In this document: piece after piece, positions 1 through 40,469 of the stretch | How positions within the stretch are numbered: the first letter of the stretch is position 1 | Layout of the letters: every line of letters begins with the position of its first letter | Sequence record: KY979108 | Reading direction: 5' to 3' (one strand) | Origin: Escherichia phage ECP1 | Length of the DNA stretch: 40,469 nucleotides | The notes under the pieces: generated by a model | Told to the model about the DNA's origin: nothing | What the model saw: only the letters and a program-made list of their open reading frames with translations | Databases searched by the model: none | Made by a program: the position numbers and the translations under genes

Positions 1-15
1 AAGCAGGAGTGAAAC

Positions 16-333
16 ATGGGCGTCGTTAAGTTAGCTGATTACAGGCATAACCCTGTACAACATCAGGAGGCATCCAGTATGGGGTATGTCTCTATACACC
101 GCCAGTTTATGGACAGCAGGCTCTATAAGGACTCTCAGGCAGTACATCTTTGGCTTCACTTAATCCTCAAGGCTAATCACGAATCTACTGTCGTCAATAC
201 GGATATCGGTCCGATAACTGTTGATCGCGGTCAGATGATAACTGGACGCCCGTCGCTGGTCAGAGAAACATTCATCCCCGACAACAAAGTTCGGAGCTTA
301 TTACGGACTTTTGAGTCCGAAAGGGATGCTTAA
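16..333 (+). CDS. Replication initiator (lambda O-like), N-terminal part; appears split from the 311..907 ORF by a frame change
   Basis: AGGAG Shine-Dalgarno 7 nt upstream of ATG at 16; sits just downstream of cII in the circular order and upstream of the iterons and DnaB helicase; frame 1 stops at 331-333 while the overlapping frame is open from 242. Confidence 0.5.
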   Translation: MGVVKLADYRHNPVQHQEASSMGYVSIHRQFMDSRLYKDSQAVHLWLHLILKANHESTVVNTDIGPITVDRGQMITGRPSLVRETFIPDNKVRSLLRTFESERDA

Positions 334-907
334 TATTTGCTCGATGGGGAAGAAATTTAGCCTGTTTACAATCGTTAAATATGACGATTTTCAGGCAAAA
401 AATTGTCCAACGGTTGTCCAACAGTTGTCCAACGCAAACACCAGTAATGGCGCGGCTCTCAGCGGAGATTGTCCAACGGTTGTCCAACAGTTGTCCATAA
501 ACAATAATATAAATAATATCTCTAATACTGACGTATTAGAGAGTGCCACAGCAGACAAAAAGTCTGACAAGAAAAAACCTTCCGTTAGCTGTCAGGATGT
601 TGTCGATGCTTACCACGAAATCCTTCCTGAAGCGCCAAGAATCCGCGCACTGAATGACAAGCGTAAAAACCAGATCCGAACGTTCTGGCGCAAAGCCGGA
701 GTGATAACCCGCCAGCTTGACGGGCATGGGTTCACGATGCAGGACTGGAGAAATTATTTGAGCTACGTAGGCGAAAATTGCCGATGGATGTTCGAAGAGC
801 GTCCAAACCATCAACGCGGAACTGTCTGGCACAAAAAGGGATTTGATTTCCTGCTTAACGATAATACCTACCTGAAAGTTCGTGAGGGTGAACACGATGA
901 CCGATAA
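311..907 (+). CDS. Replication initiator (O-like), iteron-encoding and C-terminal part; frame open from 242, TTG start reported by the ORF track
   Basis: ORF contains the direct-repeat iterons at 403..499 (translated as repeated PTVVQQLS), as the lambda O gene contains ori; immediately precedes the DnaB helicase. Confidence 0.5.
   Translation: MSPKGMLNICSMGKKFSLFTIVKYDDFQAKNCPTVVQQLSNANTSNGAALSGDCPTVVQQLSINNNINNISNTDVLESATADKKSDKKKPSVSCQDVVDAYHEILPEAPRIRALNDKRKNQIRTFWRKAGVITRQLDGHGFTMQDWRNYLSYVGENCRWMFEERPNHQRGTVWHKKGFDFLLNDNTYLKVREGEHDDR
403..499. repeat. Replication origin iterons: six copies of TTGTCCAAC (last TTGTCCATA) at 11-bp spacing, in two triplets separated by 35 bp
   Basis: Copies read directly at 403, 414, 425, 469, 480, 491. 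Confidence 0.8.
500..545. promoter_or_regulatory. AT-rich segment with perfect 24-bp palindrome TCTCTAATACTGACGTATTAGAGA (519..542), likely the ori unwinding element
   Basis: Lies directly downstream of the iterons; origin architecture of iterons plus AT-rich region. Confidence 0.5.
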
Positions 908-2333
908 TTTTTATGCGCCGCCCCATAGCATCGAGGCAGAGCAGGCGGTGATTGGTGGATTGCTTCTGGATGATGACAGCAGTGAGCGCGTCCAGAAAGT
1001 TCTGGCGATGCTGAAGCCTGATTCATTTTACAGCCGACCACACAAAATCATTTTCGAAGAAATAACCAGAATGCACCGTGAGCAAAAGCCAGTAGATGGC
1101 CTGACGCTTTTCGATGAACTGGAGCGTAAATCGTTAACTGTGTCTGTTGGCGGTTTTGCTTATATCGCTGAGATCGCAAAGAACACGCCAAGCGCAGCAA
1201 ACATCGTTGCCTATGCAATGCAGGTTCGTGAAACCGCAATGGAACGCTACGCCATCAACCGCATGACTGAAGCGACGGAATTGCTCTATTCCCGCAACGG
1301 AATGACTGCAACGCAGAAGTACGAAGCTATTCAGTCGATTTTCACGCAACTGACAGACCATGCAAAAACCGGATCGCGTCGCGGCCTTCGTTCATTTGGT
1401 GAGGTCATGGAAGACTGGGTTAGCGACCTTGAGAAGCGATTTGACCCATCAGGCGAACAACGGGGAATGAGCACAGGGATCCCATCGCTGGACAGGATGC
1501 TGTCACCGAAAGGTCTGGTGAAAGGCTCTCTGTTTGTCATTGGCGCTCGCCCTAAGATGGGGAAAACGACGCTATACAGCCAGATGGCAATCAATTGCGC
1601 AGTGCATGAGAAAAAGCCCGCTTTGATGTTCAGCCTTGAAATGCCAGGTGATCAGATACTGGAAAAACTGGTAGGGCAGAAGTCTGGTGTTAACCCGAAT
1701 ATTTTTTACCTTCCGGCGACAAATGACGCTGATGACGGCTATCAGGGTGATTACGATGGTGACTTCAACAGGGCGATCGAAACAGCTAATCGCTTGAGTG
1801 AAATCGACATGCTTTACATCGACGACACGCCGGGATTATCTCTGGCTCAAATCGTCAGCGAAAGCCGTCGAATCAAGCGAGAAAAAGGATGTGTTGGCAT
1901 GATTCTGGTCGATTACCTGACACTAATGACCGCTGAGAAGGCCGATCGCAACGACCTTGCTTACGGCATGATCACCAAAGGACTGAAGAACCTTGCCAAA
2001 GAGCTTGATTGCGTTGTTGTGCTTCTGACGCAGCTTAACCGCGCACTGGAAAGCCGAACCAATAAACGCCCATTACCAAGTGACTCACGAGATACAGGGC
2101 AGATTGAACAGGATTGCGATTATTGGGTCGGGATCCATCGTGAAGGCGCTTTTGATGACAGTGTTCCACCTGGTGAAACTGAACTAATCCTTCGTCTCAA
2201 TCGTCATGGCAATACCGGCACGGTGTATTGCATTCAGGCAAATGGCGCTATTTATGACACAGACCAACAGTCTGCTGAAATGCGCCGACGTGAACGCGAG
2301 GAACCGCAGTCCAAGAAAAAAGGAGGATTCTGA
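897..2333 (+). CDS. Replicative DNA helicase, DnaB family (P22 gene 12 type)
   Basis: About 480 aa translation with DnaB-like N-terminus and Walker A GARPKMGKT; GAGGGTG RBS before ATG 897 (ORF track starts at GTG 882). Confidence 0.85.
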   Translation: MTDNFYAPPHSIEAEQAVIGGLLLDDDSSERVQKVLAMLKPDSFYSRPHKIIFEEITRMHREQKPVDGLTLFDELERKSLTVSVGGFAYIAEIAKNTPSAANIVAYAMQVRETAMERYAINRMTEATELLYSRNGMTATQKYEAIQSIFTQLTDHAKTGSRRGLRSFGEVMEDWVSDLEKRFDPSGEQRGMSTGIPSLDRMLSPKGLVKGSLFVIGARPKMGKTTLYSQMAINCAVHEKKPALMFSLEMPGDQILEKLVGQKSGVNPNIFYLPATNDADDGYQGDYDGDFNRAIETANRLSEIDMLYIDDTPGLSLAQIVSESRRIKREKGCVGMILVDYLTLMTAEKADRNDLAYGMITKGLKNLAKELDCVVVLLTQLNRALESRTNKRPLPSDSRDTGQIEQDCDYWVGIHREGAFDDSVPPGETELILRLNRHGNTGTVYCIQANGAIYDTDQQSAEMRRREREEPQSKKKGGF

Positions 2334-2361
2334 TGACCATCTACATCACTGAGCTAATAAC

Positions 2362-2392
2362 AGGCCTGCTGGTAATCGCAGGCCTTTTTATT
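2362..2392 (+). terminator. Rho-independent terminator hairpin AGGCCTGC/GCAGGCCT followed by T-run
   Basis: Inverted repeat plus TTTTTATTT immediately after the helicase stop. Confidence 0.5.
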
Positions 2393-2409
2393 TGGGGGAG
2401 AGGGAAGTC

Positions 2410-2850
2410 ATGAAAAAACTAACCTTTGAAATTCGATCTCCAGCACATCAGCAAAACGCTATTCACGCGGTACAGCAAATTCTTCCAGACCCAACCAAAC
2501 CAATCGTAGTAACCATTCAGGAACGCAACCGCAGCTTAGACCAGAATCGAAAGCTTTGGGCTTGCCTTGGTGACGTCTCTCGTCAGGTTGAATGGCATGG
2601 TCGCTGGCTGGATGCAGAAAGCTGGAAGTGCGTGTTTACCGCAGCATTAAAGCAGCAGGACGTTGTTCCTAACCTTGCCGGGAATGGCTTTGTGGTAATA
2701 GGCCAGTCAACCAGCAGGATGCGTGTAGGCGAATTTGCGGAGCTATTAGAGCTTATACAGGCATTCGGTACAGAGCGTGGCGTTAAGTGGTCAGACGAAG
2801 CGCGACTGGCTCTCGAATGGAAAGCGCGATGGGGAGATCGGGCTGCATGA
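2410..2850 (+). CDS. ninB: NinB recombination protein
   Basis: Translation MKKLTFEIRSPAHQQNAIHAVQQ... matches lambda NinB as I remember it; RBS before ATG 2410. Confidence 0.85.
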   Translation: MKKLTFEIRSPAHQQNAIHAVQQILPDPTKPIVVTIQERNRSLDQNRKLWACLGDVSRQVEWHGRWLDAESWKCVFTAALKQQDVVPNLAGNGFVVIGQSTSRMRVGEFAELLELIQAFGTERGVKWSDEARLALEWKARWGDRAA

Positions 2851-3374
2851 CTATCAAATCAAATACGCCAGCACACGACAAGGACTGCTGGCAAACGCCG
2901 CTTTGGCTTTTTGATGCACTGGATATTGAGTTTGGATTCTGGCTTGATTCGGCAGCGAGCGACAAAAATGCTCTGTGCGCTCACTGGCTAACTGAGGCTG
3001 ACGACGCGCTAAATTCTGAGTGGATAAGCCACGGTGCAATCTGGAATAACCCACCGTACAGCAATATCAGGCCGTGGGTGGAAAAAGCCGCTGAGCAGTG
3101 CATACAACAGCGACAGACGGTAGTGATGCTTGTGCCAGAGGATATGTCAGTCGGATGGTTCAGCAAGGCTCTGGAGAGTGTCGACGAAGTTCGCATTATC
3201 ACTGATGGACGGATTAATTTTATCGAACCATCGACGGGGCTGGAGAAGAAGGGAAACAGCAAAGGCTCCATGCTGCTGATTTGGCGACCTTTCATCAGTC
3301 CTCGACGGATGTTTACTACCGTATCCAAAGCGGCATTGATGGCGATCGGGCAGGGCGTCAGGAGGGCTGCATGA
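2847..3374 (+). CDS. Phage DNA N6-adenine methyltransferase
   Basis: NPPY motif (WNNPPYS) typical of N6-adenine methyltransferases; ATG overlaps the ninB stop (ATGA). Confidence 0.75.
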
Positions 3375-3547
3375 GGCGACAGCGACGAAGTATCACCGAC
3401 ATCATCTGCGAAAACTGCAAATACCTTCCAACGAAACGCTCCAGAAATAAACCCAAGCCAATCCCGAAAGAATCTGACGTAAAAACCTTCAACTACACGG
3501 CTCACCTGTGGGATATCCGGTGGCTAAGACATCGTGCGAGGAAATGA
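3371..3547 (+). CDS. ninE: NinE-like small protein
   Basis: Small basic protein in the nin-region position, [20 protein letters not shown]...; start overlaps the methyltransferase stop. Confidence 0.6.
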
Positions 3548-3951
3548 CAATGCTTTTAATTCAACCTGGATTTGGACTTAGCATCAAAAAAGGCCACATG
3601 TTTGGCGAGAAAGAGTCACAACGAAAAATGGTGTCTATCCGGTTGCCATTTATCAGTATTTATTGGCTAAACAGGGAGGCAACAAATTATTGGTATACAT
3701 GCGCCAGAGCAGCATTTAACGACCCTGACTGGTTTGTGAAAAACCACCACGCAGTTCGTCAGGCAAAGAGAAAGGCCAACATGACATACATGAAGGCGTA
3801 TCAAAAAGCATGGAAAGAACACCGCGATCGATACCAGCAAGACATGGAAAAGCTTGAATCAGAAAACATGGAATTAAGACGAAAGCTTGGTGAAGCAAAA
3901 CGAGACATTGATGCTTACAAGCGACTTTTTAATGGTGAAAGCCATGCTTAG
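3544..3951 (+). CDS. Hypothetical nin-region protein with coiled-coil C-terminus
   Basis: ORF with translationally coupled start; no recognisable family. Confidence 0.4.
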
Positions 3952-4120
3952 CCCATCCCAATCCCTCCAATACCAGAAAGAAAGCGTCGAGCGGGCTTTA
4001 ACGTGCGCTAACTGCGGTCAGAAGCTGCATGTGCTGGAAGTTCACGTGTGTGAGCACTGCTGCGCAGAGCTGATGAGCGATCCGAATAGCTCAATGTACG
4101 AGGAAGAAGACGATGAGTGA
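3944..4120 (+). CDS. ninF: NinF-like zinc-ribbon protein
   Basis: [40 protein letters not shown]... with CxxC...CxxC pattern, lambda NinF-like. Confidence 0.65.
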   Translation: MLSPSQSLQYQKESVERALTCANCGQKLHVLEVHVCEHCCAELMSDPNSSMYEEEDDE

Positions 4121-4382
4121 TTTCTCTGAGCTTATTTCCTTCAAAAAAGACAGAGAAGAAATGCGGACTGAATCTGTCTATTACGTTCAACACCGGAATA
4201 AACGCTCTGTGCTTGATCAGGAGCTGGTTATTACCGGAGACCTGGCATTCAGAACATATAAGGCCAGCATGGAAATGAAGGATTTCCCTAAATGTGGTTC
4301 TGAAAGAGAAGCCGCGTTAAAGCTGGCTGAGTGGATGCAGAGAATGGCTGCTGCAATTGAGAATTACTGGAGTGAACCATAA
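4113..4382 (+). CDS. Hypothetical phage protein
   Basis: ORF coupled to neighbours in the nin operon. Confidence 0.4.
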   Translation: MSDFSELISFKKDREEMRTESVYYVQHRNKRSVLDQELVITGDLAFRTYKASMEMKDFPKCGSEREAALKLAEWMQRMAAAIENYWSEP

Positions 4383-4672
4383 TGGCTAACCTACGCAAAG
4401 AAGCACGCGGCAGAGAATGCCAGGTACGTATTTACGGCATATGCAATGGCAATCCTGAAACTACAGTTCTGGCACATTACCGGATGGCTGGAATTTGCGG
4501 AGCGGGAATGAAGCCTGACGACCTGATCGGTGCATGGGCTTGTAGCGCGTGTCACGATGAAATCGACCGACGCACCCATAACCTCGACAACAAAGACGCC
4601 AGACTTTACCACCTCGAAGGCGTGATCAGGACGCAGGCGATACTGCTGAAGGAGGGAAAGATTAAGTCATGA
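4382..4672 (+). CDS. Small cysteine-rich nin-region protein (possibly DUF1364-like)
   Basis: 96 aa with CxxC and HxxxxC spacing; family assignment is from memory only. Confidence 0.45.
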   Translation: MANLRKEARGRECQVRIYGICNGNPETTVLAHYRMAGICGAGMKPDDLIGAWACSACHDEIDRRTHNLDNKDARLYHLEGVIRTQAILLKEGKIKS

Positions 4673-5031
4673 ACGAATATCAGTTTGTGCTTCCATACCC
4701 GCCGTCGGTGAATACCTACTGGCGAAGACGGGGAAGCCAATACTACATCAGCGATAAAGGCCAGAAATACCGAAAAGACGTTCAGCAAATCATCCGCCAA
4801 CTCAAGTTAGACATTTTCACCAAATCACGACTCCGCATCAAAGTCATCGCAGACGTTCCAGACTCCCGCCGCCGCGACCTCGATAACATCCTGAAAGGTT
4901 TACTCGACTCTCTTATCCACGCCGGATTTGCGGAAGACGACGAGCAATTCGATGACATTCGCGTAATTCGTGGCGTGAAAGTACCAGGCGGAAGGCTTGG
5001 AATAAAAATCACCGAACTGGAGAGCGTATGA
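4669..5031 (+). CDS. rusA: RusA Holliday junction resolvase
   Basis: 120 aa, MNEYQFVLPYPPSVNTYW... with acidic catalytic residues typical of RusA. Confidence 0.85.
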   Translation: MNEYQFVLPYPPSVNTYWRRRGSQYYISDKGQKYRKDVQQIIRQLKLDIFTKSRLRIKVIADVPDSRRRDLDNILKGLLDSLIHAGFAEDDEQFDDIRVIRGVKVPGGRLGIKITELESV

Positions 5032-5216
5032 ACGCCACAATTCAAACGATACCAGAGCTTCTTATCCAGACACGAGGCAATCAGACCGAAGTGGCGAGGA
5101 TGCTTTCCTGCGCAAGAGGAACAGTGCTCAAGTACAACCGAGACAGCAAAGGCGAGCGTCATGTAATAGTTAACGGCGTCCTGATGGTCAAACAGGGCAA
5201 GAGGGGAAGACGATGA
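5028..5216 (+). CDS. ninH: NinH-like protein
   Basis: 62 aa with GNQTEVARMLSCARGTV HTH-like motif as in lambda NinH. Confidence 0.7.
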   Translation: MNATIQTIPELLIQTRGNQTEVARMLSCARGTVLKYNRDSKGERHVIVNGVLMVKQGKRGRR

Positions 5217-5836
5217 GACTCGAAAGCGTAGCTAAATTTCATTCGCCAAAAAGCCCGATGATGAGCGACTCACCACGGGCTACGGCTTCTGACTCTCTTT
5301 CCGGTACTGATGTGATGGCTGCTATGGGGATGGCGCAATCACAAGCCGGATTCGGAATGGCTGCATTCTGCGGTAAGCATGAACTCAGCCAGAACGACAA
5401 ACAAAAGGCTATCAACTATCTGATGCAATTTGCACACAAGGTATCGGGGAAATACCGTGGCGTTGCAAAGCTTGAAGGAAATACTAAGGCAAAGGTACTG
5501 CAAGTGCTCGCAACATTCGCTTATGCGGATTATTGCCGTAGTGCCGCGACGCCGGGCGCAAGATGCAGAGATTGCCACGGTACAGGCCGTGCGGTTGATA
5601 TTGCCAAAACAGAGCTGTGGGGGAGAGTTGTTGAGAAAGAATGCGGAAGATGCAAAGGTGTCGGCTATTCAAGAATGCCAGCAAGTGCAGCATATCGCGC
5701 TGTGACGATGCTAATCCCAAACCTTACCCAACCCACCTGGTCACGCACTGTTAAGCCGCTGTATGACGCTCTGGTGGTGCAATGCCACAAGGAAGAGTCA
5801 ATCGCAGACAACATTTTGAACGCGGTCACACGTTAG
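5213..5836 (+). CDS. Q: Late-gene antiterminator Q
   Basis: Position immediately upstream of PR' and the lysis cassette; zinc-finger-like CRDCHGTG...CGRCKG motif. Confidence 0.75.
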   Translation: MRLESVAKFHSPKSPMMSDSPRATASDSLSGTDVMAAMGMAQSQAGFGMAAFCGKHELSQNDKQKAINYLMQFAHKVSGKYRGVAKLEGNTKAKVLQVLATFAYADYCRSAATPGARCRDCHGTGRAVDIAKTELWGRVVEKECGRCKGVGYSRMPASAAYRAVTMLIPNLTQPTWSRTVKPLYDALVVQCHKEESIADNILNAVTR

Positions 5837-5878
5837 CAGCATGATTGCAACGGATGGCAACATATTAACGGCACAATA

Positions 5879-5907
5879 TTGACTTATTGAATAAAGTTGG
5901 GTAAATT
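5879..5907 (+). promoter_or_regulatory. Late promoter PR' (-35 TTGACT, 17-bp spacer, -10 TAAATT) with adjacent qut region
   Basis: Near-identical to the lambda PR' sequence as remembered. Confidence 0.75.
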
Positions 5908-5942
5908 TGACTCAACGATGGATAAATGCACTCGTTAAATAA

Positions 5943-5976
5943 AGCCCTGAGTTAATAGCTCGGGGCTTTTTGCGTT
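5943..5976 (+). terminator. tR'-like terminator closing a short leader RNA
   Basis: 9-bp stem (AGCCCTGAG/CTCGGGGCT) followed by TTTTT. Confidence 0.65.
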
Positions 5977-6269
5977 TTAATCACGACCTTTCTGAAAGCA
6001 CATCAAACCAAATACCAGACAGACAAAAATAATCACCTTATCCGCTGTGGCTACGGTGCGGTGTGCTTTGCATAAAAGAAAACCAGCGCAATGGCTGGCT
6101 TCGTGAAAGCGGGTGGCAAGAGGTTGCGCTAACAACCTCCTGCCGTTTTGCCCGTGCATATCGGTCACGAACAAATCTGATTACTAAACACAGTAGCCTG
6201 GATTTGTTCTATCAGTAACCGACCATATTCCTAATTAAATAGAGCAAATCCCCTTATTGGGGGTAAGAC

Positions 6270-6593
6270 ATGAAGATGCCAGAAAAAAATGACCTGTTAG
6301 CCGCCATTCTCGCGGCAAAGGAACAAGGCATCGGGGCAATCCTTGCGTTTGCAATGGCGTACCTTCGCGGCAGATATAATGGCGGTGCGTTTACAAAAAC
6401 AGTAATCGACGCAACGATGTGCGCCATTATCGCCTGGTTCATTCGTGACCTTCTCGGCTTCGCCGGACTAAGTAGCAATCTCGCTTATATAACGAGCGTG
6501 TTTATCGGCTACATCGGTACTGACTCGATTGGTTCGCTTATCAAACGCTTCGCTGCTAAAAAAGCCGGAGTAGAAGATGGTGGAAATCAATAA
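6270..6593 (+). CDS. S: Class I holin S with dual-start motif (Met1-Lys2-Met3)
   Basis: 107 aa, near-identical to lambda S as remembered. Confidence 0.9.
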
Positions 6594-7053
6594 TCAACGT
6601 AAGGCGTTCCTCGATATGCTGGCATGGTCAGAGGGAACTGATAACGGACGTCAGAAAACCAGAAATCATGGTTATGACGTCATTGTAGGAGGAGAGCTAT
6701 TCACTGATTACTCCGATCACCCTCGCAAACTTGTCACGCTAAACCCCAAACTCAAATCAACAGCCGCCGGACGCTACCAGCTTCTTTCCCGTTGGTGGGA
6801 TGCCTACCGTAAGCAGCTTGGCCTGAAAGACTTCTCTCCGAAAAGCCAGGACGCTGTGGCATTGCAGCAGATTAAGGAGCGTGGCGCTTTGCCGATGATT
6901 GATCGTGGTGATATTCGTCAGGCAATTGACCGTTGCAGCAATATCTGGGCTTCACTGCCGGGCGCTGGTTATGGTCAGTTCGAGCATAAGGCTGACAGCC
7001 TGATTGCAAAATTCAAAGAGGCTGGCGGAACGGTCAGAGAGATTGAGGTATGA
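6577..7053 (+). CDS. R: Endolysin R (lytic transglycosylase)
   Basis: 158 aa, near-identical to lambda R as remembered. Confidence 0.9.
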
Positions 7054-7487
7054 GCAGAGTCACCGCGATTATCTCCGCTCTGGTTATCTGCATCATCGTC
7101 TGTCTGTCATGGGCTGTTAATCATTACCGTGATAACGCCATTACCTATAAAGAGCAGCGCGATAAGGCCACATCCACAATCGCTGACATGCAGAAGCGTC
7201 AACGTGATGTAGCAGAACTCGACGCCAGATACACAAAGGAGCTTGCTGATGCTAACGCGACTATCGAAAGTCTCCGTGCTGATGTTTCTGCTGGGCGTAA
7301 GCGCCTGCAAGTCGCCGCCACCTGTGCAAAGTCAACGACCGGAGCCAGCGGCATGGGCGATGGAGAAAGCCCAGGACTTACAGCAGATGCTGAACTCAAT
7401 TATTACCGTCTCCGAAGTGGAATCGACAGGATAACCGCGCAGGTTAACTACCTGCAGGAGTACATCAGGACTCAGTGCCTGAAATAA
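7050..7487 (+). CDS. Rz: Spanin inner-membrane subunit Rz
   Basis: N-terminal TM segment, follows R with overlapping start. Confidence 0.85.
7243..7434 (+). CDS. Rz1: Spanin outer-membrane lipoprotein Rz1, embedded in Rz in the +1 frame
   Basis: Signal peptide with lipobox (LLGVSAC) and proline-rich mature region, fully inside Rz. Confidence 0.75.
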
Positions 7488-7518
7488 TTTTTTTGCAAAT
7501 CACAAAATCCATTTAATG

Positions 7519-7573
7519 AGCCTCGCGATGCGGGGCTTTTTGCAATAAATGCGTACCGCAACGCATGTTTTTT
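7519..7573 (+). terminator. Two tandem rho-independent terminators after the lysis cassette
   Basis: Hairpin AGCCTCGC/GCGGGGCT plus T5 (7519..7546) and hairpin ATGCGT/ACGCAT plus T6 (7549..7573). Confidence 0.55.
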
Positions 7574-7688
7574 ACACCGAACCTGCCCCTTTGGAATGGG
7601 CCTTTGAGGATACCAGTTAGTGCTGGCGAGCCTCGGTGGGCTGGTTTCCTGTGCGGCAAAGGTTCATTTCAAAGAGTAGGTACACGCT

Positions 7689-8186
7689 ATGAAATCATTA
7701 ACCCTCTTCAATCAACCAATTCGTATCGGTGAAGATGGCATGATCTGCCTCACTGATATGTGGAAAGCCAGTGGTAAAAGTGAATCTGAATCGCCTTACC
7801 ACTACCTGCGAAACAAGCAGACCAAAGAGTTCTTAGCCGAGCTGGAGAAAAACCACGAATCTGTGGTTTTTACTGAGCGCGGTGTACACGGTGGAACATA
7901 TGGCGGGAAGTTTGTTGCTTACGATTATGCGGCTTGGTTAAACCCCGGGTTCAAGTACGCGGCCTATAAAGTCCTCGATGACTACTTCACCGGAGAACTT
8001 CAGCATCGCAACAGCTTAAGTGCGCAGCTCAACATGAAATGTCATGAGTTTGACCAGAAGAAAGACATGGCGAGCTTCTGCGGACAAGGGCTGGCAGCAT
8101 GGCGCTATACGAAGCCAGTGTTGGTCGCTGAGATTAACTCCCTGGCTAACCAGCTGCAGATTACGATCCCCGGGCTTCCGGGATGA
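7689..8186 (+). CDS. KilA-N domain protein
   Basis: N-terminal region resembles KilA-N DNA-binding domain pattern. Confidence 0.5.
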   Translation: MKSLTLFNQPIRIGEDGMICLTDMWKASGKSESESPYHYLRNKQTKEFLAELEKNHESVVFTERGVHGGTYGGKFVAYDYAAWLNPGFKYAAYKVLDDYFTGELQHRNSLSAQLNMKCHEFDQKKDMASFCGQGLAAWRYTKPVLVAEINSLANQLQITIPGLPG

Positions 8187-8452
8187 GTGATCGTGTTATT
8201 GAATGCGCCTCCAGAGCGGGGCGCGACTTCTCAGAGTTCATGAAAGGCGAGAAGGGCATGATGGAAGCATTGGCCTCGGTGGATGAGTTTGGCGAGCAGC
8301 TGCGCCTCAACGGCTGTGTCAATCATCACTTTGTTAGCTACATGATGCGGAACTCGATCATGCAGGCATTCATGGACATGGCAAAAGCCGAGAGGAAAGA
8401 AGAGCGCCGGCATAAGCGAGCGGAAGCAAAAGCAAAAGCAAAAGTGAAGTAG
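8183..8452 (+). CDS. Hypothetical protein
   Basis: ORF coupled to the KilA-N gene; lysine/alanine-rich basic C-terminus. Confidence 0.4.
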   Translation: MSDRVIECASRAGRDFSEFMKGEKGMMEALASVDEFGEQLRLNGCVNHHFVSYMMRNSIMQAFMDMAKAERKEERRHKRAEAKAKAKVK

Positions 8453-8613
8453 CCATTACAAAGCTCACCTGCTGGTGGGCTTGATAATGGTTATCCCCAC
8501 AAAAGGATATTCTGTCAAATATCCCGAGTAGGGTATAGACATAACAGCATTCATTCACGGGTTGCCTGTAATAATGCTATAAATGATTACCTTAAAAATA
8601 AAATGGTGATCAT

Positions 8614-9090
8614 ATGCAACGCTTCGTTGAGTCAATCAGAAGGTCTCTACAAACTCAAAATTGGTTTGCTGCAATTTTTATGGCACTAGCTATGCCAGAT
8701 ATTTGTGGGGCTTTGGAAGATCCAGATGCAAATGTCGGAGAAAGGTATAGGGATTGGTTTGCTAGGTATTTAGCACCGAAGTATACGCGTCGCTATGTAC
8801 AGTTTACGGCTCAGGACTGTTACAAATTTCGATGCAAGTGTTTGCATCAGGGATTGGCTGTTCGAGATAATAACGAAAAGTTTTCTTTGACTCCGCCGAT
8901 TCCGCCACATCAATTTCATTTAAACTCATATGATGGCGTAATTCAGTTACAAATCGATCTTCTTTGCGAGGATATATGCTTAGCTGTTGAGGAGTGGGCT
9001 AGAGATGTTGAGGATAACAATGAAGTGCAAAATCGCATATTAGAACTAATCAATATTCATTTCCCTCAAGGGTTTATAGAGTTTCGTTGA
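8614..9090 (+). CDS. Moron-encoded hypothetical protein (158 aa)
   Basis: Distinctly AT-rich ORF relative to flanks, with its own upstream promoter-like region and downstream terminator; no recognisable family. Confidence 0.55.
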   Translation: MQRFVESIRRSLQTQNWFAAIFMALAMPDICGALEDPDANVGERYRDWFARYLAPKYTRRYVQFTAQDCYKFRCKCLHQGLAVRDNNEKFSLTPPIPPHQFHLNSYDGVIQLQIDLLCEDICLAVEEWARDVEDNNEVQNRILELINIHFPQGFIEFR

Positions 9091-9124
9091 AACATATCAT
9101 ACAGCATTTTATTTCCTTCCTATG

Positions 9125-18433: not shown

Positions 18434-18879
18434 TTGAGACGAGCCTCGATTTTTCCGGGTTAAATGACATCGCAAAGGATCTGGAGGCGCTTAGCCGCGC
18501 TGAAAACAATAAGGTTCTTCGTGATGCCACCCGCGCCGGCGCGGAAGTGCTTAAGGAAGAAGTGATCGCCCGCGCTCCGGTGCGTACCGGGAAACTGAAA
18601 AAAAACGTGGTGGTGGTGACCCAAAAAAGCCGTCGCCGCGGGGAAATTTCTTCCGGCGTCCATATTCGTGGCGTTAACCCGCGCACCGGAAACAGCGATA
18701 ACACGATGAAGGCTAATAACCCGAGAAACGCCTTTTACTGGCGATTCGTTGAAATGGGAACTGCCAACATGCCGGCACATCCTTTCATTCGTCCAGCGTT
18801 TGACGTCCGACAGGAGCAGGCGACAGAGGTCGCGATCAGGCGCATGAACCAGGCCATCGATGAGGCATTAAGCAAATGA
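18430..18879 (+). CDS. HK97 gp10-like tail-component protein
   Basis: Synteny and size. Confidence 0.6.
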   Translation: MIETSLDFSGLNDIAKDLEALSRAENNKVLRDATRAGAEVLKEEVIARAPVRTGKLKKNVVVVTQKSRRRGEISSGVHIRGVNPRTGNSDNTMKANNPRNAFYWRFVEMGTANMPAHPFIRPAFDVRQEQATEVAIRRMNQAIDEALSK

Positions 18880-19223
18880 CGGAAGACGATCTCTATCCTC
18901 TGCTGGAACCGCTGGCCGGAGGGCAGGTTTATCCCTACGTTGCGCCGCTCGGCAGTGACGGGAAGCCTTCAGTCTCTCCGCCCTGGGTAATTTTCTCGAT
19001 TATTACCGACGTGGCCGCAGACGTTCTTTGCGGTCAGGCTGAATCTGCCGTTTCTGTGCAGGTTGATGTCTATTCCAGCACCATCACTGAAGCGCGCACG
19101 ATCAGGAATATGGCGCTTGATGCTCTGCAGGTGCTGAAGCCGGAAAGCATTGTTAAAACGCCGGGCTATGAGCCTGATCTGCGCTATCACCGGGCAACGC
19201 TCGAATTTCAGGTAACCGTTTAA
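18876..19223 (+). CDS. Tail completion protein
   Basis: Synteny and size. Confidence 0.55.
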   Translation: MTEDDLYPLLEPLAGGQVYPYVAPLGSDGKPSVSPPWVIFSIITDVAADVLCGQAESAVSVQVDVYSSTITEARTIRNMALDALQVLKPESIVKTPGYEPDLRYHRATLEFQVTV

Positions 19224-19276
19224 CTTTTCCCACCATAACAGACCGCTCTGGCGGTCTTTTTTTATCTGGAGAAATC

Positions 19277-19747
19277 ATGACCAGTAAGTATGAAGTTACA
19301 AAGGGGATGACCTTTGCCGTCTCCGACGCACCCGTAACCGCCGAGGATTTTAATGCCTTAGGTTTCCCGGGGGATGGTGTTACCTGGCTGGAAGCGGCCT
19401 GTGCAACAAAGGAGATCACCTTCACGGGCGGTCAAAAAGGGGATATTGACGTAACCACGCTTTGCTCAACTGAACAGGAGCAAACCAACGGCCTCGCCGC
19501 GCCTGCTGAAATGAGCATTACCCGTAACTGGGTTGGCGATGAAGCAGCGCAGGAGGCACTGCAGACCGCTTACGAAAATGACGAACTGCGTGCGCTGCGT
19601 GTGGTATTCCCGTCTGGCAACGGTTTCTACGTGCTGGTGGAAGTACGCCAGAGCTCATGGTCTGCCGCAACATCTTCCGTTGTTGGCGCTACCTATTCTC
19701 TGCGTGTACGCGGCAAACCTAAACGCATCTACGCGTCTGGTTCCTGA
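19277..19747 (+). CDS. Major tail protein
   Basis: Position before the chaperone pair and tape measure; bracketed by hairpin/T-run elements. Confidence 0.75.
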   Translation: MTSKYEVTKGMTFAVSDAPVTAEDFNALGFPGDGVTWLEAACATKEITFTGGQKGDIDVTTLCSTEQEQTNGLAAPAEMSITRNWVGDEAAQEALQTAYENDELRALRVVFPSGNGFYVLVEVRQSSWSAATSSVVGATYSLRVRGKPKRIYASGS

Positions 19748-19801
19748 GCGGCTTCGGCCGCTTTTTTTATCCCTCCGATCATGTAACAAGAGAAAAATGA
19801 A

Positions 19802-20203
19802 ATGCCGCAAAAAACATCACAGAATTCATTACGCAACGTGGCGCTTACAGCATCGAAAGCCTATCGCACCAAAGAAGGTATCACGGTCCCTGAATGGGAT
19901 GGCGCAAAGGTAACGCTGCGTGAACCCTCTGGCGATGCATGGGTGAAATTCCGGGAGATCGTTAATCCCCAGCTCGCCGAGGGCGAAGAGGCACCGACGC
20001 TGACGGAGGCGGAAAAGTTTCTGCGTAACAAAAAGGCTGATGTGGTTCTGTTTATTGACGTTCTGCTGGATGAAAACGGCGAGCGAGTATTCAGCGATGA
20101 GGATCAGGAGCAGGTATCTAAAATTTATGGTCCTGTGCACTCCCGCCTGCTGGCTCAGGCCCTCAACCTCGGAATGAGCCAGGAAGAAGCGGGAAAGCCG
20201 TAA
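19802..20203 (+). CDS. G: Tail assembly chaperone G
   Basis: Ends just after slippery heptamer GGGAAAG (20191..20197). Confidence 0.8.
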   Translation: MPQKTSQNSLRNVALTASKAYRTKEGITVPEWDGAKVTLREPSGDAWVKFREIVNPQLAEGEEAPTLTEAEKFLRNKKADVVLFIDVLLDENGERVFSDEDQEQVSKIYGPVHSRLLAQALNLGMSQEEAGKP

Positions 20204-20490
20204 AGCAGCCGCTGACCTTCTTCCTGATGTCGCTGGCGCTCCGGTTGGGACGTACTCTCCACGAACTGCGCCAGAACATGACCGCCAGCGAGCTCAAAAT
20301 GTGGATCGAGTTCGACCGCATCAGTCCGATTGGTGACTGGCGCGCCGATGCTCAGGCGGCGCAGATCTCCGTTGCAATGCTGAACTCTCAGGGCGGGAAA
20401 TTCACCATTCCTGACGTGATGCTGAAATGGGGTGAGCAGGAAGAAGGCGCTGAAGTCTCTGAACTTGAAGAATGGATGTCCAGTCTTTGA
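20191..20490 (+). CDS. Tail assembly chaperone T segment, expressed as a G-T fusion by -1 ribosomal frameshift
   Basis: The -1 frame from GGGAAAG is open through 20490 and runs into the 20227 ORF. Confidence 0.75.
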   Translation, partial: GKAVKQPLTFFLMSLALRLGRTLHELRQNMTASELKMWIEFDRISPIGDWRADAQAAQISVAMLNSQGGKFTIPDVMLKWGEQEEGAEVSELEEWMSSL

Positions 20491-20524
20491 TGCCCGCGGC
20501 TGCGGGCTTTTTTATGGGTGAAAT

Positions 20525-23500
20525 ATGGCAACGCTGCGCGAGCTAATCATCAAAATTTCGGCGAACTCTTCTTCTTTTCAGTCAGAGATCGCCAGAGCGT
20601 CCCGCATGGGAACCGATTACTACCGCACTATGGAACAGGGCGGGAAAAAAGCTGCAGCGGCCACGCGTGAAACTCAGCGGTCTTTGGCTGACCTGAATTC
20701 TCAGCTTGCAACCGTGCGATCCTCTGCTGCCGGGCTTGCCGGTGCGTGGGCTGGTGCATTTGCCACGCATCAGCTGATTCAGTTTGCCGACACGTGGAAC
20801 CAGTTGAATGGGCGTCTTCGCCTTGCGTCCTCTTCCAGTGAGGATTACGTGCAATCCCAGCGCGTGCTGATGGAGATTAGCCAGCGCACCGGAACATCCC
20901 TCGAGGCAAACAGCAACCTGTACAGCCGAATTGCGCAGTCCCTGCGTGATGCCGGTTACGCTTCTGCTGACGTCGCAAAAGTTACGGAAACCGTAGCAAC
21001 CTCACTGAAGCTGTCTGGCGCCAGTACCGAAGAGGCGAGTTCTGTTATCACCCAGCTTAGCCAGGCACTTGGCTCAGGCGTTTTGCGAGGCGAAGAATTT
21101 AACTCCATCATGGAGAACGGTGGACGCCTGGCGAAACTGCTGGCTGATGGGCTGGGTACCACTGTTGGTGGCCTGCGAAATATGGCCAACAACGGCGAGC
21201 TGACGACCAACAAGATCGTCCCGCTGCTGACCAACGTTGAGATCCTCCGTAAAGAATTCGACACCCTTCCTGCATCCATCAGCGGATCTGCACAGAAAGT
21301 GCAAAACGCCTTCCTTGCATGGGTTGGCGGGGCGAACGATGCGGTCGGCGCATCATCAACGCTTTCCGGCGTGCTGGATGGTCTGGCGAATAACATCGAT
21401 GATGTGGCGAACACCGCAGGCATTCTGGTTGGTGTTGGCCTCGCTCGTTATTTTGGCAACATGGTCGGCAGCGTTGCTCAGTCAACCCGGGCAGTCCTCG
21501 CTAATACGGCCGCCGAGGTCGCGCTGGCGCAGGCTCAGGTTCGCGGAGCTCAGGTTAGCGTTGCTGCTGGTCGCCAGGCTGTTTACCGCGCTCAACAGGC
21601 GCGCGCAGCGGCGACGAGTATTGAGGCTCAGATTGTCGCTGAGCGTAATCTTGCTGCTGCTCAGGCATCACTGAATACGGCGCTTGCTGGCAGGACTTCG
21701 GCCGTTAATAACCTCACCAATACAGCCTCGGTGATGTCCCGCCTGGGTAGTGGCGTTCTTGGCATTCTCGGTGGCTGGCCTGGAGTGATTATCGGTGCCG
21801 GCGCTGCGATGTATGGCCTTTATCAGCATACCCAGCAGGTGCACCGTGAGGCGGTAGGTTTTGCCAACAACCTTGACGAGATCAACACCAAGCTCCAGCA
21901 GATGTCGGTGCTTGGCCTGCGTTCGACCGCGGCTGATGCCCGTACATCTTTACAGGCGCAAAAACAGGACCTGGCCGACCTCGACTCTCAGATTGCGAAG
22001 GTGAAAGACAGTCTTAAGGCGGTTGATCAAATCCAGCAGGACTACAACCGCCATCCGACGCTGACCCTGATCAACACCTTCATGGACCAGGCCGACATCA
22101 CGGCCAAAAACATCGAGCTTACCGATAAGCTGAACCAGCTTGAGTACCAGCGCGAACAGGCAGCCTCAAAAGTCGAGCAAACGCAGAAGCTGGTTAATCA
22201 GGCCAGTGATCTGGCCACACAAAAGGCTATCGAACAGGCTGGCGCTGTCTCAATCCTGAAAGGTGCGTATGACCTGCTTAACCGCTCGATGTCAGCGACC
22301 GCTGGCGCCAAGCCGCCGCAATATGCCGGGCCCGTCGTCTCACTGGCGAATGCAACGCCTCAACAGCAAACTGCACTGGAGCGCTCGCGCCGCGATAATG
22401 AGCTAGCCAGCTTAAGCGGATTAGAGAAACTCCATCAGCAGCACGTCTACGAAGCAGAAGACCTGCAGCTGACGGGGGCGCTTTACACCCAGTACATCTA
22501 CAACAAGGATCAGGCAGCCAAAAAGGATGCAGCAGCTGCAGAGGCAAAAAAAACCTCTACCGCCGCCTCGAAAGCGCAGAGTAAAGCCGAGCGCGAAGCG
22601 GCCAGCACCGCCGAACAGTATTCCCGGAAAATGGCCGATCTGAGCGTGGCTATCGATGTGCAACGCGTCCGGGCCACGGAAGGAGAAAAAGCCTCTGAGC
22701 TTTACGCGGCGTCGCACCAGGCAGGCACTAAATGGACCGACGAGCAGCGCAGAGCAATCCAGGCATCATCAACAGAGCTGGCAAAATGGACGCAAAAAGC
22801 CGACGAGAACGTGCGCAAGCAGCGCGAACAGGCTGATGCCCTGAAGGATTTAACTGAAGCGGCCCGAAAGTTCAGGGATGAGGCGACGCTGACAACCGAA
22901 ACCGCAGGCATGAGTGATCGTCAGCGCAGCCGGTTCGATGAGACGCAACAGATCGACCGTGTTTTTGCTAAAACGGACGGCGGCACCGAGGCCATCGCAC
23001 AGCGCGCCGCAGCCCTCGATGCTCTGGAGGAGAAATACAAGGCTATTGCAGCAGCTGAAGCGGATTGGATGTTCGGTGTATCACGCGGCTATGCCAACTG
23101 GTTTGATGAAATCAGTGATGTATCCGGAACGGTTTCTGACGGGGTGAAAACCACACTCGACAGCGCGTTTGGTAACGTCACCTCAATGCTCGAAGGCAAT
23201 AAAGTTAGCTGGAAATCGTGGGGTATTTCTGTCCTGCAGATTATCGAAAAAGTGGCTCTGCAGATGGCGGTGGTTAGCGCGATGGGTGGGGCCTCTTCCG
23301 GTTCTGGCATCTTTGGCTCACTCATCGGCAGTGTAGGCAGCTTCTTCGGGGGCGGGGCGGGAGCATCAGCCAGCACCGGTACGGCGGTTTCCAGTTACGG
23401 ATCGAACTTCCAGTTTAACGCCAAAGGCGGCGTTTATGACTCCCCCTCTCTGAGCGCTTTCAGTAATGGGATCGTCAGAAACCCCACCATGTTCGCTTTC

Positions 23501-23806
23501 GCAAAAGGCGGGGCCGGAATCATGGGCGAGGCTGGGCCGGAGGCGATCATGCCGCTTACCCGCGCGCCGGATGGTTCTCTCGGCGTTCGTGCGGTCGGAG
23601 GTGGCGGCGGTCAGTCTGTATCTTCGGCGCCACAGGTTTATATCACCATCGATGGCAACGGCAACACTCAAACTCAGGCCTCACCAGGCCTTGAGCAATT
23701 TGGTGCCGAGGTCGGGGAATTTGTTGATCGACGTTATAAGCAGAATGTGATGCGTGACATTCGTCCCGGCGGCGACATCTGGAACGCAATGAAAGGAACC
23801 CGATAA
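20525..23806 (+). CDS. H: Tail tape measure protein
   Basis: 1093 aa, alanine/glutamine-rich coiled-coil protein downstream of the chaperone pair. Confidence 0.9.
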   Translation: MATLRELIIKISANSSSFQSEIARASRMGTDYYRTMEQGGKKAAAATRETQRSLADLNSQLATVRSSAAGLAGAWAGAFATHQLIQFADTWNQLNGRLRLASSSSEDYVQSQRVLMEISQRTGTSLEANSNLYSRIAQSLRDAGYASADVAKVTETVATSLKLSGASTEEASSVITQLSQALGSGVLRGEEFNSIMENGGRLAKLLADGLGTTVGGLRNMANNGELTTNKIVPLLTNVEILRKEFDTLPASISGSAQKVQNAFLAWVGGANDAVGASSTLSGVLDGLANNIDDVANTAGILVGVGLARYFGNMVGSVAQSTRAVLANTAAEVALAQAQVRGAQVSVAAGRQAVYRAQQARAAATSIEAQIVAERNLAAAQASLNTALAGRTSAVNNLTNTASVMSRLGSGVLGILGGWPGVIIGAGAAMYGLYQHTQQVHREAVGFANNLDEINTKLQQMSVLGLRSTAADARTSLQAQKQDLADLDSQIAKVKDSLKAVDQIQQDYNRHPTLTLINTFMDQADITAKNIELTDKLNQLEYQREQAASKVEQTQKLVNQASDLATQKAIEQAGAVSILKGAYDLLNRSMSATAGAKPPQYAGPVVSLANATPQQQTALERSRRDNELASLSGLEKLHQQHVYEAEDLQLTGALYTQYIYNKDQAAKKDAAAAEAKKTSTAASKAQSKAEREAASTAEQYSRKMADLSVAIDVQRVRATEGEKASELYAASHQAGTKWTDEQRRAIQASSTELAKWTQKADENVRKQREQADALKDLTEAARKFRDEATLTTETAGMSDRQRSRFDETQQIDRVFAKTDGGTEAIAQRAAALDALEEKYKAIAAAEADWMFGVSRGYANWFDEISDVSGTVSDGVKTTLDSAFGNVTSMLEGNKVSWKSWGISVLQIIEKVALQMAVVSAMGGASSGSGIFGSLIGSVGSFFGGGAGASASTGTAVSSYGSNFQFNAKGGVYDSPSLSAFSNGIVRNPTMFAFAKGGAGIMGEAGPEAIMPLTRAPDGSLGVRAVGGGGGQSVSSAPQVYITIDGNGNTQTQASPGLEQFGAEVGEFVDRRYKQNVMRDIRPGGDIWNAMKGTR

Positions 23807-23808
23807 TT

Positions 23809-24147
23809 ATGGCCATTGAAACTTTCACCTGGTGCCCACGGATTAACGCGGAGGCTGATACAAGTTTCCGCGTCAGAAAAGCCCAGTTTGGCGATGGATA
23901 TGAGCAGGTTTCAGGGGATGGATTGAACACCAGAACCCAGCAATGGACGCTCAACTTCACTGGCAACGAAACCTACATTTCTGCCATTAAATCTTTTCTC
24001 GACAGGCATGAAGGAACGAAAGCCTTTCAATGGAAGCCGCCGCTCGAGCCTTTGGGTTTGTATCGTTGCGAAACGTATAAACCCACCGGGCTGGGTGCGG
24101 GAAAATTCAACCTTGAAGCAACATTCATCCAGGCATTTAAACCATGA
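23809..24147 (+). CDS. M: Minor tail protein M
   Basis: Size and synteny. Confidence 0.8.
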   Translation: MAIETFTWCPRINAEADTSFRVRKAQFGDGYEQVSGDGLNTRTQQWTLNFTGNETYISAIKSFLDRHEGTKAFQWKPPLEPLGLYRCETYKPTGLGAGKFNLEATFIQAFKP

Positions 24148-24902
24148 GCTTAAACGCAGACTATCAGAAGCTTGAATCCGGAAACGATGTTCGTCTGATT
24201 GAGGTGGACGGTTCTTCCTTTGGGCTAACGGACGTTCTCCGCTTTCACAATTACCGCATTCCCCACACGGAAGCGGAAATCATCGCCGCTGGTGGGGATG
24301 AGTCCAAGCTTCCGGCGAAACCAATCTGGTGGCAGGGAAATGAATACGCCGCCTGGCCGTATCAGCTGGAAGGCCTGGAAAAATCAACCAGTGGGAGCAA
24401 TGCAACGCCATCACTGACGGTTGCGAACATCGAAAGCTCTATTTCTGCCATGTGTCTTGCGTATGACGATCTGCTGCAGGCGAAAGTCACTATTCACGAC
24501 ACAAAAGAGAAATATCTCGATGCCAGAAATTTCGCGGACGGTAACCCCACAGCAGACCCGACTCAGGAAAAGCTGCAGGTCTGGTATATCGACGGGAAAA
24601 CTGGCGAGCTTGCCGGTGAAACCGTTGAATTTGTTCTGTCCAGCCCGATGGACCTGCAGGGGCAAATGATCCCGACGCGACAGCTTCATTCCCTGTGTAC
24701 CTGGTGCATCCGGAATAAATATCGTACCGGCGACGGCTGCGACTATGCCGGCACCCGCTATTTCGATAAAAACAACAACCCGGTAAGCGATCCGTCGCTG
24801 GATGAATGCAATGGCACGCTGACGGCCTGCAAACTCCGATTCGGCGAAAATAACGAACTCTCGTTTGGTGGCTTCCCGGGCACGTCTTTGATCAGGAGTT
24901 GA
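24144..24902 (+). CDS. L: Minor tail protein L
   Basis: Size, synteny and C-terminal cysteine cluster. Confidence 0.8.
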   Translation: MSLNADYQKLESGNDVRLIEVDGSSFGLTDVLRFHNYRIPHTEAEIIAAGGDESKLPAKPIWWQGNEYAAWPYQLEGLEKSTSGSNATPSLTVANIESSISAMCLAYDDLLQAKVTIHDTKEKYLDARNFADGNPTADPTQEKLQVWYIDGKTGELAGETVEFVLSSPMDLQGQMIPTRQLHSLCTWCIRNKYRTGDGCDYAGTRYFDKNNNPVSDPSLDECNGTLTACKLRFGENNELSFGGFPGTSLIRS

Positions 24903-24903
24903 T

Positions 24904-25614
24904 ATGCGTCAGAAAACCATAGATGCGATTATGGCGCATGCTGCAGCTGAATATCCTCTTGAGTGTTGCGGCGTGGTGGCGCAGAAAAGCCGCGTTGAAC
25001 GTTATTTCCCGTGCCGGAATCTTGCCGCGGCGCCGGAGGACAATTTTGTCCTTTGCCCCGAAGACTACGCAGCTGCTGAGGACTGGGGAACGGTGATCGC
25101 CATCGTTCACAGTCACCCTGACGCCACAACGCAGCCGAGCGAACTGGATAAAGCGCAATGCGACGCAACGCTTTTACCCTGGCATATTGTGAGCTGGCCG
25201 GAGGGGGATTTACGCACCATCCAGCCGCGCGGAGAACTGCCACTGCTGGAGCGTCCGTTTGTGCTTGGACACTTCGACTGCTGGGGGCTGGTAATGAGCT
25301 ATTTCCGGCAAACGCATGGTATCGAGCTCCACGATTACCGGGTGGATTATCCCTGGTGGGAAAACGCCTATCCGGACAATTTTTATCAGGATTGCTGGTA
25401 TGAATGCGGATTCAGGGAGTTTGACGGCCCGCCTCAGGAAGGGGACCTCGTCATCATGCAGGTGCAGGCCGATAAGTGGAATCATGCCGGGATTTTACTG
25501 GAGGGTAACATGCTGCTGCACCACCTGTACGGACATCTGAGCCAGCGCGTGCCGTATGGTGGCTACTGGCAGGAAAGGACGATGAAGATTCTTAGACATC
25601 AGAATTTTATTTAA
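24904..25614 (+). CDS. K: Tail assembly protein K (MPN/JAB plus NlpC/P60 domains)
   Basis: HSHP metal-binding motif and Cys-His hydrolase region. Confidence 0.8.
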   Translation: MRQKTIDAIMAHAAAEYPLECCGVVAQKSRVERYFPCRNLAAAPEDNFVLCPEDYAAAEDWGTVIAIVHSHPDATTQPSELDKAQCDATLLPWHIVSWPEGDLRTIQPRGELPLLERPFVLGHFDCWGLVMSYFRQTHGIELHDYRVDYPWWENAYPDNFYQDCWYECGFREFDGPPQEGDLVIMQVQADKWNHAGILLEGNMLLHHLYGHLSQRVPYGGYWQERTMKILRHQNFI

Positions 25615-25661
25615 CAAACTGTCACTGATACTATCGTGTAGTACACAGCAAGGAGAACGAT

Positions 25662-25886
25662 ATGTATACAGTTGGGTTTGGTTGGATCTTCGTCGGTATT
25701 TTTATTGGGTTAATTCTCTGGTTTTTCATCAACCGCGCCAGCGTCAGAGCGAACAGGCAGGTTGAATTACTTGAGTCTATCGACCAGAAATTATCAAAAA
25801 TAGTAGATCCAAACTTCGAGGCAAATAACAAAGACCAGTCGAAAGAAAACTACCTTGAAGAAGCAAGGAAAAAAGCTGGGCTTTGA
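25662..25886 (+). CDS. Small single-pass membrane protein (74 aa) inserted between K and I
   Basis: Hydrophobic N-terminal helix then a charged tail; AT-rich compared with neighbours. Confidence 0.5.
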   Translation: MYTVGFGWIFVGIFIGLILWFFINRASVRANRQVELLESIDQKLSKIVDPNFEANNKDQSKENYLEEARKKAGL

Positions 25887-25935
25887 GAGCGTAAATTAAC
25901 AAACCACCTACGGGGGGTTTTTTTATGGGGGCAGC

Positions 25936-26544
25936 ATGCAAGAGGTAATGACAAGAATTGAGCTAAGTGGCGTGCTAGCTAAGACATATGGAAGGGTTCA
26001 TCACCGTCTGGTTCGCACTACTGCTGAAGCCATTAATGCACTCGCGAAAACCATCAATGGATTCGAGAAATTCTTAAACACAAGCAAGGCCCGAGGGCTG
26101 ACGTATGCCGTTTATAGAGATAAAAAGAATATTGGCGTTGATGATCTCGGCTTTCCCGTCACCGGCGAAGTGATCCGGATTGTCCCTGTAGTAATAGGGA
26201 GTAAAAAGGCTGGTCTTTTGCAGACGATCTTGGGGGCCGTGCTTATTACTGCTGCTGTGTTGACTGGCCCAGGCGGTATTGGCGCTGCTTTCGCTGCTGG
26301 TGGATTGACGGGGTTTGCTGCTGCCACTGGTGCCTCGTTGGTCCTCGGTGGGGTTATTCAGCTGCTTTCACCGCAGCCATCAGGCATAGCCAGCAAACAA
26401 AGCGCAGATAACCGTGCATCGTATGCATTCGGCGGTGTTACAAACACCGCGGCACAGGGGTACCCGGTGCCTCTGCTTTATGGTAAGCGTCGAATCGGCG
26501 GAGCGATTATTTCTGCAGGAATTTATGTCGAAGATCAGCAGTAG
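25936..26544 (+). CDS. I: Tail assembly protein I
   Basis: Resembles lambda I; hydrophobic glycine/alanine-rich central region. Confidence 0.8.
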   Translation: MQEVMTRIELSGVLAKTYGRVHHRLVRTTAEAINALAKTINGFEKFLNTSKARGLTYAVYRDKKNIGVDDLGFPVTGEVIRIVPVVIGSKKAGLLQTILGAVLITAAVLTGPGGIGAAFAAGGLTGFAAATGASLVLGGVIQLLSPQPSGIASKQSADNRASYAFGGVTNTAAQGYPVPLLYGKRRIGGAIISAGIYVEDQQ

Positions 26545-26597
26545 ATAACTAACCTTTTTACAAGCCACCTCCGGGTGGCTTTTTTTATGGACGCAAT

Positions 26598-29500
26598 ATG
26601 GCAACTGCAACCGCGATTAAAGGCCGCAAAGGCGGTAGTTCAAAGACACGCACTCCAACTGAACAGCCCGATGATCTGCAGTCAGTTGCGAAGGCGAAAA
26701 TTTTAATCGCCCTTGGCGAGGGCGAGTTCTCCGGGCAATTAACCGGCAAAGATATCTACCTGGACGGAACAGCGCTGGAGAATGCTGACGGCTCCCAAAA
26801 CTTCAGCGGGGTAACGTGGGAGTTTCGCGCGGGAACGCAGGCGCAAAAATATATTCAGGGTATTCCCGGTACCGAAAACGAGATCAGCGTAGGAACTGAG
26901 GTATCAAGTGCCACAGCCTGGACGCGCACGTTTACCAATACGCAGCTTTCAGCAGTTCGCCTGCGTCTTAAATGGCCCTCGCTTTTCAAACAGGAAGACG
27001 ACGGCGATCTGGTGGGTTACTCGGTCAATTATGCGATTGACCTGCAGACTGACGGCGGCACATGGCAGACGGTACTCAATACCAGCGTGACCGGTAAAAC
27101 GACCTCAGGTTATGAGCGCAGCCACCGTATCGATTTACCGCAGGCTGGCAGCACCTGGACAATACGTCTGCGTAAGATTACCTCTGACGCCAACAGCGCG
27201 AAGATCGGCGACACGATGATGCTGCAGAGCTTCACTGAGGTGATTGACGCCAAGTTACGATATCCAAACACAGCGTTACTCTACATCGAATTCGATTCCA
27301 GCCAGTTTAACGGCTCTATCCCTCAGATCTCCTGCGAGCCCCGCGGCCGCGTTATCCGCGTTCCAGATACCTACGACCCTGAAACCCGCACTTATAGCGG
27401 TACATGGACCGGTGCGTTTAAGTGGGCATGGACGGATAACCCTGCGTGGATTTTTTACGACCTGGTTGTTTCTGACCGGTTCGGCCTTGGGCACCGTTTG
27501 ACCGCTGCGAATATTGATAAATGGACGCTTTATCAGGTTGCTCAGTATTGTGATCAGATGGTACCAGACGGCAAAGGGGGCAACGGTACAGAACCACGCT
27601 ATACCTGCAACGTGTACATTCAGGACCGGAACGACGCCTACACAGTCCTGCGTGATTTTGCCGCTATCTTCCGTGGCATGACCTACTGGGGCGGGGATCA
27701 GATTGTGGCCCTGGCTGACATGCCGCGCGATGTTGATTACAGCTACACGCGCGCTAACGTTGTTGGCGGTCGCTTCACCTATTCGAGCAGCACCACGAAA
27801 AGCCGCTACACCACAGCACTGGTTTCATGGTCAGATCCGGGGAACGCTTATGCCGACGCGATGGAGCCGGTATTTGAGCAGGCGCTGGTGGCGCGATACG
27901 GCTTCAATCAGCTGGAAATGACAGCCATCGGCTGCACCAGGCAGTCAGAAGCGAACCGAAAGGGGCGCTGGGGTATTCTCACCAACAACAAGGATCGCGT
28001 TGTTTCGTTTGATGTCGGGCTGGACGGAAACATTCCGCAGCCTGGCTACATCATCGCCGTGGCAGACGAGCTGCTTTCCGGAAAGGTTATGGGCGGCCGC
28101 ATCAGCGCCGTTAACGGTCGCGTTATCAAACTTGACCGCGTAGCTGATGCAGCACCAGGTGATCGCCTTATTCTCAACCTTCCCTCCGGAGCGTCGCAGA
28201 GCAGGACCATTCAGGCCGTGAACGGGGAATCAGTCACAGTCACCACGGCATACAGTGAGACGCCACAGGCCGAAGCTGTTTGGGTGGTTGAATCTGACGA
28301 GCTCTACGCGCAGCAGTATCGAGTTGTCAGCGTTTCCGATAACAATGATGGCACTTTCTCGATTACCGGCGCATGGCACGACCCGGATAAATATGCCCGT
28401 ATCGATACCGGAGCCATCATTGACCAGCGGCCGGTGAGCGTGATTCCGCCGGGTAACCAGTCGCCGCCTGCGAACATCGTGATCAGCTCGTTTTCCGTGG
28501 TTCAGCAAAATATCAGCGTCGAAACAATGCGCGTGAGCTGGGACCAGGCGCAGAACGCTATCGCCTATGAAGCACAATGGCGCCGCAACGACGGGAACTG
28601 GGTTAACGTGCCGCGCACCTCCACCACGTCATTCGACGTCCCGGGGATTTATGCCGGGCGCTACCTGGTGCGGGTGCGCGCAATCAATGCCGCAGAAATT
28701 TCATCCGGATGGGGCTATTCAGAAGAGAAAACGCTGACGGGTAAAGTGGGCAATCCACCGAAGCCGGTTGGCTTTATCGCCTCTGAAAACGTGGTGTTCG
28801 GTATCGAGCTGAACTGGGGATTCCCGGCGAATACCGACGACACGCTGAAGACGGAAATTCAGTACAGCCTGACCGGTACTGAAGACGATGCCATGCTGCT
28901 GGCCGATGTGCCTTACCCGCAGCGCAAGTATCAGCAGATGGGCCTGAAGGCGGGGCAAATTTTCTGGTACCGGGCGCAGCTGGTGGACAGGACAGGCAAT
29001 GAGTCGGGTTATACCGACTGGGTACGTGGACAGGCCAGTATCGATGTGTCGGATATCACCGATGTTATCCTGGAGGACATTAAAGAATCGGACACGTTCA
29101 AGGAACTGATCGAAAGCGCAGTAGACAGCAACGAAAAAATTGCTGGTATGGCTGACGATATCAGACAGAACGCTGACGATCTGGAGCAACAGGCGCTGGC
29201 CATCAAGGAAAACGCCGATGGGCTCGCCCAGGCCGAGGTGAAGATTGACGAAATCTCTGTCTCGATGGATGGCATGACGGGAGGCGTTAAAAACTCCTCT
29301 ATCGCGGTTATTCAGAACAGCCTCGCGCAGGTCACCAGCCGTCGATCCCAGACAGCCACCAACGCCGGGAACAGCGCCAGCATCGACCGTATCGATACCA
29401 CCATTGCAGATACCAGCCAGGCGGTTGCCCGTGCGCTGGTTACGCTTGATGCTTCTGCCGGTGGTAATGTCTCAAACGCGACCGATCTCACCGAAACCCT

Positions 29501-30053
29501 TGCTGATTTCACGCAGGCCTCGGCCACGAAAATCAACTCCCTGACGGTTACGGTAAACGGCCAGACAGCGGCTATTAACCAGACCGCGCAGGCGGTGGCT
29601 GATGTGAACGGTAACCTCAGCGCGATGTATAACATCAAGGTTGGCGTTTCCAGCAACGGTCAGTATTACGCCGCGGGCATGGGGATTGGTGTTGAGAATA
29701 CGCCGTCCGGGATGCAGTCGCAGGTCATCTTCCTGGCTGACCGCTTCGCCGTCACCACGGCAGCAGGTAACAGCGTGGCTTTGCCGTTTGTGATCCAGAA
29801 TGGACAGACATTCATCCGGGACAGTTTCATCCAGGACGGCACTATCAGCAACGCAAAGATTGGTAATTTTATCCAGTCGAACAATTATGTTGCTGGTTCT
29901 GCTGGCTGGAAGCTTGATAAAGGGGGGACGTTTGAGAACTACGGTTCGACTGCTGGTGAGGGAGCCATGAAACTGACAAATCAGACGATCAGCGTCAAAG
30001 ATGGCAGTAATGTTCTTAGGGTGCAGGTTGGACGATTAACGGGAGTATTCTGA
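26598..30053 (+). CDS. J: Host specificity protein J (central tail fibre)
   Basis: 1151 aa in the J position, with fibronectin-like central region. Confidence 0.9.
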   Translation: MATATAIKGRKGGSSKTRTPTEQPDDLQSVAKAKILIALGEGEFSGQLTGKDIYLDGTALENADGSQNFSGVTWEFRAGTQAQKYIQGIPGTENEISVGTEVSSATAWTRTFTNTQLSAVRLRLKWPSLFKQEDDGDLVGYSVNYAIDLQTDGGTWQTVLNTSVTGKTTSGYERSHRIDLPQAGSTWTIRLRKITSDANSAKIGDTMMLQSFTEVIDAKLRYPNTALLYIEFDSSQFNGSIPQISCEPRGRVIRVPDTYDPETRTYSGTWTGAFKWAWTDNPAWIFYDLVVSDRFGLGHRLTAANIDKWTLYQVAQYCDQMVPDGKGGNGTEPRYTCNVYIQDRNDAYTVLRDFAAIFRGMTYWGGDQIVALADMPRDVDYSYTRANVVGGRFTYSSSTTKSRYTTALVSWSDPGNAYADAMEPVFEQALVARYGFNQLEMTAIGCTRQSEANRKGRWGILTNNKDRVVSFDVGLDGNIPQPGYIIAVADELLSGKVMGGRISAVNGRVIKLDRVADAAPGDRLILNLPSGASQSRTIQAVNGESVTVTTAYSETPQAEAVWVVESDELYAQQYRVVSVSDNNDGTFSITGAWHDPDKYARIDTGAIIDQRPVSVIPPGNQSPPANIVISSFSVVQQNISVETMRVSWDQAQNAIAYEAQWRRNDGNWVNVPRTSTTSFDVPGIYAGRYLVRVRAINAAEISSGWGYSEEKTLTGKVGNPPKPVGFIASENVVFGIELNWGFPANTDDTLKTEIQYSLTGTEDDAMLLADVPYPQRKYQQMGLKAGQIFWYRAQLVDRTGNESGYTDWVRGQASIDVSDITDVILEDIKESDTFKELIESAVDSNEKIAGMADDIRQNADDLEQQALAIKENADGLAQAEVKIDEISVSMDGMTGGVKNSSIAVIQNSLAQVTSRRSQTATNAGNSASIDRIDTTIADTSQAVARALVTLDASAGGNVSNATDLTETLADFTQASATKINSLTVTVNGQTAAINQTAQAVADVNGNLSAMYNIKVGVSSNGQYYAAGMGIGVENTPSGMQSQVIFLADRFAVTTAAGNSVALPFVIQNGQTFIRDSFIQDGTISNAKIGNFIQSNNYVAGSAGWKLDKGGTFENYGSTAGEGAMKLTNQTISVKDGSNVLRVQVGRLTGVF

Positions 30054-30054
30054 A

Positions 30055-30357
30055 ATGGCTTATGGAATACAGACCTGGGATGCTTCAGGAAAACCCAACA
30101 ACTATGGCATCAAACCCGTTTCCGTCGTTGGGCGAATACAGCTGGCTGCCGGGCAAACCTCCGGCAGCTGGTCTTTTACGGTGCCCTCAGGAATGAAAGT
30201 TGGTTTTGTTCTTTCACTTGATGAAGGAGGTAACAGCGTAGGGCGGCGCATTGTCGCGTCAGGGAGCACAATAACCGTAAGCGCTGCATCTTCTGTAGGC
30301 CTGGGAAATTATCCGGCCTCAAAATGTGAGGTGGTTGTTTTCATGGAGAAAGCATAA
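30055..30357 (+). CDS. Hypothetical protein downstream of J
   Basis: ORF coupled to the J stop. Confidence 0.45.
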   Translation: MAYGIQTWDASGKPNNYGIKPVSVVGRIQLAAGQTSGSWSFTVPSGMKVGFVLSLDEGGNSVGRRIVASGSTITVSAASSVGLGNYPASKCEVVVFMEKA

Positions 30358-30995
30358 TGGCCGAATTTGGCGCGATGATATTAATGGACAACGGGAACCC
30401 ATTTGTAACGCCCCAGTCAACGCCTTTTTGTCTTTACGGCAAGTACACTTTCAACTCCTCTGCTAATGGCAGTTCGCAGCAGGTTGCTCAGAATATTGCA
30501 TTAAATGCTGACTACCCTGTGATGGTATTTATCAGGACCACAAATACCGCCCAGCCCACGCCAGTAATATCTTACCGGAACGGCGGAAATATATATGTCG
30601 CGGGGGTTAATCCTTATAACCAGAGCTTCACGTTAACTGCATATATATTTGCCATATTTCCACAGACGTTACCGAAGTGGGGGATGGCAATCTGGGATTC
30701 GAGCGGGAAGCTGGTACTCACTAATGAGTCCCGCGTGCTGTCAGACTTGCAGACAATCGGAACGCCTGGAGCAAACGGCGGGATTAACATTGACCAGACG
30801 CTTGATGGTTCATGGGCAGTGGCTCCATCAAGGCTGGGGCAAGTGAACAGAAACGACGCTTACTCATCTTGTAGGTATTCAGGCACAAGTACAAGAATAA
30901 ACGCTGGTACAGCCGCAAATACTCCTGGGGGGGCTGGAGGGGTGATAAATAATGGAATTATCCTGACAGCAATTAAAACAGACGCCTATGATTGA
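30357..30995 (+). CDS. Hypothetical protein, possibly tail-fibre associated
   Basis: ORF coupled to the upstream gene. Confidence 0.45.
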   Translation: MAEFGAMILMDNGNPFVTPQSTPFCLYGKYTFNSSANGSSQQVAQNIALNADYPVMVFIRTTNTAQPTPVISYRNGGNIYVAGVNPYNQSFTLTAYIFAIFPQTLPKWGMAIWDSSGKLVLTNESRVLSDLQTIGTPGANGGINIDQTLDGSWAVAPSRLGQVNRNDAYSSCRYSGTSTRINAGTAANTPGGAGGVINNGIILTAIKTDAYD

Positions 30996-31073
30996 TCGCT
31001 TTGAGCGATCAATTATCCCAATTTATTTCATGCTGCTATTGTTGAGTTAATATTGACCTCTGGATTATTAATA

Positions 31074-31307
31074 ATGAAAAAGCTGATTATCTGCCTGGCT
31101 GTAGCGTTATCTCTGACCGGTTGCGCTGGTGTACTTGAGAAACAGAAACCGATTTGCAGCGGCACGGCATATATGGGTGGCCATGAGAATACCGTTATGA
31201 TTTACGCCGTTCGAAAGCAAAACAACCAGACGCAATACCAGGCCGGATATCCCTTTAACTGGCGCTGGGTAAGTGCGAACACATTCACAAGCACGACATG
31301 TAAATAA
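31074..31307 (+). CDS. Small lipoprotein (candidate Cor-like superinfection exclusion protein)
   Basis: Signal peptide with lipobox LTGC (MKKLIICLAVALSLTGCAG); located downstream of J where cor-type genes sit. Confidence 0.5.
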   Translation: MKKLIICLAVALSLTGCAGVLEKQKPICSGTAYMGGHENTVMIYAVRKQNNQTQYQAGYPFNWRWVSANTFTSTTCK

Positions 31308-31365
31308 CTCATGATTTTCAATGCAAACCTCGCCTCGGCGGGGTTTTTTATTGCCTGGAGAAAAT

Positions 31366-32661
31366 ATGCTTTATAACACTGGAACCATCGCCATTAACGG
31401 AAACAGCGCCACCGGCACGGGCACGAACTGGACGGCACCCGCCAGCCAGGTCCGCGCTGGCCAGACGATTATCGTGATGTCTAACCCGGTGCAGCTGTTT
31501 CAGATTTCATCCGTGAACAGCGCCACGTCAATGACGGTTACTCCAGCTGCTTCCCCGGCGCTGAGCGGCCAGAAGTACGGCATTCTTGTTACTGATAGTC
31601 TCTCGGTCGACGGCCTGGCGCAGAGCATATCTCAGCTCATTAACGAGTACGACGAGAATATCGGCGCGTGGGAGACGTTCGCCACCACCTCCGCAAACCA
31701 GACTATCACCGTTACTATCAATGGGGCCTCCGTGAATATTCCTGGTATTGGCGCACTTGCCAGAAAGGGGGCGAATAGCGATATCACGGAGCTGAAAGGG
31801 CTCACTACCGCGCTTTCTATTGCACAGGGTGGCACCGGGGCAACGAAGGCAGAAGACGCTCGCACAAACCTCGGTTTGGGAAACGTAGCCACTCTTAATA
31901 CTGGCGAGTCTCGTGAAAACGTAGTTACGGTAGGTTCTTCTGGTATTGGAGGCAACAGTATCGGAACAGGGTCTGAAAACATCAATACGTTTGCCGGGAA
32001 AACATGTTTCTGGACTGGGCGAGGTAGCGGACCCATTACCAGTGTTGTTTTTGGTTTTACAGTAACCCACTCCACACAGTCATCCGCTTATAACACACAG
32101 GTTGCATTCAGAGGCGGGCGCTCTTATCTTCGCGCACTGGAAGGTGGAACCTACACAAGCTGGTATGAAAATTACTCAACAGCCAACACCACTAAAGCCA
32201 GTGATGGAACTCTTAAAGCGGCATCGCCGGTGGCACGTATCGTTAAGTCTCAGGAAGAGAGTCAGCGTACTGACGTAGCCGATGATGGTTTCTCCTGGTG
32301 CGGCTGTGGAACGGCGAACGCTGAGGCGGAGGGAATAACCCTTTCCCGCCTCGAGGTGGGTGTTTACTTGCTGGCCGGTTCGGCAGGACTTGCGTCAGAG
32401 GGATGGCAACTGCTGCCGCCAATGGACCCTGGCGGAATGGGAGAGCTTGGCGTTGTCGAAGCAGAACAGACCGAAAGCGGCGAGCTGACAATCCGTCTTT
32501 TCAAGCGAAAATATATCCTGAGCGATGAAGGTGAGGTCATCAAAACCAAAGGTGAACCGATTGACGTCCCGGCGAACAGCTGGATCGATGTTCGTCTGGA
32601 TATGCCAGAAAACAGTGTCTGGAATCAGCGCCAGAAAGAGGCGATTGAACCTGCTTCATAA
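31366..32661 (+). CDS. Side tail fibre protein
   Basis: Glycine/serine/threonine-rich repetitive protein with conserved tail-fibre-like segment; start after hairpin and RBS GGAGAA. Confidence 0.75.
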   Translation: MLYNTGTIAINGNSATGTGTNWTAPASQVRAGQTIIVMSNPVQLFQISSVNSATSMTVTPAASPALSGQKYGILVTDSLSVDGLAQSISQLINEYDENIGAWETFATTSANQTITVTINGASVNIPGIGALARKGANSDITELKGLTTALSIAQGGTGATKAEDARTNLGLGNVATLNTGESRENVVTVGSSGIGGNSIGTGSENINTFAGKTCFWTGRGSGPITSVVFGFTVTHSTQSSAYNTQVAFRGGRSYLRALEGGTYTSWYENYSTANTTKASDGTLKAASPVARIVKSQEESQRTDVADDGFSWCGCGTANAEAEGITLSRLEVGVYLLAGSAGLASEGWQLLPPMDPGGMGELGVVEAEQTESGELTIRLFKRKYILSDEGEVIKTKGEPIDVPANSWIDVRLDMPENSVWNQRQKEAIEPAS

Positions 32662-32869
32662 AGAAAACCGCCGCCTGTCGTATGCAAGCACGAGCCACGG
32701 CTGGCTGTCTAACTTTCGATAGTGCGAGTATTGAATGATTTCCAGCCGCTACCGATTTTACTATGTTTTCAGTAGAACACTTAGACAAAACTGAGACACA
32801 CAAATCTTTGCACTGGATTGCAAGGCTTTGTGCTCTTCTGTGAATGTGTGGCTATATGTTTGAAGATCG

Positions 32870-32889
32870 TTGTGCCGTATTTGTGACAT
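32870..32889 (+). promoter_or_regulatory. attP arm-type integrase binding repeat TTGTGCCGTATTTGTGACAT
   Basis: Near-identical copy at 33089..33108 on the other side of the core; partial copy at 32921..32933. Confidence 0.5.
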
Positions 32890-32995
32890 ATATATGGCAA
32901 CATCATGCATCAACTTTCTGTTTGTGCCATCAACTATAGCTTAGTGAATGCGGTTAATGCTTGCTAAAACAGATAGTTATGATTGGTGCTACAGA

Positions 32996-33040
32996 TTCGT
33001 AATGCGAAGGTCGTAGGTTCGACTCCTATTATCGGCACCA
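32996..33040 (+). other. Attachment-site core: 3' 45 nt of a tRNA-Thr(CGU) (anticodon loop through CCA), not a complete tRNA
   Basis: TTCGTAA anticodon loop (anticodon CGT), T-arm GGTTCGACTCC, acceptor 3' strand and CCA are present; the 5' half is absent and replaced by unrelated sequence. Confidence 0.7.
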
Positions 33041-33054
33041 TTTAAATCAATGAG

Positions 33055-34215
33055 TTACCTCGCATTTAAGTAAACCACATTCTCCTCTTGTGCCGTATTT
33101 GTGCCATTGCGACTTATAATCGCATCGATTTTGCTCGCGTGCTCGGTGAGATGCCCGGCTGAAAGGTGTGCGTATCTTTGAACCATTTCGAGAGTTTCCC
33201 ATCCTCCCATCTCTTTAAGTGCAAGAAGAGAGACACCGGACTGAACCAGCCAGCTTGCCCAAGTATGCCTCAGGTCATGGAAGCGGAAGTTGCTAATGCC
33301 TGCCCGCTTTAACGCTCCCTTCCATGCCTTGTTGCTGTCGGTTCTCATCTTCCTTACCGCTGCTGTTTTTGTTCCGTCGCTTCGGTAGGCAGGTTTGGTG
33401 TGGACAAATACCCATCTCTTATGGAGCCCCTGCTGTTTTCTTAATATCTGGCATGCGGTTTCGTTAAGAGGAACTCCGATCGCATTGCCAGCTTTTGTTT
33501 CATCAGGGTGCATCCATGCCATTTTCTTATCCAGATCGACCTGTGACCACTCAAGGTCTGTAACGTTGGAACGGCGAAGGCCTGTCGTGATTGCAAACAT
33601 GACCACAGGGAAGAAATGAGGAGCAATTTCTGCAAACAGGCGCTTAGATTCCTCCTCTGTAAGCCATCTGATTCGTCCATTCTTAACGCGTGGTGTTGAT
33701 ATTTTGGGCGCCCTGTCAAGCCATCCCCATTCAACAGCCATATTGAGAATAGCGCGAAGTATTGCCAGATGCCGCGTCTTCGTTCCTTTGCTTGCCAGCT
33801 TTGGTTTATACTCCGGCACTGGCTTGCCAAGCCGCAAACACCTGTCCCGGCTCATTTCCCAGTTCAGGCGATGGCGGCGGTTTTCCATCCCGTCTACCGC
33901 CTCCATTATTTTTTCTGTTGTTATGTCAGAGAGAATGGTTTCTCTGAAGTGCAACATCCAGAACGATATAATGCTCTTGTCATCATCAATGGACTTCTTA
34001 TCCGATTTCTCACGCAGCCACCGTATGCAGGCTTCCTTGAATAGCTTTTTCGGCGATTCCCCGAGATTTTTTACTCTCCACGCTTCTGCTTTCAGACGAT
34101 CGTGAAGTTCTTGCGCTTGCCTTTTGTCCGATGTTTCAAGAGAGCGTCTAACTCTTGATCCATCTGGCGCGACGAAATCACAGTGCCACGTGCCACCGCG
34201 TAGTTTGATTGACAT
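33055..34215 (-). CDS. int: Tyrosine integrase (thrW-targeting, P22-like)
   Basis: 386 aa with HDLRHT and RYAHL catalytic motifs; adjacent to the att core. Confidence 0.9.
   Translation of the reverse strand: MSIKLRGGTWHCDFVAPDGSRVRRSLETSDKRQAQELHDRLKAEAWRVKNLGESPKKLFKEACIRWLREKSDKKSIDDDKSIISFWMLHFRETILSDITTEKIMEAVDGMENRRHRLNWEMSRDRCLRLGKPVPEYKPKLASKGTKTRHLAILRAILNMAVEWGWLDRAPKISTPRVKNGRIRWLTEEESKRLFAEIAPHFFPVVMFAITTGLRRSNVTDLEWSQVDLDKKMAWMHPDETKAGNAIGVPLNETACQILRKQQGLHKRWVFVHTKPAYRSDGTKTAAVRKMRTDSNKAWKGALKRAGISNFRFHDLRHTWASWLVQSGVSLLALKEMGGWETLEMVQRYAHLSAGHLTEHASKIDAIISRNGTNTAQEENVVYLNAR
33089..33108 (+). promoter_or_regulatory. attP arm-type integrase binding repeat TTGTGCCGTATTTGTGCCAT (inside the 3' end of int)
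   Basis: Direct repeat of the element at 32870..32889. Confidence 0.5.
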
Positions 34216-34439
34216 GCTTTAACCTCCTGCACATCAACCGCATTCACCGCGCTATTGTGTCTTACAGACTTAAGCGCCGCAATGCAGTCTGACTTGCAAA
34301 TGCGATATGGGCTTTTAGGTTTATCTGGATTTATCTTTGCGGCCTGAAGTCGTCCACTTCGTATCCACTGCGTGATAGTGCCTTTGTCTACCTTCAGATA
34401 CGATGCTGCCTCTTCACGAGTGAAGATTTCTTCTTCCAC
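34092..34439 (-). CDS. xis: Excisionase (Xis-like DNA-binding protein)
   Basis: N-terminal winged-helix-like segment (FTREEAASYLKVDKGTITQWIRSGRL); overlaps the int start as in lambda xis/int. Confidence 0.6.
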   Translation of the reverse strand: MEEEIFTREEAASYLKVDKGTITQWIRSGRLQAAKINPDKPKSPYRICKSDCIAALKSVRHNSAVNAVDVQEVKACQSNYAVARGTVISSRQMDQELDALLKHRTKGKRKNFTIV

Positions 34440-34620
34440 TTGGAATCTCCATTTATTGAGTTGGTATTATTGCGGTAGGTCTGGATATCTTGAGAAATGA
34501 ACAGGCCTCACCGAGTGTGAGGCGGTGTTATTTCATGGTTAGTCCTTGCGTAGCTCGCTGATTCTTCTGTAAGTCTCTGGTGCTTTGCTATCTCACGCAG
34601 TGCCTGATAGTCAATATTGC

Positions 34621-35157
34621 TCACTGGTTGCCTCCTTTGCGAAGCTGGGCGGCGAACTCGTTAAGTGATATGTAGCAATCTCCAAATGTTAACGAACCGC
34701 TCGACCGCATATGCTCCATAGCCATCTCCACGCCCTGCGCCCGCACTTCAGCCAGGAAAGCGTCGGTGGCTGGAGTTTCTTCTTCTTCAATCTCGGCAAC
34801 GACATCTTCGTGATAAGTTGTGATATCGTTCTGGTGGATATCTACGAAATAACCTTCAACAGTTGCCTCGTGTCCGCGCTGATATCCTGAGTTGAAAATT
34901 CGCACGTGGTCAGCCTTCAGCCCCGCATTCTCAGCAGTCAGCGCCGCGCACTTGGCTTCAAGGTTATCAATCGTGATTCCAGCAGAACGACACTCCCGCA
35001 ACGCCGTTTCTAGTTTTGATTCAAGTTCACCGAACTTACGCACCAGATATTCAGCGTTTGTTTCGTTAACCTTTAAATCTCGTGGGATGCATTTACCTTT
35101 CAGAAATCCATCCATCTCAATTAGTGACATTTGTTTCATTTCTTCCCACTCCGCCAC
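34621..35157 (-). CDS. Hypothetical early protein
   Basis: 178 aa ORF in the int-proximal early-left region. Confidence 0.45.
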
Positions 35158-35333
35158 ATTGCATTCAGATATTTGTTGTCATTAACAGAGCCGAAACTAT
35201 TTCTCTTAAGCAATTCATCTCTCGATGGCATTGGCTTTACGCGTTGGCGAATAATCATTTCTGCCGGAAGAATACCGGGATTGTATGCAAGTCCTCTCAT
35301 GGTAAATTCCTCAGTCATTACTGATAGCGCCAT
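35136..35333 (-). CDS. Hypothetical small protein (ORF track shows 35136..35453; internal start favoured)
   Basis: Overlaps the 35311..35607 ORF in another frame, so the shorter form from the internal Met is more plausible. Confidence 0.3.
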
Positions 35334-35607
35334 AGCGTGAGCGGTAATTACGCAGGCGCGGGTCGATATATTCAGGGAAGTGGGTATATGTGGCTTTGCG
35401 GAATGGTCGGATTGATGTCTGGTAAATTCGCTCTCGTTCTTCTTTCTCTGCAAGCCATATACAGTGGCGAAATTCCTTTTCTTCTTTCGTTTCCTGCGGT
35501 AGCGACATTATCCGGTCGTAGTTTTTCCTGAATTTATCCAGCACCTCCGATACGGAATTGCCGGAACAGCGGCGCGCGTCGTCCGCACCATACAGAGGCG
35601 CTGGCAT
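35311..35607 (-). CDS. Hypothetical early protein
   Basis: 98 aa ORF directly downstream of SSB. Confidence 0.4.
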
Positions 35608-35620
35608 GATTTTCTCCTGA

Positions 35621-36136
35621 TTAAATTGCGTGAATAGCGTGACGAGGGAAGGGGAGGGTTACTGGCGCAAAAGGTATATCGTCGTCAAACTCCATAGGTG
35701 GTTCGCTGTGATTTACCTGCTTCTGAGGCTGCTGTTTTTGTTGCTGACCGTTATTTCGCTGAGGTGAAGACTGTTCATTGCTTCCTTGCTTGCCACCAAG
35801 CATTTGCATGGTTCCACCAACGCCCACGATAACTTCGGTAGTGAACCGATCCTGTCCGCTTTGATCCTGCCATTTTCTTGTCCGCAATTTTCCTTCAAGA
35901 TAAACCTCAGAGCCTTTTCGCAGATATTCGCTGGCAATTTCTGCCAGTTTCCCGCTCATTACCACACGGTGCCACTCCGTCTGCTCCTTTTGCTCTCCAG
36001 TTTGCTTATCACGCCATTGTTCTGACGTAGCAACTATAAGGTTTGCAAATGCCGTTCCTGATGGTGAATATCTGATTTCTGGATCATGCCCAAGGCGACC
36101 AATAATGATCACCTTATTTACGCCTCTACTTCCCAT
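35621..36136 (-). CDS. ssb: Single-stranded DNA-binding protein
   Basis: OB-fold N-terminus, glutamine/glycine-rich linker and acidic C-terminal tail DDDIPF. Confidence 0.9.
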
Positions 36137-36844
36137 TTATGCCGCCTGTTTTAGTTCGTTAACTCTGATGTTCATTACCTGAACGCATTTAGCCTGCGCA
36201 TCCTCATTGCCAGCCATTAATTGCCAGTCATGCTGATAACGTTCTATGAGTTTTTTCTTGTCAGTTTCTGTTGATGCATAATCGCTGAAGTCTTTCAGGA
36301 TTTGTTCGCAGTCAACCGATGGAGATTTCTGGTTGGTATTTTCTGGTGATGGTTTGTTATCTGATGCTGGGATTGCCCAGCCCGGCAGCGATGGAGGGAG
36401 CCAGTAAAATCCTGTTCCATCCTTCAGTTTTGCCCTGTGCCACCCCTGCTTTTTATCGGGAGATGTTTGTGCGAAACCTTCCTCAAGGTTATACAGATAC
36501 CGACCGATTCCCCACTGAACGGCAGCGCGCTTCATTGCACCGGAACGACCACCTTTGACGGCTTCTACCTGCGTGTTTTCAGCAGCATCCCATTTGGTTA
36601 CCCATTCGGAATCAATCTTTATTGATATGCCGCATTCAACGCCGCCGTTGTTGGGAATATCGCGGTATTCATTGCGCCATCCTGCTTTGCCACAAACATC
36701 GTCAAGGCGTTTCATGATTGCCCGGTTCGTAACATAAGCCAGCACCATAGCCCACACCTTGCCATCGCGTGTTTTACCGCTTTGCTGTATTCGCCATTCG
36801 ATATCTTCAGGGCAGAATGGCTCATCGAATTTGTTCAAATCCAT
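36137..36844 (-). CDS. Single-strand annealing recombinase (Rad52/Sak-like)
   Basis: 235 aa upstream of and coupled to ssb; Rad52-type assignment is moderate. Confidence 0.5.
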   Translation of the reverse strand: MDLNKFDEPFCPEDIEWRIQQSGKTRDGKVWAMVLAYVTNRAIMKRLDDVCGKAGWRNEYRDIPNNGGVECGISIKIDSEWVTKWDAAENTQVEAVKGGRSGAMKRAAVQWGIGRYLYNLEEGFAQTSPDKKQGWHRAKLKDGTGFYWLPPSLPGWAIPASDNKPSPENTNQKSPSVDCEQILKDFSDYASTETDKKKLIERYQHDWQLMAGNEDAQAKCVQVMNIRVNELKQAA

Positions 36845-36943
36845 AATTCACCTCAGAATGGACATGGCCCAAGGAAATAACGCTGGTTTAATACTTCGAC
36901 TCGGGACAAATTAAGGCATACCCGCATTCCTTCGCGGTCACCA

Positions 36944-37102
36944 TTATGGCGATACCAGAGAGCTTTCTGCGTGTACATGCGTCTCTGTAACTTGCTCTCC
37001 TTCACTGTGGTTGCAAGTGACATGAATATCTCCTTCGTTACCGATTAATTCTTTCATCTGACGAATGAATTCTTCGTCTGACCAGTTATCTGTAAAACTC
37101 AT
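36944..37102 (-). CDS. Small early ORF (52 aa)
   Basis: Hand-translated; start overlaps upstream stop (ATGA). Confidence 0.35.
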   Translation of the reverse strand: MSFTDNWSDEEFIRQMKELIGNEGDIHVTCNHSEGEQVTETHVHAESSLVSP

Positions 37103-37251
37103 TTCCTGCGATACCACGGAATGTTGATCGCTGATTTCATCGCTTTATTTGCTTCAAGCCACATTTTGGAATCACCAATAAATCTGGCTATTACTGCTTT
37201 GTTCTGTGCAGCACGAAGCATCTGGTGATTGATGGCTATTTCATTGCGCAT
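37099..37251 (-). CDS. Small early ORF (50 aa)
   Basis: Hand-translated; translationally coupled chain. Confidence 0.35.
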   Translation of the reverse strand: MRNEIAINHQMLRAAQNKAVIARFIGDSKMWLEANKAMKSAINIPWYRRK

Positions 37252-37370
37252 AACGCCTCCAGTTGTTTCTTTGCTGCTCTGATTAATTGTTTAACTCGGC
37301 GTGATAATTCAGATTCGTGCGGGTAGAAAGCGGACATGACGCCGCTACCCGCGAGCTGAAAGTGCATCAT
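37236..37370 (-). CDS. Small early ORF (44 aa)
   Basis: Hand-translated; RBS GGAG before ATG. Confidence 0.3.
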   Translation of the reverse strand: MMHFQLAGSGVMSAFYPHESELSRRVKQLIRAAKKQLEALCAMK

Positions 37371-37453
37371 GGGTAACTCCTTATATTTGATTGCATAACG
37401 AAAACGCCTCGAGTGAAGCGTTATTGGTATGCGGTAAAGCCGCGCTCAGGCGG

Positions 37454-37702
37454 CTACTCTATTTCTTCTTCGAATGATTTTATTAGTCGGTCAATAACAT
37501 CATCCGTTTCAATATCATTTCCGTCTGATTGCTTTAATACATCTATTGATTCTGCAGCGGTAAATTCCATCGCTGTGAGAAACTCGACAATTGCACACTC
37601 AACGACATATCGTTCTTCATCTGTACGACATGAGATAAAAGAGCATTTAATTGCTGTTATTACTTTTTGTTTAAGCTCTGCAGGGTAATCAGTTTTTATC
37701 AT
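37454..37702 (-). CDS. Hypothetical acidic early protein (82 aa)
   Basis: Strongly acidic C-terminus (DGNDIETDDVIDRLIKSFEEEIE). Confidence 0.45.
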   Translation of the reverse strand: MIKTDYPAELKQKVITAIKCSFISCRTDEERYVVECAIVEFLTAMEFTAAESIDVLKQSDGNDIETDDVIDRLIKSFEEEIE

Positions 37703-37715
37703 CGTTTACTCCGTC

Positions 37716-37742
37716 AAAAAAATTGCCCTCACATTAGAGGGC
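37716..37742 (-). terminator. tL-like rho-independent terminator in the early-left operon
   Basis: Hairpin GCCCTC/GAGGGC followed by a T8 run on the minus strand. Confidence 0.55.
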
Positions 37743-37959
37743 AAAGAAGATTTCCAATAATCAGAACAAGTCGGCTCCTGTTTAGTTACGAGCGACATTG
37801 CTCCGTGTATTCACTCGTTGGAATGAATACACAGTGCTGTGTTTATTCTGTTATTTATGCCAAAAATAAAGGCCACTATCAGGCAGCTTTGTTGTTCTAT
37901 TAACCAAGTTCTCTGGCAATCATTGCCGTCGTTCGTATTGCCCACACCATTGATTCTTA

Positions 37960-38046
37960 TCAATAGTCGTAGTCATACGGATAGTCCTGGTATTGTTCCA
38001 TCACATCCTGCGGATGCTCTTCGAACTCTTCAAATTCTTCTTCCAT
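37960..38046 (-). CDS. Very small acidic ORF (28 aa, MEEEFEEFEEHPQDVMEQYQDYPYDYDY)
   Basis: Hand-translated; RBS GAGGTGAGAT before ATG. Confidence 0.3.
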   Translation of the reverse strand: MEEEFEEFEEHPQDVMEQYQDYPYDYDY

Positions 38047-38108
38047 ATCTCACCTCAAATAAGTGGTTTGCTGCCAAAACAATGAACCATCCGGAAATTC
38101 CAGATAGT

Positions 38109-38336
38109 TCATAATTCACTCTTCAATACTTCCAACTTACTAATCGCCGATAGATATCCGCGCTGATAGGGCATCATCATTCCTTCGAGCTTGCCACTTC
38201 TTAACTCCTCCCTGAGCAATTGTATTGCTTGATCAATAACCTCTGCCTTAGCGTCCTTTATGGCTTGCTTGCGGGGCTTTGCTTTCTGCTTTGGCAGATT
38301 TCTCAAGCATGATGGAATGTATGTCTGATTCATCAC
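38109..38336 (-). CDS. Hypothetical early-left protein (75 aa)
   Basis: ORF immediately downstream of the N-like gene. Confidence 0.4.
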   Translation of the reverse strand: MMNQTYIPSCLRNLPKQKAKPRKQAIKDAKAEVIDQAIQLLREELRSGKLEGMMMPYQRGYLSAISKLEVLKSEL

Positions 38337-38609
38337 TTACCTGGCTGTCAGTTGTTTTGATTTCCGGTAGCCTGCCGCGTAAAGAGCTACGTTTGGCAGG
38401 CAAATACTTCCACTGCATTCATCTGCCTTCTTGCAGCGAAGGATTCCGAGTGATGCTGCTTTATCTGCTCTGACGCAACCAGAGAGCTTTAGCGCAATTT
38501 TTCGTGCCAGTCGCTGCTCTTGCATTGCCTGTTCACGTTGAGCCTGTCTGCGTGCTCTGCGGCGATTTCTGGCGTTATCGTCAGCCAGATATGTAATGAC
38601 TACTGTCAT
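38337..38609 (-). CDS. N: N-like transcription antiterminator
   Basis: N-terminal arginine-rich motif (NARNRRRARRQAQREQA); first gene after PL and nutL. Confidence 0.65.
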   Translation of the reverse strand: MTVVITYLADDNARNRRRARRQAQREQAMQEQRLARKIALKLSGCVRADKAASLGILRCKKADECSGSICLPNVALYAAGYRKSKQLTAR

Positions 38610-38715
38610 GTTGACCTCCGATGATTGACTTTGGCGGTGACGCGCCGGGTGCTTATCTTCCGGTTGCCGTCGTGCAGCTGCACTTCACGTCACCCCAAAG
38701 CCAACTACTCTTTGG

Positions 38716-38757
38716 TTCCCGCATTTCGGCGGGACAATCCCATCAATGTTAAAGAGC
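38716..38757 (-). promoter_or_regulatory. nutL: boxA (GCTCTTTAACA) and boxB hairpin (TTCCCGC-CGAAAT-GCGGGAA)
   Basis: Same boxA/boxB pair recurs at nutR on the + strand. Confidence 0.7.
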
Positions 38758-38803
38758 CTGCCAATCTGTTCCGTTTGGCTTCCAGCGTCCTGCTGATGGC
38801 TAG

Positions 38804-38832
38804 ATAATCACAAATTGTGGTCGTACTGTCAA
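38804..38832 (-). promoter_or_regulatory. PL promoter (-35 TTGACA, 17-bp spacer, -10 GATTAT) with overlapping OL operator palindromes
   Basis: Read on the minus strand; imperfect palindromes with ATCACA/TGTGAT half-sites overlap and flank it. Confidence 0.6.
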
Positions 38833-38904
38833 CACGAAATGTGATTGTTTTTATCACAACCCGTGTTTACATTGATTTTAAAGGTAATTTAATTTTCTTT
38901 GGGC

Positions 38905-38930
38905 AACAAAAAACCCGCCGAAGCGGGTTT
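38905..38930 (-). terminator. Terminator downstream of cI (hairpin CCCGC-CGAA-GCGGG with T-run on the minus strand)
   Basis: Inverted repeat between the cI stop and PL. Confidence 0.55.
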
Positions 38931-38953
38931 GATGTTTTTAAGTGGCGGGTATA

Positions 38954-39595
38954 TCAGGAGAATTTCATCATCATCTGCACTGCTACGCCGATTATCTTGC
39001 AGTTGCCGTCGATTGGGATCAACGGATAGGCAGGGTTAAGCCCTTTCAGGTATTTGTTACCGCCATCAATGATTAGCTTCTTGAACGTGGCTTCATTAGC
39101 ATCTGTCAGCTTCGCAACTACCAGGCTTCCATTAACGGCTTCCTTTCCAGTGTCGAACAGAACCAGCATACCCTCAGGAACGCTAAGGCCGGTAGGAGCT
39201 GTCATTGAGTCGCCCTGAACCCTGAGCCAGAAGGCGTCACCGACAACGTGACAATCTGATTCATACCACTCATCCACTGCCTGAGGGTTGTACGGCTCTA
39301 CGGCCTCACTCCATGCACCTGCGCTAACCCAGCTAATCAACGGAAACTTTTCCCCTGGCTTGTATTGTCCCTGATAGTTGTCGCCAAAAAGCAGTTCTGC
39401 CGGAGCGACACCCAAAGCTTTAGCTATTACCTCTGCGTCATCAACACTAACGCTTCTGGTTCCTGATTCATAGTTGCCGATCCGAGATTGTGAAGCCCAG
39501 CCGCAAAGCTCCGCAAGAGCCTTCTGTGTAAGCCCTTTATCTTCCCGTAATCGCTTGATACGCGCGGCGATAGTTTCTGTTCTGTTCATGCGCAT
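38954..39595 (-). CDS. cI: CI-type repressor (HTH-XRE N-terminus, S24 LexA-like autocleavage C-terminus)
   Basis: HTH motif (LTQKALAELCGWASQSRIGNYESG), likely Ala-Gly cleavage site (SAGAW), catalytic Ser (GDSM) and Lys (VVAKL). Confidence 0.9.
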   Translation of the reverse strand: MRMNRTETIAARIKRLREDKGLTQKALAELCGWASQSRIGNYESGTRSVSVDDAEVIAKALGVAPAELLFGDNYQGQYKPGEKFPLISWVSAGAWSEAVEPYNPQAVDEWYESDCHVVGDAFWLRVQGDSMTAPTGLSVPEGMLVLFDTGKEAVNGSLVVAKLTDANEATFKKLIIDGGNKYLKGLNPAYPLIPIDGNCKIIGVAVQMMMKFS

Positions 39596-39699
39596 TTTAT
39601 ATCACATTCCGTGGTTTAAGGCTTTACACGATTTGTGTTGACTATCAATCACAATGTGTGTTTAATAAAGACTGAGTGAACTAGCTCTTAAGGAAACCT
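39596..39699. promoter_or_regulatory. Immunity-region control: OR operators, PR (-35 TTGACT at 39638..39643) and divergent PRM
   Basis: Divergent cI/cro arrangement; ACAC...GTGT palindromic elements (for example ACACGATTTGTGT at 39626..39638). Confidence 0.6.
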
Positions 39700-39915
39700 A
39701 TGAACAACATTGCCAACGAACGGAAAAAGCTTGGCATCACTCAATCTGCGTTAGCAGGCGCGTGTGGCTGGAACCAGTCCCGCTTAGCTAACTACGAGTC
39801 AGGTATCCGGACTCCAGATTTAGAGTCGTGCCGTAGCCTGGTAAAGGCGCTGAATAAATTGGGGAGCAAGACAACGCTAGATGGCTTGTTCCCGCCGCGT
39901 AAGAACGCCGCATAA
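39700..39915 (+). CDS. cro: Cro-like HTH regulator
   Basis: 71 aa HTH protein divergent from cI; RBS AAGGAAA. Confidence 0.8.
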   Translation: MNNIANERKKLGITQSALAGACGWNQSRLANYESGIRTPDLESCRSLVKALNKLGSKTTLDGLFPPRKNAA

Positions 39916-39920
39916 GCAAA

Positions 39921-39966
39921 TTGCTCTTTAACAGTCATGGTCCTCATTCCCGCCGAAATGCGGGAA
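39921..39966 (+). promoter_or_regulatory. nutR: boxA (TGCTCTTTAACA) and boxB hairpin (TTCCCGC-CGAAAT-GCGGGAA)
   Basis: Identical boxB to nutL; lies between cro and cII as in lambda. Confidence 0.7.
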
Positions 39967-40023
39967 TACAACGCGCATAAGTTGATGCGCATAACTTCTT
40001 ATTTGTTAAGGAAATACTTACAT

Positions 40024-40302
40024 ATGGAACTTACAAGTACTCGCAAGAAAGCGAATGCAATTACAAGCAACATCCTGAATCGAATTGCTGTACGTGGTCA
40101 GCGAAAGGTTGCCGACGCGTTAGGGATTAATGAATCGCAAATTTCGCGATGGAAAGACAGCTTCATCCCCAAAATGGGAATGCTTCTGGCTGTTCTTGAA
40201 TGGGGTGTTGAAGACGAGGAGTTGGCGGAACTGGCTAAGAAAGTAGCCAGAATGCTGACAAAAGAAAAAGCCCCGAAGAACGGCGAATTCTTCGAGGCCT
40301 GA
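40024..40302 (+). CDS. cII: CII-like transcriptional activator
   Basis: Conserved SQISRWK...MLLAVLEWGV core as in lambda CII; ORF track starts at 39937 but the internal ATG at 40024 lies after nutR. Confidence 0.8.
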   Translation: MELTSTRKKANAITSNILNRIAVRGQRKVADALGINESQISRWKDSFIPKMGMLLAVLEWGVEDEELAELAKKVARMLTKEKAPKNGEFFEA

Positions 40303-40336
40303 TGTAGAAAGACTGGATCAATCCACAGGAGTAATT

Positions 40337-40469
40337 ATGACAAAACGTCGTAAGAAATACCAGGAAAAAGAAGAGATTCGACACCCTGATTCACCTGAGG
40401 GATTAGTGGTAGCCGCAGCAAATAACAGGGCGTTCGCAGAGCGCCTTGTTGGTGTTTACAGACTAGCCA
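40337..40469 (+). CDS. 5' part of a small ORF running off the window end
   Basis: ATG at 40337 with RBS GGAG; translation MTKRRKKYQEKEEIRHPDSPEGL...; truncated by the window. Confidence 0.3.
   Translation, partial: MTKRRKKYQEKEEIRHPDSPEGLVVAAANNRAFAERLVGVYRLA

What the first reader, a model, noticed from the sequence alone, without database searches (positions are those of the whole stretch)
16..907. Replication initiator split across two frames around the iteron origin
The O-like N-terminal ORF (frame 1, stop at 331) and the iteron-containing ORF (another frame, open from 242 to 907) overlap by about 90 nt. A single frame change in 242..333 would give one ~297-aa initiator with the iterons inside it, as in lambda O. 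This is either a sequencing or assembly indel, a pseudogenised initiator, or a genuinely split gene.
Basis: seen in the sequence. Interest (0 to 1): 0.45.

Follow-up and report, generated by a model that had tools for sequence, protein, structure and literature searches.

The report
One-base frameshift in phage replication initiator
The replication-initiator gene of this lambda-like phage (Escherichia phage ECP1) is cut into two reading frames by one extra C that no related sequence carries, so it is a sequencing error or a very recent knockout, not a new gene design.

Summary
ORF 16..333 and the frame open from 242 to 907 are the two halves of one gene.

- **The lesion.** Alignment with Sf6 gene 43, HK75 O and an E. 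coli prophage shows one extra C at 317/318 (GAGTCGAAAGG becomes GAGTCCGAAAGG). Removing it gives an 891-nt, 296-aa initiator.
- **It is private to this record.** The CC form was absent from every collection searched, and all 105 relatives aligned across the site have a single C.
- **The repaired gene looks functional.** The repaired protein exists letter for letter in E. coli assemblies. Ten such genes differ from the repaired gene only by 1-7 synonymous changes.
- **Source.** The window is the complete, circularly permuted genome of Escherichia phage ECP1. GenBank/RefSeq lists the halves as two proteins (84 and 193 aa).
- **Where the break falls.** It sits between the recognition helix and the wing of a predicted winged-helix domain, in the most conserved stretch of the family.
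- **The locus.** It is the known HK022 O / Sf6 gp43 / phage L gp18-type initiator. Six 11-bp iterons and an AT-rich stretch lie inside the gene, and a DnaB-type helicase gene follows.

Most likely a record error (about 0.55), otherwise a very recent null mutation (about 0.35). A working split gene is unlikely. Low interest.

The parts
5..9 (+). Shine-Dalgarno-like AGGAG, 6 nt upstream of the initiator start codon ATG16
   Evidence: Read directly from the sequence. Relatives annotate the same start codon.
16..333 (+). N-terminal fragment of the initiator: 101 native residues, then 4 out-of-frame residues (ERDA) and TAA. It holds the helices of the winged-helix domain but lacks the wing. GenBank annotates 79..333 as an 84-aa 'replication initiation O-like' protein (ASJ79455.1).
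   Evidence: PHROG 345 positions 1-94; model: helix 89-101 ends at the break.
317..318 (+). CC where every relative has a single C. This one-base insertion causes the frameshift at codon 102.
   Evidence: Alignment A1. All 105 HSPs of relatives have a gap here. The CC form was found 0 times in five collections.
326..907 (+). C-terminal fragment of the initiator (native residues 104-296), in frame 2, which is open from 242. ATG326 overlaps the stop of the first fragment (ATGCTTAA). It encodes the wing of the winged-helix domain, a disordered linker and the C-terminal domain. GenBank annotates it as a 193-aa 'DNA replication protein' (ASJ79456.1 / YP_009908515.1).
   Evidence: (PHROG 345 positions 96-292).
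403..435 (+). First iteron triplet: three 11-bp direct repeats TTGTCCAACGG / TTGTCCAACAG / TTGTCCAACGC
   Evidence: The same 11-bp repeat (TGTCCAACGGA, six copies) is described in phage L gene 18 (PMC8022706). Sf6 annotates a rep_origin here.
469..497 (+). Second iteron triplet (469, 480, 491; the last copy keeps only the TTGTCCA core)
498..545 (+). AT-rich stretch (20-25% GC) with a 10-bp inverted repeat at 519-528 / 533-542. Presumed DNA-unwinding element of the origin.
   Evidence: The function is inferred by analogy with the lambda origin.
897..2333 (+). DnaB-family replicative helicase gene (478 aa, P22 gene 12 type), overlapping the end of the initiator gene by 11 nt. Intact.
   Evidence: Pfam DnaB 1.5e-31 and DnaB_C 2.9e-60. 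Same layout in all relatives.
40337..40469 (+). First 133 nt of the small HK022 gp53-like ORF. It continues seamlessly into window 1..29 and overlaps the initiator start, which shows the window is a closed circular permutation.
   Evidence: the 162-nt ORF lies at the same offset in relatives.

Best explanation
Window 16..907 is the origin-binding replication initiator gene of Escherichia phage ECP1, of the HK022 O / Sf6 gp43 / phage L gp18 type. In relatives it is a single 296-aa protein. By prediction and homology, that protein has an N-terminal winged-helix domain (about residues 20-125), a disordered linker (about 132-187) and a C-terminal domain (188-296). The DNA that encodes the linker carries the origin: six 11-bp iterons and an AT-rich stretch. 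By inference, the protein binds its own iterons, opens the AT-rich DNA and brings in the phage's DnaB-type helicase encoded just downstream. In this record one extra C at 317/318 shifts the frame at codon 102. The most likely reading is that the extra C is a base-calling or assembly error in the deposited sequence, and that the real phage makes the normal single protein.
For: Shown:
- The only length difference from Sf6, HK75 and an E. coli prophage over 1..1000 is the C at 317/318.
- All 105 relatives aligned across the site lack it.
- The CC form is absent from 24 phage records, 144 E. coli complete genomes, IMG/VR (where the single-C form is in 101 contigs), GTDB species genomes and JGI metagenomes.
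- The repaired protein exists exactly in the public collection (P0285, counted on 45 contigs and indexed in 85 blocks of the collection).
- Ten genes encoding that protein differ from the repaired window gene by 1-7 nucleotides, all synonymous. There is therefore no sign of relaxed selection.
- The window is a closed circular assembly of a deposited phage genome.
- Window 12600-31013 aligns with plaque-forming HK542 over 18,414 bp without a single gap, and the structural, lysis, Q, integrase and helicase ORFs have the lengths seen in HK542 and other close relatives.
- The break cuts a predicted winged-helix domain between its recognition helix (89-101) and its wing (strands 105-110 and 114-119), in the most conserved block of the family.
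- The record looks lightly curated: it starts arbitrarily inside a gene, and the two halves are listed as separate proteins without comment.

From established knowledge: lambda O and P22 gene 18 are essential for lytic growth. The related SPP1 G38P is described as essential in PMC5615212.
Against: - The insertion turns a single C into CC. It is not in a long homopolymer, where platform errors concentrate.
- The assembly otherwise looks clean. There is no other private indel in about 11 kb covered by at least 5 relatives, or in the 18.4 kb shared with HK542. Nothing therefore points to an error-prone data set.
- Real frameshifts of this gene do occur in prophages.
- No reads and no publication on ECP1 were available, so how the DNA was obtained is unknown.
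Confidence: 0.55

Rival explanations
1. The extra C is real. It is a very recent frameshift that inactivates the initiator. The sequenced DNA would then come from a replication-defective variant, for example DNA from an induced lysogen rather than a plaque-purified stock. Alternatively the phage was propagated on a host whose resident prophage supplies the same initiator in trans.
For: - The assembly has no other private indels, and the site is not a long homopolymer.
- Independent natural frameshifts occur in this gene. L093 has a 1-nt deletion in an A-run.
- A one-iteron (11-bp) deletion gives 118-aa and 171-aa products seen on 47-49 contigs, and L095 has only two iterons.
- 144 of 5426 complete E. 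coli genomes carry this region at 95% identity or more, so a complementing resident prophage is possible.
Against: - Every other gene checked is intact.
- There is no nonsynonymous change relative to a widespread intact allele, so any real lesion must be extremely young.
- A closed circular assembly of a named phage implies enough replicated DNA to sequence.
- The variant is seen in no other assembly.
Confidence: 0.35
2. The extra C is real and the phage is still viable. Either the two fragments are both made and reassemble into a working initiator, with the second fragment produced by re-initiation at ATG326, which overlaps the stop (ATGCTTAA). Or a low level of +1 ribosomal frameshifting in 242..333 restores a full-length protein.
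For: - ATG326 lies 2 nt upstream of TAA 331-333, a layout compatible with translational coupling.
- The break falls in a predicted loop (residues 102-104) between helix and wing, where fragment complementation is conceivable.
- Only residues K102 and G103 would be missing from the two fragments.
- The rare codon AGG (322-324) and an AAAGGG stretch lie just upstream of the stop.
Against: - The arrangement is not conserved anywhere.
- G103 and M104 are invariant, and the flanking block is the most conserved in the family.
- By eye, there is no recognisable +1 site where the P-site tRNA could re-pair.
- No good ribosome-binding spacing precedes ATG326.
- All of this is inference. Nothing was tested.
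Confidence: 0.07
3. The two ORFs are a conserved two-gene design of this replication module: a separate DNA-binding protein and a separate helicase-recruiting protein.
For: GenBank/RefSeq lists two proteins. PHROGs holds a 127-aa family (phrog_24933) that matches only residues 170-296.
Against: - 89 of 90 full-length relatives have one ORF.
- All 120 best homologues from Escherichia, Shigella, Salmonella, Klebsiella and Serratia are single proteins, nearly all 274-318 aa.
- The boundary at codon 102 lies inside a domain, whereas N-domain matches in distant homologues run to about residue 128.
- The other split forms found have different boundaries and are explained by iteron deletions.
Confidence: 0.02

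Closest known systems
Sf6 gene 43 / HK542, HK75, HK022-type 'O' initiators of lambdoid coliphages
   Same: The same gene: 99% protein identity after repair. It has the same iterons, the same small upstream ORF, the same overlapping DnaB-type helicase gene, and a rep_origin annotated at the same place in Sf6.
   Different: Those genes are single 891-nt ORFs. The window has one extra C at 317/318. It also has G to A at 423 and 489 (R136Q, R158Q), both shared with an intact allele found in E. coli.
Phage L gene 18 and the gp18 of P22-like Salmonella phages such as ST160, with gene 12 helicase
   Same: Phage L gene 18 has six copies of the 11-bp repeat TGTCCAACGGA inside the gene, proposed as the origin, and its partner is a DnaB-type helicase (PMC8022706). 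ST160 gp18 is 82% identical over residues 23-296.
   Different: The N-terminal 20 residues and the host genus differ. Those genes are uninterrupted.
Phage lambda O protein and ori-lambda
   Same: The same logic: the origin (iterons plus an AT-rich stretch) lies inside the initiator gene, between an N-terminal DNA-binding part and a C-terminal recruiting part (PMC8022706; model).
   Different: No Pfam Phage_rep_O match. The window has six 11-bp iterons instead of four of about 20 bp. The partner is a DnaB-family helicase instead of the P loader that borrows host DnaB.
Bacillus phage SPP1 G38P replisome organiser (DnaD-like N-terminal domain)
   Same: Detectable homology of the N-terminal domain: 27.9% identity over residues 20-127, E 1e-5, plus PHROG 'DnaD-like helicase loader' matches. 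G38P binds the origin and starts helicase recruitment (PMC5615212).
   Different: SPP1 uses a separate loader (G39P). The C-terminal domains are unrelated and the iterons differ.

Membership tests
HK022 O / Sf6 gp43 / phage L gp18-type initiator (PHROG 345) | Collinear, end-to-end match to the family profile | tested here: met
   The repaired protein matches 1-296 to profile 1-292 of 297, E 1.6e-85. As encoded, ORF1 matches 1-94 and ORF2 matches 96-292.
HK022 O / Sf6 gp43 / phage L gp18-type initiator (PHROG 345) | One uninterrupted ORF of about 274-318 aa | tested here: not met
   The window has two frames because of the extra C at 317/318. 89 of 90 relatives are intact. Homologues are 274, 296 or 318 aa.
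HK022 O / Sf6 gp43 / phage L gp18-type initiator (PHROG 345) | 11-bp iterons (TGTCCAACGG) in triplets inside the gene, followed by AT-rich DNA | tested here: met
   Six copies at 403-497 and 20-25% GC at 481-540. The same repeat is described in phage L.
HK022 O / Sf6 gp43 / phage L gp18-type initiator (PHROG 345) | DnaB-family helicase gene immediately downstream and overlapping | tested here: met
   Gene at 897..2333, with Pfam DnaB and DnaB_C matches. Same order in all loci inspected.
HK022 O / Sf6 gp43 / phage L gp18-type initiator (PHROG 345) | Binds its iterons and supports origin-dependent replication | not testable with these tools
   Needs DNA-binding and ori-plasmid replication assays.
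Lambda O family (Pfam PF04492 Phage_rep_O) | Match to the Pfam model | tested here: not met
   No match at E <= 0.01 for the repaired protein or for either fragment. No NCBIfam match either.
Lambda O family (Pfam PF04492 Phage_rep_O) | Partner is a lambda P-type loader that recruits host DnaB | tested here: not met
   The downstream gene is itself a DnaB-family helicase.
SPP1 G38P / DnaD-like replisome-organiser N-terminal domain | Sequence similarity of the N-terminal domain | tested here: met
   tblastn to SPP1 gene 38: residues 20-127, 27.9% identity, E 1e-5. PHROG 2514 and 186 match at 2e-24 and 2e-16.
SPP1 G38P / DnaD-like replisome-organiser N-terminal domain | Winged-helix fold | tested here: met
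   AlphaFold model, pLDDT 85-95 over residues 30-120. The best PDB matches are all winged-helix DNA-binding proteins, but with weak E-values of 0.03-0.1.
Programmed frameshift or conserved split gene | The two-frame arrangement is conserved in relatives | tested here: not met
   The CC form is in 0 of 24 phage records, 0 of 144 E. coli genomes, and 0 matches in IMG/VR, GTDB genomes and metagenomes. 105 of 105 aligned relatives have a single C.
Programmed frameshift or conserved split gene | Recognisable +1 shift site where the P-site tRNA can re-pair, with a stimulatory element | not tested
   Inspected only by eye in 242..333. No prfB-like CUU-UGA site was seen. GCU-UAA-U with an upstream AAAGGG is at best a weak resemblance.

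The most novel reading that the evidence does not exclude
The extra C is real and ECP1 is a viable phage. Its initiator would then be made as two polypeptides, with the second produced by termination and re-initiation at the overlapping ATGCTTAA. The two would reassemble across the loop between the recognition helix and the wing of the winged-helix domain. That would be a natural example of a split origin-binding protein.
Probability: 0.04. Interest if true: 0.45.

Novelty: already known. Interest (0 to 1): 0.1.

Why it matters
The main value is for database quality. ECP1 is the exemplar of an ICTV species (Wongtaivirus ECP1). Its RefSeq record lists an essential initiator as two proteins (YP_009908514.1 and YP_009908515.1) without flagging a frameshift. 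Such fragments enter protein clusters and family libraries as if they were genes. Anyone using ECP1 as a reference should treat 16..907 as one gene with a suspect base at 317/318. The biology of the locus, an origin embedded in the initiator gene followed by a DnaB-type helicase, is already described for Sf6, HK022, HK620 and phage L.

Tried and rejected
- **Family and structure libraries.** Pfam and NCBIfam gave no family for the initiator, only a sub-threshold DUF7376 match. A sequence search of the PDB found nothing. Foldseek against the PDB gave only generic winged-helix regulators with weak E-values.
- **Other copies of the CC variant.** I searched phage records, E. coli complete genomes, IMG/VR, GTDB species genomes and JGI metagenomes. 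All were negative.
- **A near-identical prophage as a natural control.** A search of E. coli complete genomes with window 31000-40469 found none covering more than 55%.
- **Literature on ECP1.** No paper was found. Hits for 'phage ECP1' refer to an unrelated Enterobacter N4-like phage.
- **RNA genes.** No Rfam family and no tRNA in the window. The promoter/terminator scan of 1..1200 showed only iteron-derived consensus matches.
- **An ENA metagenome contig with the same 193-aa product.** It is simply cut off 2 nt before ATG326, so it says nothing about the site.
- **Rejected: conserved two-gene design.** See the rival explanations.
- **Rejected: a generally error-ridden assembly.** The window has no other private indels. 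The scattered 1-nt differences from mEp506 fall where that record's own genes are split while the window's are intact.

Full report
**What is in the sequence.** ORF 16..333 (frame 1, 105 aa) ends at TAA 331-333. Frame 2 is open from 242 to TAA 905-907, so the two frames overlap by 92 nt. The two ORFs match the same protein family one after the other. ORF1 covers positions 1-94 of PHROG 345 'replication initiation O-like' (E 5e-17). ORF2 covers positions 96-292 of 297 (E 2.7e-60).

**Where the frame breaks.** The first 1000 bases are 98-99.5% identical to the replication region of many lambdoid phages and E. coli prophages, including HK75, HK629, HK106, mEp234 and Sf6. In every one of those hits, 1000 window bases align to 999 bases of the record. 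Alignment with Sf6, HK75 and an E. coli prophage places the single gap at 317/318. The relatives read GAGTCGAAAGG and the window reads GAGTCCGAAAGG. In the relatives the gene is one 891-nt ORF (296 aa), annotated as gene 43 protein, replication protein O or DNA replication protein. It overlaps a small upstream ORF and a downstream DnaB-like helicase gene. Deleting one C from the window gives a 296-aa protein that matches PHROG 345 from end to end (E 1.6e-85).

**The insertion is private.**
- An 81-nt query centred on the site found 24 phage records and 144 complete E. coli genomes. All have 80 nt there and none has CC.
- An exact pattern with CC had no match in IMG/VR, in one genome per GTDB species, or in JGI metagenome contigs.
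- The single-C pattern is in 101 IMG/VR contigs.
- In a BLAST of the window against all fetched loci, 105 of 105 alignments across the site have the gap.
- Of 90 relatives that cover the whole gene, 89 have an intact ORF. The one exception (L093) has its own 1-nt deletion in an A-run.

**Source of the window.** The 193-aa product of 326..904 is, letter for letter, ASJ79456.1 / YP_009908515.1 'DNA replication protein [Escherichia phage ECP1]', on a contig of 40,469 bp, which is the window's length. The 84-aa product of 79..333 is ASJ79455.1 / YP_009908514.1 'replication initiation O-like', and the helicase is ASJ79457.1. ECP1 is the exemplar of the species Wongtaivirus ECP1 in Hendrixvirinae. 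The window is circularly closed. The small gp53-like ORF starts at 40337 and runs seamlessly into 1..29. The public record therefore already carries the split, annotated as two genes and not flagged. I found no paper on this phage.

**Quality of the rest of the genome.** Window 12600-31013 aligns with plaque-forming phage HK542 over 18,414 bp at 99.4% identity with no gap. Window 1-2850 has exactly one gap, the C at 317/318. In about 11 kb around the replication region covered by five or more relatives, there is no other indel that all relatives disagree with. The ORFs for the terminase subunits, portal, protease, capsid, tail proteins, tape measure, J, Q, holin, endolysin, Rz and integrase have the lengths seen in HK542, and the helicase has the 1437-nt length of its relatives. 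The initiator is thus the only visibly broken gene.

**No sign of decay.** The repaired protein exists exactly in the public collection (P0285). It is counted on 45 contigs and indexed in 85 blocks of the collection, all in E. coli. In ten such loci, from different lambdoid prophages, the gene differs from the repaired window gene by 1-7 nucleotides, all synonymous. One locus (L108) differs by a single base. The lineage was therefore under purifying selection right up to the insertion. The insertion is either an artefact or very young.

**What the gene is and how it works.**
- An AlphaFold model of a 99%-identical intact homologue, built on 44 diverse sequences, was confident over two domains.
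- The N-terminal domain spans about residues 20-125, with helices at 24-32, 35-38, 40-52, 78-85 and 89-101, and a two-stranded wing at 105-110 and 114-119.
- A low-confidence stretch at 132-187 separates it from a helical C-terminal domain at 188-296.
- The best PDB matches to the N-domain are all winged-helix DNA-binding proteins, though with weak E-values.
- Distant homologues match either about residues 22-130 or about 170-296, which supports two modules.
- The N-domain is detectably related to the origin-binding replisome organiser G38P of Bacillus phage SPP1 (27.9% identity, E 1e-5; function in PMC5615212).
- The DNA encoding the low-confidence linker holds six 11-bp direct repeats (403, 414, 425, 469, 480, 491), followed by a 20-25% GC stretch with a 10-bp inverted repeat.
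- The same repeat, six copies of TGTCCAACGGA, is described inside phage L gene 18 as the likely origin (PMC8022706). Sf6 annotates a rep_origin at this place.

By inference from lambda O, P22 gp18/gp12 and SPP1 G38P, the protein binds the iterons in its own gene, the AT-rich DNA opens, and the C-terminal domain brings in the phage DnaB-type helicase encoded at 897..2333 (Pfam DnaB and DnaB_C).

**Effect of the extra C.** The shift is at codon 102, right after the recognition helix and before the wing. This lies inside the most conserved block of the family, where residues 84-126 are largely invariant, including G103 and M104. The first fragment would be a winged-helix domain without its wing. 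The second, if made at all, would be wing plus linker plus C-terminal domain. As separate chains they would uncouple origin binding from helicase recruitment. ATG326 overlaps the stop of the first fragment (ATGCTTAA), so re-initiation is conceivable. Nothing supports a working split, and no relative has it.

**Error or mutation?** This cannot be settled without reads.
- In favour of an error: the phage was deposited as a complete, circularly assembled genome with every other gene checked intact. Initiators of this kind are essential (established for lambda O and P22 gene 18). There is no nonsynonymous drift. The record looks lightly curated.
- In favour of a real mutation: the site is not a long homopolymer, the assembly is otherwise free of private indels, and real frameshifts of this gene do occur in prophages.
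- I put the error at about 0.55, a real recent null allele at about 0.35, a viable split or read-through at about 0.07, and a conserved two-gene design at about 0.02.

**Comparison with known systems.** This is the known HK022 O / Sf6 gp43 / HK620 O / phage L gp18-type module. It works like lambda O and ori-lambda in layout, but it is not a member of the lambda O Pfam family (no match). Its partner is a helicase, not a P-type loader. Nothing here is new in kind. The value of the finding is as a flag on a reference record.

**Seen along the way.**
- Homologues are 274, 296 or 318 aa long because the 66-nt unit holding one iteron triplet is present one, two or three times, always in frame.
- Loss of a single 11-bp iteron breaks the frame. 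One such variant gives 118-aa and 171-aa products and is seen on 47-49 contigs. A Shigella variant gives a 149-aa product, and locus L095 has only two iterons.
- These natural splits fall at the domain boundary, not at codon 102.

Noticed in passing
window 1..40469 (junction 40469/1): The window is the whole genome of Escherichia phage ECP1 as a closed circular permutation. It starts arbitrarily inside the small gp53-like ORF (40337..40469 plus 1..29). The cos end lies at about 12599/12600, where the HK542 record begins.
   Followed up: yes
window 403..497; proteins P0002 (318 aa), P0023 (296 aa), P0036 (274 aa); loci L016, L101, L024: The 66-nt unit holding one iteron triplet varies in copy number among relatives (3, 6 or 9 iterons). 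The change is always in frame, giving initiators of 274, 296 or 318 aa that differ by a 22-aa repeat (CPTVVQRLSNANTSNGAALSGD).
   Followed up: yes
proteins P0301 + P0272 (47-49 contigs), P0273 (20 contigs, Shigella flexneri), locus L095: Loss of a single 11-bp iteron shifts the frame and splits the initiator at the domain boundary, giving 118-aa and 171-aa products or a 149-aa product. This recurs in E. coli and Shigella prophage lineages. Because 11 is not a multiple of 3, slippage of a single iteron could switch a prophage's initiator off, and a second slip could restore it. I did not test whether it is reversible or selected.
   Followed up: partly
locus L093 (IMG/VR), position equivalent to window 571-577: One relative has its own frameshift in this gene, a 1-nt deletion in the A-run of AAGAAAAAACC. 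About 1-2% of assembled copies of this gene are therefore broken in one way or another.
   Followed up: partly
locus L105 (mEp506, PV340542.1) versus window 17700-30000: The mEp506 record has about ten 1-nt gaps relative to the window, and its tape-measure and tail K genes are annotated in pieces. The window and HK542 have them intact. The errors are probably in that record, not in the window.
   Followed up: partly
window 423 and 489: The middle iteron of each triplet has A where most relatives have G (TTGTCCAACAG, giving R136Q and R158Q). Both changes occur together in the intact allele P0285 found in E. coli. Whether they affect initiator binding is unknown.
   Followed up: partly
window 40312..40344: The conserved 33-mer of the oop promoter and RNA 5' end (ACTGGATCAATCCACAGGAGTAATTATGACAAA), quoted in PMC3349717, is present between cII and the initiator. 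An oop-like antisense RNA over the end of cII is therefore expected. Rfam reported no family here.
   Followed up: no
window 5836..6270: There are no tRNA genes between the Q antiterminator gene and the holin gene. mEp506 and the E. coli P13-6 prophage carry tRNA-Asn and tRNA-Thr at that position.
   Followed up: partly
PHROG family phrog_24933 (127 aa) versus window 523..904: A PHROG family of unknown function corresponds exactly to the C-terminal domain of this initiator (residues 170-296, E 5e-82). It is probably built from truncated or frameshifted annotations such as those described above.
   Followed up: no

Follow-up and report, generated by a model that had tools for sequence, protein, structure and literature searches.

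The dual-start motif and its control region in the S lysis gene of Escherichia phage ECP1

The lysis cassette and genome of ECP1

The window analysed here is a stretch of 40,469 nucleotides of Escherichia phage ECP1 (sequence record KY979108), and all positions given below refer to it. A lysis cassette is encoded on its plus strand. The first gene in this region, 5213..5836, specifies a Q late-gene antiterminator of 207 aa (Pfam PF03589 Antiterm, 6e-58). It is followed by a predicted pR'-type late promoter at 5879..5907, found by a consensus scan, with the hexamers TTGACT and TAAATT separated by 17 nt; the homologous site of phage HK544 is annotated as pR'/qut. Just 3' of this promoter lies a strong predicted intrinsic terminator (5941..5975), which consists of a 13-bp stem and a T-run and would be the equivalent of tR', with a sequence unlike that of lambda. 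The S gene occupies 6270..6593 and overlaps by 17 nt the R gene (6577..7053), in the geometry seen at lambda 45493-45509. R encodes a lambda-type transglycosylase endolysin that has no match in Pfam or NCBIfam, and its identity rests on the 156 of 158 residues (99%) that it shares with lambda R. The i-spanin gene Rz follows at 7050..7487 as a diverged allele (PF03245, 8.3e-36; 59% identical to lambda Rz), and the o-spanin lipoprotein gene Rz1 is embedded in its +1 frame at 7249..7434 (PF06085 Rz1, 2.4e-20; lipobox LLGVSAC), where translation would begin at the ATG at 7249 that follows AGGAG. The order Q, pR', terminator, S, R, Rz/Rz1 is that of lambda. With Q, pR' and the terminator upstream, and R and Rz/Rz1 downstream, S opens the late operon, as it does in lambda. 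Two minus-strand open reading frames that overlap S (6254-6478 and 6235-6354) were dismissed as being without support.

At the DNA level, the cassette is a mosaic with respect to lambda. Positions 5203-5936 are 96.6% identical to lambda 43875-44609, and positions 6099-7298 are 93.3% identical to lambda 45015-46235. Between these segments, the 405 nt of lambda 44610-45014 have been swapped for 162 unrelated nucleotides (5937-6098) that bring their own terminator. The replaced part of lambda spans most of the 6S RNA, tR' and orf-64. In ECP1 the terminator at 5941-5975 comes only about 30 nt after the predicted start of the late transcript, so that a terminated late leader would be far shorter than the 6S RNA of lambda. 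This short replacement layout between pR' and S is common to HK544, HK022 and HK97. A second mosaic junction lies inside Rz, where DNA similarity to lambda stops near position 7298: S and R are 97-99% identical to their lambda counterparts and Rz 59%, and the embedded Rz1 is an allele unlike that of lambda, as its lipobox illustrates.

In DNA sequence, the Q-S-R-Rz region shares 96-97.5% identity with those of HK544, mEpX2, HK542, HK022 and HK97. For the first 25 kb of the window, the closest phage is mEp506, with 80% covered at 98% identity. Other genes of the window code for an integrase, a CI repressor, CII, a DnaB-type helicase, a Rad52-type recombinase, an HK97-type small terminase and tail proteins. 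This gene content and these relatives suggest that the window represents a complete-looking genome of an HK97/HK022-like lambdoid phage. Scans of the complete window gave no Rfam match at gathering thresholds and, with ARAGORN, no tRNA or tmRNA.

Several features lie beyond the cassette. A gene for a protein with KilA-N and ORF11CD3 domains is found 3' of Rz (7689-8186), at the place that bor, on the opposite strand, occupies in lambda. A 158-aa open reading frame at 8614-9090 (MQRFVESIRR...) is without a Pfam match and matches only phrog_18591, a group of unknown function. Just ahead of the small terminase gene, which starts at 12600, positions 9282-12212 encode an HNH endonuclease (186 aa), proteins of 486 aa and 196 aa, and a gp74-like HNH endonuclease. 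The 486-aa and 196-aa proteins fall in PHROGs labelled glycosyl-/glucosyltransferase (phrog_1579 and phrog_854); in Pfam, the former has only a sub-threshold GT2 match and the latter none. Phages LMessi and ENT39118 share this block, which may be a moron or a module for modification.

The S gene and the control elements around its start

The open reading frame of S encodes 107 aa and is headed by ATGAAGATG at 6270-6278, which reads ATG-AAG-ATG and specifies Met1-Lys2-Met3. Two in-frame AUGs are therefore separated by a single basic codon, and they would give rise, within a common frame and with a common stop, to S107 (the antiholin) from 6270 and S105 (the holin) from 6276. Taken by itself, the motif is within chance expectation: for both strands of a sequence of this size and composition, about 0.66 occurrences of ATGAARATG are expected, and one was seen. 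Moreover, 2 of the 111 six-frame ATG-initiated open reading frames of at least 60 aa begin with M[K/R]M. The second of them, at 39595..38954 on the minus strand, encodes a CI-type repressor (HTH and S24 peptidase) that starts Met-Arg-Met (MRMN...), and the tripeptide by itself proves nothing. Consequently, the case for a dual start rests on the identity of the gene, on its surroundings and on conservation.

The S protein is identical to lambda S at 104 of 107 positions (97%), the only differences being H7N, D63G and R105G. Its full length matches Pfam PF05106 (Phage_holin_3_1, 'lysis protein S'; 1.4e-29), with 102.9 bits where 23.8 are required. The NCBIfam equivalog TIGR01594 'phage holin, lambda family' is matched over model positions 1-107, at 122.9 bits for a cut-off of 55.05. 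By these profile matches, which exceed the curated cut-offs, S is a lambda-family class I holin gene. The holins of HK75 and mEp234, and that of one IMG/VR contig, are 100% identical to it. A search of PDB sequences with S yielded no solved holin structure; its sole matches, designed 'SAKe' proteins, were judged compositional, with no stretch passing by itself. The N-terminal charge pattern matches that of lambda S, the change at residue 7 being neutral, and the C-terminal tail is that of lambda apart from R105G, which takes away one positive charge. The charge of the cytoplasmic C-terminal tail of lambda S affects lysis timing. A crude Kyte-Doolittle scan clearly flagged only residues 20-34 and 44-67 of the ECP1 protein; the established topology of lambda S comprises three transmembrane domains in an N-out/C-in arrangement (PMC6116005).

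In lambda, four elements split initiation between Met1 and Met3 in a ratio of 1:2 that favours the holin, as mapped by Blasi, Chang, Young and colleagues and summarised in bioRxiv 10.1101/2025.05.14.654169. According to the same source, a GGGGG just upstream of nt -7 serves Met1, the unusual UAAG at -6..-3 serves Met3, a stem-loop at -21..-7 governs access to the GGGGG, and a second stem-loop lies within the gene at +31..+47. All four elements are present in the window and are identical to those of lambda base for base. The upstream sdi stem-loop, UCCCC-UUAUU-GGGGG, is located at 6249..6263 (nt -21..-7), and RNAfold adds an A-U pair that extends it to 6248-6264. Its 3' arm, at about 6259..6263, is the GGGGG that would act as Shine-Dalgarno sequence for Met1, in the role assigned to it in lambda (bioRxiv 10.1101/2025.05.14.654169). 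The UAAG, presumed atypical Shine-Dalgarno sequence for Met3, follows at 6264..6267, and the intragenic stem-loop GCCGC-CAUUCUC-GCGGC is found at 6300..6316 (nt +31..+47), both with roles taken from the same work on lambda. The sdi hairpin has a predicted energy of -9.7 kcal/mol, with pair probabilities of 0.7-0.9 in the -60..+90 context and an unpaired probability of at most 0.04 for the GGGGG; for the intragenic hairpin these values are -9.1 kcal/mol and pair probabilities of at least 0.99. The fold of the entire 96-nt region has a z-score of only -1.13, which indicates that the two hairpins are local features and not parts of a globally unusual fold.

Over nt -170..+324, the only positions at which the window and lambda disagree are -151, -145, -51, -45, +19, +30, +188 and +313. 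The changes at +19, +188 and +313 result in H7N, D63G and R105G, respectively, the last being synonymous in R, and the G-to-A change at +30 is synonymous and lies one base outside the downstream stem. All the differences near the start (-51, -45, +19 and +30) thus fall outside the four control elements. The preliminary description of this locus had stated that S starts with Met-Lys-Met in a lambda-like manner and had named the sdi stem-loop as the element to look for upstream; its coordinates for the motif prove exact, since ATGAAGATG opens the 107-aa open reading frame of a lambda-family holin, and the stem-loop is there at 6249-6263 in a form base-identical to that of lambda.

Conservation of the dual start and of the leader hairpin

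Among close relatives from IMG/VR, ATGAAGATG is kept in 80 of 80 loci, while other positions of the same 135-nt segment vary. Residue 7 is one of those that vary, with H7 in 49 and N7 in 31 of the 80, so that both are common alleles. Some close relatives possess another leader and loop (CCCCUUCUGGGGG), for which RNAfold still predicts a hairpin. The reference S of HK97 (NC_002167; locus L084, 401-445) is three single bases short in codons 7-10 compared with both the window and lambda, giving MKMPEKMTVAAIL and a protein one residue shorter, and the 5' arm of its hairpin has one C fewer. This difference could be a real, compensated frameshift patch or could reflect errors of early sequencing.

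To look further afield, we used ten distant loci obtained by tblastn of a phage collection, a retrieval that is independent of the N-terminus. Six of the ten, from P22-type, Aeromonas and Pseudomonas phages, begin with Met-Lys(-Lys)-Met, and holins with only 31-44% protein identity retain Met-Lys-Met. The form with two lysines, Met-Lys-Lys-Met, occurs in P22 and g341c, and Met-Lys-Met in the Pseudomonas phages BR161c, phi2 and OQ658367 and in the Aeromonas phage pAEv1818 (ATG-AAA-ATG at 401-409 of locus L086), where a CCCC/GGGG hairpin lies upstream. The pAEv1818 record starts the holin at Met3 (position 407 of the locus) despite the ATG-AAA-ATG and the hairpin, and its annotation therefore misses the dual start. 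Other N-termini depart from this scheme. The holin of Pseudomonas phage SC_8_H2H8_2017 begins Met-Ser-Asn-Met-Pro (L192, 392-403), without a basic residue between the two methionines, and is still preceded by a CUCCC/GGGAG hairpin. That of Synechococcus phage Yong-L1-251 (L193, 308-340) begins MNSRRKEKRT-MP, a strongly basic extension of ten residues ahead of Met-Pro. These two N-termini are possible alternative antiholin designs. The holins of APSE-1 and APSE-2 have a single start methionine.

We then asked how widely the leader hairpin is shared. A first scan of viral contigs returned only relatives with at least 97% identity and was useless for covariation. The test was made on 185 loci, which gave 54 distinct 35-nt leaders, by hairpin-anchored enumeration with a shuffle control. 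Of the 54 leaders, 43 carry a hairpin with 4 bp or more and a 3' arm that stops 2-12 nt ahead of Met1, versus 16% of the shuffles, and 37 carry one at -6 kcal/mol or lower, versus 5.4%. Seven of the 11 leaders missed by the enumeration have bulged hairpins that RNAfold detects. These counts do not represent independent events, because the leaders are related by descent and part of them was retrieved via N-terminal seeds: the scans made with the Pseudomonas and Aeromonas holins relied in part on N-terminal peptides as seeds, and were used for hairpin sequences and not for the frequency of the motif.

The arms of the hairpin vary from clade to clade yet remain paired, as CCCC/GGGG, CCUCAC/GUGAGG, GCCUC/GAGGC, CUCCC/GGGAG or UCGCU/AGCGA. 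Such differing but complementary arms fit the pattern expected under selection on RNA structure and not on sequence alone. For 15 representative leaders aligned with MAFFT, RNAalifold gave no consensus structure; since the hairpins end 5-12 nt from Met1, the AUG-anchored alignment put them out of register, and the outcome does not count against the structure.

Two probable S products and the timing of lysis

In lambda, S105, made from Met3, is a holin with three transmembrane domains; the charge at the N-terminus of S107, made from Met1, blocks the insertion of segment 1, and S107 dimerises with S105 and inhibits it, until the membrane potential is lost, whereupon S107 inserts and takes part in forming holes (PMC6116005, PMC9636201, PMC3369941, PMC3359269). 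A lambda phage with S105 only lyses 5-10 min earlier (PMC6116005). The ECP1 gene is very probably this same lysis-timing gene, lambda S, in an HK97/HK022-like lambdoid phage, with its dual-start control region intact. The reading of the preliminary description, a holin and an antiholin from two starts, agrees with our data. That both S107 and S105 would be made by ECP1 is a conclusion as strong as sequence allows, given that the four lambda control elements are identical and that the protein shares 97% of its residues with lambda S. The sequence, its context and its conservation are observed here; the two products, their S107:S105 ratio and their opposing roles are inferred by analogy with lambda.

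On this model, late transcripts would begin at pR' and pass the terminator with the help of Q, and ribosomes on the late mRNA would start either at Met1 (6270) or at Met3 (6276). Initiation at Met1 would require the GGGGG, which is expected to be held in the 3' arm of the sdi hairpin, and starts at Met1 should for this reason be the minority, while initiation at Met3 would use the adjacent UAAG. The intragenic hairpin at +31..+47 would help to set the split, which in lambda amounts to about one S107 for two S105. S105, the presumed holin, would gather in the inner membrane until, at a fixed moment, it opens very large holes through which the R endolysin is released. The extra Met-Lys of S107 would add a positive charge that prevents membrane entry of the first transmembrane segment, and S107 would combine with S105 into inactive dimers, thereby delaying triggering. 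Once the membrane potential collapses, S107 would itself become an active holin, which would make lysis abrupt.

A variation within this explanation, and compatible with it, is that the motif is retained while its output is unlike that of lambda: the leader allele (C at -51 and A at -45), the residue changes, or both would shift S translation or the S107:S105 ratio, so that timing is tuned differently. When the lambda leader is folded over -60..+12, a 12-bp long-range helix forms between -46..-35 and -14..-3, at -12.4 kcal/mol versus -9.7 kcal/mol for sdi alone, and is predicted to bury both Shine-Dalgarno sequences. In the window, the T-to-A change at -45 breaks this helix. The predicted probability that the UAAG is unpaired is then 0.94-0.99, versus 0.05 in lambda, and for sdi pairing the predicted probabilities are 0.9 (window) and 0.58 (lambda). 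The alleles at 6219/6225 (nt -51/-45) are a natural polymorphism, with the C,A of the window as a minority (10 of 66 close loci) and the T,T of lambda in 53 of 66; R105G, by which a C-terminal positive charge is lost, is a further point in favour of this variation. However, the long-range helix is a thermodynamic prediction only, published work on lambda backs the local sdi hairpin and not this helix (bioRxiv 10.1101/2025.05.14.654169), and the helix is absent from P22-type and alternative leaders, with no sign of conservation. In addition, well-behaved phages such as HK022 have the same S protein and the same leader, and this protein is the natural allele of HK022 and its relatives. As the helix is not conserved in the other leader types, we consider a real effect on timing unlikely.

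A vestigial motif, of which a single AUG is used and no antiholin results, is far less probable still. Nothing specific to the window speaks for it, and its plausibility comes from phages that manage without the motif, namely APSE-1 and APSE-2 with their single methionine and the one Pseudomonas phage with Met-Ser-Asn-Met and no lysine. Against it, the two Shine-Dalgarno sequences and the two hairpins match, base for base, those of lambda, where both starts are used, and ATGAAGATG is invariant in all 80 close relatives while neighbouring positions vary. Finally, the idea that Met-Lys-Met is a chance N-terminus of no regulatory meaning could draw on the expected frequency of the 9-mer and on the Met-Arg-Met of the CI repressor, but it is effectively refuted by the conservation data, as the motif is kept in holins with as little as 31% protein identity, along with a hairpin that covers the Shine-Dalgarno sequence and co-varies, and lambda genetics also argues against it (PMC6116005, bioRxiv 10.1101/2025.05.14.654169, PMC3369941).

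The intact lambda-type dual start, which is the reading we retain, can be set beside the known systems. The ECP1 gene shares with lambda S its 107 codons, Met1-Lys2-Met3, the sdi hairpin, the GGGGG, the UAAG, the hairpin at +31..+47, the position in the operon and the 17-nt overlap with R, and is unlike it in H7N, D63G and R105G, in the leader changes at -51, -45, -145 and -151, and in a shorter Q-to-S spacer with another terminator. The S genes of HK022, HK75 and mEp234, and the near-identical genes of HK544, mEpX1/X2, HK97 and Sf101, show no difference of substance from that of the window. Gene 13 of P22 belongs to the same holin family (89% identity) and likewise has two in-frame starts with basic residues between them, as well as a hairpin over the Shine-Dalgarno sequence of Met1 followed by the same UAAGAC before the AUG. 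In contrast to the window, it starts Met1-Lys-Lys-Met4, with two lysine codons, and its hairpin pairs CCUCAC with GUGAGG in place of CCCC/GGGG. Nam, Blasi, Zagotta and Young reportedly described in 1990 that the dual start is conserved in P22. The S21 gene of phage 21 (S21-71 antiholin and S21-68 pinholin), where a positively charged N-terminal extension makes the longer product an inhibitor (PMC9636201, PMC6116005), follows the same dual-start logic. However, S21 is unrelated, a class II pinholin that has two transmembrane domains and works with a SAR endolysin, whereas the S of the window is of class I, with three such domains by analogy with lambda, and is paired with a soluble lambda-type R.

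A broader proposal combines two ideas: that the hairpin sequestering the Shine-Dalgarno sequence of Met1 and Met-Lys-Met form an ancient module spanning the whole of PF05106, kept up through compensatory change in phages of Pseudomonas, Aeromonas and enterobacteria beyond lambda and P22, and that alleles such as -51C/-45A tune access to the Shine-Dalgarno sequence of Met3 by breaking a competing helix. We regard the two together as a tentative and rather improbable conjecture. If tuning by leader alleles were true, different lysis clocks could be run with nearly one protein.

Public records already label homologous genes 'holin/anti-holin' (in RefSeq, for the HK022-type group), 'anti-holin' or 'dual start motif', and the dual-start S of the window is an ordinary, textbook and already annotated feature. 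It should be annotated with both an antiholin starting at 6270 and a holin starting at 6276, like lambda S in RefSeq, and the ECP1 lysis cassette can be expected to behave in a lambda-like manner. Beyond correct annotation the finding is of little importance; the covariation of the hairpin across distant members of the family extends the published work on lambda and P22 and overturns nothing in it.

What the first reader, a model, noticed from the sequence alone, without database searches (positions are those of the whole stretch)
25662..25886. Small membrane protein inserted between tail genes K and I
In lambda, K and I are adjacent. Here a 74-aa ORF with one N-terminal transmembrane helix and a charged tail sits between them, in AT-richer sequence. 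An insertion inside the conserved tail operon suggests a moron, possibly a superinfection-exclusion or membrane-acting defence factor.
Basis: partly seen in the sequence, partly recalled or inferred. Interest (0 to 1): 0.5.

Follow-up and report, generated by a model that had tools for sequence, protein, structure and literature searches.

The report
Known YebO-like moron between tail genes
The small membrane-protein gene between tail genes K and I is the long-catalogued "gene 20" moron of HK022/HK97-type phages. It belongs to the same small-protein family as HK97 gp15, a proven superinfection-exclusion protein, so it is probably, though not demonstrably, another phage-entry blocker.

Summary
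ORF 25662-25886 (+) encodes 74 aa with a strong Shine-Dalgarno site, one N-terminal TM helix and a charged tail. It sits in a 321-bp AT-rich insert (GC 0.40 vs 0.53) between K and I.

It is not new. The protein is 100% identical to HK022 gp20, annotated "moron gene product" in GenBank AF069308, and occurs in about a dozen HK/mEp phages. HK97 carries it with an amber codon at position 33, so it is not an essential virion part.

It passes Pfam YebO (PF13974, 47.7 bits). It shares phrog_5031 with HK97 gp15, the characterised exclusion moron (43% identity over 44 aa), and a Klebsiella phage protein bridges the two.

Across 62 viral contigs the gene always lies co-oriented in the siphophage tail operon:
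- 27 between T and H
- 26 between K and I
- 6 between H and M
- 3 in a different tail module

It nearly always has an intrinsic terminator. gp20-type copies usually carry a conserved extended -10 motif 25-33 nt upstream of the ATG. dN/dS is 0.06-0.2.

Best reading: a prophage-expressed, N-out/C-in inner-membrane protein that blocks genome entry of superinfecting siphophages. The function is inferred, not shown. Interest is low to moderate.

The parts
24904..25614 (+). Tail tip gene K (Prok-JAB + NlpC/P60). Left flank of the insertion.
   Evidence: Homology to N15 K runs to the end of the gene.
25615..25935 (+). The whole 321-bp K|I interval. The inserted AT-rich moron cassette (promoter-like region, ORF, terminator) runs from 25615 to about 25926. 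The last ~10 nt are the I ribosome-binding region, shared with N15.
   Evidence: The interval is absent from the N15 K-I junction. GC is 0.40. It is present at 98.8-99.7% identity in only 7 of 5426 complete E. coli genomes, annotated 'YebO family protein'.
25626..25634 (+). Extended -10-like promoter element TGATACTAT (-10 hexamer TACTAT), 27 nt upstream of the ATG. There is no good -35 (TTTATT at 17-nt spacing).
   Evidence: A TGnTAnnnT motif sits 25-33 nt upstream of the ATG in 13 of 17 diverged gp20-type lineages across three slots. Only 40 matches occur on both strands of the whole window. The stricter sigma-70 scan found no promoter here. Function is inferred.
25650..25655 (+). Shine-Dalgarno sequence AAGGAG, 6 nt before the start codon.
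   Evidence: GGAG is conserved across homologues.
25662..25886 (+). 74-aa YebO-like small membrane protein (HK022 gp20 type). It has a TM helix at about residues 5-23, a conserved juxtamembrane motif NRASVRANRQVELLESI, and a conserved C-terminal YLEEARKKAGL.
25901..25924 (+). Intrinsic terminator AAACCACC-TACG-GGgGGTTT followed by a T7 run. It is weakened here by a T->G change in the 3' arm.
   Evidence: The equivalent site is annotated as a rho-independent terminator in HK542, HK446 and HK97. The hairpin is -7.4 kcal/mol here against -12.2 in HK542. The fold is not better than shuffles.
25936..26544 (+). Tail assembly gene I. Right flank of the insertion.

Best explanation
The element is a self-contained moron cassette: a weak extended -10 promoter, a Shine-Dalgarno site, a 74-aa ORF and an intrinsic terminator, inserted between tail genes K and I of an HK97/HK022-like lambdoid phage. 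It is the known HK022 'gene 20' moron.

Its product is a phage-adapted copy of the enterobacterial small inner-membrane protein YebO and a paralogue of HK97 gp15.

Most likely mechanism (inferred):
1. In the lysogen the cassette is transcribed from its own promoter while the late operon is silent, and transcription stops at its own terminator.
2. The protein inserts into the inner membrane with a 4-residue periplasmic N-terminus and a roughly 50-residue helical cytoplasmic tail.
3. Like gp15, it interferes with the inner-membrane step of genome injection by superinfecting siphophages (the tape-measure or tail-tip conduit). It does not touch the outer-membrane receptor.

During lytic growth, Q-antiterminated late transcription would be expected to read through the cassette, so the protein would also be made late.

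Shown: the cassette anatomy, family membership, conservation and dispensability. Inferred: topology, prophage expression and the exclusion activity.
For: Identity: 100% identical to HK022 gp20 and to the copies in HK542, HK75, HK446, HK544, HK106, HK633, mEp234, mEp235, mEpX1 and mEp506.

Family: Pfam YebO 47.7 bits against a cut-off of 27. phrog_5031 at 6.9e-41. gp15 hits the same Pfam family and PHROG.

Homology to gp15:
- gp20 vs gp15: 43% over 44 aa, E 5e-9.
- A Klebsiella phage protein sitting in the gp15 slot is 47% identical to gp20 over the full length (7e-22) and 49% to gp15 (8e-18).

[quoted passage not shown] Cassette architecture is conserved across three insertion slots:
- Strong terminators (-11 to -14 kcal/mol) follow nearly every copy.
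- The extended -10 motif is at a fixed distance in 13 of 17 lineages (nominal P about 1e-19).
- All 62 IMG/VR loci are co-oriented in tail operons.

Other support: purifying selection, dN/dS 0.06-0.21. The positive-inside rule gives N-out/C-in. The gene is dispensable for virion production: amber in HK97 and absent from lambda and N15.
Against: - No experiment on gp20 was found in the held literature.
- Family membership alone does not imply exclusion. Overexpressing or deleting host YebO had no effect on HK97 (PMC3594210).
- The authors attributed gp15's new function to its diverged C-terminus. The gp20 C-terminus (DPNFE...YLEEARKKAGL) differs from that of gp15.
- Eight phages carry both genes: HK97 (gene 20 amber), HK75, HK446, HK544, HK106, HK633, mEp234 and mEpX1. 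gp20 is therefore not a simple substitute for gp15, and its target is unknown.
- From my own knowledge, not tested here: HK/mEp phages were sorted into immunity groups by plating on each other's lysogens. That argues gp20 does not broadly exclude HK97-like phages.
- PADLOC has no matching model.
- The sigma-70 consensus scan finds no promoter.
- The terminator in this window is mutated and weak.
Confidence: 0.5

Rival explanations
1. Lysogenic-conversion factor unrelated to phage defence. As a mimic or antagonist of host YebO, the protein would bind YebO's unknown membrane partner and alter envelope physiology or stress and antibiotic tolerance of the lysogen.
For: The TM and juxtamembrane core is 73% identical over 30 aa to E. 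coli YebO. It matches the NRASVRAN core of Serratia, Pectobacterium and Brenneria YebO exactly. A CRISPRi screen found yebO knockdown beneficial under several antibiotics, so YebO affects fitness (PMC12063145). yebO lies next to mgrB, which encodes another small membrane regulator.
Against: The only characterised phage member, gp15, acts on phage entry (PMC3594210). The phage subfamily has lost the conserved host C-terminal (F/I)IPER motif and gained its own YLEEARKKAGL tail. The strict confinement to tail operons is not explained by a general host-physiology role.
Confidence: 0.2
2. Late-function accessory protein. It would be expressed mainly from the Q-antiterminated late transcript and act during lytic growth. 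Possible roles are stopping secondary injections into the already infected cell, stopping progeny from wasting genomes on it, or modulating membrane events around tape-measure or tail handling or lysis timing.
For: The gene is always co-oriented with, and embedded in, the tail operon at T|H, H|M or K|I and in a different tail module. Late transcription must traverse it. The window's own terminator is weakened without loss of the ORF. No canonical promoter was found.
Against: A terminator immediately downstream in nearly every lineage only makes sense for transcripts not modified by Q, i.e. prophage-state expression. A conserved promoter-like motif lies upstream. gp15 is reported to be expressed from the prophage (PMC3594210). 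HK97 grows normally with the gene knocked out by an amber codon.
Confidence: 0.15
3. Functionless hitch-hiker, or a decaying gene that persists only through linkage to the tail genes.
For: HK97 carries an amber allele. The window has a damaged terminator. The cassette is rare, in 7 of 5426 complete E. coli genomes.
Against: dN/dS is 0.06-0.21 with saturated synonymous sites. Invariant motifs hold across Escherichia, Enterobacter, Serratia, Pantoea and Klebsiella elements, and the gene has been placed independently in several slots.
Confidence: 0.05

Closest known systems
HK022 gp20 (GenBank AF069308, HK022_20, 'moron gene product'; Juhala et al. 2000)
   Same: 100% identical protein in the same K|I position with the same flanking sequence. 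This is the same gene.
   Different: Nothing of substance. The window has one T->G change in the downstream terminator stem. The function of HK022 gp20 has never been reported in the literature I could search.
HK97 gp15 superinfection-exclusion moron (Cumby et al. 2012; reviewed in PMC3594210)
   Same: Same Pfam family (PF13974) and same PHROG (5031). Single N-terminal TM helix, the R-x-S-x-RAN-x-Q-V-E-x-L juxtamembrane motif, and a small tail-operon cassette with its own terminator. 43% identity over 44 aa.
   Different: Different slot (T|H vs K|I). Different C-terminal half (KKQDAQIDLLIQVAHQRKDSL vs DQKLSKIVDPNFE...YLEEARKKAGL). 62 vs 74 aa. The upstream region lacks the TGnTAnnnT motif. The two co-occur in eight phages, so they are paralogues with presumably different targets.
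Enterobacterial YebO (E. coli b1825, 95 aa, function unknown)
   Same: TM helix plus GLILWFFINRAS...Q(I/V)ELLE core, 73% identical over 30 aa. Predicted inner-membrane location.
   Different: Chromosomal, in the cspC-yobF-yebO-mgrB-kdgR neighbourhood. Longer N-terminus, a QQKRQNALL middle and a conserved C-terminal (F/I)IPER or RLVAER motif, all absent here. Reported to have no effect on HK97 (PMC3594210).
Other membrane superinfection-exclusion proteins that block DNA injection (P22 SieA, T4 Imm, Tuc2009 Sie2009, TP-J34 Ltp)
   Same: Proposed mode of action: a prophage- or phage-encoded membrane protein stops genome entry after adsorption. For Ltp the target is the tape measure protein (PMC10883804).
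   Different: No sequence relationship was detected. Sizes, topologies and gene locations differ.
Cor (FhuA-inactivating exclusion lipoprotein of HK022, N15 and phi80)
   Same: Another small exclusion moron in the tail region of the same phages. The window has its own copy at 31053-31307.
   Different: An outer-membrane lipoprotein that inactivates the receptor (PMC3594210). Unrelated in sequence and predicted to act at a different step.

Membership tests
Moron (as defined by Juhala et al. 2000; restated in PMC3594210) | Lies between two genes that are adjacent in related phages | tested here: met
   K and I overlap in lambda. K runs straight into I in N15. HK225, mEp237 and phiES15 match over spans about 320 bp shorter.
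Moron (as defined by Juhala et al. 2000; restated in PMC3594210) | Base composition differs from the surrounding genes | tested here: met
   GC 0.40 against 0.53 and 0.52 in the flanks. The same holds for homologues in other slots (GC 0.33-0.41).
Moron (as defined by Juhala et al. 2000; restated in PMC3594210) | Own factor-independent terminator downstream | tested here: met
   A hairpin plus T7 run lies at 25901-25924. The same site is annotated as a terminator in HK542, HK446 and HK97. It is weakened here (-7.4 vs -12.2 kcal/mol) and not better than shuffles. It is strong in nearly all homologues.
Moron (as defined by Juhala et al. 2000; restated in PMC3594210) | Own sigma-70 promoter upstream | tested here: inconclusive
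   The consensus scan finds none. A TGnTAnnnT extended -10-like motif is conserved 25-33 nt upstream of the ATG in 13 of 17 lineages. The motif was defined post hoc, and no transcription data exist.
Moron (as defined by Juhala et al. 2000; restated in PMC3594210) | Expressed from the repressed prophage | not testable with these tools
   Needs lysogen RNA-seq or 5' RACE.
YebO-like protein family (Pfam PF13974; phrog_5031) | Scores above the curated family threshold | tested here: met
   47.7 bits against gathering 27. phrog_5031 at 6.9e-41. RefSeq labels the identical gene 'YebO family protein'.
YebO-like protein family (Pfam PF13974; phrog_5031) | Single N-terminal TM helix followed by the conserved (N)R-x-S-x-R-x-N-x-Q-(V/I)-E-x-L segment | tested here: met
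Chromosomal YebO orthologues | cspC/mgrB/kdgR neighbourhood and a C-terminal (F/I)IPER or RLVAER motif | tested here: not met
   Here the gene lies in a tail operon and ends in YLEEARKKAGL. Of 80 representative-genome loci, 75 are host-type proteins (48 with recognisable cspC/mgrB/kdgR/rlmA neighbours) and 5 lie in prophage tail operons.
HK97 gp15-type superinfection-exclusion proteins | Detectable homology to gp15 | tested here: met
   43% over 44 aa, E 5e-9. Same PHROG. A bridging Klebsiella phage protein links the two.
HK97 gp15-type superinfection-exclusion proteins | gp15-like C-terminal segment, proposed to carry the acquired exclusion function | tested here: not met
   The C-terminal halves do not align. 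gp20-type copies have their own conserved tail.
HK97 gp15-type superinfection-exclusion proteins | Inner-membrane localisation | not testable with these tools
   Only predicted, from hydropathy, the positive-inside rule and the helix model.
HK97 gp15-type superinfection-exclusion proteins | Blocks entry of superinfecting phage DNA independently of repressor immunity and without blocking adsorption | not testable with these tools
   Needs EOP, adsorption and DNA-entry assays.
Conserved virion or tail assembly component | Present and intact in all phages sharing the tail module | tested here: not met
   Amber at codon 33 in HK97. Absent in lambda, N15 and HK225. Replaced by other cargo in HK140, mEpX2, LMessi and Fraca.

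The most novel reading that the evidence does not exclude
The tail-operon YebO-like genes would be a diversifying family of entry-control proteins whose location is functional, not accidental. Each paralogue (gp15-type at T|H; gp20-type at K|I, H|M or T|H) would be matched to a different component of the injection machinery. gp20-type proteins could target the tail-tip (M-L-K-I-J) or inner-membrane conduit step rather than the tape-measure or tube step. Prophages carrying both would then have two-layer exclusion that recombines together with the tail module it recognises.
Probability: 0.15. Interest if true: 0.5.

Novelty: already known. Interest (0 to 1): 0.27.

Why it matters
If gp20 is a second exclusion protein of the gp15/YebO family, the small and genetically tractable HK/mEp phage set offers natural combinations: gp15 only in function (HK97, where gene 20 is amber), gp20 only (HK022, HK542, mEp235, mEp506 and this phage), and both. 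These could be used to map how single-pass membrane proteins stop siphophage genome injection, a step that is still mechanistically obscure.

It might also hint at the function of YebO, a conserved enterobacterial small protein that is still uncharacterised.

In practical terms, phrog_5031 is labelled 'unknown function' and PADLOC has no model that this protein matches. Such genes therefore go unrecognised as candidate defence factors. As an annotation result, the finding itself is ordinary: a moron catalogued in 2000.

Tried and rejected
- NCBIfam, PADLOC and PDB sequence searches gave nothing meaningful.
- Rfam and tRNA scans of the window were empty.
- The sigma-70 and terminator consensus scan found no promoter. 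Its only terminator-like hit was an antisense one inside the ORF, which I disregard.
- AlphaFold returned two helices (pLDDT 70.8). I did not run a fold search because matches to single helices are meaningless.
- I tested whether the cassette is tied to one tape-measure type and rejected it. The window's TMP has TMP_3 + HK97_TLTM + Tape_meas_lam_C. The HK022 TMP has only Tape_meas_lam_C yet carries the identical gp20. A third tail module with a TMP_3-only TMP carries a long-form homologue.
- I considered a structural or assembly role and rejected it (HK97 amber allele; absence from relatives).
- I considered the antisense 66-aa ORF 25631-25831. I set it aside because all homology and selection signals are on the + strand.
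- The primary papers (Juhala 2000; Cumby 2012) are not held in the library. What they say about gene 20 and about 'phage homologues' of gp15 could not be checked directly.
- Literature searches for gp20, YebO in prophages, and the mEp/HK phages gave no functional data.

Full report
**1. What is in the sequence**

AAGGAG lies 6 nt before the start.

The upstream gene, 24904-25614, carries Prok-JAB and NlpC/P60 domains and hits phrog_30. It is lambda K. The downstream gene, 25936-26544, hits Lambda_tail_I and phrog_32. It is lambda I. M and L precede K, and the 1093-aa tape measure gene lies at 20525-23806.

GC drops to about 0.40 across the 321-bp K|I interval, from 0.52-0.53 on both sides.

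The protein has one strongly hydrophobic stretch at residues 5-23. No basic residue precedes it, three arginines follow it, and the 51-residue tail is mixed-charge. AlphaFold models one long helix (3-48), a break at Asp-Pro-Asn, and a second helix (52-71) at moderate confidence. By the positive-inside rule the topology should be N-out/C-in. This is an inference.

**2. What the window is**

The window is a complete HK97/HK022-like lambdoid phage genome (Hendrixvirinae) written in a permuted order. The structural half is 99.6% identical to HK542. Overall the best match is mEp506. Integrase, an SSB, a Rad52-like recombinase, a cI-type repressor and cII follow the tail genes.

**3. The gene is already catalogued**

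- The protein is 100% identical to HK022 gp20, whose GenBank entry (AF069308) reads 'moron gene product'. It is also identical to genes in HK542, HK75, HK446, HK544, HK106, HK633, mEp234, mEp235, mEpX1 and mEp506.
- HK97 has the same cassette, but codon 33 is an amber (CAG to TAG). That is why HK97 numbering jumps from gp19 to gp21 with no CDS between them.
- RefSeq labels the identical gene 'YebO family protein' in the 7 of 5426 complete E. coli genomes that carry it.

**4. The K|I junction in relatives**

| State of the junction | Phages |
|---|---|
| K and I overlap, or K runs straight into I | lambda, N15 |
| Match span about 320 bp shorter than the window (empty junction inferred) | HK225, mEp237, phiES15 |
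| About 113-aa putative lipoprotein gene (annotated so in HK140 and Fostie) | HK140, mEpX2, Fostie |
| Two unrelated small genes | LMessi, Fraca |
| Ail/Lom-type outer-membrane protein on the opposite strand | a Providencia phage |

The junction is therefore a cargo hot spot, and this gene is one of several alternative cargoes.

Alignment with N15 places the left boundary of the insert at the K stop codon. The right boundary falls just after the terminator T-run, immediately before the I ribosome-binding site.

**5. Family**

- The protein scores 47.7 bits on Pfam PF13974 (YebO-like; gathering score 27) and 6.9e-41 on phrog_5031.
- HK97 gp15 is a moron between the tail chaperone and tape-measure genes. 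It was shown experimentally to be a prophage-expressed superinfection-exclusion protein and described as a YebO-family member (PMC3594210, PMC10883804). It hits the same Pfam family and the same PHROG.
- Directly compared, the two are 43% identical over 44 residues.
- A 77-aa Klebsiella prophage protein sits in the gp15 slot and bridges them. It is 47% identical to gp20 over the full length, including the C-terminal YLEEARKKAGL, and 49% identical to gp15 over 51 residues, including gp15's KKQ-AQIDLLI-AH segment.
- The core is also 73% identical over 30 residues to E. coli YebO. It matches the NRASVRAN core of Serratia, Pectobacterium and Brenneria YebO exactly.
- Host YebO proteins are distinguished by their cspC/mgrB/kdgR neighbourhood and a C-terminal (F/I)IPER motif, which the phage proteins lack.

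**6. Distribution and cassette anatomy**

A scan of IMG/VR returned 62 loci. In every one the gene is co-oriented with, and embedded in, a siphophage tail operon:

| Slot | Loci |
|---|---|
| T\|H | 27 |
| K\|I | 26 |
| H\|M | 6 |
| Different tail module (after the TMP and two small genes, before a DUF6950 gene; 154-aa long form) | 3 |

gp20-type proteins, recognised by the YLEEARKKAGL tail, occur in all three main slots. Contig look-ups for Serratia, Pantoea and metagenomic homologues gave the same picture.

Nearly every copy is followed within about 45 nt by a strong hairpin plus U-run (-11 to -14 kcal/mol).

In gp20-type copies, a TGnTAnnnT extended -10-like motif lies 25-33 nt upstream of the ATG in 13 of 17 diverged upstream lineages. 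The nominal probability is about 1e-19, against a per-locus null of about 0.02. The motif was defined after seeing seven loci. Of the 11 lineages in that set that were not among those seven (one of them closely related to the window), 7 still carry it. The motif occurs only 40 times on both strands of the whole window.

The stricter sigma-70 scan finds no promoter in the window. A functional promoter is therefore plausible but unproven.

dN/dS against a 91%-identical homologue is 0.06. Against 50%-identical ones it is about 0.2, with synonymous sites saturated in between.

**7. Mechanism**

The anatomy is that of a classical moron. A terminator placed inside a late operon is irrelevant to Q-modified polymerase and only makes sense for a transcript made in the lysogen.

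Together with the homology to gp15, the most likely function is a prophage-expressed inner-membrane protein that prevents genome entry of superinfecting siphophages after adsorption.

Several points keep my confidence at about 0.5:
- Host YebO itself has no effect on HK97 (PMC3594210).
- gp15's new function was attributed to its diverged C-terminus, and gp20's C-terminus is different again.
- gp15 and gp20 coexist in eight phages, so gp20 must do something gp15 does not.
- From my own knowledge, lysogens of gp20-bearing phages such as HK022 are routinely used as plating hosts for heteroimmune relatives. This argues against broad exclusion of HK97-like phages.

The rivals are:
- a YebO-mimic that alters host envelope physiology (0.2);
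- a mainly late-expressed accessory function (0.15);
- a functionless passenger (0.05), which the selection signal contradicts.

**8. Comparison and novelty**

The element is HK022 gene 20, catalogued as a moron in 2000. Its family assignment is already in Pfam, PHROGs and RefSeq. A characterised family member (gp15) already provides the exclusion hypothesis.

Three things appear not to be spelled out in the literature I could read:
- gp20 and gp15 are paralogues in one PHROG, which is still labelled 'unknown function'.
- They co-reside in many phages.
- The cassette has colonised at least three different junctions of the tail operon while keeping its promoter-like motif and terminator.

[quoted passage not shown] The data here contradict that statement. 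The original paper, which I could not access, reportedly mentions phage homologues.

I rate the finding 'already known', with low-to-moderate interest.

Noticed in passing
window 25912-25917 (terminator 3' arm): The terminator after the ORF reads GGGGGG here, where HK542, HK75, HK446, HK022-type and other copies read GGGTGG. The single T->G change puts an A.G mismatch in the stem and drops the hairpin from -12.2 to -7.4 kcal/mol. It could be a real mutation that increases read-through into I, or a sequencing error in a G-run.
   Followed up: partly
L002 2163-2261 (HK97, AF069529 13560-13658): HK97's copy of the gene has an amber codon at position 33 (CAG->TAG), leaving a 32-aa TM-only peptide. 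This explains the missing 'gp20' CDS in the HK97 record. HK97 therefore relies on gp15 alone.
   Followed up: yes
window 31053-31307 (+): A Cor lipoprotein homologue, 92% identical to mEp506 Cor, lies between the genes downstream of J and the side tail fibre gene. It is a second, unrelated exclusion-type moron in the same tail region.
   Followed up: partly
window 20490-20525 and 26544-26598: The T|H junction (34 nt) is empty here, although it holds the gp15 moron in HK97. The I|J junction (53 nt) is also empty, although it holds the gp22/gp23 morons in HK97 and HK022 and two small genes in mEp506. This phage carries only the K|I cargo.
   Followed up: yes
L163 500-1156 (Providencia phage PSTRCR_117lys); L008 888-1229 (HK140); L007 947-1636 (LMessi): In relatives the K|I junction carries quite different cargo: an Ail/Lom-family outer-membrane protein on the opposite strand, a putative lipoprotein, or two small hypothetical genes. 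The junction is a general moron hot spot.
   Followed up: partly
L053 4962-5426, L054, L055: A 154-aa long form combines the YebO-like N-terminus with a 90-residue extra C-terminal region. It sits in a different siphophage tail module, after a TMP_3-type tape measure and two small genes and before a DUF6950 gene.
   Followed up: partly
L086-L161 (representative genomes): Chromosomal YebO proteins of Serratia, Pectobacterium, Brenneria, Dickeya, Sodalis and Pantoea carry the exact NRASVRAN core of the phage protein, whereas E. coli YebO has NRASSRTN. The phage gene may therefore have been captured from a non-Escherichia enterobacterium.
   Followed up: no
phrog_5031 / PADLOC: PHROGs places HK97 gp15 (a characterised exclusion protein) and the gp20-type proteins in one family, still labelled 'unknown function'. 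PADLOC returned no match for the gp20 protein.
   Followed up: yes
L080 (mEp506, PV340542) 27096-30375 and 31473-32182: In the 2025 mEp506 record the tape-measure gene and gene K are each split into two or three ORFs, whereas they are intact in the window. These are probably frameshift sequencing errors or real pseudogenisation in that record.
   Followed up: no
window 1-40469: The window has no tRNA genes and no Rfam family at gathering threshold. Its closest relative, mEp506, has tRNA-Asn and tRNA-Thr downstream of Q.
   Followed up: partly

Follow-up and report, generated by a model that had tools for sequence, protein, structure and literature searches.

The cor genes of phages phi80 and N15 are the alleles that define lysogenic conversion to T1/phi80 resistance, and FhuA is the TonB-dependent ferrichrome transporter. 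The Cor proteins of HK022, N15, and phi80 inactivate FhuA, thereby protecting lysogens from FhuA-dependent phages, and they lower ferrichrome uptake (PMC3594210, citing Uc-Mass et al. 2004). FhuA is used by T1, HK022, N15, ES18, and phi80, all of which carry a three-gene cassette that is missing from close relatives not dependent on FhuA (PMC13164509). The cassette tracks FhuA use; structure searches on its two J-distal genes found nothing (PMC13164509, 2026). In the crystal structure of T5 Llp, the protein sits on FhuA from the periplasmic side, the external loops being folded inward and the phage-binding site closed, and according to the authors, Cor is about 20% identical to Llp, including the disulfide, and likely shares its mode of action (PMC9586334). 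For Cor itself, a 2026 preprint calls the molecular mechanism ‘not yet elucidated’ (bioRxiv 10.64898/2026.03.26.714494).

Here we analyzed the genome of Escherichia phage ECP1 (sequence record KY979108), a stretch of 40,469 nucleotides termed the window in the following, which is a complete HK022/HK542-like lambdoid genome of the subfamily Hendrixvirinae. We are highly confident that this temperate coliphage of the HK022/HK542 type has a genuine cor gene at 31074..31307, arranged as a moron with a probable promoter and a terminator of its own; its product would very likely inactivate FhuA.

Genome context

Over 81% of positions 15500-40469, the window shows 98.5% identity to HK542, and the first 15.5 kb are 98% identical to mEpX2, mEp506, and HK542 over 57-69%. 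The genes follow one another in the order J, 100-aa gene, 212-aa gene, cor, terminator, stf, a non-coding stretch, and integrase. From J to stf, this order is the same in the annotated records of HK022, HK542, phi80, and N15, and the HK022 record labels its cor ‘moron gene product; phage exclusion’. The neighbors of cor are as follows:

26598..30053, + strand: J-type central tail fibre, 1151 aa, 90% identical to HK022 J overall
30055..30357, + strand: 100-aa gene, first J-distal gene (PHROG 557 ‘outer membrane protein’, E 2.4e-36)
30357..30995, + strand: 212-aa gene, second gene between J and cor (PHROG 425 ‘membrane associated protein’, E 9.7e-75)
31366..32661, + strand: side tail fibre (stf), 431 aa, next downstream of cor (PHROG 1591, E 3e-143; Pfam PF25670)

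The initial annotation had placed a lipoprotein gene between the J-associated genes and the side tail fibre gene, behind AT-rich sequence. Both points are borne out, as cor is flanked by 30055..30357 and 30357..30995 on one side and by 31366..32661 on the other, and the 78-nt spacer in front of it has a GC content of 32% versus 51% for the window. The 100-aa gene is equivalent to HK022 gp25, phi80 gp22, and N15 gp22, the 212-aa gene to HK022 gp26, phi80 gp23, and N15 gp23; neither product matches a Pfam family, and the pair always resides between J and cor in HK022, phi80, N15, and T1. The 100-aa gene has been described as forming a cassette with cor (PMC13164509).

The side tail fibre is 76% identical to that of HK542, with its first ~175 and last ~155 residues being nearly identical and its middle part (~aa 180-275) replaced and 24 residues shorter; this replacement suggests a different primary (probably glycan) specificity. 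Downstream, the region 32662-34215, from the non-coding stretch behind stf to the integrase gene (33055..34215, − strand), is contiguous, so that the window has the gene order of a vegetative or circular genome with intact attP and not that of an integrated prophage. The non-coding stretch lines up with the attP of HK542, annotated there as similar to thrW; scans of the whole window for tRNAs (ARAGORN) and for Rfam families came back empty. On contig BAAFNF010000014.1, different genes follow the same cor/stf, an arrangement taken to mean an integrated copy. Elsewhere in the tail region, between K-like and I-like tail assembly genes, the ORF 25662-25886 (+ strand) encodes 74 aa with one predicted membrane helix; its positional counterpart is HK542_017, an HK022 gp20-like gene, followed by a terminator, and the 74-aa product at the equal position on contigs with the same gene order matches YebO (PF13974). 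This ORF is probably another moron.

The cor gene and its start codon

The gene and its signals comprise the following elements:

31012..31042, + strand: candidate cor promoter, weak -35-like ATTATC (31012..31017) and extended -10 TGcTATTGT (31034..31042), from the alignment with phi80
31074..31307, + strand: cor coding sequence (77 aa plus stop), prolipoprotein Cor, from NF047972, PHROG 1119, and identity to the Cor of HK022, HK542, and mEpX2
31074..31121, + strand: predicted signal peptidase II signal peptide MKKLIICLAVALSLTG, read from the sequence and aligned with the sig_peptide annotation of phi80 cor
31113..31124, + strand: lipobox L-T-G-C, read from the sequence
31122..31304, + strand: mature Cor, 61 aa, starting at Cys17 (predicted to be acylated), from the sequence signature
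31325..31352, + strand: intrinsic terminator, 9-bp stem, loop TCGG, and T-run, from a terminator scan

The ORF 31053..31307 (+ strand) is present and carries a lipoprotein signal peptide with the lipobox L-T-G-C, in agreement with the initial annotation, which had started the gene at position 31053. That start has to be moved: TTG 31053 is the mechanical first start codon of the ORF and was rejected, and the biological start of cor is almost certainly ATG 31074 (MKKLIICLAVALSLTGC...; MKKLIICLAVALSLTGCAGVLEKQ...), giving a protein of 77 aa. This assignment follows from protein alignments in which the aligned ATG is the start of every Cor homologue, and from the frame upstream of it, which is not conserved owing to a 1-nt indel in the window relative to HK022, HK542, and phi80. 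In HK022, by our reading of the sequence, a TGA stands in frame seven codons ahead of the cor ATG, and a weak GGA Shine-Dalgarno-like element is found 9 nt upstream of ATG 31074.

In the signal peptide, a K-K n-region precedes the hydrophobic core, which is followed by a canonical lipobox. Cleavage would occur between MKKLIICLAVALSLTG and CAG, such that the residue at position +2, following Cys17, is Ala and not Asp. By the +2 rule of the E. coli Lol system, Ala at this position leads to outer-membrane sorting; Cor is accordingly predicted to reside in the outer membrane, a compartment that would fit an Llp-like mechanism. A strict lipobox scan over all start codons and six frames of the 40 kb returned only three loci, namely cor, the Rz1-type spanin ORF 7249..7434, and, within a large gene, a single internal start, arguing that the lipoprotein signature of cor is not background noise. 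The Rz1-type o-spanin lipoprotein ORF 7249-7434 (+ strand) is located out of frame within the Rz-like ORF 7050-7487 and is the sole other genuine lipobox ORF of the window.

Family membership

Against the NCBIfam equivalog NF047972, ‘phage exclusion lipoprotein Cor’, the protein scores 138.1 bits (cutoff 31; E 7e-41) over its full length, residues 1-76 aligning with model positions 1-76 of 78; it likewise matches PHROG 1119, ‘Cor superinfection exclusion protein’, at E 3.7e-37. A Cor-type function had initially been guessed from position and lipobox alone, and these two matches, together with the identities to known Cor proteins and the common gene order, now support it. The homology search against Cor/Lom-type proteins that had been proposed at the time was positive for its Cor part only (NF047972, PHROG 1119): no Lom, Ail, or Bor was found among the Pfam matches, down to E <= 1 for the Bor and Ail/Lom families, which renders the mention of Lom-type proteins irrelevant. 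Pfam holds no Cor family, and what it returned was sub-threshold noise driven by the signal peptide (DUF7292, DUF4223, and similar).

Relatives of cor were detected by tblastn in 233 of 50,697 phage records. According to tblastn and protein alignment, identity to the ECP1 protein is as follows:

Cor of mEpX2: 93.5%
Cor of HK022, HK542, HK75, mEp234, and others: 92%
Cor of phi80, mEp043, and HK225: 78%
Cor of N15: 61-62%
Cor of T1 and relatives: 35.5%

Residues G16, C17, C28, and C76 are invariant in the six Cor proteins of the window, HK542, HK022, phi80, N15, and T1, and so is the AGYPF motif (A57-G58-Y59-P60-F61).

The closest described gene is that of HK022 (gp27, AAF30376.1), with copies in HK542, HK75, mEpX2, and mEp235, which shares the length of 77 aa, 92-93.5% identity, the flanking genes, and the terminator with the window; the window differs by five substitutions in the signal peptide, a diverged spacer, and a 27-bp deletion. 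With the phi80 and N15 proteins (78% and 61-62% identity), ECP1 Cor has the lipobox position, the Cys pair, AGYPF, and the gene order in common. The promoter, signal peptide, acylated Cys, and terminator annotated in the phi80 record all align with the window, and N15 has ~160 extra bases between cor and the terminator. The T1/Drexlerviridae Cor belongs to the same NCBIfam and PHROG family and is likewise part of a three-gene cassette beside a J-like gene, but T1 is a virulent phage, implying expression in lytic growth and not from a prophage.

The gene is thus already known, as a family (curated models; experiments on the Cor of HK022, phi80, N15, and mEp167) and as an exact public sequence. 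The identical 77-aa protein is GAB0980762.1 from E. coli (locus L006 6001-6234), labelled ‘hypothetical protein BT08F36_11020’, which clusters with HK022 Cor AAF30376.1 at 90% identity. Outside the window, the identical protein is encoded on four independent contigs, and the gene order is conserved on all four. When complete E. coli genomes were searched with the cor cassette by megablast, only 9 genomes were retrieved, a count that reflects the short and mosaic query rather than rarity of cor, since cor is annotated in 14/15 J-region matches among those listed.

Promoter, terminator, and mosaic structure

The candidate promoter matches, column for column, the -35/-10 signals annotated for cor in the phi80 record FN582354, with the annotated extended -10 of phi80, TGGTATTGT, aligning with TGCTATTGT at 31034..31042. 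The segment 31012..31042 is therefore a plausible candidate for the cor promoter, from which the gene may be expressed. A generic sigma-70 scan passed over this segment and proposed 30963..30992 and 31047..31075 instead. The former falls within the final part of the 212-aa gene, the latter overlaps the start codon, and the number found (2) was not higher than the 1.3 +/- 1.1 expected in shuffles; we adopted neither and gave preference to the element aligned with the annotated phi80 promoter. The terminator folds with -16.2 kcal/mol (z -2.17) at the RNA level and is conserved in HK022, HK542, phi80, and N15, being annotated as such in HK542 and phi80.

Sequence conservation is distributed unevenly over the locus. 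The DNA coding for the mature part is identical to HK022 and HK542 cor at 185/186 positions, and the downstream spacer at 53/53 aligned bases to HK542 and 58/58 to HK022. By comparison, identity is only 35/48 nt to HK022/HK542 in the signal-peptide codons (31074..31121) and 52/78 to HK542 in the upstream spacer, which begins at 30996. Immediately upstream of the -35-like element, 27 bp are deleted relative to HK022/HK542, the deletion being flanked by ATCAAT direct repeats. At the protein level, there are five substitutions relative to HK022 in the signal peptide and a single one in the mature part, R56 to Q56; according to the family alignment, Q56 is natural in Citrobacter-type Cor proteins. 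Among phages, the promoter/signal-peptide segment 30996-31121 is matched most closely by Fostie, at 86% identity. The Enterobacter Cor P0023 has a signal peptide similar to that of the window (MKKLIIFLAVALSLSGC). On these alignments, the 5’ divergence is ordinary lambdoid mosaicism, with a junction approximately at the boundary between signal peptide and mature protein. We see no sign of decay, given that lipobox, extended -10, and terminator are still in place.

Receptor use and predicted fold

At its C-terminal, receptor-binding end (the last ~137-150 aa), J shows 98-99% identity to the J proteins of HK022, HK542, and phi80 and 55-57% identity to those of N15 and T1. A 32-residue gap relative to HK022 J lies in the coiled region at ~aa 880; residues 840-1000 are diverged from HK022 J, with the N-terminal 840 and the C-terminal 160 aa being nearly identical. 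Judging from the near-identity of the J C-terminus and of Cor to their HK022/phi80 counterparts, it is very likely that ECP1 uses FhuA as its receptor and that its Cor blocks FhuA.

The 61 residues of mature Cor were modeled with AlphaFold2 on the basis of 29 family members, which gave a small all-beta barrel at a pLDDT of 82.9. In a Foldseek search with this model there was no match at E <= 0.001; Llp was ranked 48th (E 0.58, TM 0.56), behind generic Tudor/SH3-like barrels. The predicted fold of Cor is Llp-like, although its Foldseek similarity to Llp is not significant. Structural alignments with Llp from the FhuA-Llp complex (PDB 8A60) gave 11-12% identity, and a sequence search of PDB chains with Cor yielded no match to Llp or any other chain. 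The two proteins would share a working principle with no sequence match linking them, and by sequence membership the ECP1 protein is a Cor and not an Llp.

Discussion

Position downstream of J and a lipobox alone cannot discriminate between Cor and an unrelated lipoprotein, be it a moron of the Bor or Lom/Ail type, with a role in adhesion or serum resistance, or a lysis lipoprotein resembling spanins; in lambda, it is lom that occupies the equivalent position. Nevertheless, the probability of such an identity is close to nil here and we consider it refuted by the Pfam, PHROG, NCBIfam, and tblastn results: Bor, Lom, and Ail are absent among the Pfam matches, the Cor equivalog is matched over its full length at four times the cutoff, and the Rz1-type spanin of the phage is encoded elsewhere, at 7249..7434. 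A different question is whether the gene is in decay or weakly expressed, with transcription or export so impaired by the deletion and the exchanged signal peptide that little exclusion is left. The 27-bp deletion directly 5’ of the -35-like element, the drop to 52/78 and 35/48 identical positions in the intergenic region and signal peptide against 185/186 in the mature part (HK542), and the failure of the generic scan to call the phi80-type promoter could be read in this way. However, the ORF is intact, its signal peptide retains the K-K n-region, hydrophobic core, and canonical lipobox, and neither the extended -10 TGnTATTGT nor the terminator is lost; furthermore, the allele recurs with its context on four independent contigs, the Enterobacter Cor P0023 has a similar signal peptide, and the overall pattern fits an exchange between functional alleles. 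We therefore regard decay as highly improbable. A more far-reaching reading of the same pattern, which we consider rather unlikely, is that the allele is a precise chimera, in which promoter region and signal peptide derive from another cor lineage and meet an HK022-type mature domain at about the lipobox Cys. If this ‘expression plus export’ module is swapped as a unit and separately from the FhuA-binding domain, the swap might tune the dosage of Cor in lysogens or fit its export to different hosts; the 100-aa and 212-aa genes, in this reading, might encode functional partners of Cor and of FhuA use and not tail parts.

With the gene taken as a functional cor, we propose the following course of events. 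The 77-aa precursor would be exported, lipidated at Cys17, and then cleaved by signal peptidase II. The resulting 61-residue small beta-barrel, probably with a Cys28-Cys76 disulfide, would bind to the periplasmic face of FhuA, the likely receptor of the phage’s own J protein, and binding would fold the external loops of FhuA allosterically over the phage-binding site, as is the case for T5 Llp. Lysogens or infected cells would then stop adsorbing or admitting FhuA-dependent phages (T1, T5, phi80, HK022, and ECP1 itself), and progeny would not be wasted on cell debris. We infer this periplasmic allosteric mode by analogy and hold it probable that Cor works like Llp. Cor reportedly also interacts with other outer-membrane proteins, as Arguijo-Hernandez et al. 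are said to have described in 2018, so that a simple one-to-one Llp-like model may be incomplete. It could even be that exclusion proceeds mainly via, or needs, other outer-membrane proteins such as porins or OmpA, or that Cor blocks DNA entry after adsorption, instead of closing FhuA in an Llp-like manner. In line with this are, besides the report of Arguijo-Hernandez et al. on Cor and other outer-membrane proteins, the weak Foldseek likeness of Cor to Llp and the statement that its mechanism is not elucidated (bioRxiv 10.64898/2026.03.26.714494); all in all, we assign this possibility a small though not trivial chance and retain closure of FhuA as the preferred reading.

The biology of Cor itself is established, and the residual value of the present analysis lies in a corrected annotation and in the predicted exclusion of FhuA phages by ECP1 lysogens. 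The ‘hypothetical protein’ GAB0980762.1 is a clear Cor, and this annotation gap can be closed with the NCBIfam Cor model. The findings are of relevance for host-range prediction, for the composition of phage-therapy cocktails, and for laboratory phage contamination. Given the presence of Cor and of a J C-terminus of the HK022/phi80 type, ECP1 lysogens should, at some cost in ferrichrome uptake, resist T1, T5, phi80, and further phages that depend on FhuA; they probably resist colicin M and albomycin as well.

What the first reader, a model, noticed from the sequence alone, without database searches (positions are those of the whole stretch)
32870..33108. attP-like site with tRNA-Thr 3' core and arm repeats; window is a circularly permuted whole phage genome
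Only the 3' 45 nt of a tRNA-Thr(CGU) is present (32996..33040), with phage sequence on both sides: tail-fibre region upstream, integrase downstream. Direct repeats of TTGTGCCGTATTTGTG(A/C)CAT flank the core at 32870 and 33089, consistent with arm-type Int sites. The gene order (replication to tail, then att-int to cI-cro-cII) is what a circular, excised or tandem genome gives, not a single integrated prophage, where this junction would be split into attL and attR.
Basis: partly seen in the sequence, partly recalled or inferred. Interest (0 to 1): 0.55.

Follow-up and report, generated by a model that had tools for sequence, protein, structure and literature searches.

The report
Phage attachment site in tRNA-Thr
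This is the ordinary, already annotated integration site (attP) of an HK97-like temperate coliphage that inserts into the host tRNA-Thr gene thrW, and the window is a complete phage genome written as an arbitrarily opened circle.

Summary
Window 32995..33040 (46 nt, not 45) is identical to the 3' part of E. coli thrW and to the published attP core of phages SfI, SfII, SfV, SfX and P22. ARAGORN finds no complete tRNA gene. The 20-mers lie at 32870-32889 and 33088-33107 (not 33089) and match at 19 of 20 positions.

Each 20-mer is a pair of TTGTG(C/A)C heptamers 11 bp apart, and a fifth copy lies at 32922. All five are on the + strand (Poisson P about 6e-10). They sit at the same offsets from the core as the five TGGGAC repeats in P22 attP. 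Across six phages that share this core, the repeat changes the same way on both arms and tracks the Int N-terminus. This supports Int arm-type sites.

Integrated relatives split exactly at the core: thrW-core-P'-int at one end, tail-P-core at the other. Near-identical sites are already annotated as attP in HK542, HK446, mEpX2 and mEp213.

The window ends are adjacent in HK542 and contiguous in 101 E. coli genomes. They cut through a 53-aa gene. The circular-permutation reading is supported.

Verdict: correct, but already known and of low interest.

The parts
32870..33107 (+). attP as bounded by the outermost strong arm repeats (238 bp): P arm, core, P' arm
   Evidence: It is 99.7% identical to the HK542 attP region. 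P22 attP is listed as about 260 bp in PMC4111918.
32995..33040 (+). 46-nt common core, identical to thrW positions 31-76 (anticodon loop to CCA end). The strand exchange must occur inside it.
   Evidence: alignment with K-12 thrW, and with QL57EC attL and attR. PMC3636060 gives the identical 46-base core for SfI, SfII, SfV, SfX and P22.
33002..33024 (+). ATGCGAAGGTCGTAGGTTCGACT, the sequence given in the literature as the P22 attP core site (probable core-type Int sites and overlap region)
   Evidence: The sequence was read. It is quoted as the P22 attP site (Lindsey et al. 1992) in PMC8022706. The P22 record annotates the homologous 21300-21322 as the attP core.
32870..32876 (+). Predicted arm-type Int site P1 (TTGTGCC), about 125 nt before the core start
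   Evidence: It has the same offset as the P22 TGGGAC copy at -125. It is invariant in 34 distinct P arms.
32881..32887 (+). Predicted arm-type Int site P2 (TTGTGAC), 11 bp after P1
   Evidence: It has the same offset as the P22 TGGGAC copy at -114. It is invariant in 34 distinct P arms.
32922..32928 (+). Predicted arm-type Int site P3 (TTGTGCC), about 72 nt before the core start
   Evidence: The P22-type phages have their third copy at -60, one helical turn closer to the core. One variant was seen among 34 P arms.
33088..33094 (+). Predicted arm-type Int site P'1 (TTGTGCC). Its TGTGCC hexamer begins 49 nt after the core end, inside the 3' end of int.
   Evidence: The +49 offset is identical in P22, SfII, ENT47670, S107 and GF-2. 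The site is kept in loci whose Int is only 84-93% identical.
33099..33105 (+). Predicted arm-type Int site P'2 (TTGTGCC). Its hexamer begins 60 nt after the core end, inside the 3' end of int.
   Evidence: The +60 offset is identical in all six phages compared.
33045..33057 (+). AATCAATGAGTTA, a perfect match to the IHF consensus WATCAANNNNTTR (H'-like site)
   Evidence: there are only 2 perfect matches in the whole window on both strands. P22 has one at the homologous position 21343.
33055..34215 (-). int: tyrosine integrase of 386 aa
   Evidence: PF00589 matches residues 184-353 at E 9e-35. It is 54% identical to P22 Int over 380 aa. The R214, H313-x-x-R316 and Y348 columns are invariant across five Ints. 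The DNA is 98.8% identical to SfX int.
34092..34439 (-). xis: excisionase of 115 aa that overlaps the start of int
   Evidence: Pfam HTH_17. It is 42% identical to P22 Xis of 116 aa. HK542 annotates it as excisionase.
32797..32840 (.). Conserved palindromic block at the outer edge of the P arm. Its function is not established. Homology among phages that carry different cargo genes begins close to it, at about 32783.
   Evidence: It is about 90% identical to lambda 27473-27516 and is present in Stx phages and HK633, which use other integrases. It was flagged as terminator-like at 32806-32825.
40337..40469 (+). 5' part of the 53-aa gene (gp53-like, HK542_040 homologue) that is cut by the window end
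1..29 (+). 3' part, with the stop codon, of the same gene. It continues from 40469.
   Evidence: 52 of 53 residues identical to HK542_040; the junction is contiguous in 101 E. coli genomes.
31321..32661 (+). Tail-fibre gene, the last late gene before the P arm
   Evidence: Pfam Phage_tail_C_2. HK542 annotates its homologue as tail fiber.

Best explanation
Window 32870-33107 is the attP of a lambdoid HK97-like temperate siphophage that integrates into the host tRNA-Thr(CGU) gene thrW. It uses a heterobivalent tyrosine integrase of the SfX/P22 lineage (33055-34215, minus strand) and an excisionase (34092-34439, minus strand).

Proposed mechanism, by analogy with lambda and P22:
- The catalytic and core-binding domains of Int act on core-type sites inside the 46-nt stretch shared with thrW.
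- The Int N-terminal domain binds five direct TTGTG(C/A)C arm-type sites, three on the P arm and two on the P' arm. The P' pair lies inside the last codons of int.
- IHF probably bends the DNA at the consensus site next to the core.
- Recombination with thrW leaves proA-thrW(rebuilt)-P'-int...tail-P-core-host. The tRNA gene stays intact because the phage supplies an identical 3' part.

The window is the whole 40.5-kb genome written as a circle opened arbitrarily inside a small gene between cII and O. That is why attP is unsplit and lies between the tail and int genes.

Shown here: the core identity, the repeats and their statistics, the positional homology and covariation, the attL/attR split in relatives, and the contiguity of the window ends. 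Inferred: which protein binds which repeat, the exact crossover point, and the role of IHF.
For: Core:
- The 46 nt are identical to thrW and to the experimentally mapped core of SfI, SfII, SfV, SfX and P22 (PMC3636060).
- The P22 core sequence is present (PMC8022706).

Annotation: near-identical sites (98-99.7%) are annotated as attP in HK542, HK446, mEpX2 and mEp213/mEp043.

Integration:
- The E. coli QL57EC chromosome has proA-thrW-core-P'-int...tail-P-core. The sequence switches from host to phage exactly at the left edge of the core.
- Of 53 IMG/VR loci with this Int and the core, 41 carry the complete thrW 5' half next to the core.
- Record PV340544.1 (mEpX2; host field E. coli K-12 MG1655) starts and ends at the core.

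Arm sites:
- TTGTG[AC]C occurs 12 times in the window on both strands. Five copies lie within 256 nt around the core, all on the + strand, P about 6e-10.
- The offsets are -125, -114, -72, +49 and +60, against P22 TGGGAC at -125, -114, -60, +49 and +60.
- In six phages with the identical core, the motif differs (TGTGCC, TGGGAC, TGTGTC) but is the same on both arms of each phage.
- The Int N-termini sort the same way: WHCDF...RVRRSL against WYASF...RFKQSL.
- 1 of 21 site columns varies among 34 distinct P arms, against 23 of 110 neighbouring columns.
- Lambda's annotated 'int 4' arm sites also lie inside the 3' end of int.

IHF: a perfect consensus lies at 33045, one of only 2 in the window, and P22 has one at the homologous place.

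Circularity.
Against: - No binding or recombination experiment exists for this particular sequence. The assignment of the heptamers to Int rests on comparison only.
- I could not read the primary P22 footprinting paper (Smith-Mungo et al. 1994), so equating the P22 TGGGAC repeats with its mapped arm-type sites rests on my recollection.
- No Pfam arm-binding domain was detected in the Int N-terminus.
- The conservation test for the P-arm sites is only marginal when restricted to the closest flanks (p = 0.06), because the whole arm is highly conserved.
- The P' pair lies in coding DNA, so part of its conservation could come from the protein.
- The O gene carries a 1-nt frameshift relative to HK542, so this copy may not be a viable phage.
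- Physical circularity of the source molecule cannot be shown from sequence alone.
Confidence: 0.92

Rival explanations
1. The 20-mer repeats are not Int arm-type sites. They could be a relic of a duplicated int 3' end, binding sites for another protein such as Xis, or a chance repeat.
For: The P' copy lies inside the int coding region, in codons 371-376, so a partial duplication of the int 3' end could in principle have left the P-arm copy. No biochemical data exist for this Int. No arm-binding Pfam domain was detected.
Against: Similarity between the two copies stops at the edges of the 20-mer, so there is no extended int-derived homology. Chance is excluded. Other phages with the same core have a different hexamer at the same five offsets, and it changes in step on both arms and with the Int N-terminus. 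A relic would not do that. Xis sites in lambda-type systems lie on one arm only (established knowledge of lambda), whereas this motif is on both arms.
Confidence: 0.06
2. The window is not a free circular or virion-derived genome. It was cut from a tandem (polylysogen) array, in which an internal P-core-P' junction also looks like an intact attP.
For: Intact P-core-P' junctions occur inside a few E. coli chromosome records (H33-H36). Hybrid junctions between two Int types are common in IMG/VR loci. Tandem elements at thrW are therefore real.
Against: The window is exactly one genome length. It has every module once, no terminal redundancy and no host DNA. Its two ends join into a known gene. 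A random cut from a tandem array would not give exactly one unit. Both arms here are of the same Int type. Circular 41-48 kb 'plasmid' records with this att exist in E. coli assemblies (H31 and H32).
Confidence: 0.06
3. The locus is a bacterial tRNA-Thr locus or a prophage end (attL or attR), not an attP.
For: The 46 nt are identical to the host gene.
Against: No complete tRNA is detected. The 5' 30 nt of thrW are absent and replaced by phage P-arm sequence shared by 34 distinct phage and prophage P arms. Tail-fibre and int genes flank the site.
Confidence: 0.01

Closest known systems
attP of coliphages HK542, HK446, mEpX2, mEp213/mEp043 and HK75, and of Shigella phage SfX (thrW-integrating, 'CP4-6 type' site)
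   Same: The P arm, core, P' arm and int-xis are 95-99.7% identical in DNA. The records annotate the site as attP similar to thrW and ptwF. The position is the same, between the tail-fibre or cargo genes and int.
   Different: The att module itself shows no meaningful difference. The rest of the window is a new mosaic: no phage or E. coli record covers 80% or more of either half. The public records annotate only the core, not the arm repeats.
Salmonella phage P22 attP/Int/Xis (attP22 in thrW)
   Same: The 46-nt core is identical. The architecture is the same: a pair of repeats about 125 and 114 nt before the core, a third copy nearer to it, and a pair at +49 and +60 inside the int 3' end. An IHF consensus lies next to the core. 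Int is 54% and Xis 42% identical.
   Different: The arm repeat is TGTGCC/TGTGAC instead of TGGGAC. The third P-arm copy is at -72 instead of -60. The Int N-terminal strands differ (WHCDF/RVRR against WYASF/RFKQ). The palindromic block that lies between the P-arm sites in P22 lies outside them here.
Bacteriophage lambda attP/Int
   Same: It has a heterobivalent tyrosine integrase, arm-type sites on both arms with the P' set inside the 3' end of int, IHF involvement, and xis overlapping int. The palindromic block to the left of att is shared at about 90% identity.
   Different: The core is unrelated and the target is intergenic rather than a tRNA gene. The arm consensus differs. Int is not detectably similar in the comparisons run here.

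Membership tests
Lambda-type attP of a heterobivalent tyrosine integrase | A core sequence shared with the bacterial attB, at which prophage junctions switch between host and phage DNA | tested here: met
   The 46 nt are identical to thrW. In QL57EC, attL and attR switch at the left edge of the core. 41 IMG/VR attL loci carry the full thrW.
Lambda-type attP of a heterobivalent tyrosine integrase | Repeated arm-type sites on both arms that differ in sequence from the core | tested here: met
   Five TTGTG(C/A)C copies lie on one strand, three on the P arm and two on the P' arm, P about 6e-10. The motif covaries between the arms in six phages. Protein binding was not tested.
Lambda-type attP of a heterobivalent tyrosine integrase | An adjacent tyrosine recombinase gene with the catalytic R...HxxR...Y residues, and an excisionase gene | tested here: met
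   PF00589 at E 9e-35. R214, H313, R316 and Y348 are invariant in the alignment. Xis has HTH_17 and is 42% identical to P22 Xis.
Lambda-type attP of a heterobivalent tyrosine integrase | An N-terminal arm-binding domain in Int | tested here: inconclusive
   No Pfam arm-binding family reached threshold. The N-terminal 60 residues are homologous to those of P22 Int and covary with the arm motif. No structure was predicted.
Lambda-type attP of a heterobivalent tyrosine integrase | Int-dependent recombination of this attP with attB | not testable with these tools
   This needs an in vivo or in vitro recombination assay. Only indirect evidence from integrated relatives is available.
thrW-targeting att sites (P22, SfX, SfV, SfII, SfI group) | The core ATTCGTAATGCGAAGGTCGTAGGTTCGACTCCTATTATCGGCACCA | tested here: met
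   The match at 32995-33040 is exact. The published core is in PMC3636060. The core is identical in P22, SfII, ENT47670, GF-2 and S107.
thrW-targeting att sites (P22, SfX, SfV, SfII, SfI group) | Int homologous to P22 and SfX Int, encoded immediately next to the P' arm on the opposite strand | tested here: met
   Int is 54% identical to P22 Int. The DNA is 98.8% identical to SfX int. The int stop codon at 33055-33057 begins 15 nt after the core end.
Complete tRNA gene (phage-encoded or bacterial) | A full cloverleaf of about 76 nt detectable by a tRNA finder | tested here: not met
   ARAGORN finds 0 genes in the window. Rfam reports no tRNA match at E<=1. The 30 nt upstream of the core only loosely resemble the thrW 5' half.
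Circularly permuted complete phage genome | The two ends of the sequence are adjacent in relatives, and all modules are present once | tested here: met
   The ends map to HK542 28749/28750 and mEpX2 28620/28621. The junction is contiguous in 101 E. coli genomes. A gene spans the junction. There is no terminal repeat.
Circularly permuted complete phage genome | Physical evidence that the source molecule or assembly is circular | not testable with these tools
   The source record and reads are not available. No identical record exists in the phage or E. coli collections.

The most novel reading that the evidence does not exclude
The thrW att modules form an allelic series. A fixed 46-nt core and a fixed five-site geometry are combined with interchangeable arm specificities (TGGGAC, TGTGCC, TGTGTC), and each specificity is matched by changes in the first 25 residues or so of Int. 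Because the P' sites are read as int codons 371-376, a switch of arm specificity also rewrites the C-terminal tail of Int (GTNTAQ, VPNMSH, DTKTTQ). The window's P arm still carries a decayed outer TAGACA/TGAGACA pair homologous to the outer P-arm TGGGAC pair of P22, which may be a fossil of such a switch. If so, these modules would be a natural system for reading and re-engineering the arm-recognition code of heterobivalent integrases.
Probability: 0.35. Interest if true: 0.35.

Novelty: already known. Interest (0 to 1): 0.1.

Why it matters
It matters little beyond correct annotation. The result tells an annotator four things. The window is a complete temperate phage genome and not a prophage in host DNA. 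Its integration target is thrW. The tRNA-like fragment is not a gene. The genome should be treated as circular for gene calling, because one gene spans the ends. The comparative by-product is modestly useful for anyone engineering P22/SfX-type integrases: arm motifs and Int N-termini change together around an invariant core.

Tried and rejected
- I tried to read the primary P22 att papers (Mattis 2008, PMC2519534; Cho 1999, PMC93926 and PMC93925). They are not held. Three literature searches gave only secondary citations of Smith-Mungo 1994. The P22 arm-site identity therefore rests on the P22 sequence itself and on my recollection.
- I looked for the source record. No phage record and no E. 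coli complete genome covers 80% or more of either half of the window. The source stays unknown.
- I first took the ends of the HK542 record as its cos site. I rejected this because that record starts at the terS ATG by convention. I therefore make no claim about the exact cos position.
- I considered that the conserved block at 32797-32840 is lambda's sib/tI. The alignment shows that it lies to the left of the hairpin I take, from memory and the sequence rather than from the record's annotation, to be lambda's tI. Its fold is not better than shuffles (z = -0.5). I left it unexplained.
- The Rfam hit to CssrB at 32644-32699 (18.6 bits against a gathering score of 76, E 0.32) was dismissed as chance.
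- Pfam and PDB sequence searches did not detect an arm-binding domain.
- I did not predict a structure. A single-sequence model would be poor, and the large homology search needed for an alignment was not justified for a known feature.
- I considered that the hybrid P/P' junctions in IMG/VR are evidence against arm-site pairing. I rejected this, because tandem elements at thrW explain them.

Full report
**1. What is in the sequence**

Window 32995..33040 reads ATTCGTAATGCGAAGGTCGTAGGTTCGACTCCTATTATCGGCACCA.
- It is identical to the last 46 nt (positions 31-76) of E. coli K-12 thrW, tRNA-Thr(CGU).
- The 30 nt before it are not the thrW 5' half.
- ARAGORN finds no tRNA gene anywhere in the window.
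- Rfam at E<=1 gives no tRNA match in 32500-33500.

The two 20-mers are at 32870-32889 (TTGTGCCGTATTTGTGACAT) and 33088-33107 (TTGTGCCGTATTTGTGCCAT).
- The second starts at 33088, not 33089.
- They are the only matches in the window even with three mismatches allowed.
- None of 100 shuffles gave two matches.

A tail-fibre gene (31321-32661) lies upstream. A tyrosine integrase (33055-34215, minus strand, PF00589) and an excisionase (34092-34439, minus strand, HTH_17) lie downstream.

**2. Identity of the site**

The att-int-xis segment is 98-99.4% identical to phages HK542, HK75, mEpX2, HK446 and mEp213/mEp043, and 98.8% identical to Shigella phage SfX.
- The HK542 record annotates the equivalent of window 32995-33056 as [quoted passage not shown].
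- The 46-base core is the one determined experimentally for SfI by sequencing attP, attB, attL and attR. That paper reports it as identical in SfII, SfV, SfX and P22 (PMC3636060).
- The sequence quoted as the P22 attP site, ATGCGAAGGTCGTAGGTTCGACT (PMC8022706), is at window 33002-33024.

**3. Integration at this site in relatives**

In the E. coli QL57EC chromosome the order is proB-proA-thrW-int-xis...cI-cro-cII-O-P...lysis-terminase-head-tail.
- The alignment shows attL as the thrW 5' half, then the core, then the TGTGCC pair and int.
- It shows attR as the window-type P arm, then the core, then a decayed P' remnant and host DNA.
- The switch between host and phage sequence falls exactly at the left edge of the core.

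Of 53 IMG/VR loci that encode this Int (84-100% identical) and contain the core, 41 have the complete thrW 5' half next to it.

Record PV340544.1 (mEpX2; its host field reads E. coli K-12 MG1655) begins at the equivalent of window 32995 and ends at 32996. It is therefore written in prophage form, split at this site.

**4. The repeats as arm-type sites**

Each 20-mer is two TTGTG(C/A)C heptamers 11 bp apart, and a fifth copy lies at 32922.
- The heptamer occurs 12 times in the whole window on both strands.
- Five copies fall in the 256 nt around the core, all on the + strand (Poisson P about 6e-10).
- Measured as the hexamer, the copies lie at -124, -113 and -72 from the core start and at +49 and +60 after the core end.

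P22 attP has TGGGAC at -125, -114, -60, +49 and +60.

Five other phages carry the identical 46-nt core:

| Phage | Repeat motif | Position |
|---|---|---|
| SfII, Cronobacter ENT47670, Salmonella S107, P22 | TGGGAC | same places on both arms |
| Edwardsiella GF-2 | TGTGTC | -133, -122, +50, +61 |
| This window | TGTGCC / TGTGAC | -124, -113, -72, +49, +60 |

The motif changes between phages, but always in the same way on both arms. This is the signature of one protein domain that reads both arms.

The Int N-termini sort in the same way:
- The two TGTG-type phages share W-H-C-D-F and R-V-R-R-S-L.
- The TGGGAC-type phages share W-Y-A-S-F and R-F-K-Q-S-L.
- The catalytic domain, with R214, H313-x-x-R316 and Y348, is conserved throughout.

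Conservation data are consistent with this reading.
- Among 34 distinct P arms retrieved by a pattern that did not include the repeats, one of 21 repeat columns varies.
- The comparison figures are 23 of 110 columns in the near flanks (p = 0.06) and 52 of 159 over the whole conserved arm (p = 0.004).
- The P' pair is kept in loci whose Int is only 84-93% identical, while the 48 nt between the core and the pair vary freely.

As in lambda, where the annotated "int 4" binding region lies inside the int coding sequence, the P' pair here lies in int codons 371-376.

A perfect IHF consensus (AATCAATGAGTTA, 33045-33057) is one of only two in the window. P22 has one at the homologous position.

I could not read the P22 footprinting paper. 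Equating the P22 TGGGAC repeats with its mapped arm-type sites therefore rests on my recollection of Smith-Mungo et al. 1994.

**5. The window as a circular permutation**

- Window 20001-40469 aligns to HK542 7402-28749, and window 1-12599 aligns to HK542 28750-38964. The last and first window bases are neighbours in HK542.
- The same holds for mEpX2, at 28620/28621.
- Joining the ends creates a 53-aa ORF (40337..40469 plus 1..29). It is 52/53 identical to HK542_040, a gp53-like gene between cII and O.
- An 839-nt query made of the end plus the start is contiguous at up to 99.8% identity in 101 E. coli genomes.
- There is no terminal redundancy.
- Every lambdoid module is present once.

In integrated relatives the order starts with int and ends with the tail genes.

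Circular 41-48 kb "plasmid" records that carry this att exist in E. coli assemblies (H31 and H32). This shows how such contigs arise.

I cannot show physical circularity, and I did not find the source record.

**6. Comparison with what is known, and novelty**

The site is a member of the thrW-targeting att group (P22, SfX, SfV, SfII, SfI, and several HK and mEp coliphages). Over the att module it is nearly identical to sites already annotated as attP.

Relative to P22 it has the same geometry but a different arm motif. The third P-arm copy is one helical turn further out. The palindromic block lies outside rather than between the P-arm repeats.

None of this is new in kind. The rest of the genome is a new mosaic of known HK97-like modules.

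**7. Verdict**

The feature is already known and interest is low.

The only mildly new material is the comparative pattern: three arm-motif alleles around an invariant core, tracked by the Int N-terminus and mirrored in the Int C-terminal tail. I give this as the most novel reading that the evidence does not exclude.

Noticed in passing
window 16-907, indel at 317: The replication gene O is split into two ORFs (16..333 and 311..907). The cause is one extra C at position 317 relative to the 891-nt O gene of HK542, which is otherwise 99% identical. It could be a real inactivating frameshift or a sequencing error.
   Followed up: partly
window 32797-32840 (flagged hairpin 32806-32825): This palindromic block (CACAAAGC..TTTGCA ctggat TGCAAG..GCTTTGTG) is about 90% identical to lambda 27473-27516. 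It is also present next to att in Stx phages, HK633, HK106, mEp234 and phage 434, which use unrelated integrases. In P22 it lies between the P-arm repeats. In lambda it lies to the left of the hairpin I take to be tI. Its function is unknown, and its fold is not better than shuffles (z = -0.5).
   Followed up: partly
window 32783-32800: A degenerate pair, TAGACA then TGAGACA, aligns with the outer TGGGAC pair of the P22 P arm. It lies about 88 bp further from the core than the strong TGTGCC pair. It may be a fossil of a P22-type P arm or a weak extra site. TGAGAC is one base away from both TGTGAC and TGGGAC.
   Followed up: partly
window 33088-33105 (int codons 371-376): The P' arm repeats are translated as part of the Int C-terminal tail: GTNTAQ here, VPNMSH in P22, VPNLSQ in SfII and DTKTTQ in GF-2. 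The tail sequence is therefore tied to the arm motif.
   Followed up: partly
loci L017, L033, L054, L055, L057, and about 13 of loci L087-L130: Hybrid junctions occur in IMG/VR contigs. Some have an SfII-type P arm (TGGGAC), the core, and a window-type P' arm with int. Others are the reciprocal, a window-type P arm with an SfII-type P' arm. The most likely cause is tandem elements at thrW. Whole contigs were not examined.
   Followed up: partly
E. coli records NZ_CM143887.1 (locus L004), NZ_AP027694.1, NZ_CM142769.1, NZ_CM142814.1: An unsplit P-core-P' junction lies inside chromosome records. In L004 it sits between the tailspike region and the int gene of a P22-like podophage. This suggests tandem prophages, or excised circles collapsed into the assembly.
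   Followed up: no
window 403-500: Two clusters of three TTGTCCA(A/T) iterons lie inside the O gene, followed by an AT-rich stretch. This is the lambdoid replication origin.
   Followed up: no
window 9842-11302: A 486-aa ORF lies between the lysis genes and the terminase. It has a weak glycosyltransferase family 2 match (E 1e-4, below the Pfam cutoff). Its homologue is HK542_055, also found in Cronobacter phage ENT39118. This is an unusual cargo position for a lambdoid phage.
   Followed up: no
locus L006 2040-2400 (E. coli QL57EC attR): The attR of this prophage is followed by a decayed P' arm. It has a 1-nt deletion in the core copy and TGTGCC..TGTACC repeats before host DNA begins. This is a scar of an earlier element at thrW, comparable to CP4-6 in K-12.
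   Followed up: partly
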